A DNA stretch of 64,000 nucleotides, from the NCBI GenBank assembly GCA_938045545.1, contig CALIBN010000006.1:1-64000 (forward strand), read 5' to 3'. Both the position numbers and the translations under genes were made by a program. Of the stretch, positions 1-64,000 are shown in pieces; position 1 is the first letter of the stretch; every line of letters starts with the position of its first letter. This DNA is from an uncultured archaeon. Lineage in GTDB: Archaea > Thermoproteota > EX4484-205 > JAAOZP01. Under the pieces are notes generated by a model, which saw nothing but the letters and a program-made list of their open reading frames with translations, was not told the origin of the DNA and searched no databases.

Positions 1-393
1 CAGGAAAGGGCATTCAGCAATCCTAAGATAGAGTTTTTATGGAACAGCGTGGTGGAGGAGATTCTGGGAGGTGAACGCGTGGAAGGAGTAAGGGTTAAAA
101 GGGTTGACACTGGAGAGGTGTCTGAAATCAGGTGCGACGGGGTTTTCGTATCGATAGGCTATAAGCCTAATACTGAGCTTTTCAGAGGGCAGGTGGAAAT
201 TGATGAGAAAGGGTACATAGTTGTTAGAGACTATACGAAGACTAGTGTTGACGGTGTTTTCGTCGCCGGTGAGGCTAAGGATTACCGTTACCGTCAGGCT
301 ATTACTGCGGCAGGCGAAGGATGTCAAGCCGCGCTTGATGCAATAAAATACGTTGAAGAGATTAAACACCGTCCTAATAGGTTGTTATCCTAA
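1..393 (+). CDS. trxB: Thioredoxin-disulfide reductase, C-terminal part (5' end outside window)
   Basis: Frame open from base 1. DGVFVSIGYKPNTELF, TSVDGVFVAGE and YRQAITAAGEGCQAALDA match the TrxB C-terminus. Confidence 0.93.
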   Translation, partial: QERAFSNPKIEFLWNSVVEEILGGERVEGVRVKRVDTGEVSEIRCDGVFVSIGYKPNTELFRGQVEIDEKGYIVVRDYTKTSVDGVFVAGEAKDYRYRQAITAAGEGCQAALDAIKYVEEIKHRPNRLLS

Positions 394-412
394 CCTGTAA
401 ATCAACAGTATT

Positions 413-560
413 ATGCCTAGAATCGGTTTCCACGCGGTTTATGAGAAAATTAGAGAAGCAGTGGACCTTGCTCACAAGCATGGCTTTTCTTAGCGCGCTC
501 GATATATATGAAACGCTATGAAGTTCCCCCGGAGAAGTACACGGTCATCAATGTTCTTTC
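413..560 (+). pseudogene. Possible decayed N-terminal remnant of a sugar-phosphate isomerase/epimerase-like gene
   Basis: MPRIGFHAVYEKIREAVDLAHKHGFS* resembles the first strand-helix of xylose-isomerase-like TIM barrels. Stops and shifts follow. Weak. Confidence 0.25.
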
Positions 561-879
561 AAGCATGCTAAAAGGCGCGAGATTTTCCTCACACTAGACT
601 GTCGAACTTAAGGCTATGACACTACTCATCGCGTTGTTGAAGAATTTTCCTTAAAACCTAGATAAAAGTAAGGGGATGCCATTTGCACGATAGGACTGAA
701 AAGAAGGACGCCAGATAATCGAATGGGTTCACGGATTTCAAACATTGCCTGAGAACTCTCTCCAAACCATGATTTAGAGCATACTATGGAGCGTGCTGGA
801 CCATTTAAAAACTCCTTGGTTCCTCTTAAAGCGCTCTTTTAGAAAAAATATTAAGAGCTACTTGAGCCCTGCCTATGGG

Positions 880-898
880 AGGGGGAAAAGTTTAAACT
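880..898 (+). promoter_or_regulatory. Archaeal BRE/TATA promoter of amrS (probably leaderless)
   Basis: Purine-rich GGGGGAAAAG followed by TTTAAACT at 891-898, ending about 23 nt before the GTG start at 921. Confidence 0.55.
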
Positions 899-920
899 TA
901 GATGCTGCTCATACTTTATT

Positions 921-1949
921 GTGAAAGAGGCTGTTCTATGGCATAAAGAGGATGATAAAATTAGATGCGACCTTTGTGGGAGACGCTGTTTAATATCTGA
1001 CAGGACCTTTGGAGCATGCCTTGTGAGGAAAGCTATTGACGGAAAACTTTACAGTCTAAACTATGGTAAACTCATCGCTCTACATGTCGACCCCATTGAG
1101 AAGAAACCTCTTTTCCATTTCCTACCTGGGAATTTCACTTTTTCAATAGCGAGTGCAGGATGCAATTTCTCATGCAGGTTTTGCTGCAATTACGATATTA
1201 GTCAGGTTTACCGCGACAGGAGGCTAGAACATGTTGTCGGCGACGAGTATTCTCCTGAAGACGTTGTCAACCAGGCTTTGTCAGAGGGCTGCAGGATAAT
1301 AAGCTACACGTATACCGAGCCCACAATATTCTTCGAGTTCGCCTATGATACTGCAAAGCTAGCCCATGAAAGGGGCATCAAAAATACCTTCGTCACTAAC
1401 GGCTACATGACGCCGGAAGCGGTTAGGATGATCGCACCATACCTTGATGCCGCTACTGTGGACTTCAAGTGCTCAGGCGACCCGGAGTGTTACAGGAAGG
1501 TAATCGGCATCTCAGATGTTAAGCCCATATACGACTGCCTTATGGAGATGAAGAAGCAAGGGATCTTCATCGAGATTACGAACCTCGTTATCCCGGGTTT
1601 CGACGATGATATGAGTGGTTTCAGGGATCTCGTCAGGTGGATTAGAGATAACCTGGGCGACGAGACTCCTCTTCACATACTCAGATTCTTTCCAACATAC
1701 AGGTTTTCAGACATTCCGGATACGCCCTTGGAAAGCCTTAGGAAAGCATATGAGTTAGCCAGACAGGAAGGAATGAAGTTTGTTTATTTAGGAAATGTAC
1801 CCGGCCAAGGTGAGAACACTTACTGCCCAAGTTGCGGGGAGCTTTTGATCGAAAGATTCGGGTTGATGATGAGCCGCAGTAGGCTTGTCGGTGACAGATG
1901 CCCGAGATGCGGGGCGAGAATACCAGTAGCGGTTGGAGGCAGGCATTGA
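921..1949 (+). CDS. amrS: AmmeMemoRadiSam system radical SAM enzyme (PFL-activating-enzyme-like)
   Basis: N-terminal CDLCGRRC, DPIEKKPLFHF, CNFSCRFC (CxxxCxxC), YTYTEP, C-terminal CPSC and CPRC. Confidence 0.92.
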   Translation: MKEAVLWHKEDDKIRCDLCGRRCLISDRTFGACLVRKAIDGKLYSLNYGKLIALHVDPIEKKPLFHFLPGNFTFSIASAGCNFSCRFCCNYDISQVYRDRRLEHVVGDEYSPEDVVNQALSEGCRIISYTYTEPTIFFEFAYDTAKLAHERGIKNTFVTNGYMTPEAVRMIAPYLDAATVDFKCSGDPECYRKVIGISDVKPIYDCLMEMKKQGIFIEITNLVIPGFDDDMSGFRDLVRWIRDNLGDETPLHILRFFPTYRFSDIPDTPLESLRKAYELARQEGMKFVYLGNVPGQGENTYCPSCGELLIERFGLMMSRSRLVGDRCPRCGARIPVAVGGRH

Positions 1950-2030
1950 AGTTTGCAAGCGGTTTTCCTTCCTGAAAGACGGCCTTAACAATAACTATTA
2001 ATACATCCCCAAAGTATTCTTATTTGAGCC

Positions 2031-2834
2031 TTGCAAACGGTATGCGTAATCGGAGTAGGGAAAATGGGCAGCACAATGGTTAGAAACATAATTAAAACTG
2101 GAGAGTACAGGGTGGTCGCTACTGATGTTGACCCCAATAGGCGTATGCTTGTTAAATCGTACGGGGTTGAGGTTTTCGAAAGTAACAGGGATGCCGTAAA
2201 GAACTCCGACTTGGTCATACTAGCTGTTAAGCCTAGGGAAGTAGAAGCTGTGTTAAACGATGTTAAAGACTTGATCGGTGGAAAGCTTGTAATATCGATT
2301 GCTGCAGCAGTAACTTTAAAGCATATGGAGAAGATTGCTGCAGACGCTAGGTTTATCAGAGTAATGCCGAACATCCTTATTGAAGTTGGCGAAGCGTTCA
2401 TCGCAATATGCCCCGGCTCTAGAGCGACGGAGGAGGATGTTGAACTGGCTTCAAGGGTCTTCAGCAGGATGGGCGAGGTGGCTAGGGTTAAGGAGAATCT
2501 GATGGATGCAGTAACAGGGTTCTCTGGAAGCGGGCCGGCTTACGTATTCACCATTATAGATGCTTTTGCAGACGCCGGTGTGAAGATTGGCCTGCCGAAG
2601 GAGCTTGCACTCAGAATAGCTGCAAGGATGATGCTAGGCTCCGCAAAAATGGTTTTGGAGGGAAAAGGTAGGCCGATGGAGCTTAGAGACATGGTTGCAA
2701 CCCCTGGAGGTACAACCATAATGGGCATTTACGAGCTTGAGAAAGGAGGGATTAGGGCAACAATAATGAACGCTGTGGAGGCCGCTTTCAAGAGAGCTAG
2801 GGAATTGTCAGAGCCGCTCTCCCAAACCGATTGA
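2031..2834 (+). CDS. proC: Pyrroline-5-carboxylate reductase
   Basis: GVGKMG, LAVKP, RVMPN, SGSGPAY, VATPGGTT. Confidence 0.95.
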   Translation: MQTVCVIGVGKMGSTMVRNIIKTGEYRVVATDVDPNRRMLVKSYGVEVFESNRDAVKNSDLVILAVKPREVEAVLNDVKDLIGGKLVISIAAAVTLKHMEKIAADARFIRVMPNILIEVGEAFIAICPGSRATEEDVELASRVFSRMGEVARVKENLMDAVTGFSGSGPAYVFTIIDAFADAGVKIGLPKELALRIAARMMLGSAKMVLEGKGRPMELRDMVATPGGTTIMGIYELEKGGIRATIMNAVEAAFKRARELSEPLSQTD

Positions 2835-2916
2835 ATTAAAGTTTAGGAGGGTTAGAAGGCTTTCTGAAAACCCTTATATAAGTCCCTTCCATTCGCAAGG
2901 TTTCAACCAATAAGAC

Positions 2917-4752
2917 ATGAGCGTTGAGAAGCCGCTGCTAGACTATGTAGAATCGTTAAGGCCGAGGAAAAGTTTTACAGAGTCAATAACAGCCTTCACG
3001 AGGCTAATTAAATACCATAAGAAATATTTTTTACTCATAGCTATAGTTATAGCATTATCTTTCATAAGAGCTTACCTGTTTACCCTTGAACCCCTCTACA
3101 CATCTCTAATAATAGACGATGTTGTCGTAGGGGGGAAACACGAGTTACTTGTTGATTATATTATGGCAATTCTGCTTGTCGGAATAGGTTTCGCCGTCGT
3201 CAACTTTTTCGTAAGCTATTTGAACGGTTTGATGGCGCTTTACATAGTACGGGACATACGGTCCGAGTACTATGCTTCCCTCCAGGTTAAATCCTTCAGC
3301 TTCTATGACTCCGTCGCAGTAGGCGACCTTGTTTCAAGAGCCACGATGGACCTTCAGCCTGTTGAAGCCTTCCTAAGAACATGGGTCAGCACCGTGTTCA
3401 ACGCGGTTTTCTCAATAATAGTTTTCTTCTCAGTAATGTACTCCGTCAGCCCCTCCATGACCCTTATCTCCTTAATACCCATACCTATAATATTCTACTT
3501 TACGACCCGCCTCTGGGTGGAGACGATGCCGCTTTTCCGAGTGATGCAGCTTATACTTGGGAGATTGAGCGCCTACATTCAGCAGAACATTATTGGCATG
3601 AAGACCGTTAGGATATTCCGGAGAGAGAGGGATGTTGTCGAAGGCTTCAAGAAGGCGGAGCAAGTATTCGTTAAAACAGCCATAAACGCTGGGAGAATAC
3701 AGTCGATCTACATGCCTCTCCCAACCGCGATACTAACCCTTTCAATAGCGATGGTTTACGTTTACGCCGCATACTCGATTTTCAACGCTGGAGCGGCGCT
3801 GACGGTTGGAAGCATAATTCTTTTCGCAAGATACATGATGCGGCTAAGCTTCCCGTTGAGAGACCTCAGCATGCTGCTCGGAACCTGGATCAACGCGTCA
3901 GCTGGGCTTGAAAGGGTCTTCGAAGTCATGGATGCTCCGAAAGGTGTTGAAGACTTGCCTGACGCTGAAGAAATAACTATAAAGGAGGGGACAGTGGAAT
4001 TCCGGAACGTTACTTTCCAGTATGCTAACGGCAAGCCTGTTTTAAAGAATGTGAGTTTCAAGGTTAATCCGGGGGAGAAAATTGCGATTCTCGGTGCCAC
4101 CGGCTCAGGTAAATCCACCCTTGTCTACCTTATACCGAGGTTCTACGACCCTACTTCAGGAAGCATACTCATAGACCGCGTAGACATTAAAAGGTTTAAA
4201 CTGTCTTCTTTAAGAAGGCAGATAGGCATTGTTCCACAGGATGTTTTCCTATTCTCCGGAACCATCAGGGAAAACATAGCTTTCGGAAAGCCCGATGCCT
4301 CCATGGAGGAGATCGCGAGGGCTGCGGAGCTGGCTAAGATACGAGACTTCATAGAGTCCCTCCCTGATGGTTACGATACTTTCGTCGGCGAAAGGGGGGT
4401 AACGCTCTCAGGAGGACAGAGACAGAGGATAACTATTGCGAGGGCGATTCTCACAAACCCTAGGATACTTATAATGGATGATTCGCTCTCCTTCGTGGAT
4501 TCTAAGACTGAGCAGGAAATACAGTCTGCAATAAATGAAGTGATGAAGGGTAGAACAACCTTCATAATCGCGCAGAGGCTTTCAACAATAAGGAATGCTG
4601 ACAGGATAATGATTCTAGACGACGGGGAAATCGTCGAGTTTGGAACACACGGGGAGCTTATGGCTAGGAGTGGCGCCTACAGGAGGATTTACGAAACACA
4701 GTTCCTAGGCAAGAGTTTAGAAATCGTTTCAGCAGAGGTGGGTGAAAGGTAA
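2917..4752 (+). CDS. Heterodimeric ABC exporter, subunit 1 (TMD+NBD, degenerate site; TM287-like)
   Basis: 6-TM domain; Walker A GATGSGKST; LSGGQRQR; Walker B IMDDS (E to D); switch AQRLS (H to Q). Confidence 0.92.
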   Translation: MSVEKPLLDYVESLRPRKSFTESITAFTRLIKYHKKYFLLIAIVIALSFIRAYLFTLEPLYTSLIIDDVVVGGKHELLVDYIMAILLVGIGFAVVNFFVSYLNGLMALYIVRDIRSEYYASLQVKSFSFYDSVAVGDLVSRATMDLQPVEAFLRTWVSTVFNAVFSIIVFFSVMYSVSPSMTLISLIPIPIIFYFTTRLWVETMPLFRVMQLILGRLSAYIQQNIIGMKTVRIFRRERDVVEGFKKAEQVFVKTAINAGRIQSIYMPLPTAILTLSIAMVYVYAAYSIFNAGAALTVGSIILFARYMMRLSFPLRDLSMLLGTWINASAGLERVFEVMDAPKGVEDLPDAEEITIKEGTVEFRNVTFQYANGKPVLKNVSFKVNPGEKIAILGATGSGKSTLVYLIPRFYDPTSGSILIDRVDIKRFKLSSLRRQIGIVPQDVFLFSGTIRENIAFGKPDASMEEIARAAELAKIRDFIESLPDGYDTFVGERGVTLSGGQRQRITIARAILTNPRILIMDDSLSFVDSKTEQEIQSAINEVMKGRTTFIIAQRLSTIRNADRIMILDDGEIVEFGTHGELMARSGAYRRIYETQFLGKSLEIVSAEVGER

Positions 4753-5810
4753 TGTCAGGACCTTGGCGCACCTTCTCCTCCACTGAGGAAGAGGGGAAGA
4801 GAACTGTTCCGGATAGAATACTTATTAAAAGGCTTTACCATTATATTAGGCCGTTTAGAAAGAACCTGGCAATCGCGGTCCTAGCGATAGTTTTAACTTC
4901 GATAACCGGGTTGGCTGCACCGTACATGCATAAGGTTGCAATAGACCAGATAATACAGACGGGGGATCTTTCAAACTTCCTCTGGTGGATACCGCTGTTT
5001 ATCCTTGTCGTACTATGCAACTTCTTCTTCCAATACGTGCAGATATTTCAAATGAGAATAATCGGTGAAAACGTTGTTTCATTAATTAGAGATGAAATTA
5101 TGGAGAAACTTCAAGTCATATCTTTAAGATATTTCTCAGAGGGCGAGATAGGTAGGATAATCTCCAGACCAGTAAACGATGCTAACAACCTTAGAATATT
5201 CCTTCGCATGGGTTTCACCAGCATACTTCTCGATACGTCTTCAATACTGGGCACATTCATAATCATGTTCATGCTGGATTTCGAATTGACCGTCATAGCC
5301 CTCGCCTTCATCCCCATAGCTGTAATCATTATTTGGCAGCTTGGAAGATATTCTAGAAGAGTTTACAGGAAAACCCTTTCAACACTAGCAGGATTAACCG
5401 GGAGGATGCAGGAGGACCTTTCCGGAATAAAAGTTATCCAGGCCTTCGTGCAGGAGGAAAGGGCGTTGAGAAGGTTTGAAGAAACGCAGGTGGAGAACGT
5501 TAAGGCGACGAAGAACGCGTTGAAAATCTCCTCAGCCTACCAGCCTGTCGTCATAATGCTGAGGATAATCGGAACCTTGGCTATTCTATGGTTCGGAACC
5601 CTTTTCATTGAGAGTGGGGCAATAACCATAGGCACACTTGTCGCATTCATAGAATACCAGTTCTCCTATTTCATGCCGCTCGTGGACTTGATAAATGTTG
5701 CAGACCAGTATAACTCTGCAATGGCTGCTGTCGAAAGGCTTTTCGACCTTATTGATGCTAAGATTGAAGTAACTGAGCCTCCCCCCGGAATAGCTGTTGA
5801 GCTGAAATGA
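4752..5810 (+). CDS. Heterodimeric ABC exporter, subunit 2, transmembrane domain (split from its NBD)
   Basis: ABC_membrane-type hydrophobic helices. Ends in an ATGA overlap with the next ORF. Confidence 0.85.
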   Translation: MSGPWRTFSSTEEEGKRTVPDRILIKRLYHYIRPFRKNLAIAVLAIVLTSITGLAAPYMHKVAIDQIIQTGDLSNFLWWIPLFILVVLCNFFFQYVQIFQMRIIGENVVSLIRDEIMEKLQVISLRYFSEGEIGRIISRPVNDANNLRIFLRMGFTSILLDTSSILGTFIIMFMLDFELTVIALAFIPIAVIIIWQLGRYSRRVYRKTLSTLAGLTGRMQEDLSGIKVIQAFVQEERALRRFEETQVENVKATKNALKISSAYQPVVIMLRIIGTLAILWFGTLFIESGAITIGTLVAFIEYQFSYFMPLVDLINVADQYNSAMAAVERLFDLIDAKIEVTEPPPGIAVELK

Positions 5811-6550
5811 TAGAGGAAGTAAGTTTTGAAAACGTTACGTTCGGCTACGATCCGAGCCTCCCTGTCGTGAGAAACATCAGTTTCACGCTTACAAAGGGGA
5901 AGAAGCTGGCCATAGTTGGTCCAACTGGAGCCGGGAAGTCTACGGTAATAAACCTGCTTGCAAGGTTTTACGATCCCAATGAGGGAAGAATCCTTGTGAA
6001 CGGTCATGATTTACGTAGGATACCCATTTCATCTTGGAGAGCCAGACTGAGCATAGTTCTTCAAGACTCGTTCCTTTTCCCGATGAGCGTGAAGGAGAAC
6101 ATAAGATTCGGTAAACCGGATGCTTCAGACGAGGATGTTATAGCTGCAGCTAAGGCTATTGGTGCGCACGAGTTCATAGTTAAGCTCCCCGACGGATACG
6201 ACTACATGATTCAGGAGGGTTCGTCGAACATCTCTATTGGCCAAAGACAGATGATAAGCTTCGCGAGAACCCTACTGGCGAACCCTGAACTGCTCGTGCT
6301 GGATGAAGCCACATCCTCTGTAGACCCTTACACTGAGCTTATCATACAGAGGGCTCTGAGTAAACTCCTAAAGGGGAGAATGGCGATCATAATAGCACAC
6401 AGGCTCTCAACAATAAGGCTATGCGATGAAATAATAGTGCTTAATAATGGTGTTATTGTTGAAAAAGGCACGCACGAGGATCTTATGCGGAAAGGCGGCT
6501 TATACAGTTCTTTCTACAGGCTTCAGTTCATAGAGGAAAAAGGCTTTTAA
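5807..6550 (+). CDS. Heterodimeric ABC exporter, subunit 2, ATPase domain
   Basis: GPTGAGKST, degenerate signature ISIGQRQ, LDEATS, AHRLST. Confidence 0.88.
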   Translation: MIEEVSFENVTFGYDPSLPVVRNISFTLTKGKKLAIVGPTGAGKSTVINLLARFYDPNEGRILVNGHDLRRIPISSWRARLSIVLQDSFLFPMSVKENIRFGKPDASDEDVIAAAKAIGAHEFIVKLPDGYDYMIQEGSSNISIGQRQMISFARTLLANPELLVLDEATSSVDPYTELIIQRALSKLLKGRMAIIIAHRLSTIRLCDEIIVLNNGVIVEKGTHEDLMRKGGLYSSFYRLQFIEEKGF

Positions 6551-6616
6551 ACGACTCAGTGTCGGATTAAAAAATTTTAAAAGGCGTTTTTAAAACCGTT
6601 CTACCGGGGAGGCGGC

Positions 6617-7984
6617 TTGGCCGGAGTTAGAGAGGTTTCCGAATCTCTACGCGAATGGGAGAGGATTGCGGCGCATTCGCACATAACCGGATTAGGCTTA
6701 GAAGGGTTGAAGGCTAAGCCTGTCGGAGGCGGAATGGTAGGCCAGATCGAGGCAAGGGAGGCAGCTGGCCTAGTGGTAAGGCTGATAAAAAGCGGCAAGT
6801 TTGCGGGCAGGGCAGTCCTGCTCGCAGGCCCGCCTGGAACAGGAAAGACAGCGATAGCTACAGCAATCGCTAGAGAACTCGGCAGAGACGTCCCCTTCGT
6901 ACCACTCGCCGCAAGCGAAATATTCTCCACAGATATTAAGAAGACCGAGTTTCTAATGCAGACCCTTAGGAAGGCGATAGGCGCAAGGATACATGAGGTC
7001 AGGAAGATTTACGAGGGGGAGGTTAAGGAGGTCTCTATAGAAAAAGCCCCGCACCCGTATAATCCCTATCAGCAGGTGCCTGCAGGAGCCACGATAAAAA
7101 TCGCCACCAAGGAGGAGTCGAAGAGGCTTACGATGGACCAGAGCTTCGCAATCCAGCTGATACAGCAGGGCATAGAGACAGGCGACATTGTTCAAATAGA
7201 TCCTGAAGGGGGAAGAATCGTTAAGCTCGGCAGGAGTAGGAGGAGCGTGGAGGAGAAGAAGGTTGACCTTTCCACCGTCCAGGTCATGGATGTTCCTAAT
7301 GGGAACGTGCTTAAGGAGAAGGAGTTCGTCTACCCTGTTACGCTGCATGCTCTCGACATGGCTGCGACGCGACGAGGCGGAGACATTTTCAGCATATTTT
7401 TTGGAGGAAGAGAATCTAAGGAGATTGAGCCTGAAACCCGGAGGGAGGTTGACGACTATATAAAGACGCTTGTTCAAGAGGGCAGGTGTGAACTATTACC
7501 TGGGGTGGTTTTCATAGACGAGTGCAGTATGCTCGACATAGAGACCTTCGCATTTTTAAACAGGGCGCTGGAGCAGGACCTAGCCCCTATAATAATATTC
7601 GCGACGAACAGAGGGTTTTCCACCGTGAGGGGCACAGACATTAGGGCTCCCCACGGAATGCCCCTGGACCTTCTCGACAGGCTTCTAATAATAAACACGA
7701 AGCCCTACAGTAGAGAAGAGATAAGGAAGATACTTGAAATAAGGTCTGAGGCCGAGAAAATCCCGATAAGCAACGAGGCGATTGAATACTTGACGGATAT
7801 AGGGGGTAACACAAGCCTAAGGTATGCGGTTCAGCTGATGGCTCCAGCATTCGAACTGGCTAAGGAGAGAAAAGCCAGCAGAATAGAAAAGGATCATGTA
7901 AGCTATGTGGAGAAACTGTTCGTAGACGTGAAGAAATCCGTTGAATATTTGAGGGAATATGAAAAACAGTTCCTAGATCTCTAG
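6617..7984 (+). CDS. tip49: TIP49 / RuvB-like (Rvb1/Rvb2 family) AAA+ ATPase
   Basis: RIAAHSHITGLGL, GMVGQIEAREAAG, GPPGTGKT, LLPGVVFIDE, FATNRG, PHGMPLDLLDRL, TSLRYAVQL. Confidence 0.95.
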   Translation: MAGVREVSESLREWERIAAHSHITGLGLEGLKAKPVGGGMVGQIEAREAAGLVVRLIKSGKFAGRAVLLAGPPGTGKTAIATAIARELGRDVPFVPLAASEIFSTDIKKTEFLMQTLRKAIGARIHEVRKIYEGEVKEVSIEKAPHPYNPYQQVPAGATIKIATKEESKRLTMDQSFAIQLIQQGIETGDIVQIDPEGGRIVKLGRSRRSVEEKKVDLSTVQVMDVPNGNVLKEKEFVYPVTLHALDMAATRRGGDIFSIFFGGRESKEIEPETRREVDDYIKTLVQEGRCELLPGVVFIDECSMLDIETFAFLNRALEQDLAPIIIFATNRGFSTVRGTDIRAPHGMPLDLLDRLLIINTKPYSREEIRKILEIRSEAEKIPISNEAIEYLTDIGGNTSLRYAVQLMAPAFELAKERKASRIEKDHVSYVEKLFVDVKKSVEYLREYEKQFLDL

Positions 7985-8012
7985 GGCGAACATTTAAGAC
8001 GCTTTTTTTAAA

Positions 8013-8489
8013 ATGCTCCTCATGTGGATAGTGGACGGGGTGGTTGCAGCCTCGCCAATTGCGACAAGACCGGAAGACGTTGACTATTGGTTAGAATCCG
8101 GTGTGAAGGCTGTTGCAATACTAGCTGAGCCTCACGAGATAGCCAGATACTGGGGGGACTCGGAGAACTATTTCAAGTTTCTTAAGGATAAGGGTTTTGA
8201 AATCCTACATAGCCCGATCAAGGATTTCCATGCTCCAACGTTAAGCCAGCTTGAGGAACTGGTTGAATGGATGGAGGCTAAGGTTAAGGCTGGCAAGCCG
8301 GTTCTGGTACACTGCCACGCTGGCATAGGTAGGACAGGGATGGTGATAGCCGCCTATCTTATCAGGAATGGCAGCACCCTTGAGCAGGCAGTGAGAGAAG
8401 TGAGGAGTAAGATTCCTCTGGCCCTAGAGGTTGACGTACAGTTATCACTGGTCTACGAGTATTATGAGAAGAAGAGAACAGTCGGTTAA
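8013..8489 (+). CDS. Dual-specificity / protein-tyrosine phosphatase
   Basis: CX5R loop VHCHAGIGRTG; general-acid loop PIKDFHAP. Confidence 0.9.
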   Translation: MLLMWIVDGVVAASPIATRPEDVDYWLESGVKAVAILAEPHEIARYWGDSENYFKFLKDKGFEILHSPIKDFHAPTLSQLEELVEWMEAKVKAGKPVLVHCHAGIGRTGMVIAAYLIRNGSTLEQAVREVRSKIPLALEVDVQLSLVYEYYEKKRTVG

Positions 8490-8549
8490 TAGCGCGCGAT
8501 TTTAAAGAGCAATCGAGAAATATAGGGAAGAGCTAAAGCCCACCCTCTT

Positions 8550-8993
8550 TCAAGAAGTATTCAAAATCCTGTCGCTTGACGATGTTTCCGGTTTCTTCTT
8601 CAATATTTCAGCCATAATACTAGTATTCTCCCGTATTTTCCTCGCCAGCTTCATGTCGTCTGTTACCAGTTTAGCATTGTTCTCCGTTGACGCAACTATG
8701 TAGGATGCATCGTAGAATGTTGTTTGAAGATCATAAGCCAACTTGAGGGCGAGATCATTGTTTGAAATGTCTACAACCCTCATTATTTTCAAAACCTTAT
8801 CTAACAGGACCATTGTTTCAAACGCCTCCTCAACGCCTATTCTCTTCTGCAGTAAGGCTTCTTTCCACAAAGCGTTCCCGATTTCATATTTCGCAAGGCA
8901 TAGGATTAGAGAATCCTTAAGCAGTCTATAAGCATCCTGCTTACGGAGCCTTATGACGTTTAATAAGGCAGAAGCATCGTAAAGCAGCTTCAT
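8550..8993 (-). CDS. vapC: VapC PIN-domain toxin
   Basis: LLYDASAL, YEIGNALWK, TFYDASY, LVTDD. Confidence 0.9.
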   Translation of the reverse strand: MKLLYDASALLNVIRLRKQDAYRLLKDSLILCLAKYEIGNALWKEALLQKRIGVEEAFETMVLLDKVLKIMRVVDISNNDLALKLAYDLQTTFYDASYIVASTENNAKLVTDDMKLARKIRENTSIMAEILKKKPETSSSDRILNTS

Positions 8994-9217
8994 CTCTCTT
9001 CCCGACCCTCTCTTATCAGGGCAGCGATCTCTTCAGAGGGAATCTTCTCCAAAACTCCCCCGATCCTCTGCAGAGCCTTCCTGACTTCCTCCTCCTCTAC
9101 TCTTCTAACCTCTTCCTCAAGAGCTTTTCTAACAACCTTGCTCACAGGTATGCCGTATTTTCTCAACTTCTCACGCAACTCTCTATCTATCTTAGCGGAT
9201 ACAGTCACATACGTCAA
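8990..9217 (-). CDS. vapB: VapB/CcdA-like ribbon-helix-helix antitoxin
   Basis: VTVSAKIDRELREKLRKYGIPVSKVVRKALEEEV; 4-nt overlap with vapC. Confidence 0.85.
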   Translation of the reverse strand: MTYVTVSAKIDRELREKLRKYGIPVSKVVRKALEEEVRRVEEEEVRKALQRIGGVLEKIPSEEIAALIREGREER

Positions 9218-9218
9218 C

Positions 9219-9254
9219 GTAATACTGTTTGAGTAATACTAAAAAGGTAATATT
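9219..9254 (-). promoter_or_regulatory. Three GTAATAYT repeats at exact 14-bp spacing between the TATA box and start of the vapBC operon (putative antitoxin operator)
   Basis: GTAATACT at 9219, GTAATACT at 9233, GTAATATT at 9247. The minus-strand TATA-like CTTAAATA overlaps the third copy. Confidence 0.6.
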
Positions 9255-9347
9255 TAAGTTTTATAGAAACGCGAGCTCGCGCGCATTAGACTCCCTAAAG
9301 GAAAAAAGATATAAAGGGCTTTGTTTCCTTACTAGTCTTGGTAGGGA

Positions 9348-9638
9348 ATGGGCGGCATCAAGGTCTACATATCAGACGGGTTAGAAAAAAGGTTCAGGGA
9401 AATGGCCATGAGGCTTTATGGGTATGGCAGGGGTTCGTTGAGCATAGCCTCAGAGAAGGCGTTTACAGCCTGGCTTTCTCAAGTTTCAGAAGTTCTAGAT
9501 GTTGCAGAATCCATTGAGGATCCTGTGGAAGCCATATACGGCATGCTCTCCCACGTTAAGAAGACGGGGGTTGAACTCCAGCATGAGGCGCGTGAAGCCA
9601 GAGCGAGAAAAACCCTTGAGCACAGAACTTCTGCTTGA
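9348..9638 (+). CDS. Putative RHH-type antitoxin
   Basis: GIKVYISDGLEKRFREMAMRLYGYGRGSLSIASE; overlaps the downstream PIN gene. Confidence 0.75.
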   Translation: MGGIKVYISDGLEKRFREMAMRLYGYGRGSLSIASEKAFTAWLSQVSEVLDVAESIEDPVEAIYGMLSHVKKTGVELQHEAREARARKTLEHRTSA

Positions 9639-10035
9639 CTCCAACGTTTTCCTAGAGGTAGAACTGGCGGAGCAGCACGCAGAAGCATGTAAGCTCCTCC
9701 TAGGCAGGATTAGGGACGGCCTCGTTAGGTCAGCGATCACAGATTTCCACGTGGACTCTATTGTCACAGTTATGGAGAACTACGGTAAAGGCTGGAAAGA
9801 TCTAGCTGTGTTCCTAGCCTCACTACTCCGGTACAAAGGGTTGAGAATACACCCCATGGGTCTAGGAGGCCGAATTAAGGCTGCACACATCATGAGAGAC
9901 CACGGTTTGGATTTCGACGACGCGCTTGCAGTCCAAGCACTCAAAGAGCTGTCAATAGAAACAATAGTCTCCTACGACGATGATTTTGACGCAGTACAAT
10001 GGGTTAAAAGACGTACTCCCGAAGAACTGCTCTAA
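9616..10035 (+). CDS. vapC: VapC PIN-domain toxin (TTG start at 9616 preferred over 9499)
   Basis: LLLDSNVFLE, LDFDDAL, IVSYDDDFD. Confidence 0.88.
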   Translation: MSTELLLDSNVFLEVELAEQHAEACKLLLGRIRDGLVRSAITDFHVDSIVTVMENYGKGWKDLAVFLASLLRYKGLRIHPMGLGGRIKAAHIMRDHGLDFDDALAVQALKELSIETIVSYDDDFDAVQWVKRRTPEELL

Positions 10036-10359
10036 AACTGCGCGCGCTTTCATTAACACGCTTTTTGGCGTGCACCCTGTTTCCTTGCACTCAATCCCTC
10101 AAAAGTTTTTAAGAGCTGAGACACACTGGTGTGCCTTGCGAAAAATAACCCTGTTTGAATTAATATGTTTAAAGCCTGTTGAAAGAAAAGCGCGTGCTCA
10201 GGAACATAATTCAGGCTTTTTGAGTATGCGATTAGGACTTTTAATCTAGTGCACGCTGTGACCGGGTTTCCTGAAAGAAAACTGTTTAAGGCTAGCGCGG
10301 TGCAATGTATTACAGTAGCGCTTAAAGACTTTTAAGAAGGAATATTAGAAAGTTTTGCC

Positions 10360-11421
10360 ATGAAAGGTGTTATTCTGCATGGCGGCGCCGGCACTCGTCT
10401 TCGGCCCTTGACTTTCAGCGGTCCTAAGCAGCTTATCCCCGTGGCGAATAAGCCTATTAGCCAGTACGTGTTGGAGGATTTGCGGAGTATCGGTGTTATT
10501 GACGTGGCGATTGTTCTGGGCGAAACCTTCCCAGAGCTTGTTCAGCAGTATTACGGTGATGGAAGCAGGTTCCGCGTGAGAATATCGTATGTCCACCAGG
10601 GTAAGCCCCTGGGCATTGCTCATGCAATATACTTGTGTAGGGATATCGTACAGGATGACAGCTTCATAGTTTACCTGGGGGATAATCTTCTTCAGAAGGG
10701 TGTGAAAAAATATTTTGAAAAGTTTCTTGTGAACGATTATGATTGCATGATTCTTTTGAAGGAAGTTGACGATCCCTCCAGGTTCGGAGTCGCCGAGTTC
10801 GATGACAAGGGTAGTCTTGTGAAGCTTGTCGAGAAGCCCAAGGTTCCCCCCAGCAGGTTCGCTCTTGCCGGCGTGTACTTCTTTAAGCCTGTTGTCTTCG
10901 AGATCATTAAAGGTTTGAAACCCAGCTGGAGGGGGGAGCTCGAGATTACCGACGCTATTCAAACAATGCTTGAGAAAGGGTACAAGGTGGGTTACAGCTT
11001 TGTCGACGGTTGGTGGCTCGACACCGGGAAGAAGGACGATATCCTGTATGCCAACTTGCTTATACTCGATGAGTTCGGTGTTAGGGAGATTAAGGGTGAA
11101 CTGATCGACTCGAAGGCCGAGGGCAGGGTTTCCGTGGGCGAGGGAAGCAAGATCATCAACAGCAATATAAGGGGCCCGGCGGCAATCGGGAGTAACTGCA
11201 TAATCCAAGATTCTTTCATCGGCCCCTACACGAGCATAGGTGATAACGCTAGGGTTTTCAACAGTTCGATCGAGTGTTCCATCGTTTTAGAAGGGGCGTG
11301 CATTGACCACGTGGACAGGCTTGAGGAGAGCCTTGTCGGAAGGAACGCGAGGATTGTGAAGAACAGGGCTAGTAATGCTGTAAGGCTCCATATCGGGGAT
11401 TACTCAGAGATAGAGCTATAG
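10360..11421 (+). CDS. rmlA: Glucose-1-phosphate thymidylyltransferase (long form)
   Basis: LHGGAGTRLRPLT, PKQLIPVANKP, YLGDN, VEKP, SWRGELEITD, C-terminal hexapeptide repeats. Confidence 0.95.
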   Translation: MKGVILHGGAGTRLRPLTFSGPKQLIPVANKPISQYVLEDLRSIGVIDVAIVLGETFPELVQQYYGDGSRFRVRISYVHQGKPLGIAHAIYLCRDIVQDDSFIVYLGDNLLQKGVKKYFEKFLVNDYDCMILLKEVDDPSRFGVAEFDDKGSLVKLVEKPKVPPSRFALAGVYFFKPVVFEIIKGLKPSWRGELEITDAIQTMLEKGYKVGYSFVDGWWLDTGKKDDILYANLLILDEFGVREIKGELIDSKAEGRVSVGEGSKIINSNIRGPAAIGSNCIIQDSFIGPYTSIGDNARVFNSSIECSIVLEGACIDHVDRLEESLVGRNARIVKNRASNAVRLHIGDYSEIEL

Positions 11422-11452
11422 GCTTATTACCCTGCATCCGTATGTTTTAATC

Positions 11453-11980
11453 ATGCAGAACGAGGTTAGGGAGCTCCCCCTTTCGGGCGTGAGGCTTCTC
11501 GACCTGACTAGGCATCCTGACGAGCGGGGAGTGTTCACTGAAATCATGCGTTCAGACTGGAAAAGCCTTCTTGGGGAGGATCCTATTCTGCAGGCGAACC
11601 TCTCAGTAACATATCCTAGTATCGTAAGGGCGTGGCACAGGCATAAGAGAGGTCAGGCGGATTATTTTCTCACATTGAAAGGCACGGTAAAAGTCTGCAT
11701 CTACGACGAGGAGGAGGCTCACCTGCTTGAAGCAGTATTGTCTGAGGCCAGAATGCAGGTCCTGAGGGTTCCGGGTTACTACTGGCACGGCTTTAAGGTT
11801 GTGAGCCCCGAGCCCGCCTACCTAGTGTATTTCGTGAACAGGCTTTACGATTATGAGGAGCCTGATGAGGAGAGGAGGCCTTGGGACGACCCTCAAATAG
11901 TTCCCAGGAAGATTAACGGTAGGACTGATGATCCGCGGTGCAACAAGCCGTGGGACTGGTTTTACCCTTCTCACAGGTGA
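11453..11980 (+). CDS. rmlC: dTDP-4-dehydrorhamnose 3,5-epimerase
   Basis: DERGVFTE, QANLS, RAWHRH, WHGF; operon context. Confidence 0.92.
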   Translation: MQNEVRELPLSGVRLLDLTRHPDERGVFTEIMRSDWKSLLGEDPILQANLSVTYPSIVRAWHRHKRGQADYFLTLKGTVKVCIYDEEEAHLLEAVLSEARMQVLRVPGYYWHGFKVVSPEPAYLVYFVNRLYDYEEPDEERRPWDDPQIVPRKINGRTDDPRCNKPWDWFYPSHR

Positions 11981-11984
11981 GAAC

Positions 11985-12986
11985 ATGCGCCTCATAGTTA
12001 CTGGCGGCTGCGGGTTCATAGGAAGCAATTTCATAAGGCACGTGTTAAGCGAACATGAGGACGTTGAGGTTGTTAACGTTGACAACCTTTCCTACGGGTC
12101 TAACCTGAACAACCTGAAGGATCTTGAGGACGATAGGCGGTACAGGTTTGTAAGGGGAAGCATATGCGACACGGGTCTTATGAGCAGGCTCTTGGAGGAT
12201 GCTGAGGCTGTCGTCAATTTCGCCGCAGAGAGCCATGTTGACCGCAGCATAGCTGACCCCTGGCCCTTCTTTAAGAGCAATACTGAGGGCGTCCTAGTCT
12301 TGCTTGAGGCCGTCAGGAGGAGCAGCAGGGACGTTAGGCTCATTCAGGTAGGTACTGACGAGAGCTACGGTGACATTCTCGAAGGTTCTTTCAAGGAGGA
12401 GGATAGGCTTAAGCCTTCAAGCCCCTACGCTGCTTCAAAAGCCTCAGCAGACCTTTTCTACCTAGCCTACCATAGGACCTACGGGTTGAACGTTTGCGTG
12501 ACACGCTGCACGAACAACTTCGGACCATACCAGTTCCCTGAGAAACTCGTTCCGAAGACGATAGTTAGGGCGATGCTGAACCTGAAGATCCCAATATACG
12601 GGACCGGGAGAAACGTGAGAGACTGGATCTATGTCTCAGACCATTGCGAAGCATTAGACATGGTTTTGAGAAAGGGGAGAAAGGGTGAGGTTTACAATGT
12701 TTCAAGTGGAAATGAACTTTCAAATCTTCAGGTTGTAGACAAGATTTTGGAGCTCATGGGTAAGCCTAAAGACCTGGTGGAGTTTGTAGAGGATAGGCCC
12801 GGCCACGACATTCGATACAGCCTCGACTCCTCGAAAATCAGGAGCGAGCTAGGCTGGAGGCCGAGACACAGTTTCATGGAGGCGTTGAAGAACACCGTAG
12901 AATGGTATACGAGTAACGAATGGTGGTGGAAGCCTTTGGCTGGTGAGCAGGTTCTCCACCCCACGCCCTGGAAGCTTAAGTGGTAG
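11985..12986 (+). CDS. rmlB: dTDP-glucose 4,6-dehydratase (ATG at 11985)
   Basis: TGGCGFIG, AAESHVDRSI, PYAASK, NNFGPYQFPEKL, DRPGHD. Confidence 0.95.
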   Translation: MRLIVTGGCGFIGSNFIRHVLSEHEDVEVVNVDNLSYGSNLNNLKDLEDDRRYRFVRGSICDTGLMSRLLEDAEAVVNFAAESHVDRSIADPWPFFKSNTEGVLVLLEAVRRSSRDVRLIQVGTDESYGDILEGSFKEEDRLKPSSPYAASKASADLFYLAYHRTYGLNVCVTRCTNNFGPYQFPEKLVPKTIVRAMLNLKIPIYGTGRNVRDWIYVSDHCEALDMVLRKGRKGEVYNVSSGNELSNLQVVDKILELMGKPKDLVEFVEDRPGHDIRYSLDSSKIRSELGWRPRHSFMEALKNTVEWYTSNEWWWKPLAGEQVLHPTPWKLKW

Positions 12987-13876
12987 CTTTGAAAATACTG
13001 GTTACTGGTGCAAGCGGGCTCCTTGGCCATAAAGTGGTTGAGCTAGCGTTAAAAAAGGGGCACGAGGTCTACTCCCTCTACAGGGAGCATGCGGTGAACA
13101 TGGGTGTACCACTTATGCTCGACATAACCGATTGGGAGAAGCTGTTGAAGGCCATTTCCCAAATTAAGCCGCATGTGATTGTTCATACGGCGGCCTACAC
13201 CGATGTCGACGGTTGTGAAATTAACAAGGATTTAGCCTGGAGGGTGAACGCGGATGCGACTAAAAAAATAGCATTAGCATCAGCCGAGAACAGTTCGCAC
13301 ATGATCTTCATCTCCACAGACTATGTTTTCGACGGTGAGAAAGGTCTTTACCTGGAGGATGACAAACCAAACCCAATCAACTATTATGGTTTTACGAAGC
13401 TGAAGGGAGAAGAATTCGTTAAAGAGTATGCTGCGGAATGGTGCATCGCTAGAACCAGCGTCATCTATGGTTGGAGCCTAACAGGGAAGCTTAACTTCGC
13501 AACATGGTTAATTAACAATTTAAGACAAGGGAGGGAGATTAAAGCTATTACAGATCAGTACGTGTCGCCGACCCTCAACACCAACTTGGCCCAGATGCTT
13601 CTAGAGATCGTGGAGAGGAATATAACTGGTGTGCTGCATACTGCTGGCGCCACCAGGGTCAGCAGATACGAGTATGCCCTGAAGCTTGCCGAAGCACTCA
13701 GCCTAGACAGGGAACTGGTCAAGCCGGCTACAATGAGCAATATTCCGTGGAAAGCCAAGAGGCCCAGAGACTCCTCGCTTAACGTAAGCAAAGCATTAAA
13801 CATGCTTAACGAAAAACCATTAAGCCTGGACCAAGCCCTGCAAGAAATGGGGAAGGAAAAACATTCCGTTTCCTAA
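12980..13876 (+). CDS. rmlD: dTDP-4-dehydrorhamnose reductase
   Basis: TGASGLLG, AAYTDVDGCE, STDYVFDG, YGFTK, AKRP. Confidence 0.93.
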   Translation: MVALKILVTGASGLLGHKVVELALKKGHEVYSLYREHAVNMGVPLMLDITDWEKLLKAISQIKPHVIVHTAAYTDVDGCEINKDLAWRVNADATKKIALASAENSSHMIFISTDYVFDGEKGLYLEDDKPNPINYYGFTKLKGEEFVKEYAAEWCIARTSVIYGWSLTGKLNFATWLINNLRQGREIKAITDQYVSPTLNTNLAQMLLEIVERNITGVLHTAGATRVSRYEYALKLAEALSLDRELVKPATMSNIPWKAKRPRDSSLNVSKALNMLNEKPLSLDQALQEMGKEKHSVS

Positions 13877-13929
13877 AGCTTTTAAGTTGATTATGCTTGA
13901 TTCCTAAGAAAGCATGAGGGTGTTTAGCA

Positions 13930-15453
13930 TTGCCTGACGACGAGGTTTTAAGCGTTGTATCCGTCGCCGTAGGCTCAATATACCTTGTTCTCCAAAACGT
14001 TTTCTCAACCGTTATCGGCATCTTGGGCTACGCTTTCATGGCGAGGGCGATAACACAGGAGGAGATGGGTGTTGTAGCCGGGTTTAATCTTCTTCATTCC
14101 CTCATTCAGGTTCTAGTGGATTTCGGGTTGAACTCTTCGGTCGCGAAGTTTGTTTCAGAGAGCATCGGCAGGAAGGCTGATTACGCTAAGCATGTTTTCT
14201 TAACCCTCGTGTTTAGGCTTCTAGTCTCCCTAGCAGTCTTTCTAATTGTGCTGTCTTCTTCAAAGACTGTTTCCCAAGTCTTCTTCGGAAACCCCGGGTA
14301 CTCAAGCCTGCTTACAATAGTTGCTGTAGACATGACGCTGGCTTCAATAGCTTCTCTTCTGAACAGCGTCCTACTGGGCTCCGGCCGCTTGAAAACCATG
14401 GCTTTCTTCAACACGGCTTCCGTCGCAGCCAGATGGGTTTTAATCATCACTCTCCTCCTCCAGGGCTATGGTTTAACAGGGGTGTTCTACGGATGGATTG
14501 CCGGAAGCCTGGTGCTGCTCACGCTGCTAGTCTTTTCAACCCTAAGGACGACTGGTTCCAGAAGGGGCACTGCAGAGGGACACGCTACTCTTTGGAGCAT
14601 GTTAAGATTCTCCACGCCGGTTTACGTCGCGTCCATGGTTTCCTTCCTCTACAACTGGTATGATAAGGCCCTCATACTCGCCTTCCTCCCGCTTCAACAG
14701 CTCGGAGTATACAACGTGGCTTACACTGCTTTCTCAGTCTTCGTATCCATAGCTTCAGCAATAGGCTCCTCGCTGCTCCCATATTACGGCGTGATGTACG
14801 GTAGGGGTGAGCACTCAGCCATTTCAGACGGCGTTAGGCGGGTAGGCAAGTACACCATGCTGCTTCTCTTCCCGCTTGCACTAGGCTTAGCGTCCACCTC
14901 TAGACAGGTGTTAATCGTTTTCGCAGGCCGGCAGTATGAGCCGGGGTGGCTAACCTTGGCTACGCTATCTGTCTTCGGCCTGGTCTACGGGCTTTCCACA
15001 GCCTTCAGCAGTCTTCTCCTAGTATACGGGAAGACCAGGACTATCCTCCTGGTGACGCTCACTTCAACGCTTCTCAGCATAGTGTTCATGCCTCTGGTAG
15101 CGGTTCTCAACCTGGTTGGCCTCGCCGTCGTCAAGGGGGTATCTATTCTTTTAAGCTTCCTGCTCTCGCTATTCTTCTTAAAGAGGATCATGAGGGTTAG
15201 AATAGACACTATGACTACTTTGAAGACTCTTCTCTCCTCAGTGTTGATGGCAATTGTTGTGCTGGCTGCTCAACAGTTTCTTCAGGGAAGCCTGTTTCTA
15301 CCCATGCATGTTCTAACTGGCGTCGCAGTCTACGCTCTACTAGTCAGGGGCCTCAGGGTTTTGAACAGCGATGACGTTGAGCTTATCGAAGGAGTGTTTG
15401 GAGAAAGGTTTTCCAGATACGTTGTTAGAATAATGGGGATAAAGCGCGGCTAA
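13930..15453 (+). CDS. Oligosaccharide flippase (Wzx/MATE-like polysaccharide biosynthesis protein)
   Basis: About 14 TM helices, LVDFGLNSSVAKFVSE, DKALILAFL, LGVYNVAY; follows the rml genes. Confidence 0.85.
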   Translation: MPDDEVLSVVSVAVGSIYLVLQNVFSTVIGILGYAFMARAITQEEMGVVAGFNLLHSLIQVLVDFGLNSSVAKFVSESIGRKADYAKHVFLTLVFRLLVSLAVFLIVLSSSKTVSQVFFGNPGYSSLLTIVAVDMTLASIASLLNSVLLGSGRLKTMAFFNTASVAARWVLIITLLLQGYGLTGVFYGWIAGSLVLLTLLVFSTLRTTGSRRGTAEGHATLWSMLRFSTPVYVASMVSFLYNWYDKALILAFLPLQQLGVYNVAYTAFSVFVSIASAIGSSLLPYYGVMYGRGEHSAISDGVRRVGKYTMLLLFPLALGLASTSRQVLIVFAGRQYEPGWLTLATLSVFGLVYGLSTAFSSLLLVYGKTRTILLVTLTSTLLSIVFMPLVAVLNLVGLAVVKGVSILLSFLLSLFFLKRIMRVRIDTMTTLKTLLSSVLMAIVVLAAQQFLQGSLFLPMHVLTGVAVYALLVRGLRVLNSDDVELIEGVFGERFSRYVVRIMGIKRG

Positions 15454-15474
15454 TTTTCATACTCGAAGGTAAGA

Positions 15475-15726
15475 ATGCGAATAAAGATGAAGATTGGGCC
15501 TAAAGGCCAGATTGTCATACCTAAGATAATCAGGGAAGCCCTAGGGATTCAGCCTGGAGACGAAATCGTTATGGAGGTTAGGGAAAAAAATTGTTGATGA
15601 AGCCTGAACTAGATCCGGAGAAGTTTGTTGAAGAGTTCTTCTCCACGGGGAAAGAAGCTAACACGGAAAATAGACTTGAAGAGGATTATGGAGGAAGAGG
15701 CTGAGGATAGGCTTGCCCTAAGTTGA
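15475..15726 (+). pseudogene. AbrB/MazE/SpoVT-family antitoxin, frameshifted
   Basis: MRIKMKIGPKGQIVIPKIIREALGIQPGDEIV is an AbrB-type motif. Frameshifts at the A-run near 15584-15590 and near 15650. Confidence 0.8.
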
Positions 15727-16108
15727 CTCCAACATCTTCATATACCCTGTAATCTATGATCCAGCATCCGTTCGCGAGGCAGCAAACGCTGGAAGCTTCC
15801 TGCTGCACGTGCAAATAGAGGCCTACGCTTCATCCGTCACTTGGGACGAGGTCGCATGGGCTGCTCGAAAAATCCTTGGAGTAGCTTATCGATGGGTCAG
15901 GGGAGAAAATTCCTGGATTTCCCAAACCTGAAAATCCTACCAGTGAAAAAGACGACAGCTATGAAAGCACAGGATCTGACGGAGGAATATGAGCTTAAGC
16001 CCAGAGACGCGCTGCAAGCTGCAATAGCCCTGGAAAACAAGATAACAACCATAGTAAGCTATGACGAAGACTTATAAAATCAAGGTTATTAAAAGAATCG
16101 AGCCTTAA
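15713..16108 (+). pseudogene. vapC: VapC PIN toxin pseudogene
   Basis: TTG-CCC-TAA-VDSNIFIY has an in-frame stop at codon 3. TWDEV follows, then shifted LKPRDALQAAIA and IVSYDED, then shifted KIKVIKRIEP*. Confidence 0.8.
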
Positions 16109-16369
16109 ACGGTTAGAGTATTGCAAGAATTAGCACGCGCGAGTTGAAAAACGAGGGTTAAGCGAACATTCTGGTGGTTGGCGGCTATTCGAGGGGCATG
16201 GCTGTTAAGATAGCTGGAGGGAGGGATGTGAAAGCAGTCTGGCGTGCTCGATAAAAGGGTAAAGCGTGCGCTACGGGCTTCTAAGCCTTTTGAAAAGGTT
16301 GAAGGATGCAGGTGGTTTACGTATGCAGGAGGGCTCTAGGAGTTTAGGCTAAAAACATGTGTTATTCAA

Positions 16370-16412
16370 GGTAGACCATAAGATTTATAAAATGGTCTAC
16401 CATTGGTATACC
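16370..16412 (+). promoter_or_regulatory. Palindromic operator wrapped around the TATA box of the vapBC operon at 16423
   Basis: GGTAGACCAT (16370-16379) and its perfect inverse ATGGTCTACC (16392-16401) flank TTTATAAA. A third related site, GGTATACC, lies at 16405-16412. Confidence 0.7.
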
Positions 16413-16422
16413 GAAGAATCGC

Positions 16423-16653
16423 ATGAGCGTTGTAAGCGTTAAGGTTGAAAAGGAAATAAAGGATAAGATGATGAAATACAAGGATAGGGTTAACTGGGCC
16501 CAGGAGTTTAGAAGATTCATCGAGGACAGGATTAGGCAGCTTGAGGCTGAGGAGAACTTCAAGACGCTTATTGAAGCTTTGGAAAGAGCCTCGTGGAGCG
16601 TGCCGAAGGGCTTCTCAACAAGGAGCGTGAGGGAGGACCGTGATAGTGGCTGA
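16423..16653 (+). CDS. vapB: VapB-like RHH antitoxin
   Basis: MSVVSVKVEKEIKDKM...VNWAQEFRRFIE...SVREDRDS; overlaps vapC. Confidence 0.85.
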   Translation: MSVVSVKVEKEIKDKMMKYKDRVNWAQEFRRFIEDRIRQLEAEENFKTLIEALERASWSVPKGFSTRSVREDRDSG

Positions 16654-17035
16654 CTCCTCAGCCATCATAGCCTTCTTTCTTCGCGAGGATGGCTGGGGCG
16701 AGCTCTCCAAATACATGGCTACAACCACGTCTATAGACCACGCTGTTAAAGAGTTTTATAATGCCGTGTGGAAGGCAGTAAACATTAAGAGAATAAGCGT
16801 TGAAGACGCTCCGCGTGTTTTAGCGTTGTTCAAAGACTATGTTAAAAGAAACATGGAGCTTAGGAGGGAAGAGGAGTATACGGATAAAGCGTTTGAAATA
16901 GCCTTGGAAAACGGGATAACGATCTACGACGCACTCTACATAACCCTAGCACTGGAAGAGAGGGGATCGCTGCTCACGCTCGACGATAAGCAACGCCATG
17001 TGTCCAAGAGGCTTGGAATCACAACCATACCATAA
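16640..17035 (+). CDS. vapC: VapC PIN-domain toxin
   Basis: IVADSSAI, KEFYNAVWK, TIYDALYI, LLTLD. Confidence 0.9.
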   Translation: MIVADSSAIIAFFLREDGWGELSKYMATTTSIDHAVKEFYNAVWKAVNIKRISVEDAPRVLALFKDYVKRNMELRREEEYTDKAFEIALENGITIYDALYITLALEERGSLLTLDDKQRHVSKRLGITTIP

Positions 17036-17288
17036 ACTAAAACAGTTGTGCGCACTAGGCTAAAACACCAGCTTTTGCTTCAGAGTATCTCAAGTCCAGC
17101 CTGCTGAAGGTTGACGCTGGAATCTCTGGGCTGTGCAGCAGGCACGGGGTCTCATCCTCAAGCGATGTTGCGCTCCAGATGTCATGCTCGTAAATGTCAC
17201 ATCCTTCTCGAGGCGATTAAGCCTGACATGTTTGCTGCCCTCACCTACCCATAAAGACTATATACTTTTTCAACACAATCATTAAGCT

Positions 17289-18917
17289 GTGAGCCTACCG
17301 CAGCCGGAGCCGCCTCCAGAGTTCCCTTCGCCACCCTACCCGTTACTGGTTACACATGCTTCTCTAGAAAGCCTGTTCAACGTGTCCTACTGGCTCTGGA
17401 GGCTTAACCCGTCCTCAATACTTCCAGTGATTCTGAGCAGCGCGGTCGACGTTTTAAAGCAATCGATAATTGTCGTTACACTCATAGCTGGCCTAATTCA
17501 GCTTGCGGCAGCAGGGGTTCTAAGGGCGATTGCAGAGTCTATCGGAACTGGAGACATCTCCAGACTAGTTTCGACACTGTCCCCAGTAATGCCGGCAATC
17601 ATAATAGCGGCTGCAATATCCGTATTCGTTTTCCTAACAGCGTCAATCTTGGCTGGCGGTTTTCTGAACTCCGCTGAATACGGTTCCTACCTCCTTCTTC
17701 TGCAAAAAGGCAGTGTTTCAATAGGAGATGTTTTCGAAGAGATGAGGCTCAAGTGGGTTAAGATGGCTTGGACAGTGCTGATTGTCGAAACAATAAAGAT
17801 TCTCCCGGTGCTAATAGTTTTGGCTTCAATACTCGCAGATGCTTTACGCCTGCTTTCCGCGAGCCCAGATCCTTCGACTGTTTTAGGCAGAGTGTTTCTA
17901 TGGCTTAGCCTCGCAATACTCGCGTCAGTCTCCACATTGGTCTTAGCGGTTTTAACAGTCTACGCTTACCCCGCGGCTGCAGACGGGGCATATGGTTTTA
18001 GCGCCGTGAGGAGAAGCATAGGGACATGCTTAAGGCTCCCCGCGAACACGGTGGCATACTGTATTCTAAGAGTCTTATCCGTCGTGCCGATGTCTATTGC
18101 CGCGTTTCTGGCAGGCCTGCTCGGCGTCCAGCTCTCGTCAATCGCAACCGTGATTCTAAGTTTCCTCGTGACACCGGTTTTCCACATTTTTAAGACAATG
18201 CTTTTTCTAAAGGGAAAGCCTGAACCATTTGTCACCCCGCTTCCAGTCGGCCCCCCTGTTTCAAAAGATGTTTTCCCGCATGTTTTAAACGCGGGTTTTA
18301 AAAGGGTTAAGAAGGGGTTAAGCGAGCTCGTCGACTTCCTGGCTGAGCCTAAGAACATGGTTTTCCACCTTTCCTCAGCAATAGTTTTCTCCCTTGGGGT
18401 AATCCTCGGGAAACAGTTATCCTCCTCAGGGATTAAGTCGATAATCTACGCTTTAGGATACGTGCCGGGGAAGGTGAGCACCATTTTTGAAGCGGCCTAC
18501 GGCCTGCCATTCTTGGCTCTCGACATATCCTTCCATAACTGGCAGGTTTCGCTCGCAACAGCCCTATCCGGAATCATATTTGTAGCTCCGGTGCTTGCAA
18601 CCCTTGTTTTCAACGGGTTCATCCTGGGGGTGGTTGAAGACATTGTTCAAAACCTAGCAATGTTCCTAGCAGCAATACTTCCACACGGCGTAATAGAACT
18701 CCCCGCCTTCCTGATAGCCGGCTCAGCCGGGTTAAGCCTGGGAGTAGAGTTTCTGAAGGCTTTAAAGAGGGGAAGCGTGAGCTCAGACCCCGGGTTACAC
18801 AATGCTTTAAGAAGAACAGTATACATTGTCTTCGGCCTAATTCCTGTCTTCATCATAGCAGGCGTCATAGAGACGTTTGTCACACCGTTTTTAATGCGGC
18901 TCTATGGCTGGCGCTAA
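17289..18917 (+). CDS. Multi-pass membrane protein with C-terminal SpoIIM-family (PF01944-like) domain
   Basis: C-terminal ISFHN, LVFNGFILG, ILPHGVIELPA, IAGVIETFVTP. Extra N-terminal hydrophobic domain of about 300 aa. Confidence 0.75.
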   Translation: MSLPQPEPPPEFPSPPYPLLVTHASLESLFNVSYWLWRLNPSSILPVILSSAVDVLKQSIIVVTLIAGLIQLAAAGVLRAIAESIGTGDISRLVSTLSPVMPAIIIAAAISVFVFLTASILAGGFLNSAEYGSYLLLLQKGSVSIGDVFEEMRLKWVKMAWTVLIVETIKILPVLIVLASILADALRLLSASPDPSTVLGRVFLWLSLAILASVSTLVLAVLTVYAYPAAADGAYGFSAVRRSIGTCLRLPANTVAYCILRVLSVVPMSIAAFLAGLLGVQLSSIATVILSFLVTPVFHIFKTMLFLKGKPEPFVTPLPVGPPVSKDVFPHVLNAGFKRVKKGLSELVDFLAEPKNMVFHLSSAIVFSLGVILGKQLSSSGIKSIIYALGYVPGKVSTIFEAAYGLPFLALDISFHNWQVSLATALSGIIFVAPVLATLVFNGFILGVVEDIVQNLAMFLAAILPHGVIELPAFLIAGSAGLSLGVEFLKALKRGSVSSDPGLHNALRRTVYIVFGLIPVFIIAGVIETFVTPFLMRLYGWR

Positions 18918-18962
18918 ACCACTGTTCAAGTGGGTTTCAGGCTCCCGCCCGTTTAGCCTTGC

Positions 18963-19398
18963 TCAAATCATCAGTATAAGGGCTCCTAGGAAAACAAGTA
19001 TCCCGGCAGCGACTGTTTTGAGGGACAGTTCCTCGCCGAGCACCAAGTATGAGGGCACTATTAATGAATAGTATGCTTGTCCTGTCTACCGTGGCAACCT
19101 TCGAGGCGTCTGCCAGCTTTAAGGCGGCGAAGTAGAACACCCATGAGAGCCCACCGCTTACGCCGCTAAGTATTATGAAAAGCATGTCTTTCTGCGTTAA
19201 CTCTGCTATTTGCGAGGCTCTTCCGAGAAGGATTATTACTCCAATCATTGTCGCAGCCATTATTAACGCCCTGACTCCAGCGGCCACGGTTGAGTCAACC
19301 GTCTTCAATCCTATTTTACCGAATATCGTGACTAATGCTGCGAAGAAGGCTGAGAGGAAGGCTAGGACGAGCCATGCCCCAACACCATCCGGATTCAT
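18963..19398 (-). CDS. EamA-family small transporter, one frameshift
   Basis: AFLSAFFAALVTIFGKIGL, GLSWVFYFAALK, VDRTSILF. Removing one base near 19062 restores LGEELSLKTVAAGILVFLGALILMI*. Confidence 0.82.
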
Positions 19399-19490
19399 AA
19401 AACTTTTTGTCTTGAGCAATATATTAGTTTTAGTTCCACTATGCTTGACAGCATAGTAAGACTTAAATTTTCGAAAGTACTTTCATAACC

Positions 19491-20162
19491 ATGGTGTCTA
19501 GGAGGCTACTGGTGTTAACGCATTCAGCAGGCTTCAAACACGATTATCTTCCTGTCGCCGTTAAAACCATGAGGGAATTGGGTGATCTAAACGGATTTAA
19601 TGTTTTCTCAACGGACGATTGCTCGATTATTAAAGAGAATTTTCTGAATGTTTTTTCAGCGGTGCTTTTCATGACGACCGGCGAGCTGCCCATGGATGAA
19701 GAGCAGAAGAGAATAATCATAGATTTTGTGAGAAACGGGAGGGGGTTCGTAGGCGTCCATAACGCGACTGATACTTTCTACCAATTTCCCGCCTACGGTG
19801 AGATGATTGGGGGCTACTTTAACGGTCACCCTTGGACTCAGGAGGTTGTTGTGAAAGTCGAGGATAATACTCATCCTTCCACTTCGCATCTTCCGGAGAA
19901 GTTTAACGTTAAGGAGGAAGTGTATACTTTTAAGGATTGGAGCCGCAGCAGGACGCGTGTGTTGATAAGCCTAGACAATTCCTCGGTGGACCTTAGCAAG
20001 GGCACTAGGGAAGATAACGATTACGCTTTAGCTTGGTGCCATGAGTATGGTGAGGGCAGGGTTTTCTACACTGCTTTCGGCCACTTCCAAGAAACATGGG
20101 GTGAAGAATGGTTTAGGAAACACCTCTTAGGCGGGATACTGTGGGCTATGAAAATCCTCTAA
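19491..20162 (+). CDS. ThuA-like (trehalose utilisation, class I GATase fold) protein
   Basis: HSAGFKH, GFVGVHNATD, GGYFNGHP, EEVY, GRVFYTAFGH. Confidence 0.85.
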   Translation: MVSRRLLVLTHSAGFKHDYLPVAVKTMRELGDLNGFNVFSTDDCSIIKENFLNVFSAVLFMTTGELPMDEEQKRIIIDFVRNGRGFVGVHNATDTFYQFPAYGEMIGGYFNGHPWTQEVVVKVEDNTHPSTSHLPEKFNVKEEVYTFKDWSRSRTRVLISLDNSSVDLSKGTREDNDYALAWCHEYGEGRVFYTAFGHFQETWGEEWFRKHLLGGILWAMKIL

Positions 20163-20182
20163 GGGCTTTCACCTGCTCATCA

Positions 20183-20947
20183 CTACTGTAATGCTGAGCG
20201 TTGTCCATCACTCGCCCCAGAGCGCATGCTAAGTTTTTCACGTTTAAACATTTCTTGAAGAATAGGAATCTCCCTAATCTTCTCCGGCTGAATAAGACTC
20301 CAATATATGCCTCTGGGCTTCTCCCTATTCCTTTTAACTCTTAGAGTTAAAGTGGGGGTTGCAACGCAGTCCACCTGTAAATCGTACGGGTCAATCTCGA
20401 ACAGCTCTTTTACCAGCTGAACATCATGGATAGTGGTCGCTATGAGAGTGTTCTCCTCAACCTTACCGAACTCTCTTGCAACAGCCCATTCTATCTCAGA
20501 ATACCCCCCACCCTTGCCTATTCTCTCCCCCTGCTCGTTGACAGCCACGCTGCCGACAACCACAAGATCAACCTTTGGCAGGTCTGCAGGATTGATCTTT
20601 CTGCCTAGGGCGAATGCACCCTTGATTGTTGAGGCAAAACCATAGTCTCCCCTGTCTATACTTCCAGGGTCAAGAAGCAGGAAGCCCTCTCTAAGCCTTG
20701 GAGTGGGCATTATTACTGTAATATTGTTTAGAAGCGCCAGCCTTCTAACAGGTGCCTGTGGGGAGTCAGGGTTAACCTTAACCACGCTGGTCCTCCTCCA
20801 TTCTTCAAGCCGGGTAAGCCTTAAGGCTGCTTTCTCAGCGCCCGTAAAATTGGGGATTCTTCCGAAGGCGCCTGGGAAACGGGCTACGTGAAGCTCCTCC
20901 ATTCTTCTCCATATTTCCTCGCGCAGCTCTTGCTTCGTCCTAACCAT
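20183..20947 (-). CDS. 5-formyltetrahydrofolate cyclo-ligase family (MTHFSD-like), start probably 20947
   Basis: KQELREEIW, GRIPNF, KVNPDSPQ, PTPRL, RIGKGGGYSEIE. Confidence 0.88.
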   Translation of the reverse strand: MVRTKQELREEIWRRMEELHVARFPGAFGRIPNFTGAEKAALRLTRLEEWRRTSVVKVNPDSPQAPVRRLALLNNITVIMPTPRLREGFLLLDPGSIDRGDYGFASTIKGAFALGRKINPADLPKVDLVVVGSVAVNEQGERIGKGGGYSEIEWAVAREFGKVEENTLIATTIHDVQLVKELFEIDPYDLQVDCVATPTLTLRVKRNREKPRGIYWSLIQPEKIREIPILQEMFKREKLSMRSGASDGQRSALQ

Positions 20948-20998
20948 GTGGAGACAGATACGTTTTCCCGGCAAAAATATTTTTACAGGCTTCAAACA

Positions 20999-21838
20999 CT
21001 ATTTTTCTTTCCCCATTTGTTCAAGTAGCATTTTCCTCGTCCTAAAAACTCCAGAAACCGCATCCTCCTTCCCTTCAAACTCTATTGAAAGATAACCACG
21101 GTATCCGACTTCCCTAAGGATTTCAAATATCCTTGAGTAATCTATGTCCAGTTCATACCACACTCCCCCACCATAGTAGGTTTTTACGTGAACCAGAACT
21201 GTGTACGGCGCTATTTTCCTCAGGCCGTTATACGTGTCCTCGACGAAGTTTCCAGCATCCATCAGAACCCTCAGCCATTTCGAGTCTACACTCTCAACTA
21301 TTTTTACAACTCCTTCAGGCGTAGCCGTCAAGCCCCAATGATTTTCCAAAGCCATTACTACTCCCAGGTTCTCTGCGACGGGTAGACATTTTTCTATAGA
21401 TTCCACTACCCATTCAAACGCATCCTCATCAGTGTAGCCTGGAATCGGCGGTTCCTTCCCCTTGTTCGCCATCAGCTCGTCAAAACTTCTTATTGTCCCC
21501 CATCGTCCGGAATTCAGCCTGATAGCTGGGGCACCGAGTTTATACGCGATTTCCAGGGAGTGCTTAGTGTGCTCTACTTCTTTTTCCCTCTGCTCTTCGC
21601 TCGGCTTCACGAAATTCTGATGTATAGCAAGACAGTAAATATCCAGACCAAGGCTTAAAGCTAGATTTTTCAAACTGTTCACATAGTCATTGTCTTCACT
21701 TTCCATCTGGACGTGGAGTATTTCGACCCCGTCTAGGTCCAGTTCCCATGCTTTTTCCATGACGAACTCTATCGGAACTTTTTCAGGGAGGAAATGCCAA
21801 AAACTGTAGGTGGAGGTGCCGATCCTGCATTTAAACAT
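20999..21838 (-). CDS. Sugar phosphate isomerase/epimerase (xylose-isomerase-like TIM barrel)
   Basis: STYSFW, DGVE, ALENHWG, DAGNF, HVK, SIEFEG. Confidence 0.85.
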   Translation of the reverse strand: MFKCRIGTSTYSFWHFLPEKVPIEFVMEKAWELDLDGVEILHVQMESEDNDYVNSLKNLALSLGLDIYCLAIHQNFVKPSEEQREKEVEHTKHSLEIAYKLGAPAIRLNSGRWGTIRSFDELMANKGKEPPIPGYTDEDAFEWVVESIEKCLPVAENLGVVMALENHWGLTATPEGVVKIVESVDSKWLRVLMDAGNFVEDTYNGLRKIAPYTVLVHVKTYYGGGVWYELDIDYSRIFEILREVGYRGYLSIEFEGKEDAVSGVFRTRKMLLEQMGKEK

Positions 21839-21952
21839 GGTGGACACAGTGGCATGCAGAGGCTTAAAAATTTTCTTCTCCAACCTCAACGGCCAATGCG
21901 CCTCGTTAAACAAGCCTTATAAGCCGCGGTTACGACGGTTAATCGAAGAGAG

Positions 21953-22777
21953 ATGTTCGTAGGGTTCCTAACCAGCGGGCAGCTGGGAGATTTAAGGAGG
22001 ACTCTTGAATGGGCTGAGGCGAAAGGCTTCAAATCCATCTCCATAGCCACGGGCCCCGGGAGCAGCTTCTTCAACGTGAACGAGGTTGTTTCAAACCCTA
22101 GAGTGGTTAAGGATGTTCTCAACTCCTCCAAGACAATAGTCTCAGCAATAGGCTTCTACGGAAACCCGATTGATCCTGTTGAGGAGAAGAGAAAAACCGC
22201 AAGAGAATTCTTCAAACAGCTTATTGAGGCCGCCTACAGGATAGAGGTTCCCGTTGTAACCGGCTGGATAGGTCTCCACCCGGGGAGCGTGGAGGAAAAT
22301 ATTAGGGAAATCGGAAGAACTTGGCCTGAAATAATCAACCTTGCTGAGGACAGGGGGATTAGGATAGCTATTGAAAACTGTCCGGGGAACATTGCCTATA
22401 GACCAGACATATGGAGGAGAATATTTGAAGAAATACCCTCTAGGAACCTGGGCCTAGAGTTTGACCCGAGCCACCTGATCTGCCAGATGATAGACGCGGT
22501 TAGGGCTGCTGACGAGTTCGGGGACAGAATATACCATACTCATATGAAGGATGCTCAAATACTTTGGGAGAAGGTTGCTGAAAACGGGATACGGAGCGAG
22601 GGATGGTGTCCCCATAGGCTCCCTGGCTTCGGCGAGCTAGACTGGGCCGACTTCATAACTGTTCTTAAAAAACACAAGTATGATTATGCTTTAAGCATTG
22701 AGCATGAGGACCCGTTCTACGAGTATAAGGAGGGCCTACTGCTAGCGAAAAAGTTCCTAGAGCAATTCATACCTTAG
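21953..22777 (+). CDS. Sugar phosphate isomerase/epimerase (xylose-isomerase-like TIM barrel)
   Basis: AIENCP, FDPSHL, HTHMKD, RLPGFG, SIEHED. Confidence 0.87.
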   Translation: MFVGFLTSGQLGDLRRTLEWAEAKGFKSISIATGPGSSFFNVNEVVSNPRVVKDVLNSSKTIVSAIGFYGNPIDPVEEKRKTAREFFKQLIEAAYRIEVPVVTGWIGLHPGSVEENIREIGRTWPEIINLAEDRGIRIAIENCPGNIAYRPDIWRRIFEEIPSRNLGLEFDPSHLICQMIDAVRAADEFGDRIYHTHMKDAQILWEKVAENGIRSEGWCPHRLPGFGELDWADFITVLKKHKYDYALSIEHEDPFYEYKEGLLLAKKFLEQFIP

Positions 22778-22808
22778 CAGTGTAGCCTCGAGCGTTGGAA
22801 AACCTGCG

Positions 22809-23318
22809 ATGAAGACTCTTATCATATATGTCTCGATGCATCACGGCAACACTGAGAAGATTGCCAAAGCCATTGCAGGCGTGCTTGAAGCAGACTTGGC
22901 TACACCGGCTGAAGTGGATGCTGACACAGTTTCAAAGCATGATTTAATCGGGTTCGGCTCCGGAATATATTTTGGGAAACATCATCCAAGTATTTTCAGC
23001 CTTGTCGAGAGGCTTCCCAGTCAAAATGGCAGAGCAGCGTTCATCTTCTCAACAAGCGGTTTAAGGAGAATAAGACTCCTCCACGATTTCGACAAGCCTC
23101 TGAGAAAAAGCCTACTGGCCAAAGGCTTCAGAATCATAGGCGAGTTCAACTGCAGGGGCTGGGACACTTACCCGGTGTGGGTTAAACCGTTCGGCGGGAT
23201 CAATAAAGGTAAGCCAGGGGAAAAGGAGCTTAAGGAGGCCGAGTTGTTCGCAATAAGCTTAAAAAAATATTTTAAAGCCTACCTGTACTCCCTACAGGTT
23301 GGACAGTACCATCTCTGA
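22809..23318 (+). CDS. Flavodoxin-family protein
   Basis: SMHHGNTEKIA, GFGSGIYFG, FSTSG, GEFNCRGWDT. Confidence 0.85.
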   Translation: MKTLIIYVSMHHGNTEKIAKAIAGVLEADLATPAEVDADTVSKHDLIGFGSGIYFGKHHPSIFSLVERLPSQNGRAAFIFSTSGLRRIRLLHDFDKPLRKSLLAKGFRIIGEFNCRGWDTYPVWVKPFGGINKGKPGEKELKEAELFAISLKKYFKAYLYSLQVGQYHL

Positions 23319-23698
23319 TACTGCTGTATGTACATCAACGGGGTGTTACATTTGGGGCATGTCGGCACGGGAACGCTCTCAGCCTGAGCTGCAGGAGGCA
23401 CGGCTGAAACCGGCATTGTCTTCCTTATCTCCTCCATCGCGAGCTGTGTGGAAATACGGAAGGCTGACGCCCATGTTCCTAGAAACGACACCAAGAAGCC
23501 AACTATCCATATAATGATGATGACTCCCACGGCGCTCCAATTCACATCGATATATGGAGGCTCAGGTATCATGCGGACTGCACCCAGCGCGCCGAAAAAG
23601 GTTCCGGCTATAATGATAATTCCTCCGATAATGCTCCAGAGTATTGTGAAAGCTAGGAGGACGAGTGCTGCTTTAAACGCTCTTCCCCAGGAAACCAT
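23279..23698 (-). CDS. Two-TM membrane protein with Pro/Ala linker and C-terminal zinc ribbon
   Basis: Two hydrophobic helices, then AVPPAAQAESVPVP, then CPKC...YIQQYQRWYCPTC. Confidence 0.75.
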   Translation of the reverse strand: MVSWGRAFKAALVLLAFTILWSIIGGIIIIAGTFFGALGAVRMIPEPPYIDVNWSAVGVIIIIWIVGFLVSFLGTWASAFRISTQLAMEEIRKTMPVSAVPPAAQAESVPVPTCPKCNTPLMYIQQYQRWYCPTCREYR

Positions 23699-23836
23699 TT
23701 TTCATCAATGGTTCATCGTTTTTAGATTTTTAAGTTTTAAAAAGCTTCAAAAAGGTGCTTTAAAGGTATTCTCGCCTTTTTTCAGGCAGATATGGTTTAA
23801 GAGCTATGTTTAAAAGGGGGTGCCGACAGGCTTAGG

Positions 23837-23875
23837 CTGGACTGCTTGTTTTTATCAGGGGAAACGAGCATCCGG
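23837..23875 (+). promoter_or_regulatory. Putative 5'-UTR RNA hairpin just upstream of the Shine-Dalgarno site
   Basis: 16-bp stem with four G-U pairs, one bulged C and a 6-nt loop. GGAGGTGA lies at 23882-23889. Confidence 0.5.
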
Positions 23876-23894
23876 AGTAGAGGAGGTGAAGAAG

Positions 23895-24041
23895 TTGAGT
23901 TCAGGATACGGGGTCAGGCCGAGGAAAATGTACAAGATAACTTGCTCGGACTGTGGGAAGGAAGCGGAAGTTCCCTTCAAACCCACGGAAGGCAGGCCTG
24001 TCTATTGTAAGGAGTGCTTCCAAAAACACAGGAAGTATTAA
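23895..24041 (+). CDS. CxxC-x17-CxxC domain protein (48 aa, TTG start)
   Basis: CSDC-GKEAEVPFKPTEGRPVY-CKEC has exactly 17 residues between the Cys pairs. Strong Shine-Dalgarno upstream. Confidence 0.88.
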   Translation: MSSGYGVRPRKMYKITCSDCGKEAEVPFKPTEGRPVYCKECFQKHRKY

Positions 24042-24248
24042 TGGCTAAAGCCTTAGCACAAGCTGGAATCTGTTTCCCGATTTTTTTAAAGCTGTTTTCA
24101 CCGGATTATCATATTCTAGTGTCGCTTATAGCTCAAACCCTGTCTTAAAAAAGGATAGTTGAACTATTCAAGAAATTCCGTAAACCGCTATTAGAAACAG
24201 TCAAACAAACATGGTATATAGAAAAAAATAATGGCTTTATCTCGGACA

Positions 24249-24833
24249 CTATGCTTTTTCAAATCTTTCTTCAACAGTTTTCCAGTCTATTGTTTTGAAG
24301 AACGCCTCTACATAGTCTGCACGCTTCAGCCCATAGTCGATCATGTACGCATGCTCGAAAACATCCATTATGAGGATAGGTTTAGCACCGGAAAGATGCC
24401 CCGCATCATGCTCGTTAATCCACGTGTTCAACAGTCTTCCTGCTGCCGGATCATAGTATAGCGTGACCCAGCCGATTCCACGCATTGTTCCAACAGCCTT
24501 AAAGTCTTTCTCCCAGTTTTCATACGAGCCGAAGTCTTCGGCAATCCTCCTGTACAATCTAGAATCCTTGTCTAACTCTACACTATCCTTCGCCATGTTT
24601 CCGAAGTAGTATTCGTGGAGCCTCATCCCGTTCCACTCCCATCCGAGCCTGCGTTTCAACTCAGCATACTCGGGCGAACCGGTTTTCCCCTCTTTCAGGA
24701 GCGTTGCCAGCGCGTCTATCAGCTTGTTCGCGTTGTTAACGTACCCTTGGTATAGGGTGAAATGGTTTTTGAGAAGTTGGTCGCTGAAGCCTTTAAGACC
24801 AAGCAGGTGTTCAAAACTCTTAGGCTGATACAT
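24249..24833 (-). CDS. sod: Fe/Mn superoxide dismutase (ChrC-like short form)
   Basis: NHFTLYQGYV, MRLHEYYF, GIGW, DVFEHAYMIDY. Confidence 0.9.
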   Translation of the reverse strand: MYQPKSFEHLLGLKGFSDQLLKNHFTLYQGYVNNANKLIDALATLLKEGKTGSPEYAELKRRLGWEWNGMRLHEYYFGNMAKDSVELDKDSRLYRRIAEDFGSYENWEKDFKAVGTMRGIGWVTLYYDPAAGRLLNTWINEHDAGHLSGAKPILIMDVFEHAYMIDYGLKRADYVEAFFKTIDWKTVEERFEKA

Positions 24834-24944
24834 TTTTCATCGAGTCTTTTTCCGCAACCATGTATTTATGCTTATTCCGAACACCGGCTCGTTCGAAGGC
24901 TTTTCGAGTAAAACTTTTATTTTGAAAACAGCTCTTTTCCTAAC

Positions 24945-25745
24945 ATGGACACCAAGTTTTTCAGAAAGCTTGGGCGGAGCGTTTCGAGCCTTGGGCTTGG
25001 AACCTGGAGGATGGGGGAAGACAGGTCTATGGATGATGCTTCAGTAGCCGCGCTTAAACGGGGGGTTGAGCTGGGCGCTACGATGATTGACACTGCTGAA
25101 ATGTATGCTAACGGTAGGGCTGAGGAGCTCGTCGGCAGGGCGATAAAAGGCTTCAACAGGGATGAGCTTTTCATAGTGACTAAGGTTTGGCCGACTAACG
25201 CAAGCTACGAAGGTGTTTTAAAGGCCGCTAGGAGGAGTATGGATAGGCTTGGAACCTTCATAGACCTTTACCTTCTCCACTGGCCTTCAAGCTTCCCGAT
25301 CTGCGAGACGATGAGGGCGATGGAGGAGCTTGTCAACAGGGGCATGGTGAAGCATATCGGATTAAGCAATTTTAACGTTGAAAGCATTGAAGAGGCCAGA
25401 GCATGCTTGAAGAAAACGGATATTGCTGCTGTTCAAAACAGGTTCAGCCCAGCCTATAGGAAGGACTATGCCGACGTGATCCCGTATGCTCAGAGGGAGG
25501 GGATGCTTTACATGGCTTATACTCCTATCGAGAAGGGGGCTCTCTCCGGGAACAGACTGCTGAAGAGGATTGGCGAGAAATACGGTAAGACGCCTATCCA
25601 GGTTGCTTTAAACTGGCTTATCTGCATCGAGCCTGTTGTGCCGATTCCGAAGGCTTCAAGGATGGAGCACGTGGATGAGAACGTTGGAAGCATGGGGTGG
25701 AGGCTGAGCAGCGAGGACTTCACCGAGATTCTGAACCGTCTCTGA
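24945..25745 (+). CDS. Aldo/keto reductase
   Basis: GLGTW, IDTAEMY, TKVWP, DLYLLHWP, IGLSNF, PIPKA. Confidence 0.93.
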   Translation: MDTKFFRKLGRSVSSLGLGTWRMGEDRSMDDASVAALKRGVELGATMIDTAEMYANGRAEELVGRAIKGFNRDELFIVTKVWPTNASYEGVLKAARRSMDRLGTFIDLYLLHWPSSFPICETMRAMEELVNRGMVKHIGLSNFNVESIEEARACLKKTDIAAVQNRFSPAYRKDYADVIPYAQREGMLYMAYTPIEKGALSGNRLLKRIGEKYGKTPIQVALNWLICIEPVVPIPKASRMEHVDENVGSMGWRLSSEDFTEILNRL

Positions 25746-25881
25746 GTTTATGGGTAAGCATCGCAAAAGGCAAGTGTTAAAAGCAGGACGCTTATTAGTC
25801 TTGGAAAACACGGATGAAAATGCTTTCCCCAAAACTGTTTTTTAATCGAAAGCTTTTTGTCAAGCCATAGCATGCTGTCTT

Positions 25882-28041
25882 ATGGTAGACTGGTGGAGGA
25901 AGCGCTTCATATGGCTTACCTGGGGGGATTACGGAGACTTTAGCCAGGAGAATATTGAGAGGGTTGTGGAGGAAGCTTCTCGAAGAAACTGCAACCTTCT
26001 GGAGGTGGTCTCCTACAAGGGGGATATCAACAGGGAGTTCGCCCTTTACGATAGTAAGGTGCTGCCTAAATGGGACGGGGCGGGTGGTAGAGACCTGCTC
26101 CGTGAACAAGTTGAGGCTGCACACCGGAAAGGTCTTAGGACGAGAACATACTTGAATGTTCACTATTACGGTGACGAGTTTTACTCTAAGCATAGGGATT
26201 GGGCTCAGGTTAAGTCAGACGGGAAGCGATTGACACTCTGTACGGCCACGGTTTCTCGATGTGCGTGAACACGCCGTACAGGGATAGAATGTTCAAACTG
26301 ATTCTAGAGATCGCTGAAAGAGGCGTAGACGTGATCTTCCTAGACGGGCCTGCTTACTATCCCGGCGCGTGCTACTGCAAGCATTGCAGAAGCATGGTTT
26401 CCCGATTCCAGCCAGAGAGGATTGGAGCGACCCCGCGTGGAGGAGGTTCGTGATCTTCAGGTATGATTCTATCGCAAGGTTTCTGAAGGACGGGCAGAGA
26501 AAGCTTAGAGAGAAAGGGTTTGAAACCCTTCTTTACAGTAATAACAGCGGCCAAGTGTGGTCCTCATGGAGCTTCGCGCTGAGCGCTGAAGACTCGTATG
26601 AGGGTCAGAGCATCATAGGGATGAGAGCTACCAGTACTACACGCTGCCAAACAGTGTTCCAATCTGGTTTCAGGGTTGGACAACCAAGCTGGCTAACTCT
26701 ATTAAGAGGGAGAAGCCTTTCTGCCTGTTCCTAGCGGCGTCGCATCAGCCGTGGTTTAGGCAGAGGATGCCTGACGTCAAATACTTGTTGGGCAAGGTTC
26801 AGGGGTTGGCGAACGGTGCTGACATGTTTGAAGACCACGGTTTTGCCAGGGAGGCGATTGAAGAGGGTAAGAGGTTTTTCGACACGGCGAGGAGGTATGA
26901 GAGTTATTACCAGGAGGCGGAGTCTGATGCTAGAGTAGCGCTAGTCTGGTCTAGGAGAACAGGCGACTTCTTCTTCGAGGTTCCTCCTCAAGCAGGCGCT
27001 GAGGAGGCTCAGGCAAGGGTTGAGATGGAGAAGCCTGCTACAATAGGGGTTCAGGCAGGTGATTTTCTCAAGGCGCAGAGAATAGCTGCATGGAAGTTTG
27101 AAAGCGAGAAGAAAACCGTTGAAGAGGCAAGGGGCTTCTACGAGGCGCTGCTTCGCCTCCATGTTCCTTTCGACCTGATAAGCGATTTAAACGTTAACAG
27201 CGAGGATTTGAAAAAGTACAGCCTGGTTATTCTGCCTAACGCGGCATGCATGAGCAATAGGCAGGTTGAGGCAGTCCGGTCTTTCGAGTCTGGGGGCGGG
27301 CTGGTCGCAACCTACAAGACCTCCATGTTTGACGAGACGGGTTGTCTTAGGGATCACCCGGCTCTCTCCGACGTCTTCGGAGTCTCAGTAGGGGGAAGGG
27401 TTATGGGGCCTTTAAGATGGGACTACATGGTTATCAAGAAGGATCACGCGCTGGTTGCGGGCGTACCCAAGTTTAAGACGACTCCTGAAGGCTTTAGAAT
27501 ACTTCCAAGCCCGGAATTCGTTATTCAAACCACTGTCTCCCGAGGATTACCGGTCTGCCTACAGCTGGAGCCTGCTCCAGCCAGATATGGGGATCTTACT
27601 CCTGAGACAGGTTTTCCAACGATCGTAGCGTCAGAGTTTGGAAGAGGCAGGGCTGTCTACTTCCCATGCACGTTTGCAGGACAATACTGGAATAACGGGT
27701 TTCTCGATTATCTTAAGATAATTGGAAACTCGGTTGAATGGGCCGGTTGGAGCGTGCGCGACCTTGAGACTGATGCTCCTGAGACTGTTGAAATAACTGT
27801 TTTCAGAGGGAGGAACTATCGTATGCTTCACCTGGTGAATTTTACCTATGCGCTCAGAAGGCCTTTCAACAGGGTTTTCCCGGTGGAGAATATTTCCTTC
27901 AAGATAAGGTCTGTGGAGGAGCCTAGAACAGTTAAGGCGCTTACTCTCGAAAAACCCCTCGAATGGTCCTTTGGGGAAGGGTTTTTACGATTCGTATTGC
28001 CGAAGCTTGGGCTCTATGAAGCGTTGCTGATTGAATACTGA
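25882..28041 (+). pseudogene. Glycoside-hydrolase-like protein (GHL6-like TIM barrel plus GH42 trimerisation-like domain), three frameshifts
   Basis: Pieces: GRDLLREQVEAAHRKGLR; MCVNTPYR..IFLDGP..CYCKHC; EDWSDPAW; GFYEALLRLHVPFD, ILPNAACMS, GGGLVAT, GRAVYFP. Shifts near 26225, 26390 and 26623. Confidence 0.72.
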
Positions 28042-28095
28042 GCAGGCTCATGCTGATTGCGATAACCGGATATCAGCCTATTGACGGTTACTTTT

Positions 28096-28881
28096 TTATT
28101 CGCCTCGTGCAGGCTGCTGACGCTTTTTAAAAATTAAGCCGCACATCCTCCATTTCGAGGATTTTGGCAACCAGCCTCGCCAAAACTCTTTGTAAACAAG
28201 TTTCCAACCATGACTCTTAATAACGCTTTCTGTGAAAGACGGGGTCATGCCCCAGATCCAGTGGCTCGTATCCATTACACTGGCGTCTGAAAAATTAGCC
28301 CAGTAATCTGTTTCCTCAGCCCATTCTTCTCTAAAAGGGATCAGGCTGTAAGCCTTTGAGCCTGAAAGCAGGACTAGGCTGTTGCGGAAAGGCATGGTTT
28401 TCTCAGGCAGTATAGGCTGCGAAACCAGGAAGAACCTGCTTGTTTTCGACAGCATCAGGTTCAGGGTTTGCATTAAATCCGTCTGGTGCAATGGAACATC
28501 GTATGCTAACGCGAGGTCGTAGGATGCGTCTAGGGTGGACATGAACTCCTCGTCTGAAAAATCACCCTTCTAAAGTCTATACCGTTCCTTACGCGAGGAT
28601 TCCGCATCCAGTTTTCTGACACGTACTTGTCAACCATTGTTACTCGAGCTATTCTAAACCTTTCGCGCAAACCCTGGAGTACAGGCCGTCCACCTCCCAC
28701 ATGCCCCCGAAGTCGATTACGCTCTCAACCGGTAGACACTTCTCTATCGGGAGATCTTGCGCAGAATAGTGTCCAAGTCTTTCTCCCAGTCTATAGTCTT
28801 ATAGTCCGCCCTGTCGATCAGCCCGGGTGGAAGAAGCCGATTAAGCGTTGGCGAGCGCATGGTCCTGGCCTGTTCATCCAT
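28096..28881 (-). pseudogene. Class I SAM-dependent methyltransferase-like gene, about three frameshifts
   Basis: Reassembled minus-strand frames give VESVIDFGGMWEVDGLYS, VTMVD, DFR/KGDFSD and YDLALAYDVPLH. Confidence 0.6.
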
Positions 28882-28949
28882 AAGATGCGGGGAACCGAGG
28901 CTTTAAAGCTTATTAGAAGGGATGTTTAAAACTAGTTGAAAACAGTGGC

Positions 28950-30083
28950 TTGAGAGCCTGGCTCTGCATGGTTAAGACGGATCCTCACGATCATCACCTA
29001 TATAGGATTAGGCTTGGCGAGCTGAGGGAGCTGAGTATTGCAGCCGGCTACAGCGTTGCCGGTTCTACGATACAGGTTAGCCCAAAGGAGAATGTTGCAT
29101 TCATGCTTGGGAGAGGCAAGCTGGAGGAGGTGAAGCAGCAGGCTGCTGAAAACAGTGTTGAAAGCGTAATCTTCTACAACGTGTTGACCAGTAAGCAAAA
29201 GTATAATCTTGAAAAGACACTGGGCTTGGAAGTGCTGGACAGGTATGACTTGACGCTCAAGATTTTCGAGATTTCATCTTCAGATAGGCTTTCCAAGCTT
29301 CAGATAAGGCTTGCCAGGCTTTTGAAGGAAATACCATACAGGAAGCTGTTGGCATCCATAAGGTTTAAGACTGGGAGGGAGCACCCGGGCCCCAGGAGCC
29401 TGGGAGAGTATGCTTACCACGAGACTGTTGCAAGCCTTTTGAAAAGGAGGTCGATGATTCAGGCGGAGATTGAGAAGAGGAGGCTTGAAAAGCTTTCCCA
29501 GCTTAAAAGAAGGAGGGAGATGGGCGTGCCTACGGTTTGCATAACCGGCTACTATAATGCTGGGAAAACAACGCTCTTCAACTCTCTCACAAACCTCAGT
29601 AAACCTGTCAGCCCAAGACCGTTCACAACGCTAACCAGCAAGTACTACCTGCTCCCCCACAGGAAGCTTGAAATTTTCCTGGTTGACACGATAGGGTTTG
29701 TTTTAGACCTGGATCCCAGGCTGATCGCATCCTTCAGCCTAACGCTTGACGACATAAGGCTCTCAGACCTTGTAATTCTCACCGTGGATGTAAGCGATCC
29801 TTCAGACCTTCTGCTCCTAAGGATTAAGACTTGCCTGGACGTCCTTAAAAGCCTGAGTGTTGAGGATAAGAGGCTACTGGTTGTTTTCAACAAGTGTGAC
29901 CTTGCAGCGGGCAGCGAAGAGGTAAAGTTGAAGATTGACCGCGCGTACCCTATTATCCACAACCTGCCTTACTGCCTGGTTTCCGCAAGGCTGCGTGAAG
30001 GCTTGGATGAGCTCATGAATCTAGTAGCATCCCTGCTCGACAATATTGCGGAGCCCGTTTTACAGAGAAACATATTCAACTAG
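28950..30083 (+). CDS. hflX: GTPase HflX
   Basis: GRGKLEE, VLDRYDLTLKIF, G1 GYYNAGKTT, PFTTL, DTIGF, NKCD. Confidence 0.9.
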   Translation: MRAWLCMVKTDPHDHHLYRIRLGELRELSIAAGYSVAGSTIQVSPKENVAFMLGRGKLEEVKQQAAENSVESVIFYNVLTSKQKYNLEKTLGLEVLDRYDLTLKIFEISSSDRLSKLQIRLARLLKEIPYRKLLASIRFKTGREHPGPRSLGEYAYHETVASLLKRRSMIQAEIEKRRLEKLSQLKRRREMGVPTVCITGYYNAGKTTLFNSLTNLSKPVSPRPFTTLTSKYYLLPHRKLEIFLVDTIGFVLDLDPRLIASFSLTLDDIRLSDLVILTVDVSDPSDLLLLRIKTCLDVLKSLSVEDKRLLVVFNKCDLAAGSEEVKLKIDRAYPIIHNLPYCLVSARLREGLDELMNLVASLLDNIAEPVLQRNIFN

Positions 30084-32856
30084 CCTTTCAACAGCTCTTT
30101 CAGCCTCTCGTTTAACTGCATTAAATCCTCCTCTAATTCGCTGCTAAGCGTTAGATACGCTTCCTCAGTGATCCCGCCGGATTCCCTCAAGTGTTGCAGT
30201 CTCTTAAGTTTCCTCATTATCGCTCCTCTTCTCCCCCTAATCTTCTTAACCTGGATGAGCACTTCGGGCGAGGGGCCTCCAAACCTGTGTCTCCTGAAGA
30301 ACGGCTTCTTAACCAGCTCCAGCAGGATGAAGTATGAAACTAGGATTATTGCGACTATAGCTAGGAGATAGGCTGAGGGTGCTGTAAATTTGAAGGCTTC
30401 GCCGACAGGAGAATAGACTATGAAGATCACCGCTAGGAAGACTATTTCAGTCGTACCGACCAGCCAGCCGCTCGGCTTAGAGCGGTAGAAAGGCAGGTGG
30501 GTCCTTATTGAAAAAGTCACGAACATTTCTGAAAGCACTGATTCTAGAAACCATCCTGTTCTGAAAAGCATCTGGAAGATTTCTGAGTTCAGATCGTAGT
30601 GGAGTTGCAGGAGTATTCTGAGCGCCTGCATCGTTAGAAGGTCGAACATTGTGCTTATTAGGCCGAAGAACATCATTGCTTCTGAAAGGAACCTTATGTT
30701 CCATCTTTTCGGCGACTTTAAATACTCTTTGTCAACATTATCCGTTGAAATCATCAGAAGTGGGGCGTCTGAAAGGAGGTTTAGGAGAAGAACCTGTGTC
30801 GGGAGGAGTGGGATAAAGGGGAGGAGAACGGATGCGAAAGCTACGGTAAGCATGTTTCCAAAGTTCGCGCTCAACGTGTTCAGAACATACTTTATGGTGT
30901 TGCCGAATATTCTCCTTCCCTCGATTACACCGTTCGCTATCACGCCGAGCCTTTTTTGAAGCAGGATGATGTCGGCGGCATCCTTAGCCACGTCCACAGC
31001 AGTATCGACCGATATGCCTACGTCTGAAACCCTTAGCGCAGGTGCGTCGTTCACCCCGTCCCCCAGAAATCCAACCACGTGGCCGTTTTCTCTCAGCGCC
31101 TTTATTATCTCAACCTTCTGTTCAGGCGTGACGCGTGCGAAAACATTATGTTTTTCAACAACCTCTTTCAACTGTTCCCCGTCCATCCCCTCAAGCTCGC
31201 TTCCAGTAATCACCCTTCCCCCCTCTATTGGGAGTCCCACCGACCTGCAGACTTCTGCAGTGACATTCGGATCGTCGCCGCTTACAATCTTAAGGTTGAT
31301 CCTCAGTCTCCTGAACGCGGTCATCGCCTTGATAGCGTCTTTCTTCGGAGGGTCCAGAAACGTTATGAAACCCATGAAAGTTAAGCCGTTTTCATCCTCC
31401 GGGGAAAACTTCTTACCGGATTCCACTTCTTCCTCAGAAAGCTCCTTTACCCCTATGCCTATAACCCTGTAGCCGGACCTACTCCAGCTTGAGCATATTT
31501 CTTTAAGATTCTCCTCCAGGCTTGAAATCGGCTCGTTAGACTCAGAAACATGCACGTCTTTACACGCCGAAATAACCGACTCAGGCGCCCCCTTGCAGAC
31601 TAAAAGGTATTTCCCATCCTTCTCAACCACCACGCTCATCCTCCTTCTTGAAAAGTCGAATGGAATTAGCTGTATCCGCTTATACGCCGCAACCCTGCCG
31701 TGTCCAAACTTTCTAAGAACATAGTTGTAGATCGCTGAATCTATGGGGTTTCCTACTGCTTTCCCTCTTTGAACCGTGACGTCGCACGCTACTGCTGCAA
31801 GCTCGACGACTGTTTCAGAAGGCCTGTTGTCGACAGTAAAATAGTTTTCAACAGTAATCACGTTCTCGGTTAGGGTACCTGTTTTGTCAGTACATAAAAC
31901 ATCCATATTGCCGATGTCCTCGATGGATTCCAGCCTCTTCACTATGACCTTCTTCCTAGCCATTTTTAGAGAACCCATTGAAAGGCTTACTGTTATTACG
32001 AATGGAAGCGCCTCAGGGGTTATTCCCACTGCAAGAGCCAGCGCGAAAAGCAAAGAGTCTATCAACGGCCTCTGGAGGAGTGCGTTCGCTGCGAAGACGA
32101 ATCCCGTCATCACCGCGACTATTTCCACCAGGAACCTGCTGAACCTTGAAATGCTTCTGGAGAATTCTGTTTCGCCCGTTTCCTCAGCAAGGTATTTCAC
32201 AGCCCTTCCGAAGAATGTCTGCTTCCCAGTTGAGACGACTATACCTGTTGCTGCGCCGGAGATAACGCTGGTGCCCATGAAGACAAAGTTGGAAAGCTCT
32301 TGGGGAACGGGTTTAGCCTTAATCGGGTTGAAGTTTTTTCAACAGGCAATGACTCTCCTGTTAAAGTCGACTCGTTTGTAGTGAAGTTTTCACACGATAT
32401 TAGTCTTATGTCCGCCGGAACTATGTCGCCGACTGTAAGCTCTACAATATCCCCTGGTACGAGTTGAGACGAATCTATCACCATTTTCTTACCGTCTCTT
32501 ACAACCTTTACGCTATACCTGACGTATCTCCTTAATTTTTCAAGGGCTTTTCCAGATCTTCTTTCCAATACGAATCCGATTAGAGAGTTTACAATTACTA
32601 TGATGAGGATTATAATGGCGTCCGTCAGCTCCCCTGCGAACGCTGCGATGAGGGTTGCGAAAATCAATATGTAGACTAGGGGGCTTCTAAACTGGGAGAT
32701 GAATAGAAAAAGGGAGGATAATCTTTTACTGGTAGCAGCCTCGTTTAAACCGTACTCCCTAAGTCTACGGTCCGCCTCATCCCTACTGAGCCCTTGGGGA
32801 GTGGTCTTTAACTCTTCGAAAACCTGTTCAGGGGGGAGCTCCCATATGTTTCTCAT
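30080..32856 (-). CDS. mgtA: Mg2+-translocating P-type ATPase (P3B/MgtA-like), frameshifted near 32325-32340
   Basis: YGLNE, LTGES, PEALP, DKTGT, KGAPE, GDGVND, SANFGN, FRTGWFLES. One extra base in the A6 or C3 run joins ORFs 32239-32856 and 30080-32278. Confidence 0.88.
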
Positions 32857-33005
32857 ATTCCCCGTTAGCCTTAGAACGACCTATATAGGTTTTGTAACCG
32901 TCTTCCAGCGTGCGCTCTCTGCAACAACTTTATAAAGCATCGACCTGTTTCCTATGCATCACGCTGGCTTGAGGTTTGAAAAGCTCTTAGGCAGGAAACG
33001 AGGGG

Positions 33006-33689
33006 ATGTTTTTGAGAGTTAAGATTGCCGCTTCAATACTGTCCGCGGATTTCGCTAGGCTGGCTGAGGGCGTAAAGCAGGCGGAGTCAGCCGGAGTGGA
33101 TCTGCTTCACATAGACGTTATGGATGCGCATTTCGTGCCAAACATGACGATAGGACCGCCTGTAGTGAAATGCATCCGGAAGGAGACGAGGCTCCCCTTG
33201 GAGGCTCACCTTATGGTGGATAAGCCAGAATGGTTTATCAACGAGATGGCTAAGGCAGGAGTTGATATCATAACCATACACGTCGAGTCCACTCGCAGAC
33301 CTTTGAGCCTTATAAGGAGAATCAGAGAGCTCGGGGTCAAGCCGGGGGTTTCGCTAAACCCTGGCACTAAGGTTGGTAAAATCACGAGGCTGCTTGACAG
33401 CGTGAGCATCGTCCTTGTTATGACCGTCAACCCAGGCTTCGGCGCTCAACGATTCATGCCCGAAACGCTTCCAAAGATCACCGCGGTAAGGAGAAGCCTT
33501 TTTTCGAAGAGCCTGAGCAATGTGGATGTTGCTGTCGATGGGGGTGTGAACGTTGATACTGCGCCATTAGCTGTTAAAGCAGGTGCGACGATGCTTGTAG
33601 CCGGCTCCGCAATATACGGGTCTAACAATGTTGCAAAGGCGGTTAAAGATTTGAGAAAGAGTGTTGAGGGAGTACGCTGGGAGCCTTGA
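33006..33689 (+). CDS. rpe: Ribulose-phosphate 3-epimerase
   Basis: ASILSADF, HIDVMD, FVPN, HLMV, MTVNPGFG, VDGGV, VAGSA. Confidence 0.95.
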   Translation: MFLRVKIAASILSADFARLAEGVKQAESAGVDLLHIDVMDAHFVPNMTIGPPVVKCIRKETRLPLEAHLMVDKPEWFINEMAKAGVDIITIHVESTRRPLSLIRRIRELGVKPGVSLNPGTKVGKITRLLDSVSIVLVMTVNPGFGAQRFMPETLPKITAVRRSLFSKSLSNVDVAVDGGVNVDTAPLAVKAGATMLVAGSAIYGSNNVAKAVKDLRKSVEGVRWEP

Positions 33690-34810
33690 GGCCTGCAATA
33701 TTTTACGACAGCATGACTTGCGATGAGGCAGGGATAAAACTGGCCGCTCAGGAAAAGGGAATAGTGCTTGAGACCGTAAATTTTCCAGTGACGGTAAACA
33801 TGCTTGGAGGCGTTGGAGAATACTCTCCGGTTATAAACAGGTGTCAATCTAAAGCGAGAAGGGAGAGAGCATCGTTCCTGCTGGAGGAGGAAGGGTGTAG
33901 AGTGATAAATGCCTTTGAAGTTGAAACCGTCTGCAACAATAAAACGTTCACTATCGCGAAGTTCATTAGAAACGGAGTTAAAACCGTTAAGACTGCATAC
34001 GTTCCTTTCGCCGTCGAAAAAGAAGGGGAGAAACCCGTATACAGGGTTGAAGACATCAGTAAAGTAGTTGAAAGAATAGAGTTTTCATTCGACTACCCGT
34101 TGGTTGTTAAGCCTGAAAGAGGCAGCCGGGGGAGGAACGTCATGCTGATTGAGGAGAGGAAGCAGCTTGAAAGCGTGCTTAAAAGATGGGTTAGAAGCCT
34201 AGACAGTCCTTCAGGCCTGCTGGTGCAGAGTCTCGTGAACAAGGCTTTCGACTTAAGGATAGTAGTGGTTTCTTACGATGGGGTTAATCATGTCTGTATA
34301 GCGTCTCTGGCAAGAGTCCCTTCCTCGAGAGAGGCTTTTGCAACGAACACTGCCATGGGTGCCGTGCCCGTAGGCGTGAGTATTCCTGGAAGGATTTGGA
34401 ACGAGGCTGTCAAGGCTGCCGCGGCCGTTTCAAAGAAAATAGGTGTACTTGGGGTTGACGCAATACCTGAGGCGGATAATGAAGCTGTCGAAAAAGTTGT
34501 CGAATACGCTAATATCCTTGCACCCGTTCATGAGCGGGTTAAAAGGCTTAAGGAGTATTTTTCCAGAAGCGTCAGGCTCCCGCCGGAGAAGTTTCTAGAG
34601 GCCAGGGGGAAGATGGATGAAGCTTTCAAAGAAATGTTTAGAACGCCGGAGTACGTCAAGCTTAGAAGCTTTCTGGAAGAGGTTTTGGACGATGCGGATG
34701 TCTACTTCATAGAGGTTAATTCTCGCCCAGACTTCTACATTAACACTAGGAACTGTACGGGGGTGGATGTTTCAGAAGCATACGTAGAATGCTTAGAGGC
34801 GATGCTTTGA
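33686..34810 (+). CDS. RimK/LysX-like ATP-grasp ligase with large helical insertion
   Basis: VINR, CNNK, PLVVKPERGSRGRNV, DLRIVVV, ATNTAMG, LGVD, IEVNSRP. Confidence 0.78.
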   Translation: MRPAIFYDSMTCDEAGIKLAAQEKGIVLETVNFPVTVNMLGGVGEYSPVINRCQSKARRERASFLLEEEGCRVINAFEVETVCNNKTFTIAKFIRNGVKTVKTAYVPFAVEKEGEKPVYRVEDISKVVERIEFSFDYPLVVKPERGSRGRNVMLIEERKQLESVLKRWVRSLDSPSGLLVQSLVNKAFDLRIVVVSYDGVNHVCIASLARVPSSREAFATNTAMGAVPVGVSIPGRIWNEAVKAAAAVSKKIGVLGVDAIPEADNEAVEKVVEYANILAPVHERVKRLKEYFSRSVRLPPEKFLEARGKMDEAFKEMFRTPEYVKLRSFLEEVLDDADVYFIEVNSRPDFYINTRNCTGVDVSEAYVECLEAML

Positions 34811-34823
34811 ATTTTTCGACTAG

Positions 34824-36005
34824 CTATATTGTAAAGCCGAGAAGCAGGAACTTTGCGGCAGCGTACGCGCCTACGAAAAGTATAGCTTTAACCCATTGGA
34901 ACTCATGAACAACCCTGAGCGATATGGCAAAAAGGAGGAACTGCCATATTGATATGGCTATGATTAGAACCTGAACTATCGGGCTAATCTTCTCGTTTAT
35001 AAGGTTGACTAAAGGCCGCGGGTCAGGGCTTTGCGCCACCTCCGTGTAGAAGCTTGAAGAAATCTCGTAGCTTTCCACCTTCATACGCGCATCGTAGACA
35101 TTCAAAGTCACGGTGTACGGTATGGACATGTTTTCTTGAACCGGTGAGACATAGGTGTTGTTCAGGAGCAGGGTTAAGTCAACAGTGAACCTCTTAACGC
35201 AATCCCCTGTGCAGTAGTCTCCGCTGTCAAAAACGTTTTTCATTATCAATGGAGTGTCATAGTTTATACTTGTACCGTTTAACCAAATGCGTTTCATGGT
35301 CTTATTAATTCCCGATAAGGTTACCGCAGCATAAGTAATATTGATTTCTCCTTCAACTATTCTAGTGGTCCCTATTATCGCGCCGGTGCTACTAATCGTA
35401 GCGTTTAACGGGATGTCATAGTAACCTCTGACCCTTATTGTTAAATTGGACTCTTCCCCAACGTAATCCCTTAAACCTATGACTATGTTATCCTCATACT
35501 GTCCTCTCGCAGGATAGCCTACGAGTGTGAGAACCCCTGTTGGAACCGCTGGCGTAGACAGGATCAGTAAAATGATAATCACAAGGCCCAAGACATTGGG
35601 GAAGTGCACATAGCCTGTTACAGAAATGCCCTGTTTAAAGTTTCCATATCCGCCTATAAGTCTTCCGCTCGAGAAAATAAGCAGTAACAGAAGTATGCCG
35701 AACAAGACTATAATTATGTATTGCATCAACCGGAATTGAATAAGACTGTTTACGAAAGAATCTATCTGCCCCGTGTAGAAAGCTGCCGGAATATCCATTT
35801 TCACCCTATAGAAAACATAGTATTGAGCAAAAGTTAATATCACGAGGATCGGCGGGATGACCGCCATTGGAAGAACGCTGGGCGAATCCTTGACTCGGAG
35901 AAACGCTTCCTTCGGATTTATGATTACTAGCAGAATTTGCCTCAGAAAACGACGTGGGGCTGGCGCCTCTTCCTCCTCCTTCAAACCCTCTTGCTCAACA
36001 GACAA
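34824..36005 (-). CDS. Yip1-family membrane protein with large glycosylated extracellular insert (TTG start at 36005)
   Basis: IINPKEAF, GYGNFKQ..VTGYVHFP, final helices WQFLLFAISLRVVHEFQWVKA. Seven N-x-S/T sequons in the insert. Confidence 0.7.
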   Translation of the reverse strand: MSVEQEGLKEEEEAPAPRRFLRQILLVIINPKEAFLRVKDSPSVLPMAVIPPILVILTFAQYYVFYRVKMDIPAAFYTGQIDSFVNSLIQFRLMQYIIIVLFGILLLLLIFSSGRLIGGYGNFKQGISVTGYVHFPNVLGLVIIILLILSTPAVPTGVLTLVGYPARGQYEDNIVIGLRDYVGEESNLTIRVRGYYDIPLNATISSTGAIIGTTRIVEGEINITYAAVTLSGINKTMKRIWLNGTSINYDTPLIMKNVFDSGDYCTGDCVKRFTVDLTLLLNNTYVSPVQENMSIPYTVTLNVYDARMKVESYEISSSFYTEVAQSPDPRPLVNLINEKISPIVQVLIIAISIWQFLLFAISLRVVHEFQWVKAILFVGAYAAAKFLLLGFTI

Positions 36006-36117
36006 TTTTGACGGTTCTTCACCGCGGCCATTATTAAACTTTTTAGACGCAGGGTTGCTGGAGCCAGAAAGTAAGCTTCTCGAAAAGTTTATTTGAAAAC
36101 TAGCGTAGAAAAACTGT

Positions 36118-37473
36118 GTGTCAGCGCCTAGTCGCCAAAATAGTGTCGATTGGATTTTCAAGTATTACTCTCAACCGAGGGTCATAGAGGATCTTTTAGA
36201 TTATGGTAGAAACAGGTGGATAGCTGTCGAAGGCAACTCCAAGGGAAGAGTCTTCATAAGGCATGGTAGAGACGGCTCGCCCCTTAGATTCGAGGATTCA
36301 AGCAGCGTAATCAGGCTGCTTAAAGAATTCTGGTTTGTTAAGCCTAGGTCTTTCTACGGCTCGGCTAACAAATACGGTAGGCTTTCGGCGAACGAGGACT
36401 TAGAGGATGTCTCCAACATTCTCCGTTCGACTCCAACCTGGGATGTTGACAACAGCGTTGAAAAGTGGCGCGAAACCCTGGCTGTTTGCAGGCTGATAGT
36501 TGAAACGCTTGAGAAGGAGAACGTTGTGAAGTCAGTGTATCTCAAGTGGAGTGGGAGAGGGTGTCATGTGCATGTTTCTGAAGAAGCTTTTTCCAGGGAG
36601 TTTCTTAAAAAGCATCATCCTCTTGACGCTGCTTTCGCGGTAGTCGAGTACGTCACCAGGATTGTTAAGCCTAGGCTTAATGCTCTAGCTGCCGGCGCCA
36701 AGGTTGAGAACAAGATGGATTTGAAACGGGTTTTCACGCTTCCGCTCTCGCTCCACAGGAAGCTGGACTCCGCATGCGTCTGCTTCAAACCCGATGAGAT
36801 CAACGTCTTTGATCTCTCATGGGTGGACCCTAGAAACTTTAAGCATAAACCCGCCTACAAGGATTTTGAAGCGGGAGAGGCAGACGGGCTTGCTGAAAAA
36901 GCTTTATCTTCCGTCGGAGGGTATTTCAAAAGGGTGGCTCCGATGTCTTCCAGCAGAGTTGGCAGCAGGAAGGATGAGGCACCTAGGCTTGGAAGGTTCC
37001 AGGTTATGGCGTTGCTGCAGGCTGCCCGATGCTTCCTTTTAACCGGGGACATTGAGAAATCCAAGTCTTTCGGTTTAAACAGGGCAATATTCTACGCTTG
37101 GGCTAAGCATAGAGGGGTTGAGGCAAAGAAGCCTCCTGGCGGAAGAGGAGTTGTAAAGCATGAAAAACGGGTGGGGGAGGTGAATATGTTCTATTTGGGG
37201 AACGAGGCGGCCTACTTGTCTGACGACGGGTGGCTTACAATAGGTGACGCTAAGCAGACTCCGCAGGACTATGATGCCCAGATAGCCAAGAGGATAAACA
37301 GCGTCATTCCCTATGAGGAGGCTTGGAGGAGAGCCCTTGAATACATTGGAAGATTCCCGCGAGAGACTCTGCTTGACCAACAGAAGTTTTTCAACCAGGT
37401 TTACAAGCCTGTGAGAGACTCGTTTATCGAAACAGTCTACAGAAGGGAAACCGGCTCAGGAAGCAGCGTTTAG
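36118..37473 (+). CDS. AEP (PriS-like primase/primase-polymerase) domain fused to an uncharacterised helical C-terminal domain
   Basis: Motif I WDVD (D109, D111); motif II SGRGCHVH; motif III region D201..RVFTLPLSLH. C-terminal RFQVMALLQAAR..SFGLNRAIFYAWAK domain. Confidence 0.78.
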   Translation: MSAPSRQNSVDWIFKYYSQPRVIEDLLDYGRNRWIAVEGNSKGRVFIRHGRDGSPLRFEDSSSVIRLLKEFWFVKPRSFYGSANKYGRLSANEDLEDVSNILRSTPTWDVDNSVEKWRETLAVCRLIVETLEKENVVKSVYLKWSGRGCHVHVSEEAFSREFLKKHHPLDAAFAVVEYVTRIVKPRLNALAAGAKVENKMDLKRVFTLPLSLHRKLDSACVCFKPDEINVFDLSWVDPRNFKHKPAYKDFEAGEADGLAEKALSSVGGYFKRVAPMSSSRVGSRKDEAPRLGRFQVMALLQAARCFLLTGDIEKSKSFGLNRAIFYAWAKHRGVEAKKPPGGRGVVKHEKRVGEVNMFYLGNEAAYLSDDGWLTIGDAKQTPQDYDAQIAKRINSVIPYEEAWRRALEYIGRFPRETLLDQQKFFNQVYKPVRDSFIETVYRRETGSGSSV

Positions 37474-37496
37474 AAAGTTAAACAAAAGCACTAAAT

Positions 37497-38813
37497 CTAA
37501 TCGTTATTTTTAGCGATTTTCCTTAACGGGTCTGTTTCCACGTATTTTATTAGTATTAGCAGGCAGGGGATTAATGTTACTGAGGACACTGGGCCCCATA
37601 GCAGTAGCCCCATAGAGTAGGTCTGACCCTGGGCAGGGGGCAGGTCTGCCAGGATGCCGGAAATGTAGCGGGCTAAGGCTTGCAGTATGTTCAACGGCAC
37701 GCTGACTAAGCCCACGTAGCTGCCTGCACGGGCCTCCCTCTTCGTGACCTCGTCTTCCTGCGCCATGTCTGCTGTAACAGGGTTCGGCAAGAGGTACCAG
37801 CCTGAGATCCCTGCTCCGACGAACGCGACAAACAGGACTGCTTGAACCATGCGGGGGACAGGGTCTAGGGCTGGCTGGCCGAAGACTAATGTGAGGGGCA
37901 GGAAGACCACAAGGATCATTAGAGATGTTACCAGCGGCTTCTTCTTCCCGGTTCTCCTCGCTATCCTGGCCCATACGAAGAAAAGCACTATTGTTAGAAG
38001 GAGCATTAGGCCTCCTGCCATCATGTACTCAACATCCCCTAGGCCCAGAACCCTCTGCAAATAGCTTATAACTAGGCTTGCTAGAACAGCTGTTGGAATC
38101 GACATGGCTCCTTGGAGGGCAAGCCACGCCCTGTAGTTCCTGTTGCTCCAAAGTATTGACAGCTCTCTTCGCACATCCGGCTTCGGAATAGGCTTCTCCT
38201 CCTCCCTTATAGTTAAGACAGCCGGCATGTATAATGCTATTTCTAAAACAGCTAGGCCAAGTAGCAAACCCAGATAGGAGAAGGAGCCGGTTTTCAGAAG
38301 GGAAGGAAGCAGGAAGCCAACAGGTATCCCGACGACCTGCGCCATCATGCCGAAAATATTTTGATACGCTGAAACGATTACTCGTTCTTCAGGGCTAACG
38401 ATTTCCGCAAGCCACGCCATATAGGGTGTGCTTAGAAGCCCGTAGCTCATGTTCGCAAGGCTAAGGAAAAAAGTCGCGTAAGCGAATAACTGTGCCTCAT
38501 CGGAAACCGATATGAAGTAGCTTGGCATGAATATCATTATCGTTGAGAAAGCTAGAAGCAGACTCCCCGCTAAAACGTATTGCCGCCTTCTACCCCATCT
38601 TCTCGACTTGGTCACGTCACTCAGATAGCCAAAGTACCAGCCGAAAAAGGCTATGACAAGCTTTCCGGTGGCGAAGGCAACACCTGTTAAAAACCCGCTT
38701 AGCTTAAGAAAATCCCAGTAGAACCAGAATGTTGCGAGATCTATGAGAGACAACAGGATGGAGGACCCAAGCCTCCCCATAGCGTAAATCAGCTTTCCCC
38801 TCCCAGTTAACAA
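37497..38813 (-). CDS. MFS transporter, GPH (melibiose/sugar:cation symporter) type
   Basis: GYLSDVTKSRRWGRRR, PYMAWLAEI..ER, ADMAQEDE...REARAGSY; 12 TM helices. Confidence 0.88.
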   Translation of the reverse strand: MLTGRGKLIYAMGRLGSSILLSLIDLATFWFYWDFLKLSGFLTGVAFATGKLVIAFFGWYFGYLSDVTKSRRWGRRRQYVLAGSLLLAFSTIMIFMPSYFISVSDEAQLFAYATFFLSLANMSYGLLSTPYMAWLAEIVSPEERVIVSAYQNIFGMMAQVVGIPVGFLLPSLLKTGSFSYLGLLLGLAVLEIALYMPAVLTIREEEKPIPKPDVRRELSILWSNRNYRAWLALQGAMSIPTAVLASLVISYLQRVLGLGDVEYMMAGGLMLLLTIVLFFVWARIARRTGKKKPLVTSLMILVVFLPLTLVFGQPALDPVPRMVQAVLFVAFVGAGISGWYLLPNPVTADMAQEDEVTKREARAGSYVGLVSVPLNILQALARYISGILADLPPAQGQTYSMGLLLWGPVSSVTLIPCLLILIKYVETDPLRKIAKNND

Positions 38814-38986
38814 CCGTGATTCACAACTGTGATGGACTGCAACACATGTATAAATGTTTTTGCAAACTGGTTATAAGCCAGCTGAGAGCTGGGGAACACG
38901 TATCCTTCGGAAATGACTTTTCGAAATCACATTTTGAGAGCCATTTTTAAATACTGTTAAGGCTTTTTAAAGCTGGTGGATGGAAA

Positions 38987-39613
38987 GTGAGGATTGAGCC
39001 TAGGAAAACTGTGGAAATAGACGTTTTAGAGGAAGACCTGTTCGTCGGAGAAGGTTCAACCATCAAGGCGAAGACAGGTGAAATGATCATTGTGAAAGGA
39101 GTTGTGGAGTTTGAGGGGGATTGTAATATCCTTTCCAGCTTACGTGCTTCCGGCCTCCGCCTCAAAGACGAGGGGAGGATTAAAGTTCAGGGCGACCTTA
39201 TCGTAGAGGGGTCCATCGACCTCGAGGACGGGGAGCTGTGGGTAAGCGGGAGGCTTGAGGCTCAAGACGTGGACGTCGGAAAGATGGTCAAGGTGGGCAA
39301 GGGCCTGAGATGCTCGGAAATAAGCGTCGGAGGAGCTTTAGAAGCCATGGGCAACGTAGAAGCTGAGAGAATAGATGTGGGGGGAAGGGCCTCTATTCAA
39401 GGAAACGTGAAGGGACGTGACCTCAACGTAGGGGGAGCCCTAACCGTTAAGGGTTTAACGGAGCTTGAAAGCCTTGACGTGGGCGGCATGGCGAGGATCA
39501 GCGGCGGGAGAATACTCAATATAAGCGTCGGAGGATCCTTCGAGTCGACCGGAAAACTGTCCTTCGAGGAGTTGGATGTTGGAGGAGTTGCGAAGTTAAA
39601 GGCGGTGGGTTGA
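38987..39613 (+). CDS. Beta-helix repeat protein (bactofilin / YhbE-F-like polymer-forming protein), N-terminal part
   Basis: About 17-aa repeats with [IL]xVGG cores (ISVGG, IDVGG, LNVGG, LDVGG). Confidence 0.7.
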   Translation: MRIEPRKTVEIDVLEEDLFVGEGSTIKAKTGEMIIVKGVVEFEGDCNILSSLRASGLRLKDEGRIKVQGDLIVEGSIDLEDGELWVSGRLEAQDVDVGKMVKVGKGLRCSEISVGGALEAMGNVEAERIDVGGRASIQGNVKGRDLNVGGALTVKGLTELESLDVGGMARISGGRILNISVGGSFESTGKLSFEELDVGGVAKLKAVG

Positions 39614-39614
39614 G

Positions 39615-40217
39615 ATGGAAATAAAGGGTTCTCGCATTTCGGTGGGCGGTAGTCTAAGGGTTGAGGGGGACGCGGAGATCGACGAAGTAGAGGTAGGAGG
39701 GACAATCAAGGTTGAGGGTTTCATAAAGGCGAAGAGGATTGAGGTTGGAGGAGCGCTAAGTGTTGATGGGAATGCCTCCGTGGAAAACAGGCTGGAGGTG
39801 GGCGGGGTAGCGAAGGTGAGCGGGGAGCTGAAAGCCGGCATAGTCGAAGTGGGCGGCGCTTTGAAGGCTGACGTCCTTTTCGCTGAGGTCGCGAAAGTCG
39901 GCGGGAGGGTTGAGACCAGAAGGGGCTCAAGGGTCAGGACGTTCGAAATAGGGAAGAAGGGGGAGGTTATAGGCCCGATCGTCGCGGAGAACGTCAAAAT
40001 AGGCCGTAAGGCGAGCGTTGAGGACATCTACGCCGACCGGCTTGAACTCGGAGAAGATTCTTCCGCCCGCAACGTCTACGCGAGGGAAGCATATTTGAGA
40101 GAGGGATGCGAGGTCACGGGGGAGCTCCTTTACGTCGATAAGCTGGAATTGGGGAGAAACGTCAAAACGTATTCCGAGCCTCGAAAGGTGGAGAAGCTGC
40201 CCGAGCCCTCCACTTAG
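39615..40217 (+). CDS. Beta-helix repeat protein, C-terminal part (probably the same gene as 38987-39613)
   Basis: Repeats continue (ISVGG, VEVGG, IEVGG, LEVGG, VEVGG, AKVGG). Deleting one T at 39610/39611 gives a single 409-aa ORF. Confidence 0.7.
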   Translation: MEIKGSRISVGGSLRVEGDAEIDEVEVGGTIKVEGFIKAKRIEVGGALSVDGNASVENRLEVGGVAKVSGELKAGIVEVGGALKADVLFAEVAKVGGRVETRRGSRVRTFEIGKKGEVIGPIVAENVKIGRKASVEDIYADRLELGEDSSARNVYAREAYLREGCEVTGELLYVDKLELGRNVKTYSEPRKVEKLPEPST

Positions 40218-40255
40218 AGCCCCCTATAGTTACAACTAGAATATGGTGGAAACGC

Positions 40256-40516
40256 ATGGGCAGGCCCAAGAGGCATAGGCTCCAACTGTATGCGGATATC
40301 CTCAGGGTCCTGAGGGTCTATGAGGGGGGCTGCGGGATAACGAGGCTATCGTACGGGGCCAACATGCCCCTGGACAGGGCTAAGAGGCTCGTTGGAGAGC
40401 TGATTTCTCACGGTTTGATAGGTAGAAGGACCGATGACCCGAGAATATTCGTCTTAACAACCAGGGGAATGGAATTCCTGAATGCCTTCGACAAGCTTGC
40501 AATGTTCCTCGAATAA
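40256..40516 (+). CDS. Archaeal winged helix-turn-helix transcriptional regulator (HTH_45-like)
   Basis: RHRLQLYADIL, ITRLSYGANM, FVLTTRGMEFL. Confidence 0.82.
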   Translation: MGRPKRHRLQLYADILRVLRVYEGGCGITRLSYGANMPLDRAKRLVGELISHGLIGRRTDDPRIFVLTTRGMEFLNAFDKLAMFLE

Positions 40517-40616
40517 CTCTGAACCCAATACAACGCTTGAAAGGACAGCGTGGTTCAGATCGAGGGGAATGGCAAGACTTATTTAGTCATCATTACCGCC
40601 TGGTCAAGAAGGAAAA

Positions 40617-41960
40617 ATGTCCGTGCTTACGGATGGGATGAAGGCAGCCGAAAAACTCCTCCGCGAATGGAGGGGGGAATCGTACGTGTTTGGGGAGAAC
40701 GTACTGAACAGGGTCGGAAGTCTCGCGAAAGAATATGGGGACTATGCCCTCGTAGTGGCGTCGAGCGCCAACCCCTGGATTCAAAAACTGCTGGCAAAGG
40801 TTTCTGACTCCCTTAATGAGCAGGGGGTTAAGCATGATGTTGTGCTGGGCTCCAGGCCCAACTCTCCCTTGGCAGACCTTTACAGGATAGCTTACCATGC
40901 TGCACTATACAGGCCCAAGAGCATTATTGCACTGGGAGGAGGAAGCACGATAGACGCCGTCAAGGCTGCAAGCGTGCTGGCCACCTATTCGCCTGCTGAA
41001 GTGAGCCGCACATTGGGAGTAAGCTGGGATAAGGCTTGCACAATAGAGCCGTATTTCGGCACAGGTCTCGTCACCATGATGAAGAAGGCGACGGGCAGGG
41101 ACATCATGCCGGTTATTGCGGTGCAAACAGCCTCAGGCTCAGCCTCCCACCTGACCAAGTATTCGAACATAACTGACCCCGTGGCTGGGCAGAAGAAGCT
41201 GATCGTAGACGAGGCCATAGTTCCGAAAAAGGCTGTCTTCGACTACCTCGCGACGCTCGGTGCGCCAAGGGATCTAACTGTCGACGGGGCTCTCGACGGC
41301 ATTTCCCACATCTGGGAAGTATTCATGGGGGCAACTGGCAAAGACTACTACGGCAGGATAAAGGAGATCGCTCAGATTGGAATAAGGCTCATAGTGAACA
41401 GCCTTAGGCAAGCCGTAGAGAGGAACGATTTGAAGGCTAGGGTTGCCCTCGGACTCGGGACCGATCTTGGAGGATACGCTATAATGATTGGTGGAACAAG
41501 TGGTCCTCATCTCGGTAGTTTCTCGCTAGTCGACGTCCTGACGCACGGTAGGGCGTGCGCGATTCTCAACCCTTACTACACAGTGTTCTTCGCCGACAGG
41601 ATAGAGGATCAGCTTACAACTATCGCTCCAATACTTAGAGACGCAGGCCTCATAAGTGAGGACCCGCATGTTCTTAAGGGTAGAAAGCTGGCTGAAACCG
41701 TGGCTAAGGGCTTCCTCTCTTTCTACAGGTCTCTAGGGATTCCAACTACGTTGAAGGAGGCTGGGGCTTCAAGGCTGCACCTGGAACGCATGATGCTTGC
41801 GGCAAAAGACCCGCAGCTCAAGATGAAGCTGCTTAACATGCCAATACCATTAGACCCTGAAAGAGGAGATATAGAGAGATACATGAGAGGAATATTGGAG
41901 GCAGCGTTCACAGGAGACCTTAGCCTAATAAGCAGTATGACCCTAGCTAGGCTCAGTTAA
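40617..41960 (+). CDS. Iron-containing alcohol dehydrogenase family protein
   Basis: GGGSTIDAVK, TASGSAS, DGISH, PH...HG metal ligands. Confidence 0.85.
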   Translation: MSVLTDGMKAAEKLLREWRGESYVFGENVLNRVGSLAKEYGDYALVVASSANPWIQKLLAKVSDSLNEQGVKHDVVLGSRPNSPLADLYRIAYHAALYRPKSIIALGGGSTIDAVKAASVLATYSPAEVSRTLGVSWDKACTIEPYFGTGLVTMMKKATGRDIMPVIAVQTASGSASHLTKYSNITDPVAGQKKLIVDEAIVPKKAVFDYLATLGAPRDLTVDGALDGISHIWEVFMGATGKDYYGRIKEIAQIGIRLIVNSLRQAVERNDLKARVALGLGTDLGGYAIMIGGTSGPHLGSFSLVDVLTHGRACAILNPYYTVFFADRIEDQLTTIAPILRDAGLISEDPHVLKGRKLAETVAKGFLSFYRSLGIPTTLKEAGASRLHLERMMLAAKDPQLKMKLLNMPIPLDPERGDIERYMRGILEAAFTGDLSLISSMTLARLS

Positions 41961-42092
41961 TAGAGCATTTGGCGTATTGAACCACCTTAAACCAGCCTTA
42001 TGCCTGTTAAAACCGGGTGCCGACAGTAATGCTTAATAGTTAAATAATATTTCCAGACATGAACAGCCCTGACGGAGTTTGCAAGAATACCT

Positions 42093-43103
42093 GTGATCGA
42101 CTGCCACATGCATGTAACAAGCATCCAGGAGACCAGTAACGTTCTCCAAATAGTTTCCGAGGCGGGTTTCCACAGAACATCCCTCTTAAGCATTATAGAT
42201 GATAAGAGGGTTAATTTTAACCCTGAAGTATTGTTTCTAAAGGCTTTACACCCGGAAATGTTCTACGCTTTCGGAAGCCTTGACTACTCTTTCGTTTTCA
42301 CAGGCAGCCAGCCTCAACCGCTTCGCGACCAGGTGGACAGGCTTCTAAACATCGGGTTTGACGGGGTTAAAATGGTTGAGGGGAAACCTGTTTGCAGGAA
42401 AATTTTGAAAATCAGGTTTGACGACCCTTTCTACGAGGATTATTTTGCACGCCTCGAAGAGACTGGGCTTCCCCTGCTTTTTCACGTCGCCGACCCCGAG
42501 GAATTCTGGGATCCCGTGAAAGTTCCGGTTTGGGCTAAGGAGCAAGGCTGGTTTTACGACCAGACTTATCCTCCGAAACAACAGTTCTACGAAGAGGTTG
42601 ACACCGTCTTAGAGAAGCATCCCGGTTTAAAAGTCGTATTCGCGCATTTCTATTTTCTTTCTGCAGACATAGCGGCAGCCTCAAGCTTCCTAGAGAAATA
42701 TAAGAATGTTCATTTCGACCTGACTCCGGGAATAGAGATGTATCATAATTTTTCGATGAAAAGAGAGGCTTGGCGGGGATTCTTCGTAAAATACGAGGAT
42801 AGGATTCTTTTCGGCACTGATATTTTCGGCGGCGAGAGGGTTGAAAGCGCTTTAGCTAAGGTTCAGCTGGTCAGGGGGTTTCTGGAAACCGATGAAGGGT
42901 TAAATCTGCCGAGGCATACTTTGGAGAAAGTATATTGTTCGAATTTCCAGAGAATCGTAGGCCCCAGGCCGAGAAAGCTCGATTTCGACCTTGCTGTAGA
43001 AGAGTGTGGAAGACTAGCTAGGGAGGAAGCACTTCTAAGCTCGCGGCCTCTGGAAGAAACCGTTGCTTGGACTGTTGCCGGAAAAATAAGGAGCCTAGCC
43101 TGA
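42093..43103 (+). CDS. Amidohydrolase-family (Amidohydro_2-like) protein
   Basis: IDCHMH, GVK, LFHVAD, FAHF, LFGTD. Confidence 0.85.
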   Translation: MIDCHMHVTSIQETSNVLQIVSEAGFHRTSLLSIIDDKRVNFNPEVLFLKALHPEMFYAFGSLDYSFVFTGSQPQPLRDQVDRLLNIGFDGVKMVEGKPVCRKILKIRFDDPFYEDYFARLEETGLPLLFHVADPEEFWDPVKVPVWAKEQGWFYDQTYPPKQQFYEEVDTVLEKHPGLKVVFAHFYFLSADIAAASSFLEKYKNVHFDLTPGIEMYHNFSMKREAWRGFFVKYEDRILFGTDIFGGERVESALAKVQLVRGFLETDEGLNLPRHTLEKVYCSNFQRIVGPRPRKLDFDLAVEECGRLAREEALLSSRPLEETVAWTVAGKIRSLA

Positions 43104-43260
43104 TCTCAACAATCTCTTCCAACGATTCAGCGGGAACCCGCATAATAGATTTTCAAGGCCATTGAATGTGCTGCGGACAACAGCAAACAGTATGCTGAAC
43201 CCTAGCATAGTGTTTTCCTCAGTCAAGGTTAATATTCCGGTGTAGTGTCTAATCTACGGG

Positions 43261-44118
43261 TTGGAGAAGCCTCGCGTAAGGCAAGTATCAGCCTTAATTC
43301 CGAGTTTTCTAGCATGCAAAATCGCCGGGCAACTAACGGCTAAACCGGGTTTCGAGCAGGCGCCAGTAACCAGCAAGTATGAAGCAATAAGAGGAAGGTT
43401 AAGAGGTAAGACTGTGATAATATACCGTTCCGGCAGTATTGTCTACGACGAGGCTCTTAAAGAAGTCAGAAGCATGCTTGAGGAGGCCCTTTACGACTAC
43501 TATAAGGCTGCCGGCATCCTCATTGGATCGGATGAGGCGGGTAAAGGAGAGGCCCTCGGGCCCCTTGTTATTGCCGCAGTTGCGTTAACACCAAGGCAGG
43601 CAGCGTATCTCCAATCAATAGGTGTTGCAGACAGTAAGATTATTCCTGAGAACAGGATTCTGGAACTTGCAAAAAGTATTAAACGGTTTTCACTCGGCTA
43701 TAGCATTTTGAGAATTCCTCCGTTTAAGCTTAACGAAATGTTTAGGGCAAAGGAGAAGCACGGTAACTTGAACGATATACTTGCAAAAGCACACTGTAAA
43801 GTTTTAAAGTCTGTTCTTTCAAAGATCTCTGAGAAGCCTTCTCAAATAATAATTGACAAATTTGATTCCAGTAAAACTAATAGGCGGACAAAGATTATTG
43901 AGAACGCTCTCAACGGTTTAAGGGTCCAGGCGATTGAAAAAGGAGAGGTTTTCCCAGCGGTGGCAGCGGCAAGCATACTGGCTAGGAGCAGCTACTTAAA
44001 ATGGATAAGTAGAAAACTCGATGTGGAGACGCTGAGAAGAGTTAAGGAGGGAGAGTATAGTGCTGTCGGAGCTAAGGAAAGCCTTCCACAATATTTCAAG
44101 ATGTGCTATTTAAAGTGA
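43261..44118 (+). CDS. rnhC: Ribonuclease HIII (TBP-like N-domain plus RNase H type 2 domain)
   Basis: N-terminal YEAIRGRLRGKTVIIYRSGSIVY; IGSDEAGKGE..GPLV, GVADSK, IIIDKF, EKGE..AVAAASILAR (DEDE set). Confidence 0.78.
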   Translation: MEKPRVRQVSALIPSFLACKIAGQLTAKPGFEQAPVTSKYEAIRGRLRGKTVIIYRSGSIVYDEALKEVRSMLEEALYDYYKAAGILIGSDEAGKGEALGPLVIAAVALTPRQAAYLQSIGVADSKIIPENRILELAKSIKRFSLGYSILRIPPFKLNEMFRAKEKHGNLNDILAKAHCKVLKSVLSKISEKPSQIIIDKFDSSKTNRRTKIIENALNGLRVQAIEKGEVFPAVAAASILARSSYLKWISRKLDVETLRRVKEGEYSAVGAKESLPQYFKMCYLK

Positions 44119-44181
44119 ACCATACTGTAATATAGCTGTTATTCGAGGCGCTAGACAGGGAAAGCTTTAAAATCCGTCCTG

Positions 44182-44904
44182 ATGCTTAAGGTAATTGTGC
44201 TGACGAAACTGCTCTATATGGATGACTCGTACCTGAGGGAGTTTGATGCTAGGGTTGTTGAAATCTCGGGGGACAACGTGATACTTGAGAGAACAGCATT
44301 CCATCCTAGGGGAGGAGGTCTTCCAGATGATACGGGTGTTTTTCTAAAAGAAGGGAGGGCAACTAAGGTTGTTCAAGTTTTAAGTGAAGATGGAAAAGTC
44401 CTGCACTCGGCACCGGGCCATGGGTTTAGTGTCGGAGATTCTGTGAAGGGCATCCTAGACTGGGAGAGGAGGTATTTAATCATGAGAATGCATACCGGCA
44501 TCCACGCTTTGGCCTCGGTTTTTAACAAACGAACAGGGGCTTTAATAACTGGAAACCAGGTTAACGTGGATAAGTCTAGGCTTGATCTGAATCTTGAGAA
44601 GATGGATAGGGCTTTGATAGATGATGTTTTCAACGAGACCAACAGGGAGCTTGCCTCAGGAAGAAACGTTAAGATATATTATCTTCCTAGGGAGGAGGCT
44701 CTTAAAATACCGGGGATAGTTAAGCTTGCTGAGGCGGCACCACCTAACGTTGAGAAACTCAGAATAGTTGAGATTGAAAACCTAGATGTTCAGGCTGACG
44801 GTGGGCCTCACGTGGCCAACACGAGAGAAGTTGGAGAACTGATTCTCTTGAAAATAGAGAATAAAGGGAAGAACAATAGAAGGGTCTACTTCACCTTAAG
44901 ATGA
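44182..44904 (+). CDS. alaXM: Alanyl-tRNA editing protein AlaX-M
   Basis: LLYMDDSYLREFDA, TAFHPRGGG, RMHTGIH, QADGGPHV, KGKNNRR. Confidence 0.92.
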   Translation: MLKVIVLTKLLYMDDSYLREFDARVVEISGDNVILERTAFHPRGGGLPDDTGVFLKEGRATKVVQVLSEDGKVLHSAPGHGFSVGDSVKGILDWERRYLIMRMHTGIHALASVFNKRTGALITGNQVNVDKSRLDLNLEKMDRALIDDVFNETNRELASGRNVKIYYLPREEALKIPGIVKLAEAAPPNVEKLRIVEIENLDVQADGGPHVANTREVGELILLKIENKGKNNRRVYFTLR

Positions 44905-45154
44905 TTTTAGAGGAAAAAAGAAAAGAGGACGGAAGCTCTTCTCCGACTTCTGCATAGAAGTCAATCCGGTCCGGTTTTTGTCCATTTGCCTCAATTTGCC
45001 CATTGGATTCTCTCTTTTTTATTTCCATCTTTGCATCGAAAGGAAGAGAGCTCGCTATTTTTTATTTTTTCCTTCAGAGGTTTTTTATCTAGAAGTATGT
45101 ATGGCTTTTTCTCTCGAGTAAAATATTTATAACAATGCGCCCTCCCTCAGCATC

Positions 45155-45619
45155 GTGGAGATGCCCACCCTGTATGCCCTCTGCGGTGTCGCAACGAGCA
45201 TTGGTGCTCCCATGGCCGGTTTACTAGTCGACAGATACGGGGGACCTACTCTCACTCATCATCAGGGATGCTCCATCCCTTCCACTCCTCCTTACCTTCG
45301 CGCTAGCTCCGCTACCCATGGCTGCGGCATCGCTAGCATTTCTGGCCTTCCTTGCACAGTTGAGCAGAGGATCGAGTCGATACTTGGTGGAGAAGACGAA
45401 GCAAGAGCACAGGGGTCTAGTAATGGGGTTCATGAATGCCGTGGGGAAGTGTCGGCGATACCAGGCCCCCTACCTGGAACTCTCCTCTGGAAAATCTCCC
45501 CTCGTATCGTCTTCGTGATTCCCGCTGCAGCAATACCAGTGGGCATTGCAATGCTCCTTGCAACGCTTAAGATCGACAAAAAGCCTAAACTTCCAGCCGA
45601 AGAATTGCAGCACTGTTGA
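45155..45619 (+). pseudogene. Fragment of an MFS transporter (C-terminal half), frameshifted
   Basis: APMAGLLVDRYG, shifted EHRGLVMGFMNAVG, PGPLPGTLLW; no N-terminal half. Confidence 0.6.
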
Positions 45620-45729
45620 CAAATGTTTATTATTTCGCAAGTGATCCTATGGTCAGGTTGAGGGAAGCAGGTGCACTGAAGGAAGAACAATAGGAAAGTT
45701 TACTCATCCAAAGTGGAGTTGGTTCCGAA

Positions 45730-46089
45730 TTACAATGCGAGCAAAGCCTCGCTTTTTCTAAGCTGCTGCGTTACTGGGTCGACTTCGAGCCCCAAGCTTT
45801 CTAACCCATGTAAACCTAAGACGTTTCCATCTTTCTCTTCCGCAAAGACTACTAGGGTAGGTGCCTCCTCCCCCTCGTATTCTATAAGTATGTGTCCGAC
45901 CTCTCTTTCTACTACATCGCCTCTTATGGTTTTGAACCTCATCCTTCTAACCGGTTTTACACCCAACTCTTCCAATGTTTTTCTTGAAACCCAGGAGTAA
46001 GTGGCTCCTGTATCTACAAGTAGCCTTAATTCTTCCCGCTTTGTTCCGGCTATTGCCCGCACTTTGACAAGTACGTATGTTTCTCCCAA
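45730..46089 (-). CDS. Clan AA (retropepsin-like) aspartic protease, single domain
   Basis: LLVDTGATYSWV, VLGLHGLESLGLEVDP. Confidence 0.85.
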   Translation of the reverse strand: MGETYVLVKVRAIAGTKREELRLLVDTGATYSWVSRKTLEELGVKPVRRMRFKTIRGDVVEREVGHILIEYEGEEAPTLVVFAEEKDGNVLGLHGLESLGLEVDPVTQQLRKSEALLAL

Positions 46090-46255
46090 AGCCCGATATT
46101 CTCAAGCGGCGCTTCATTTATAAACTATTCTACTATTCTGGCAGATAATAAATCAAGACGATACTAAGCGGGGGAAGTGTGCATAAACTGTCCGTGTATT
46201 CACCCGGTATTTTTAACTAAATGCTTTTAACCGGGCATCTTTATGCTGCACATAA

Positions 46256-47461
46256 TTGCCTGAGGAAAACCGGATCGGTTTAAGAAGAAGCGTGTATGAG
46301 GCGATTCTTCTCTTCGGCATAGTGAGCCTGATGGGAGACGTGATATACGAGGGTTCGAGAGGAGTAGTGCCAGATTACCTTAAGTTTCTCGGTGCTTCCG
46401 CAGTGGTGGTTGGACTGGTAAGCGGCTTTGGAGAGTTCCTGGGCTACGCGGTGAGAATCCTAAGCGGGTACCTTGCTGACTTAACCAAGTCATACTGGCT
46501 GTTTACATTCATAGGTTACGGGCTTATCGTAGCAGTTCCCCTTCTATTTTTAAGCAATATGTGGACCGTTGCGATCATTCTCATCATTCTTGAAAGAATT
46601 GGGAAAGCCATTAGGACGCCGGCGCGAGACACGTTGCTCTCAATAATCGGCAGAGGGTCTGAAACCGGTAAGGTCTTCGGGCTCCACGAGTTTTTCGACC
46701 AGATTGGAGCCATCATAGGCCCGATGCTAATGTCGATAGCGATGCTTTATACTTACAACAATTATCAACTATCCTTTAGTCTCATGTTCATCCCCTATAT
46801 CATATTAATACTAGCCTTATTCTATGCTTTCATAAGGATTGGAAGAACTATAAGCATTGAGAAAACACCAAGAGGTGGAATAAAGGGGAAGCTGGACACT
46901 AGGTTTAAAACTTATGTCGCCGCTGTTTTCTTCAACACGTTCGGACTGATTCCTGCCAGCCTCATACTTTACAAAGCATCCACACTGCTCAGCGCCACGG
47001 GCCAGCAATGGATTGTCCCAATCCTCTATCTTGTGATTCAAGCGGTCGACGCGCCCATCGCGATAGTGTCCGGTTACTTTTACGATAAACATGGTTTAAA
47101 AATTCTGTCACTACCATTCCTCCTATCAATAGCTCCATCGCTAATAGCTTCGCTTCAGCCGAGCCTACTCTCTCTAACAATTGCTTCAATATGTTTTGGA
47201 ATGGTTCTGGGCATGCAGGAGTCGATTTACCGTGCAGCCGTGTCAGACTTGGTGGAGGTTAACATCAGGGGTTCTGCATACGGAGTTTTTAACACTGCTT
47301 ATGGATTGGGGATGCTTCTGGGAGGATTAGCCTACGGGTTTTTCACTGATACTGGTTTTGCAATAACTGTTGTAGCTTTTTACTCCATAAGCCTACAGCT
47401 TGTTGCAATACTACTCCTTAGAAAAACCTTTAGCAAGGCAGGTCCACAGAAGGTTTTATAA
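46256..47461 (+). CDS. MFS transporter
   Basis: VSLMGDVIYEG, ERIGKAIRTPARD, DQIGAIIGP, RGSAYGVFN. Confidence 0.9.
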   Translation: MPEENRIGLRRSVYEAILLFGIVSLMGDVIYEGSRGVVPDYLKFLGASAVVVGLVSGFGEFLGYAVRILSGYLADLTKSYWLFTFIGYGLIVAVPLLFLSNMWTVAIILIILERIGKAIRTPARDTLLSIIGRGSETGKVFGLHEFFDQIGAIIGPMLMSIAMLYTYNNYQLSFSLMFIPYIILILALFYAFIRIGRTISIEKTPRGGIKGKLDTRFKTYVAAVFFNTFGLIPASLILYKASTLLSATGQQWIVPILYLVIQAVDAPIAIVSGYFYDKHGLKILSLPFLLSIAPSLIASLQPSLLSLTIASICFGMVLGMQESIYRAAVSDLVEVNIRGSAYGVFNTAYGLGMLLGGLAYGFFTDTGFAITVVAFYSISLQLVAILLLRKTFSKAGPQKVL

Positions 47462-47493
47462 AGATATTTGGAGACAATATGTTTTGAAGAACC

Positions 47494-47958
47494 ATGAGTA
47501 GGACGGTTCAAGGGTTCAGAAGGGTGACGCAGATAGGGATTGTCGTGAGGAACATTGAGAAAAGCGTTGAAACATGGGGGAAACTCCTAGGCGTAAAGGC
47601 TTCTGGGATAGTGGAGACCGGGCCCTTGGAGGAAACAGGCATGAAGTATAAGGGTAGGGCTGCGGAGGGAAGGGCTAAACTAGCGTTCCTACAGCTTGAG
47701 AACATAACTATTGAGCTGATAGAGCCCGTGGGTGGACCCAGCACCTGGAGAGACTTTTTAGAGAAGCATGGGGAGGGTGTGCACCACATAGCGTTCAACG
47801 TTGAGAACATGGAGCATGCCGAGAATAGCCTTAGAGAGATCGGTGTTGAAATAGATCAGGAGGGGTTTTTCACAGGAGGAGCCTATGCCTACACGAATCC
47901 TGAAAGCCCCCTGGGAATCATAATAGAGCTCCTAGCGCATAACTCCCGACTCCGATAA
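47494..47958 (+). CDS. VOC / glyoxalase family (methylmalonyl-CoA epimerase-like) protein
   Basis: QIGIVVRN, IELIEP, FLEKHGEGVHHIAF, IIEL. Confidence 0.87.
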   Translation: MSRTVQGFRRVTQIGIVVRNIEKSVETWGKLLGVKASGIVETGPLEETGMKYKGRAAEGRAKLAFLQLENITIELIEPVGGPSTWRDFLEKHGEGVHHIAFNVENMEHAENSLREIGVEIDQEGFFTGGAYAYTNPESPLGIIIELLAHNSRLR

Positions 47959-48081
47959 TCCGCACCCATAGTAATCCTTAACCCAGTTTTTCCCACCCCT
48001 ATGTGTCGAGTCTTGAAGCATGAGGCAGAAACTGCCCCTCAGCGACAAAGTTAAAATCTCTCGGCTGCTTAATTATTCGGG

Positions 48082-50424
48082 TTGAGAGTGAAGCTTTGGC
48101 TTCTAGATTTGAACCAGGAGTTCCTCTCAGGTAAAGATGCTGTTTTCCTATGGGGTATCTCTAATGCTGGAAAAAGAGTGCTGCTGGTAGATGATAGTGT
48201 TGAAAGCTTTTTCTTCCTGAAGCCTTTAAACGGTGTTGACGCTGATGAAGCGGTTAGAGCGGCTTTTCCGGAGGGTAGGAGGTATGGCGTCACCAGGATG
48301 GAGGTGTGCGACAAGCTGGTTCTCGGAAAACCCGTTAGGGTTGTTAAAGTATGCGTCGACAGGTCTGACAATGTTGAGAAAGCAGCCGGGAGGCTTGAAA
48401 AGCTTAAGCTGTTCGAGAAGGCTTTCGAAAGTGACCTTAGGCTTTCGACAAGGTATTTGCTTGAGAAAAACCTTACTCCATCCTCTTGGTTTGAGGCAGA
48501 GGTTGAGATAAACCCTTTTCTACCTTCCATTCCTAACGTAGAAGCCTTCAAGGTTAACGCGGTCAGACCATTAGAGGAGGAGAAACCCCCGGAGCTCCGA
48601 GTAATGGCTGTGCATCTTCTCAAAGTGGGTGGAAAAGGCTCTCCTAAGCCGGAGTACGATCCTATTGTTGCAATATCCACTTACGATGGGAAGGAGCTGA
48701 AACAGTTTAGGTTTGACGGTGAAACAGACAGGTTTTTAATAGAAGGCTTTCTGGATCAAGTGAAAAAGTTTGATCCAGATGTTATAGTGGGGTATGGAAT
48801 AACTGAGGACTGGAGTTATCTGGCGGAGAGATGCAAGAGGGTTGACGTTCAGCTGGAGGTTGGACGGAACTACGCTAAGCCGCATACGAGTGTTTTCGGG
48901 CATGTTTCAGTAACCGGCAGGATTAGCATCGATCTTTTCCATAATGCTCGAGAAAACCCTCAGTTGACTGAATATACGTTGGACGAGTATGCTGAATCCC
49001 TCGGCTTTAGAGTTGGCCAAAGGATTCCTGAGCATAAATACTCCGAGTATTTGTCAAGCTCTTCAGAGGCGGAGAAGCTTTTCAAACAATCAGAGGAGTA
49101 TGCGAGGCTGTTGCACAGGATTTGGATGATGCTCGGCGATTTCGCAATACAGCTTTCCCAGATCACCGGGCTGCCTATGGACCATGTTTTCACAGCCTCC
49201 TCGGGGCATAGGGCTGAGGCATACTTGATCAGGGAGGCCTATTCTTTGGGAGAGTTAATACCCCCAAGGGTTGAAAAACCATATGTTCCTTACGCAGGCG
49301 GCCTGGTTCTACAGCCGCAGGAAGGCGTTTATGAAAACGTCAGCGTGATCGATTTCTCATCGATGTATCCAAACATTATGCTGAAATACAATGTTTCTCC
49401 AGACACATATGTCCCTGAAGGCGAGGAATGCAAGGATTGTTACGTCTCGCCTGAGTCGAAACACAGGTTTAGGAAAGACTATAGAGGAGTCTACACTAGA
49501 ATGCTTCAGAAGCTTCTGGAGGCTCGGAGGAGTGTGAGAAAGAGGCTTGAAAGCGTGGAGGAGGGGAGTGTTGAACACAGGATTCTCGACGCTAGGCAGA
49601 AAGCCCTCAAGATTCTTGCGAACACGCTTTACGGTTACGCCGGCTGGATTGGTGCACGCTGGTATCTGAGGCAGGTTGCTGAATCCGTTGCAGAATGGGG
49701 AAGATACATGATTACAATGGCTATTCAGAAAGCCGGGCAGATGGGGATGAAGATAGTCTATGGGGACACTGACAGCATCTTTGTTATGGACGGTGAGAAG
49801 CTTAAGGAGCTGGTAGGCTGGATTGAAAGTGAGCTTGAAATGGAGGCGCGTGTCGATAAGAAATACAGGAGAATACTTTTCACTGAGGCGAAGAAAAGGT
49901 ATGGCGGTCTTTTAGAGGATGGTGGTCTCGAGGTTGTAGGCTTAGAGGTTGTCAGGGGGGACTGGGCGGAAATCGCTAAGGAGACTCAGCTGGGGGTTTT
50001 GAAAACAATGCTTGAAACAATGGATGTCGGCAAGGCAGTATCCTACGTGAGAAACATTATAGCAGAAACCAGAAGCGGCAGGGTTGAGATGGAGAAGATG
50101 ATCATATGGAAGAGAATGACTAAGCCTCCGGAGGCCTATGAAGTCAGAGCACCGCACGTGTTGGCTGCTCTCGAGCTCTCTAAAAGAGGCTGGAGGATAG
50201 ATGTGGGTGACAAGGTTGGCTACGTTATTGTAAAGGGTTCTTCGAAAATAGGTGAGAGAGCCAAACCATGCCAGCTGGTTGAAAAGAGGGATGTTGACTA
50301 CGAGTATTATGTTAAGAACCAGATAGTTCCGGCAGCCATGAGAATACTTAAAGTGTTTGGAGTAGACGAGCAGAATCTACTGCATGAGTCTAAGAGGGGG
50401 CTCATGGCCTTTGGTGCAGATTAA
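48082..50424 (+). CDS. polB: Family B DNA polymerase (PolB3-like) with apparently inactivated 3'-5' exonuclease
   Basis: DFSSMYP, QKALKILANTLYGY, YGDTDS, KKRYGG and VRGDW are intact. The Exo I position reads AVHLL instead of AFDIE. C-terminal PIP-like KRGLMAF. Confidence 0.93.
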   Translation: MRVKLWLLDLNQEFLSGKDAVFLWGISNAGKRVLLVDDSVESFFFLKPLNGVDADEAVRAAFPEGRRYGVTRMEVCDKLVLGKPVRVVKVCVDRSDNVEKAAGRLEKLKLFEKAFESDLRLSTRYLLEKNLTPSSWFEAEVEINPFLPSIPNVEAFKVNAVRPLEEEKPPELRVMAVHLLKVGGKGSPKPEYDPIVAISTYDGKELKQFRFDGETDRFLIEGFLDQVKKFDPDVIVGYGITEDWSYLAERCKRVDVQLEVGRNYAKPHTSVFGHVSVTGRISIDLFHNARENPQLTEYTLDEYAESLGFRVGQRIPEHKYSEYLSSSSEAEKLFKQSEEYARLLHRIWMMLGDFAIQLSQITGLPMDHVFTASSGHRAEAYLIREAYSLGELIPPRVEKPYVPYAGGLVLQPQEGVYENVSVIDFSSMYPNIMLKYNVSPDTYVPEGEECKDCYVSPESKHRFRKDYRGVYTRMLQKLLEARRSVRKRLESVEEGSVEHRILDARQKALKILANTLYGYAGWIGARWYLRQVAESVAEWGRYMITMAIQKAGQMGMKIVYGDTDSIFVMDGEKLKELVGWIESELEMEARVDKKYRRILFTEAKKRYGGLLEDGGLEVVGLEVVRGDWAEIAKETQLGVLKTMLETMDVGKAVSYVRNIIAETRSGRVEMEKMIIWKRMTKPPEAYEVRAPHVLAALELSKRGWRIDVGDKVGYVIVKGSSKIGERAKPCQLVEKRDVDYEYYVKNQIVPAAMRILKVFGVDEQNLLHESKRGLMAFGAD

Positions 50425-50734
50425 ATCAAAAGCCCGTCTATCCCTATTAATTAATAACTGTTAAGTAAAAATAATAACCCGTTTAAACCCGCCGCGGCAC
50501 GCGCCGAATTGTTTAGTAGAGGAGATAGTTGCAATTTCTAAATGGTTATAAAAATGTTACCTTATGGAATTATGCTTTTTAGGAGGATAAATCGTTTCTC
50601 ACTGAACGAAGGCTAAAACTCTTGCAAGACAACGTCTAGTTAGGTTTTCAAAGAGATAGAGACAAACCATTCTTATTTTCCTGATCGAAACACATAAGAT
50701 TAATGAATCAAACCATCATCTTAGCAACAAGGGA

Positions 50735-51187
50735 ATGTTTGAGAAAGAGTACATAGTAAGGGAGGCTAAAGAAGAAGATTTAGAGACAATAGTGAGGCTT
50801 GAAAAAGCCTCCTTTCCTGAGTATCCTTACCCCTTTAAGGTTTTTGAAGAACTATTGATGCGCTGCCCGAAGTATTTTTTAATAGTAGAATACAAGGGGA
50901 GGATTTCAGGCTATGTTTGTGGAAGGCTTGTTGGAAAAAGCCTGGGGGTAGTCGTGTCTATAGCTGTTGAACCAGAGTTGAGGAGGAGGGGAATCGGCAG
51001 GATTTTGATGCTTGAGCTTGAATCAAGGTTTAGGGAAAACCATGTTAAAACTGTTCGTTTAGAGGTGGGTGTTGATAATGATGCAGCTATTCGGCTTTAC
51101 GAGTCTTTGGGCTATGAGACTGCCGGGTTGAGGAGGAAATACTATCCGGATGGAAGCGACGCATTGGTAATGGTTAAAAATTTATGA
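50735..51187 (+). CDS. rimI: RimI/Ard1-family N-acetyltransferase
   Basis: SIAVEPELRRRGIG, LEV...N..AIRLYESLGY, YYPDGSDA. Confidence 0.9.
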   Translation: MFEKEYIVREAKEEDLETIVRLEKASFPEYPYPFKVFEELLMRCPKYFLIVEYKGRISGYVCGRLVGKSLGVVVSIAVEPELRRRGIGRILMLELESRFRENHVKTVRLEVGVDNDAAIRLYESLGYETAGLRRKYYPDGSDALVMVKNL

Positions 51188-51251
51188 TGAAAATACGAGT
51201 TTCACAATATCAGCTAAAATGTTTATAATATTCGTCTGCGCGGGTTTAACT

Positions 51252-51650
51252 ATGAGGAGCAGGATTGTTAGGACATCGGTCTCTTTGCCTAGGGACCTGA
51301 TAAAAGAGCTGGATAGGTTTGTGGATTCGATTAAATCCGACAGGTCTAAGGTTGTTCAGCAGGCGATAAGGAATTTTCTGAGCATACCGCACAAAGAGGG
51401 TGATGTGGTTTCAGGTTCCCTGATGATAGTCTATAGCCATGATGAACGCGGTTTAGAGGAAGAGCTGACAGATATTCAACATAGGTTCGTCAACTTCATT
51501 ATTTCAAACATTCATATTCATTTAGATGAGCATAGATGCATGCTAACGATATTCGTAAAAGGAAGCTTTAAAGATGTTCAGAGCCTGATTAGAAGTATCA
51601 CAGGGAAGAAGGGCGTGTTAATGGTTAGAGAATCGCTGGTACGGATTTAA
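51252..51650 (+). CDS. nikR: NikR-family nickel-responsive regulator
   Basis: RHH segment RTSVSLP..DRSKVV; TDIQH and HIHLDEHRC Ni ligands. Confidence 0.87.
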   Translation: MRSRIVRTSVSLPRDLIKELDRFVDSIKSDRSKVVQQAIRNFLSIPHKEGDVVSGSLMIVYSHDERGLEEELTDIQHRFVNFIISNIHIHLDEHRCMLTIFVKGSFKDVQSLIRSITGKKGVLMVRESLVRI

Positions 51651-51663
51651 AAACGCTTTGAAA

Positions 51664-52665
51664 TCACTCTGGCAATATTAAAATCCCCATGATTGACGAT
51701 AGGAATATCATATAGAGAACTAATAGGTAGAAGCCTTCTCTTAAGCCAAGGTTGCCCTTGTGCATTAAATACCATAAGAGTATGTTTGCAAGCGTTGAAA
51801 AAGCCACTAGGTCGGAGAAAACCTGGATGTTGAACCTTACTGTGGAGAGTAAAAGCGTTGCCCCCAGTATAAGCGTAATGTTCGTGAAGCAACTTCCTAT
51901 AGCATTGCCGAAGGCGAGATCAACATGTCCCTTCAACATGGCTTGAATGGACAATGACAACTCTGGGGCGTTTGTTCCTACAGCAATGATGGTTGCAGAT
52001 ATTATGGATGCCGGCACTCCGATTATGAGGGCGATTTTTACCGTTGAATTAACTAGAAGGTCTGCACCTACAATAACCCCGATTATACCCATTAATGCCA
52101 ACACCAAGTAAAGTATTAACTTGCTTCCCTCACGATTCTTCGCGATAACGGTCTCAGCGTTTTCCCCTAGAGGAAGTTCTCTCTTTAGAATTATTTGAAA
52201 AGTGTTGAAGGCGTATATAATTATCAGTACTAACCCGACGATTTTGCTAGCGGGCAGGAAGCTTATCAGGAGAATAGGGATAACGGATGCCGTGAATATT
52301 CCAAGGTATAGCAGGTCAAGCTCTTCAGGTTTAAACCCGACGGAGGGAAGTTTCTTGGATCTTGTTCTGAAAGAATATAAGACTAGACCTAATCCTATAA
52401 CCAGGCAAACGTTAGCAACATTAGAGCCTAATATGTTTCCTATAGATACTGGTGCTTCTCCCGATATTGCCGCGAAAAAGGCTACTGCAAGCTCTGGCAG
52501 GGTTGTTGATGTTGCCACTAGGGTGAAACCTATCCTCGACTTCCCTAAGCCGGTTATCTCCGACACTTTCACGATGTTCCTAATGGCTAAATGGCTACCT
52601 ATTACTACCAGTATCAGAGAAAAAACCATGTTTGCAATACTTAACAAAGGTTCGTACCCAATCAT
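51664..52665 (-). CDS. Na+/Ca2+ antiporter (CaCA/YrbG family)
   Basis: TTLPEL..GNILGSNVAN and GTNAPEL..GNAIGS alpha-repeats. Confidence 0.9.
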   Translation of the reverse strand: MIGYEPLLSIANMVFSLILVVIGSHLAIRNIVKVSEITGLGKSRIGFTLVATSTTLPELAVAFFAAISGEAPVSIGNILGSNVANVCLVIGLGLVLYSFRTRSKKLPSVGFKPEELDLLYLGIFTASVIPILLISFLPASKIVGLVLIIIYAFNTFQIILKRELPLGENAETVIAKNREGSKLILYLVLALMGIIGVIVGADLLVNSTVKIALIIGVPASIISATIIAVGTNAPELSLSIQAMLKGHVDLAFGNAIGSCFTNITLILGATLLLSTVRFNIQVFSDLVAFSTLANILLWYLMHKGNLGLREGFYLLVLYMIFLSSIMGILILPE

Positions 52666-52739
52666 CTTCCACTGTCTTGAAACAAGGGTTTAAAAGGTTT
52701 TCCTTCCTTTCAAACATTGGCAGGCAGCGTCAAAAGTAA

Positions 52740-53744
52740 TTAGTGGCTTTCCCAGACGAGTATGACTCCTAAAGCCTTCGTCCTGTCTTTCAACAGTTGC
52801 CCGTAGATTTCTGGCGCATCCTTGTAGGGCACTTTATGAGTTATGAGTTTTGAAACATCCAGCTCCCCGTTTTGAAGCATATCGAAGAAGAGTTCGACAT
52901 GTCTCCTCCTGCTCCAAGGGTTGTTCAGGGTTTCAACCGGCGGATGCGACATGTTGTGTGCACCTATTATGGTGAAGCTGGGAGCGTTACAGTAGTCGTG
53001 GAGGTCAATATACGTTGGGCCTCTCGGGCTGCTTAACACGACGAATCTTCCGAGCCTTCTCAAGCATTTAAACTCTTCAACAATCAGGTTTTGGTTTCCA
53101 GTGACTTCGAAGACTATATCTGCCATCCTCCCCTTGGTCAGTCTTTCAACCTCTGAGGCAACATCCTGCTTCAACGGGTTTATCTTGACGATGTTCCCGG
53201 GAAGGTATTCAAGCCTGTTATCTGAGACGTCGACGACTATAACGGGCATAGCGCCCGCCATCTTGCAAATCCTCGCGGTCAACTGGCCGAGTATCCCGGC
53301 GCCGTAGATTACGACCGATTCTCCGAATGAAAGCTGGCTTCTCCTGACGCCGTTCATAACGATTTCAGCTATCGTGAAGAACGAAGCCTCGTCCATAGAA
53401 ACACCCTGGGGGACGAGCATGATGTCCTTCTGGGAGGCTGAAACATACATAGCGTGGGGCGAGTATGAGGCAACGGTTTTACCTATTAGGCTCCGGTCAG
53501 CATCAGGGCCAGCGTCGACAACCATGCCTATGTTGTCGTAACCTGGGGTAAACGGGTATTTGCCGTAGTTTGCCCAGTACGACTGGGGAGGGAACTCGCC
53601 GCTTAAAATAGTGAGCTCTGTTCCTATGCTGACCAGGCTCCGCTCGGTTCTTATGAGAACCTCGTCCCCCTTGATCCGTGGAATCTCCTTGTCTTCAACG
53701 ATAACGGTTTTAGGCTTGGGAAACACTACCGTAGGGTTGTTCAA
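52740..53744 (-). CDS. Medium-chain dehydrogenase/reductase (SxGTE type)
   Basis: VSIGTE, YPFTPGY, GAGILG, ITHK. Confidence 0.85.
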   Translation of the reverse strand: MNNPTVVFPKPKTVIVEDKEIPRIKGDEVLIRTERSLVSIGTELTILSGEFPPQSYWANYGKYPFTPGYDNIGMVVDAGPDADRSLIGKTVASYSPHAMYVSASQKDIMLVPQGVSMDEASFFTIAEIVMNGVRRSQLSFGESVVIYGAGILGQLTARICKMAGAMPVIVVDVSDNRLEYLPGNIVKINPLKQDVASEVERLTKGRMADIVFEVTGNQNLIVEEFKCLRRLGRFVVLSSPRGPTYIDLHDYCNAPSFTIIGAHNMSHPPVETLNNPWSRRRHVELFFDMLQNGELDVSKLITHKVPYKDAPEIYGQLLKDRTKALGVILVWESH

Positions 53745-53843
53745 CTCGTCTTAAACACTGTCTCCCGGTAAATATTCTTTTCCGTTTAGGCTGCGAGCAG
53801 AATGCGGGGAAAACTTATAAACGTGTCATGGAGCCGGCTCCCC

Positions 53844-55370
53844 ATGGCTTCGAATAAGCTTGACGAAATAACTCTTCCAGACGAGTTCAAAGATTTTTAT
53901 GACGAGGAGGATGGTTTGAAGAGGTTCAGGCTTTTCATAGGGGGGAGATGGGTTAGGCCTGGAAACGGAAGATACTTCAGTGTAAAATCGCCTTCAACCA
54001 GGAGGGTTCTGGCAGAGGCCCCGCTGGGAAGCAGGAATGATGCTCTCCAAGCTATTTCGGAGGCGGATTCTTCAAGGAGTAAAATAAGGAACCTCGCGGC
54101 AATAGACAGGATAGAGATACTGGAGGAGGCGTCCAGCCTAATCGCCAAATATGAGGACTGCTTGATCAGTATTCTAGTGTCTGAGGCTGGTAAACCTTTA
54201 GCATACGCTGAGGGAGAGGTTAAGGCCGCCAGGGAGAGGTTGAGGCTCACGCTGGAGGAGGCGAGAAAGATATATGGGGAATACATTCCTGGGGACTGGG
54301 TCGACGATACTAAGAACAAGTTCGCAATAGTTCTAAGGGAGCCTGTTGGAGTGATTGCCGCCATCACGCCGTTCAACTACCCTCTTTTCTCACCGATAGC
54401 GAAGATTGCTCCCGCGCTTGCCTCCGGGAACTGCGTGGTCCATAAGCCCGCCAGCGACACTCCAATAATGGGGCTCGTCCTAGCCAGGATACTGCAGGCC
54501 GCTGGGCTTCCAGACGGTGTTTTAAACGTCGTAACTGGGCCGGGAGGCGAGGTTGGAGACACTTTTATTTCAGACCCAAGGGTGAGGGCCGTAAGCTTCA
54601 CCGGAAGCACGGAAGTCGGCTCCAAGATACCTGTTAAAGCAGGCTTGAAGAAGCTTCATCTAGAGCTCGGGGGGAAGGCTGCGGCAATAGTTCTTAAGGA
54701 TGCTGACCTTGACCTTGCTGCGGAGAAGATCACGTTAGGCGTCGTGAAGAACTCTGGCCAACGGTGCGACGCCATAAGCCGGGCGCTGGTTGTTAAGGAG
54801 GTTGCCGACGAGCTCGTCAGCAAGCTTGAGGACAGGTTCAGAAGCGTCAAGTTCGGCTATCCTTGGGAGGAGGGTGTTCAAGTCGGACCCTTAATAAACG
54901 AGAGGGCTTTAAACCATGTTGCAAGCCTCGTCGAAGACGCTGTCAGCAGGAACGCCGTCCTGCTGGTGGGAGGGAAAAACCACGGTTTGATCTATGAGCC
55001 TACTCTTCTCGACCACGTGCCGCTTGAAGCCAGGATTGCCTGGGAGGAGACGTTCGGCCCAGTCCTGCCAGTGATAAGGGTTAGGGACGAGCATGAAGCT
55101 GTAGAGGTTGCGAACAGGTCCAACCTGGGTTTAGACTCCGCGGTTTTCACGAACTCGCTGTACAGCATGTGGAGGGTTGCTAAGACTCTGCAAGTCGGCA
55201 GTGTGAGCGTTAACGATGCTCCAGCGCACGGGGTTGGAAACTTCCCGTTCGGCGGTGTGAAGGATTCAGGAATAGGGAGGGAGGGGCTTGGATACAGTAT
55301 TGATGAGTTGACGGTTATAAAAACGGTTTCCGTGAACCTTGCACCATCCGGGCTCTGGAAGGGAAGATAG
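53844..55370 (+). CDS. gapN: Non-phosphorylating glyceraldehyde-3-phosphate dehydrogenase (GAPN) / aldehyde dehydrogenase
   Basis: GEYIPGDW, ITPFNYPLF, FTGSTEVG, LELGG, SGQRCDA, EETFGP, PFGGVKDSG. Confidence 0.82.
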   Translation: MASNKLDEITLPDEFKDFYDEEDGLKRFRLFIGGRWVRPGNGRYFSVKSPSTRRVLAEAPLGSRNDALQAISEADSSRSKIRNLAAIDRIEILEEASSLIAKYEDCLISILVSEAGKPLAYAEGEVKAARERLRLTLEEARKIYGEYIPGDWVDDTKNKFAIVLREPVGVIAAITPFNYPLFSPIAKIAPALASGNCVVHKPASDTPIMGLVLARILQAAGLPDGVLNVVTGPGGEVGDTFISDPRVRAVSFTGSTEVGSKIPVKAGLKKLHLELGGKAAAIVLKDADLDLAAEKITLGVVKNSGQRCDAISRALVVKEVADELVSKLEDRFRSVKFGYPWEEGVQVGPLINERALNHVASLVEDAVSRNAVLLVGGKNHGLIYEPTLLDHVPLEARIAWEETFGPVLPVIRVRDEHEAVEVANRSNLGLDSAVFTNSLYSMWRVAKTLQVGSVSVNDAPAHGVGNFPFGGVKDSGIGREGLGYSIDELTVIKTVSVNLAPSGLWKGR

Positions 55371-55415
55371 TCTTCCAGTCTAAAAATTAATATTTTGAAG
55401 CGTTGCTATAGAAGC

Positions 55416-56381
55416 ATGGCTACAAAGGGGTTGCGAAGGATCCTAGGCTTAGTCTACGGGAGGGAGCTGCTATCCTATGATTTCGGCCCAGGCCACGTGA
55501 TGAATTCAGCTAGGCTTGAGTCCTTTTTCAAAGCCTTAGAGTCGTCTGGGCTGGTTTCAGACAGCAGGATTATTCTGATTAAGCCTAGGATGGCAACCAT
55601 GGAGGAGTTAGCTCTATACCATGACGAGAAGTATATCGAATTCGTGAAGCACATGTCTGCAGAGGGAAAGGGCCTGCTAGACCATGGTGATACTCCCGCC
55701 TTCCCAGGTGTTTTCGAGGCCGCTTCTCTAGTAGTCGGCTCCACGCTTGAAGCGCTGGACGCAGTCATGAGGCGGGACGTTTCATACTCCATGAACCCGA
55801 TGGGAGGATTACACCACGCGAGGCGCGGCAGGGCCGCTGGATTCTGCGTTTTCAACGATGTTGGTGTTTTAATCGAAAAAGCCAGGAGAAAATACGGTGT
55901 TAGGAAAATACTGTACGTTGACTTGGATGCTCACCATGGCGACGGCGTGATGTACGACTACTATTATGACCCGGATCTTTTCATCGTTGACTTCCATGAG
56001 AACGGCCGGTACCTCTACCCGGGAACGGGTTTCGAAGGGGAAACCGGCGGCGGGGAAGCTGCCGGGACTAAGCTGAACCTTCCTTTAAAACCGTGGGCGA
56101 CCGACCGGGATTTCGAGGATAAGATGGAGAGGGCTAAGCAGTTCGTGTCTAAAGCCTCCTTTGAATTGATGGTTTTTCAAGCTGGTGCTGACAGTATTGC
56201 AGGCGACCCTATTACACACCTGAAGCTAAGTGCTCAGGCGCACCTTCAAATTGTTTCTCTTCTTAAAGACCTATCCAGTAAATCAAGCATGTGCCCCCTG
56301 ATCGTGCTGGGCGGCGGAGGATATAATCCGAGTAACACGGCGGAAGTCTGGCTTAAAATAGTTAACGCCCTAATAAAATAA
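55416..56381 (+). CDS. Histone deacetylase / AcuC family protein
   Basis: GGLHHA, GFCVFND, DLDAHHGDG, AGADS..DP, GGGGY. Confidence 0.92.
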   Translation: MATKGLRRILGLVYGRELLSYDFGPGHVMNSARLESFFKALESSGLVSDSRIILIKPRMATMEELALYHDEKYIEFVKHMSAEGKGLLDHGDTPAFPGVFEAASLVVGSTLEALDAVMRRDVSYSMNPMGGLHHARRGRAAGFCVFNDVGVLIEKARRKYGVRKILYVDLDAHHGDGVMYDYYYDPDLFIVDFHENGRYLYPGTGFEGETGGGEAAGTKLNLPLKPWATDRDFEDKMERAKQFVSKASFELMVFQAGADSIAGDPITHLKLSAQAHLQIVSLLKDLSSKSSMCPLIVLGGGGYNPSNTAEVWLKIVNALIK

Positions 56382-56423
56382 CGAGTGTACGAAACACTCC
56401 ATGGAACATAAATTGTTAAATGT

Positions 56424-57353
56424 ATGTGGATAGCGCGGGATGACCGAATGAAGATCGCGGTCTTAGCGGAGCTGCTTGCAGTATTCTTCTGGGCCCTGGG
56501 GAACATATTCGTAGCATATTTAAGCATGTTCTTCGACAACTATACGCAGAACTTTTTCAGGTTTGTCTCAGCCGGCGTGGCGCTACTGGTTTTCTCATTA
56601 TTATTTAAAAAGGAGGCTTATTTAAACTCTTTGAGAAGGCTGAAGACATTTTCAATCCCCATTGCCACCGTCTTCGCCTTCCAAATATTCATCGTGTACG
56701 GGATAGTGTTTACAACGCCAACTGTAGCAATGTTGATAACGCGCCTCAGCATCGTCTTCGTCGACATACTTGCCTTCCTCCTATTCCCGGAGGAGAGAGC
56801 AGCCCTTTCGAAGAAGAGTTTTGCAGCAGGCACTGTAATGTCTTTCATAGGGGTTACAGGGGTTGTCTTAACAGGATCAGGTTTTTCCGAGCCTGGAGGA
56901 ATGTTTCTCGCCGGCGTCGTCTTCCTGCTGCTGGCCTCAATACTCTGGGCGGTTTACACGGTTTCCATGAAGATTGCGCTCAGGGATTCAGACCCGCTTT
57001 CAGCGACGGCCAACATATTCCTGTTCTCAGGAATAATTTATCTCCCCTTCTCAACGCTAACCGGGGGAATATACGAGGTCTTGAAAGCAGAGCCGGCTGT
57101 GAACCTGCTGCTGGCCGTCTCAGGGATTCTCGCGATAGGCTTAGCAAACTTTCTCAACTATTACGCTATACAGAGGTTGGGCGCATCCCTGCCTGCAAAC
57201 CTTCAGATTCTCCTCCCGGTTTTCACCGGCGCGATGTCCATGATAGTGTTCCGTGAAGAAATGCAGCCCCTTAAAATCTTCTTCTCCGTCTTAACCCTGA
57301 TTGGAAGCTGGGTTATAGTTAGAGCTTCAGAGCAAGCCTTTCTGAGAAAATGA
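56424..57353 (+). CDS. DMT/EamA transporter (10 TM)
   Basis: Two EamA-like repeats (FFWAL.., LFPEE, ILWAVY, FREE). Confidence 0.85.
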   Translation: MWIARDDRMKIAVLAELLAVFFWALGNIFVAYLSMFFDNYTQNFFRFVSAGVALLVFSLLFKKEAYLNSLRRLKTFSIPIATVFAFQIFIVYGIVFTTPTVAMLITRLSIVFVDILAFLLFPEERAALSKKSFAAGTVMSFIGVTGVVLTGSGFSEPGGMFLAGVVFLLLASILWAVYTVSMKIALRDSDPLSATANIFLFSGIIYLPFSTLTGGIYEVLKAEPAVNLLLAVSGILAIGLANFLNYYAIQRLGASLPANLQILLPVFTGAMSMIVFREEMQPLKIFFSVLTLIGSWVIVRASEQAFLRK

Positions 57354-57452
57354 ATATTCGGCATAAGCCTCAAACAGCTTGTTTAAACCTGCTCAACATG
57401 CTTGGCTGTTTAAAATAGAAAAATTTATCCATACGGTTTTCTCGCCTAATGC

Positions 57453-58772
57453 ATGAGCAATAGGGATGACCTTGCGAAGCTGCTTTCAAACCTGCTGCAG
57501 ATAGATACGAGTAATCCGCCTGGGAATGAGAGTAATGCTGCCGGCTTTCTAAGAGACTGGCTTTCGGAGAGGGGTGTGGAATCTGAAATCGTGGAGTTCG
57601 AGAAGGGGAGGGCTAACCTGTTTTCCAGGATAAAGGGCTCCGGTGAAGGACCATCATTACTCCTGCTTTCACACACCGATGTTGTTCCTGCTGATCCAGC
57701 GAGGTGGAAGATTCCTCCTTTCTCCGGCGCTGTTAAAGACGGATATATCTGGGGGAGGGGAGCGTTAGACATGAAGAGCATGGTTGCCGTGGAAACCATG
57801 GTTTTCAGCGAAATGGCGGATAAGCGGTTGAAGGGCGACCTAGTTCTCTTAGCGGCGGCCGATGAAGAGAAGGGAGGCTTAGGAGTGAAAAAAATGCTTG
57901 AAAACTCTATGGGAAAAATTATTGCCGACTACGTTATAAACGAGGGCGGGGGAGAGGGGGTGCTCACCAAGAAGGGCTGGCTGTTCGATATTCAGACCGC
58001 TGAAAGAGGAGTCTTTTGGTTTCGTGTTCAAACAAGGGGTTCTCCGGCACACGGCTCAGTACCTGGGCTTGGCGTGAACGCTATAGAAAGGATGCGACCA
58101 TTGCTGAACAGGGTTTCAGAATTCAAGGGGGCTTGCGAACGGGTCGACCCGTCTTGGAGATACGTTGAATCCCTGTTGAAAATGATGGGGCTTGCAGTCG
58201 AGGAAGTGGATGTCAACAATATTGAGATTCTCCTGAATAAGCTGGCGGAAACCGATAGGGGTTTGGGAGAGTCTGCGAAAGCCATGCTTCAGGTTACGAT
58301 GACGCCCACAATGATTCAGGGGGGTGTTAAGGAGAATGTTGTCCCATACGAGTGTAACCTAACCGTTGACTGCAGAGTCCCCCCCGGATACTCTAAGGAG
58401 CGCGCGAAAAGCATGATTACCGGCCTGTTCCATGGCCTTGAATACGAGTTAGAGTTCATACAGGAGTCGGAGCCAACCGTCTCACCTGTCGACACGCCTC
58501 TGTACAGGGTGATTGAGAGTTCTCTCTTGAAGCAGGTTCCCGGAGCTAAGCTTGAACCCACTACTAAGACGGGTGGAACAGATTCAAGATACTTCAGGAG
58601 AATGGGCATACCTGCATACGGCTTTCAGCCTTTAATGGTTGAGGGAAACTATTACGAATGGTCAAGAATGGTGCACGGGGACAACGAGAGGATCTCGATA
58701 GAGAACCTGGACTTCTGCTACAGGGTTTTGAAACAAGTGGTCGACTCATTCATGTCGCCACACCACGGCTAA
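57453..58772 (+). CDS. M20/M25/M40 metallopeptidase (ArgE/DapE-like)
   Basis: SHTDVVP, GRGALDMK, ADEE, INEGG, GGTDSR, VHG.NE. Confidence 0.92.
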   Translation: MSNRDDLAKLLSNLLQIDTSNPPGNESNAAGFLRDWLSERGVESEIVEFEKGRANLFSRIKGSGEGPSLLLLSHTDVVPADPARWKIPPFSGAVKDGYIWGRGALDMKSMVAVETMVFSEMADKRLKGDLVLLAAADEEKGGLGVKKMLENSMGKIIADYVINEGGGEGVLTKKGWLFDIQTAERGVFWFRVQTRGSPAHGSVPGLGVNAIERMRPLLNRVSEFKGACERVDPSWRYVESLLKMMGLAVEEVDVNNIEILLNKLAETDRGLGESAKAMLQVTMTPTMIQGGVKENVVPYECNLTVDCRVPPGYSKERAKSMITGLFHGLEYELEFIQESEPTVSPVDTPLYRVIESSLLKQVPGAKLEPTTKTGGTDSRYFRRMGIPAYGFQPLMVEGNYYEWSRMVHGDNERISIENLDFCYRVLKQVVDSFMSPHHG

Positions 58773-58915
58773 AGCAGGGTTTCGGTTCACACTCCTATGG
58801 GGAATATCCTGCCGATTCCTATCGAGCCGGAGCCATAACGCTGACTATTTCTAAGAATATGGATGCGGGCAATTCGACTAGAGTTTTTAATCAAAAAAAG
58901 CGGAGAATATTTAGT

Positions 58916-59299
58916 TTAGATGTATTGTTTACAGTTGTAACAGTAGTATCTCTTATACTGAGGTATCCATGTTCCAGGCTTGCCGCACTTGGGGCAGAGT
59001 GGTGCTGCCGGTTGAGCAGCGGGGGCTGCGGCGGCCGGAGCCTGCTGCACAGCGGGTGCAGCAGCCACAGCCACTTGGGGTATTTCAATCTTTTTAGAAA
59101 GCAGGATAATGTCGCCAACAGTCTTCACGTCTCCCCACTCTATCTCAACCGTGCTGCCGGCTTTCGTCGAAATATAAAGCGTTATGCCTCCCTCGCCTGG
59201 AACAAGCCCTATTTCCTTAACCGTCCCTACGAAAAGGCAGTCGGGATCGTAAACCTGCATGCCTATTAGTTTCGACTGGGGAATACCTTTTCCACTCAT
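58916..59299 (-). CDS. PRC-barrel domain protein with Ala/Pro linker and C-terminal zinc ribbon
   Basis: SKLIGMQVYD..FVGTVKEI, IEWGDVKTVGDIILL; AAAPAVQQAPAAAAPAAQPAAP; CPKC..WIPQYKRYYCYNC. Confidence 0.82.
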   Translation of the reverse strand: MSGKGIPQSKLIGMQVYDPDCLFVGTVKEIGLVPGEGGITLYISTKAGSTVEIEWGDVKTVGDIILLSKKIEIPQVAVAAAPAVQQAPAAAAPAAQPAAPLCPKCGKPGTWIPQYKRYYCYNCKQYI

Positions 59300-59500
59300 C
59301 GCCGCTAAAAAGCGCTGAGGGTCATATATTAACTTTCACGTTTTTCATCCAGATAAGACTTTTCCCGGCAGATAAACATTGTTGAGACTGTGCAACCATT
59401 TTTAACACCGTCAAAAGCGTTTCCGGCTGGGGTCAGTTTTTCCCCGATACGCCTCGGTGGAAAACTCTTTTAAAAAGAGCAGCCGGTCGAGGAGCATACG

Positions 59501-60739
59501 TCATAGAGATTTGGAACTGAGCTCCTCCACATTCCTCTTAACCTTCTCGAATGCCGCTATTATGTCATCCATATCCTCCTTGGAGCCGAGTAGCACGTTC
59601 TGAGGAAGCCATAAGCCCTCCGCGTAACAGGCTTTCTCAGCCACAGGCAGGCTTAGCTTAGAGTAATCCATTGAACTGCCGTAATACGGGCACGACAATG
59701 GGCATTTTTTAAAATATTCGAGGTACGGCTCCTTGTAAAGCGGCCTCGAGTAACCTACGCTTACAGGTATACCCTCAGCCTTCATCGCCTCGGAGAAAAC
59801 AGCCTTGGATGCTCCTCCAAAGGCTTCTGGGTCATACCTGAATATGTAGAGGTGCCAAGCATGCCTAGTAATCCTCTCGTCATCCTTCAGAGGCTTTAAA
59901 CCATCTATTTTAGAAAGCTTGCCGTTAAGATAGCTCGCGTTCTCCATGCGTCTCCTAGTATGCTCGTCCAGCCTCTCAAGTTGAGCTAGCAAGAGTGCAG
60001 CCTGAAACTCAGTCATACGGTAGTTGACCCCGGGAAGATAATGCTCGTACCATGCTCCCTGCGGGAGGCGGCCGCAGTTATGCAGGCTCCAAGCCTTAAC
60101 GTACAGCTCCTGGTTGCTGGTTACTATGATTCCCCCCTCCCCGCTGGTGATGTTCTTGCTCGACTGGAAGCTGAAGCACCCGAAGTCTCCGAAGCTCCCT
60201 GTCCTCCTCCCCTTCCACTCTGCACCCCAGGCTTGACACGCGTCCTCAACAACGCAGAGATCATGCTTCTCCGCTATCCTCATGACCTCATCCATGTTCG
60301 CCGGCCTGCCCCCTATGTGGACAGGAAGGATCGCCCTTGTTTTTTCAGTAATAGCCTCCTCTATTCTGCGGGGGTCAATATTGAAAGTATCAGGCTCAAT
60401 GTCGACGAAGACGGGTATAGCGTTAACATAAAGGATTGCTGTGGCCGTAGCCATAAACGTGTAGGGGGTTGTTATAACCTCGCTCCCACAGCCTACTCCA
60501 CATGCGCGGAGAGATATTTCGAGCGCGGTTGTGCCACTGGTTACGGCAACACCATACTTGGCATGCTGGTATGCTGCGAACTTCTCCTCGAGCTGCTTAA
60601 CATATTGCCCGCCTATACCCCACACGCCACTCTCCAAGACTTTTTTCAAAGCTTCAAGCTCGCTGCCGTCGAAGACAGGCCACTTTGGAAACGGTTTATC
60701 CCTAACCGGCTTACCTCCTTTTAAAGCTAGTTGAACCAT
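59501..60739 (-). CDS. DegT/DnrJ/EryC1/StrS PLP-dependent aminotransferase (AHBA-synthase-like)
   Basis: SGTTAL, VEDACQAWG, FSFQSSKNITSGEGG, NYRMTEFQAA. Confidence 0.92.
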   Translation of the reverse strand: MVQLALKGGKPVRDKPFPKWPVFDGSELEALKKVLESGVWGIGGQYVKQLEEKFAAYQHAKYGVAVTSGTTALEISLRACGVGCGSEVITTPYTFMATATAILYVNAIPVFVDIEPDTFNIDPRRIEEAITEKTRAILPVHIGGRPANMDEVMRIAEKHDLCVVEDACQAWGAEWKGRRTGSFGDFGCFSFQSSKNITSGEGGIIVTSNQELYVKAWSLHNCGRLPQGAWYEHYLPGVNYRMTEFQAALLLAQLERLDEHTRRRMENASYLNGKLSKIDGLKPLKDDERITRHAWHLYIFRYDPEAFGGASKAVFSEAMKAEGIPVSVGYSRPLYKEPYLEYFKKCPLSCPYYGSSMDYSKLSLPVAEKACYAEGLWLPQNVLLGSKEDMDDIIAAFEKVKRNVEELSSKSL

Positions 60740-60970
60740 GTCTTCAACCCTCTTCTAGCAGTATAAAAATATATCTTGAGAAAAACACCCCGCCACATGG
60801 GTCGACAGTTTTGCGAACATTTCAATCATGTCTCGCAACATTAAACAAAGGTCAAAACTGCGCTCCAACGCCTTTAAAAGTCCCTAGGGTGAGCTAGACG
60901 GAACTGCGGCGTAAAAAGCCTCATAGCCAGATGGCGTTAGCCGGGATGATTTCCGGTTTAAAGCTTAAGG

Positions 60971-63478
60971 CTAGACGCGTAAAACGTAGTTTAAGACGAA
61001 CAGCGTAACGTTGTAGGCAGCGTGCAGTGCTATTGGGCACCACAGTCTGTAGCCTCGTTTCTTGAAAACGTATCCGAGTATGATGCCGACTAGGAAAGCG
61101 GGGAGAAATTGCCAAGGGTTAAGGTGGAAAGCCCCGAAAAGGATTGACGATAATAGTATTCCCCACTTGCTCCCAAAGCTTGACTCTAAGCCCCGCTGCA
61201 TGAACCCTCTGAATAAAACTTCTTCGCAAGGAGCGACGACGAGAATCGTTATTAGAGAAAGAGCAACTAGATCTACGAATGAAGAGGGCGATAGCATTTT
61301 AAAAACTTCTTCAAACCATGGCGGAACAGGTATGAGTTTTTCAACGATCACTCCGGCTGAAAAACCCGTTAAGACGGTTAAAGGAAGAACAAGCAGCGCT
61401 ATTCTATACTCCTGCAGTGCGCTCTGAGAGTCTAATCCAAGGAACCTTAAGCTGATCTTCTTACCAACCATGTAGAGCAAGACTGGGATGACCATCGCAA
61501 ACTCCCCCGTGATGAGCAGTGCTAAGCTATCAATAGTCAAGCCTGTTGAAAAAGAGAATGCTAAAAAGGGTAGTTCTAAGACGGTGGGGAGAAACATTGC
61601 TAGGACAAGCATTAGGAATGATTGAGAAGCCTTCCACGGCACTTTGCCAGGAGCCTCGAACACGGCTTTCTCACCGCATTGTTTCACGGCTTTCCTCTGG
61701 AGCAGTATGGATGCTGCAAGCACTAGGCTTGTTAAACCTGCTAAAGGCAGACCATAAACCCACCTCTCTGATTCTGACCGGCCTAGTGAAACAGCTTCAG
61801 GTTTTCCGAGAGAAATCCCGACTAGGCTTACAACTAGAAGTATTGAAGAAGCCAGCGTTGAAAAGTTCAGAATATAACTCCTGTAGTCTATTGGATTCTG
61901 TGTTTCAAGCCTCTGACTGGCTGTGGGAAAAGGCTCCTCAACAGGAGGCTGGCAGAAAAACGTTTCCGACCTTGCCAGCGTATACTTGGATAACAGGAAG
62001 GCGATTAGGCTTGTGTAGGATACTAGTATGAGGATAATCATGGGCGGGGGTGTGTCTGCGATGCTGATCGTGGTTCTGGCAAGTATTACAGGCATGGAGA
62101 GAAATACGGCTCCGAAAAGCGGTATGAACACGTATAGTAGGGCGCTGAGTGAAAGAGCGTTTGAAGGCTTGCTCAACACTAGTGCTGAGGCTACTGACAG
62201 GATGGATGAGAAGAGCGTCACAGATAATATGAGCAGGAAATCAAGCACTAGGAAAGGTGTTCCAGCTAAAAGGATGCTGAAAACAGAGTAGAAAACAACG
62301 GCGAAGCTGAAGGTCGCTATAAAGTAGGCTACGAGCATGCCTTTCACGTATCTCCGAAACCCTTTTTCCGAGACCGCTACCGTCCAGAGTGTTTCACGCT
62401 CAATTATTCCCCAGTTTATCGAGAAGATCGCCGGGATTAAAGGGGTGTAGAGTATGCTGAAGGTTAAGGCTGCCAGCGCGAAGAATCTAAACTGCCTAAC
62501 TAGAATCGGGAAGCTTAAATTGGCGAGTGTAGCGATTGCGAAGAGCATAATGGCCGTGAAAAGACTGCCATCCCTCAATATCCTCAGGAGGTTCAGCTTA
62601 ACGACTAAAGCCGTCGGCTTCTCACTCATTTTAGGCGAAAGTATCTGTGTGAAAGTCCTTGGAACCCATCTAAGTATTCTACGGTTGCTCGAAGGCATCT
62701 CCATTAACGCCGTTGTGAGAAGAGGAGTAACATTAGGAAGGAAATTGATCCTCATCACAGCGGAGTAGGAGCCCAAAATCAAAATCAAGTAGGCAAACCA
62801 TATGGCTGTTTCCAGGGTTCCTAAAGAGCCTAAAGAGAATTTGGCCAGCAGGGTTGAAGGATAAGGCAGGTCGGAGTAGTTCACATCCAGTCCCATTGCC
62901 ATGCTTACCAGAGGCATGAAGAGTGTGAGAAGGATAACCCATCCAGCTGCCTCGACGCCAACTTCTTTCACGATACTCTTCAGAACCCCCAGTATCTGGG
63001 CTATTGTTGAAGAGGAAAAAAGCATCATCTCATAGGATAGAAAGACAGCGGGCAGAGCGTTTAAACGAGGATAGAGCATCACGGCCATGAAGGAAATTAA
63101 CGGCGGAGTGACGGCGAAGTTTAGGAAGAAGAATTGGAAAAGCAGGTCTGCCACAAGATATGTTGAAGGCCTTATGGGTGATGTTAAGACAAAGTCTATT
63201 TCCGGTTCAAGTGCCGTTATTCCTCCTTTAAGACCTAAGAAGACGCCCATGGCGATCACGCTTGAAAAAGTTATCGATATTACGTTGACAAGCTCCCTCT
63301 CGCTCATCTCGGAGAAACCATAGACCCCTCTTATGAAAAACCCGCTGAAAAGAGACGAGAAAACAATGACGAAGTAAAACATGACTGTGGAGAACTTTAC
63401 TGAGGGACTTCTCCTTAACGGTCCATAATACTGGAGAAGCTTGAAAAAGAATATTTGCAGAACCCTAGAGCCTCCCAC
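60971..63478 (-). CDS. ABC exporter permease fused to a CPBP (CAAX/Abi/Rce1-like) intramembrane metalloprotease
   Basis: N-terminal ~500 aa multi-TM region with EIDFVLTSPI; C-terminal EEVLFRG, FGAFH, HAAYN. Confidence 0.8.
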   Translation of the reverse strand: MGGSRVLQIFFFKLLQYYGPLRRSPSVKFSTVMFYFVIVFSSLFSGFFIRGVYGFSEMSERELVNVISITFSSVIAMGVFLGLKGGITALEPEIDFVLTSPIRPSTYLVADLLFQFFFLNFAVTPPLISFMAVMLYPRLNALPAVFLSYEMMLFSSSTIAQILGVLKSIVKEVGVEAAGWVILLTLFMPLVSMAMGLDVNYSDLPYPSTLLAKFSLGSLGTLETAIWFAYLILILGSYSAVMRINFLPNVTPLLTTALMEMPSSNRRILRWVPRTFTQILSPKMSEKPTALVVKLNLLRILRDGSLFTAIMLFAIATLANLSFPILVRQFRFFALAALTFSILYTPLIPAIFSINWGIIERETLWTVAVSEKGFRRYVKGMLVAYFIATFSFAVVFYSVFSILLAGTPFLVLDFLLILSVTLFSSILSVASALVLSKPSNALSLSALLYVFIPLFGAVFLSMPVILARTTISIADTPPPMIILILVSYTSLIAFLLSKYTLARSETFFCQPPVEEPFPTASQRLETQNPIDYRSYILNFSTLASSILLVVSLVGISLGKPEAVSLGRSESERWVYGLPLAGLTSLVLAASILLQRKAVKQCGEKAVFEAPGKVPWKASQSFLMLVLAMFLPTVLELPFLAFSFSTGLTIDSLALLITGEFAMVIPVLLYMVGKKISLRFLGLDSQSALQEYRIALLVLPLTVLTGFSAGVIVEKLIPVPPWFEEVFKMLSPSSFVDLVALSLITILVVAPCEEVLFRGFMQRGLESSFGSKWGILLSSILFGAFHLNPWQFLPAFLVGIILGYVFKKRGYRLWCPIALHAAYNVTLFVLNYVLRV

Positions 63479-63998
63479 CCTCTATTCCCCCGACTATTCT
63501 GAAGAAGGCTTCCTCCAACGTCGCCGTGGATTCAAGCCCCACGGTTTTCTTAAGCCCGTCTATGGAACCGTCGGCGATGCTTCTCCCCCTGTTTATTATT
63601 GTGGCGCTGGTGCAGAATCTCTCAGCCATGTCGAGCATATGCGTGCACACGAGTGCCGCTCCACCGTCGCCGACAATGTTTTTAACAAGGTTTTTCACGA
63701 GACGCTGGCCCTCTGGATCCAGGCCGATGAAAGGCTCATCCATTATTATGAGCTTAGGCTGATGTATGAATACTGTTGCCAAAGCTAGCCTCTGCTTCAA
63801 GCCTTTCGAAAGCTCAAGGATAAACCTGTTTTCATAACCTTTAAGGTCAAACATGCTTAGAAACTCCTGGACCCTCTTCCTAGTCTCCTCCCCTGGTTCA
63901 ACCCCCCTGATCCTTGCAATATACCCTAGAAACTCCTTGGGAGTAAGATAGTCTGGGAGGGAAGGGGCTTCAGGCAAGTATCCAACCAGCCTTTTAAA
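63465..63998 (-). CDS. ABC transporter ATP-binding protein (5' end outside window)
   Basis: VGYLPE, LSKGLKQR, MDEPFIGLDP, CTHML, LEEAF. Confidence 0.9.
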   Translation of the reverse strand, partial: FKRLVGYLPEAPSLPDYLTPKEFLGYIARIRGVEPGEETRKRVQEFLSMFDLKGYENRFILELSKGLKQRLALATVFIHQPKLIIMDEPFIGLDPEGQRLVKNLVKNIVGDGGAALVCTHMLDMAERFCTSATIINRGRSIADGSIDGLKKTVGLESTATLEEAFFRIVGGIEGGRL

Positions 63999-64000
63999 AC

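Follow-up and report, generated by a model that had tools for sequence, protein, structure and literature searches.

The primase PriSL is usually described as the one primase of archaea; roles in translesion synthesis and in the repair of breaks have been ascribed to it as well (PMC12019639). In single-chain AEPs (primase-polymerases) an accessory domain is described as being required for initiation, both for NEQ395 (PMC10250227) and for proteins with PriCT, PriX or PriL modules (PMC5862659; PMC5934617). Each of NEQ395, PolpTN2, pRN1 ORF904 and human PrimPol is a single chain in which a linker connects the AEP domain to a small accessory domain, the accessory domain of human PrimPol being described as a UL52-type zinc finger. 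That of pRN1 ORF904 is a PriCT-1 helix bundle. Within a 64,000-nucleotide window (the whole stretch of archaeal DNA that was analysed) we identified a gene whose product shares this single-chain architecture, and we compared it with the described AEPs by sequence, predicted structure and gene context.

The gene and its AEP catalytic domain

In the predicted structure a disordered linker joins the catalytic domain to a compact C-terminal domain (Table 1). At its 5′ end 44 bases of the gene overlap the listed TTG start of a divergent Yip1-domain ORF (34824..36161, minus strand). Structure comparison of the N-terminal part revealed the AEP fold with intact motifs, which settles the fold check named in an earlier note on this DNA. 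The three catalytic motifs and the Ser/Arg-rich linker which that note had read from the translation were recovered at the positions in Table 1, as were its C-terminal strings GRFQVMALLQAAR, SFGLNRAIFYAWAK, QTPQDY and FFNQVYKPVRD.

Table 1 Features of the fused AEP gene, in window coordinates (residue invariance from the 32-sequence alignment)
Feature	Position	Strand	Details
Whole gene, two-domain protein	36118..37473	+	451 aa; GTG start; stop 37471-37473 (ORF list)
Minimal, zinc-less AEP (primase-polymerase) catalytic domain, residues 1-272	36118..36933	+	
Motif I, W108-D109-V110-D111 (metal-binding DxD)	36439..36450	+	translation; W108, D109, D111 invariant 32/32
Motif II, S145-G146-R147-G148-C149-H150 (SGxGxH, nucleotide binding)	36550..36567	+	translation; S145, G146, G148, H150 invariant
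Motif III region, E197 N198 .. D201. K203 R204 VFT.PLSLH213, residues 197-213, ENKMDLKRVFTLPLSLH	36706..36756	+	translation; E197, N198, D201, K203, R204, H213 invariant
Flexible Ser/Arg-rich linker VAPMSSSRVGSRKDEAPRL, residues 273-291	36934..36990	+	pLDDT <50 at 274-287; alignment variable
Strongly conserved basic helical hairpin GRFQVMALLQAAR ... KSFGLNRAIFYAWAK, residues 292-332	36991..37113	+	helices 293-309, 312-332
Variable basic loop, residues 333-353	37114..37176	+	pLDDT <50 at 333-353; alignment variable
Beta-meander and five helices completing the C-domain, residues 354-446	37177..37455	+	

The invariant residues marked in Table 1 derive from an alignment of 32 sequences of 46-86 % identity, in which C222 is the sole invariant cysteine across the family and no columns form a Cys4 cluster. 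By hhalign the motif III stretch aligns to the canonical PriS motif III (TxDxxRLxRxPxSLH), D201 lying opposite D286 and R204 opposite R289, so that an acidic residue precedes the conserved R..P.SLH, E197 and D201 being the candidates for the metal ligand. The catalytic fold, motif I (DxD/E), motif II (sGxGxH) and motif III together place the protein in the AEP superfamily. Judged from the sequence, fold and motifs would indicate only metal-dependent nucleotidyl transfer and no particular substrate.

Comparison with the replicative primase

No Pfam family matched the window protein at E ≤ 10. Its only NCBIfam match was to the PriS model TIGR00335 (E 0.083, residues 127-158), with 12.3 bits compared to a cut-off of 143.5. 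The protein therefore falls far below the cut-offs of the PriS families (PF01896, TIGR00335; PDB 1zt2, 1v33). Motifs I and II of PriS flank a Cys4 zinc knuckle that is missing from the window protein, where they are 41 aa apart compared with 86 aa in the PriS of its own genome. The latter carries C119, C122, C133 and C136, and the four cysteines in that interval are invariant between it and three other canonical PriS proteins. PriS also has a PriL partner gene, whereas none lies near the window gene.

A canonical operon elsewhere in the genome, the presence of which the earlier note had marked for confirmation, was found on contig C30, where adjacent genes encode PriL (342 aa) and then PriS (376 aa), with matches to PF04104 (E 1.3e-17) and PF01896 (E 6.3e-19). 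All five other family-holding genomes searched (5/5) likewise have a PF01896 match above cut-off at another position. Two of them are nanoarchaeal genomes of 0.6-0.8 Mb (G001 and G002), in which the PF01896-positive gene encodes 462-463 aa and this family is found at a separate place. The window protein is not the replicative primase.

It could instead act as an alternative or back-up replicative primase, monomeric in the manner of NEQ395 and PolpTN2, with its C-domain substituting for PriL. The joining of an AEP and a helical accessory domain in a single chain, as described for NEQ395 (PMC10250227) and PolpTN2, is consistent with such a role, as are the good conservation of the protein (46-50 % identity between phyla) and its retention in the small nanoarchaeal genomes. 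However, the monomeric PriS-PriL of the NEQ395 type is the primase of its genome and is PF01896-positive, neither of which applies to the window family, and canonical PriS is present too in every genome tested (the own genome and the five others), encoded separately from this family in the two nanoarchaeal genomes. The AEP domain was moreover not found in 181 of the 301 sampled genomes of the own phylum, the C-domain lacks Fe-S cysteines and shows no detectable likeness to PriL (hhalign probability 0.1 %), and the gene does not lie beside replication genes. We consider a back-up primase highly improbable.

Comparison with end-joining polymerases

The polymerase domains of the bacterial repair AEPs Prim-PolC and LigD (PDB 6sa0/5op0, 2fao, 2iru) and the Methanocella NHEJ polymerase (5dmu), a dedicated archaeal NHEJ-type AEP in our structure search, differ from the window protein in sequence, sharing 13-15 % identity with it. 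The characterised structural neighbours listed all act on DNA templates. A relationship to this group would make the window protein a repair polymerase dedicated to gap filling or end joining, without de novo priming, its C-domain recruiting a partner (ligase, PCNA, RPA or a nuclease) or gripping the downstream 5′ end. The higher structural Z may, however, just reflect the extra inserted subdomains of PriS, and the identity to LigD-Pol and Prim-PolC structures is low. PF21686 (LigD-Pol/Prim-PolC) matched neither the window protein at E ≤ 10 nor any protein of its genome at E ≤ 1; one relative reached 17.7 bits, under the cut-off of 27.4. Ku (PF02735) was not found in the own genome, which is 92 % complete. 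The ligase fusion or regular ligase adjacency of LigD-Pol/Prim-PolC was not seen for the window family, a ligase gene being the immediate neighbour in 2 of 80 loci, in one lineage, and present within 6 of the 80. The additional C-domain of ~155 aa is absent from Prim-PolC and LigD polymerase domains. Given this evidence we regard a pure repair polymerase of this type as a possible but minority explanation.

Family size and distribution

Profile searches matched 583 proteins at E ≤ 0.001 (8000 scored), and full-length homologues span 437-488 aa with 46-95 % identity. Conservation of both the motifs and the C-domain is far beyond chance. Longer fusion forms were not seen, with none >504 aa among the best 150 rows of an all-length profile search, and a literature search found no publication on this AEP family. 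By sequence comparison the window protein belongs to an extensive archaeal family that lacks annotation. The earlier note had called it the best candidate for an undescribed system; a non-canonical chromosomal AEP it is, but it is no one-off.

Sampling of the own phylum recovered the AEP domain in 120 of 301 genomes, 38 of 151 Asgard genomes hold any family match, and in the nanoarchaeal phylum 1 of 101 genomes matched, namely the centre genome itself. As the family was not found in ~60 % of the sampled own-phylum genomes or in 100 of 101 nanoarchaeal genomes, it is dispensable in most lineages.

The linker and C-terminal domain

The C-domain is conserved, basic and alpha/beta, and ~30 of its residues are invariant in the 32-sequence alignment, those within the hairpin including G292, R293, F294, Q301-R304 and K316-A323. 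Positive charge extends over the whole region, with a mean net charge of +3.0 for the linker and +3.2 for the loop (32 sequences) and a net charge of +4 to +8 for the hairpin in 32/32 sequences. Free-standing C-domain proteins average +10.

Separate searches with the C-domain using family models, profiles and structures detected no relative of known fold or family, in agreement with its description in the earlier note as uncharacterised. Structure comparison found no likeness to any solved accessory module, a search of the ESM Atlas with the C-domain alone gave no usable match, and sequence searches of solved structures returned no matches with the single protein at E ≤ 10 and none with profile A1. 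Two matches obtained with profile A2 (E 0.38 and 0.73) were dismissed as noise. As no likeness of the C-domain to PriL or the solved accessory modules was detected, its analogy to an accessory module is one of architecture and charge alone. A prediction of the complex between the N-domain (residues 1-272) and the C-domain gave an ipSAE of 0.00 in two runs without controls, which speaks neither for nor against binding. A PIP-box at Q421-K-F-F-N-Q-V-Y428 was considered and rejected, the stretch forming a well-packed helix (pLDDT ~93) with core-like invariant residues and no disordered tail.

Both domains are also encoded as separate genes, a point the earlier note had raised. Unfused AEP domains exist, and the stand-alone C-domain forms ~1,900 clusters, some from genomes without this AEP. 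Among the 38 matching Asgard genomes 20 hold a stand-alone C-domain only, with no AEP of this family, and in one family of the own phylum (f26) the C-domain occurs in 2/3 genomes and the AEP in 0/3. Since some Asgard and own-phylum genomes carry the C-domain alone it is independent of this AEP, and its occurrence in genomes without the AEP implies a role of its own. Being encoded separately in many genomes, it is probably capable of acting in trans, and further partners are conceivable. We inspected 13 loci of stand-alone C-domain genes (1.5-kb flanks) and found neither an AEP nor a common partner. At three loci, all from one family, an adenylate-kinase-like gene (its translation judged by eye) adjoins the stand-alone C-domain gene.

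We tentatively raise the rather doubtful possibility that the C-domain is a new nucleic-acid-handling or primer-initiation factor with an unseen fold, working both fused to the AEP and free. Were this true, archaeal DNA synthesis could involve a hitherto unrecognised accessory factor, which might also serve the canonical primase or other polymerases, and the fused gene would be a 'Rosetta stone' revealing the class of its partner. With a model of high confidence, no structural relative and a wide distribution in free form, the C-domain lends itself to structure determination and to the search for new primase/polymerase accessory functions.

A sister subfamily encoded beside a RadA-paralogue ATPase

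We identified a sister subfamily of ~290 aa which has the same motifs and no C-domain, its AEP domain being 39-41 % identical to that of the window protein. In 28 of 30 loci the sister gene immediately follows the gene of a TIGR03881 ATPase, and this ATPase matches SSO2452 (PDB 2w0m) at E 2.6e-103. SSO2452, a paralogue of RadA, is described as binding ssDNA and as an inhibitor of D-loop formation (PMC8708640). The genome of the window protein has its own sister copy on contig C29 (ORF 1432..2307, minus strand, of locus L092), in an operon with an SSO2452-type ATPase, and in a quick tree fused and sister forms mostly separate. Whereas the sister AEP adjoins the ATPase, the fused gene does not; one of its 49 close same-strand neighbours is KaiC-like, of a different type. 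The description 'stand-alone' in the earlier note is apt as regards the lack of conserved neighbours around the fused gene, but it has to be qualified by the paralogue of its AEP domain in an ATPase operon of the same genome. The link to repair derives from this paralogue, not from the window gene.

Gene neighbourhood

The 11 neighbouring ORFs scanned (28950 to 44118) are housekeeping genes. They are an HflX-type GTPase, a ribulose-phosphate epimerase, ATP-grasp and Yip1 proteins, an MFS transporter, two bactofilin-like proteins, a wHTH protein, an Fe-ADH, an amidohydrolase and RNase HII; a P-type ATPase spans two ORFs at 30080-32856 (identified from translation only). The absence of priL, helicase, Ku, ligase, cas and integrase genes reported in the earlier note holds for these 11 ORFs. 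Clustering of 854 ORFs from 80 loci and the window revealed nothing in common beyond the ~10 closest relatives, and Pfam annotation of the 49 close same-strand neighbours was heterogeneous with no conserved partner. Over these 80 loci gene context is uninformative about function.

Many non-replicative prokaryotic AEPs are described as coming from mobile elements (PMC5862659), and the patchy distribution of the family would suit a mobile-element remnant or cargo, or a Prim-Pol of a defence system, for instance one associated with CRISPR or plasmids. Against such an origin stand the housekeeping neighbours without an integrase, the single fused copy in the own genome and the flat GC content (0.498 at the gene, 0.42-0.53 across the window). 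Searches with PADLOC (defence) and PHROGs (phage) gave 0 matches each, and of 43 pattern matches among 2.9 million viral contigs none was confirmed. The gene is chromosomal and neither mobile nor defence-like, and we hold a mobile or defence origin to be extremely improbable.

The lack of conserved DNA-repair neighbours is also consistent with a nucleotidyltransferase outside DNA replication and repair, engaged in RNA 3′-end extension or in RNA-templated or oligonucleotide signal synthesis, with the C-domain binding RNA. Fold and motifs that specify no more than metal-dependent nucleotidyl transfer, the basic C-domain and its stand-alone occurrence in genomes without this AEP would fit such an activity, whereas the DNA templates of the characterised structural neighbours, the coupling of the sister subfamily to an ssDNA-binding RadA paralogue and the empty PADLOC search argue against it. 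We judge this explanation improbable.

Proposed function and significance

We propose, with about even confidence, that the window protein is a second, non-replicative AEP, an active nucleotidyltransferase for genome maintenance whose C-domain holds nucleic acid or the initiating nucleotide at the active site. The fused AEP would be template-dependent and would reprime or fill gaps where DNA is damaged or stalled, taking no part in bulk replication. Its tethered C-domain may hold the template, a DNA end or the initiating nucleotide beside the active site, a job likened to that of PriL-CTD, PriX, PriCT helix bundles and UL52-type zinc fingers in other AEPs. It may act in trans too, perhaps with other partners, and the Asgard genomes that hold a stand-alone C-domain only count against a purely in-cis role. 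The interpretation in the earlier note, a non-canonical chromosomal Prim-Pol whose C-domain may be a new template-binding or initiation module, is supported in part, namely by the AEP fold, the separate PriS/PriL pair, the orphan C-domain and the unfused versions; primase or polymerase activity and the role of the module are predicted, and the 'stand-alone' character needed qualification.

The family would represent a second chromosomal archaeal AEP family, conserved in Thermoproteota, in Asgard archaea and in a small number of nanoarchaea. Of its two ancient forms one is coupled to a RadA paralogue and the other is fused to a new domain. Such a family would give the genome maintenance of archaea a further, unstudied enzyme. 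Source lineages include thermophiles, and the enzymes may be useful as compact primase-polymerases. The reverse gyrase model TIGR01054 is above cut-off in 180 of the 301 own-phylum genomes. Several families have TIGR01054 matches in every genome and no AEP (for example f25, 10/10 vs 0/10), tallies that were made at E ≤ 1e-20 and may include weaker matches, presumed to be other topoisomerases. The own genome has a TIGR01054 match below cut-off only (E 9e-49), and the AEP family is nonetheless present.

A constrained two-domain AEP gene

Translation of the window gene recovered its catalytic motifs and every C-terminal string that the earlier note had quoted, with a Ser/Arg-rich stretch between the N-terminal AEP domain and the basic C-terminal domain (C-domain). 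The protein had 583 matches at E ≤ 0.001 (8000 proteins scored), nearly all of 437-488 aa and with 94-100 % query coverage. In an alignment of 32 sequences that share 46-86 % identity with the window protein, the motif residues W108, D109, D111, S145, G146, G148 and H150 are invariant, as are E197, N198, D201, K203, R204, H213 and about 30 positions of the C-terminal part. Judged from sequence the ORF is a real, constrained gene, and the alignment shows its AEP active site to be intact and under strong purifying selection.

Features of the window gene, its relatives and their neighbours
Feature	Location	Coordinates	Strand	Details
AEP gene	window	36118..37473	+	GTG start, 451 aa
Motif WDVD	window protein	residues 108-111		translation of exact coordinates
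Motif SGRGCH	window protein	residues 145-150		translation of exact coordinates
ENKMDLKRVFTLPLSLH	window protein	residues 197-213		translation of exact coordinates
Ser/Arg-rich stretch	window protein	residues 273-291		translation
PriL, canonical primase operon	own contig C30 (L001)	2387..3415	-	342 aa
PriS, same operon	own contig C30 (L001)	1297..2427	-	376 aa
Third ORF, same operon	own contig C30 (L001)	783..1373	-	196 aa
ATP-dependent DNA ligase	locus L033	7451-9163	+	571-576 aa, 34-65 nt downstream of fused AEP gene (both loci)
ATP-dependent DNA ligase	locus L040	7432-9159	+
SSO2452/RadC1-type RadA-paralogue ATPase	locus L092	2304..3137	-	277 aa, TIGR03881
N-only AEP paralogue	locus L092	1432..2307	-	291 aa, start overlaps ATPase stop
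AEP domain with different extension	locus L122, genome G088	1486-2685	+	also proteins P0133, P0135, P0146
P-type ATPase ORF	window	32239..32856	-	205 aa
P-type ATPase ORF	window	30080..32278	-	732 aa

Pfam returned no family for the window protein at E ≤ 10 and its sole NCBIfam match was the PriS model TIGR00335 (E 0.083; 12.3 bits, with the cut-off at 143.5), so no curated sequence model recognises it. A PDB sequence search gave no matches, and some relatives have sub-threshold matches to PF01896 or PF21686. In the AlphaFold2 model (32-row alignment, mean pLDDT 85.9) the N-terminal domain is unambiguously an AEP, which together with the invariant motifs bears out the fold proposed from sequence. 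Profile-profile comparison with four canonical PriS proteins aligned motif III alone (E 0.0011), D201 facing PriS D286 and R204 facing R289; E197 and D201 are both candidates for the third metal ligand.

A C-domain without recognised relatives

Residues 288-451, folded alone with 27 stand-alone homologues, gave a confident model (pLDDT 89.1, pTM 0.85) predicting a helical hairpin, a disordered variable loop, a four-to-five-strand beta-meander and five helices. Foldseek found nothing better than E 1.1 in PDB and 0.51 in BFVD, a profile search of PDB sequences reached E 0.38 and 0.73 at best, the ESM Atlas gave no usable match, Pfam matched the C-terminal part in 0 of 26 representatives and hhalign against PriL returned a probability of 0.1 %. 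In these searches, which are of limited power, the C-domain has no relative of known fold or family, and the novelty suggested for it in the earlier note was upheld by Foldseek, profiles, Pfam and hhalign against PriL alike. The net charge of the hairpin (residues 292-332) ranges from +4 to +8 across the 32 sequences, and the mean for free C-domain proteins is +10, a basic charge that would fit nucleic-acid binding.

Distribution and architectures of the family

Within the known AEP superfamily, the window gene represents a new family that is widely conserved. Among named records its closest relative (95 % identity) is from a Candidatus Brockarchaeota MAG. Full-length homologues were recovered under the labels Korarchaeota-type Thermoproteota, Methanomethylicia, Nezhaarchaeota/Nezhaarchaeales, Bathyarchaeia, Thermofilaceae and Desulfurococcales, from Asgard archaea (Odin-, Baldr- and Njordarchaeota, Asgardarchaeum) and from nanoarchaea (Nanoarchaeota YN1, Nanopusillus). 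We confirmed 397 loci and retained 80. A profile search of 1.84 billion representatives returned 393 proteins at E ≤ 0.001, with none longer than 504 aa among the best 150 of the 393.

Family members take four forms: the fused protein (about 440-510 aa), a lone N-domain (about 280-310 aa), an N-domain bearing another extension of about 130 aa, and a lone C-domain (about 150-190 aa, beginning with the GRFQVM motif). Both domains exist in unfused versions. The extension of the third form is helical and is not matched by the C-domain profile; in genomes with this architecture a separate gene far away codes for the C-domain. Long distances separate split N and C genes; those of genome G088 sit at 443.8 kb and 247.2 kb on a single contig. 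In a quick maximum-likelihood tree of 51 N-domains, 5 changes suffice to explain the three labels, whereas shuffled labels require 20.4, and 22 of the 24 N-only proteins cluster in a single group with weak support (SH-aLRT 83).

Of 301 sampled genomes of the window's phylum, 95 have the C-domain and 120 the AEP domain, with strong variation by family (0/43 in f5, 17/18 in f18, 8/8 in f28). The Asgard phylum had matches in 38 of 151 genomes, comprising 10 with the fused form (one cut by a contig end), 8 with N-type genes, irrespective of a separate C gene, and 20 with the free C-domain alone and no AEP of the window family. The centre genome itself was the sole match among 101 genomes of the nanoarchaeal phylum. 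Because free C-domains occur in genomes without an AEP of the window family, the C-domain arguably has partners beyond this enzyme. The free C-domain family comprises 1,894 clusters at E ≤ 0.001; its members (P0200-P0389; loci L093-L098, L100, L103, L104, L112, L116, L118, L120) are small basic proteins, and two sequence types could be distinguished by eye, the '...FYAWAK' type of the fused form and a '...FYAAAKRGF' type.

Separation from the replicative primase

In the window's own genome (2.03 Mb, 51 contigs, 92 % complete), adjacent genes of contig C30 match PF01896 and PF04104 above cut-offs and form a canonical priS/priL pair. All five other family-carrying genomes also have a canonical PF01896 gene elsewhere, including two nanoarchaeal genomes of 0.6-0.8 Mb in which it encodes 462-463 aa. 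The window protein is a stripped-down AEP distinct from the replicative primase, and with PriL-PriS coexisting on contig C30 its supposed non-canonical status is confirmed. That it acts as a back-up replicative primase is very improbable beside this pair. The order PriL, PriS and a third ORF of 176-200 aa recurs in three other genomes (L083-L085).

Between motifs I and II canonical PriS carries four invariant Cys, with an 86-aa DxD-to-His interval, whereas the window family has no Cys cluster there, an interval of 41 aa and C222 as its sole invariant Cys. LigD-Pol and Prim-PolC structures score best against the model, which may be because the window AEP is a zinc-less minimal core. The same scores could point to a LigD-like gap-filler that does not prime, a reading we consider rather unlikely; neither Ku nor a PF21686 match was found in the 92 % complete genome.

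Gene context and a sister subfamily

The window gene is surrounded by housekeeping genes with unremarkable GC. Across 80 loci no neighbour family is common beyond closest relatives, and the 49 neighbours on the same strand and no more than 130 nt away are a mixed set. The sole repair-flavoured recurrent neighbour is an ATP-dependent DNA ligase, inside the locus in 6 of 80 and directly downstream, on the strand of the fused AEP gene, in two, both from Nezhaarchaeota/Nezhaarchaeales. PADLOC and PHROGs gave no matches and no relatives in viral contigs were confirmed; a mobile or defence origin appears extremely improbable in this setting.

Contig C29 of the same genome encodes a 291-aa N-only paralogue, 39-41 % identical to the window AEP domain. 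It pairs with an ATPase that matches TIGR03881 (371 bits, cut-off 247.8) and SSO2452 (PDB 2w0m, E 2.6e-103), for which McRobbie 2009 is reportedly the primary paper. Of 30 loci drawn from the phylum sample, 28 have the pair and one of the remaining two lies at a contig end. The ATPase is more conserved (75-100 % identity) than the AEP (45-100 %). According to a review, SSO2452 is a RadA paralogue whose binding of ssDNA is tighter than that of RadA and which inhibits the formation of D-loops (PMC8708640). The sister pair is the best hint that the wider family takes part in recombination-linked DNA transactions, evidence that concerns a paralogue. A role outside DNA, with which a basic domain could also be reconciled, is improbable given the paralogue's ATPase partner.

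Proposed role

The window protein combines an intact active site, a tether and a conserved basic domain with PriSL coexistence and no mobile-element context. We infer, with about even confidence and by analogy, that the enzyme would synthesise or elongate DNA or RNA, templated by DNA, in the course of repair or restart, its C-domain positioning template, DNA end or initiating nucleotide. The proposed role resembles that of the accessory modules of pRN1 ORF904, NEQ395, PolpTN2 and PrimPol (NEQ395, PMC10250227; PolpTN2 and PrimPol, PMC3973330, PMC5934617; PriCT, PriX and PriL modules, PMC5862659). From the earlier interpretation of a Prim-Pol with a possibly new template-binding or initiation module, the AEP fold, non-canonical status and C-domain novelty stand, and the enzyme's activity and the module's function stay proposals.

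We found no paper on the family or its C-domain in open-access literature and bioRxiv; an earlier mention outside these is possible. An Asgard primase study covers canonical PriS/PriL alone (PMC12770985). Public annotations of relatives read 'hypothetical protein' and, once, 'DNA primase catalytic subunit' (JGI), and an automatic cluster name is 'DNA primase family protein'.

Other observations

The two overlapping minus-strand ORFs at window 30080-32856 encode, from their translation, a putative P-type cation ATPase and may reflect a frameshift, a sequencing error or a split gene. Seven same-genus genomes have TIGR01054 matches at E ≤ 1e-215; the 92 % complete own genome has no reverse gyrase match above the TIGR01054 cut-off (best E 9e-49). 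Two tandem bactofilin-like genes (208 aa, below the Pfam cut-off, and 200 aa) followed by one for an 86-aa winged-helix protein occupy window 38987-40516 (+). An RNase HII-domain protein of 285 aa (43261-44118, +) carries an N-terminal extension of ~87 aa, its Pfam domain starting at residue 88.
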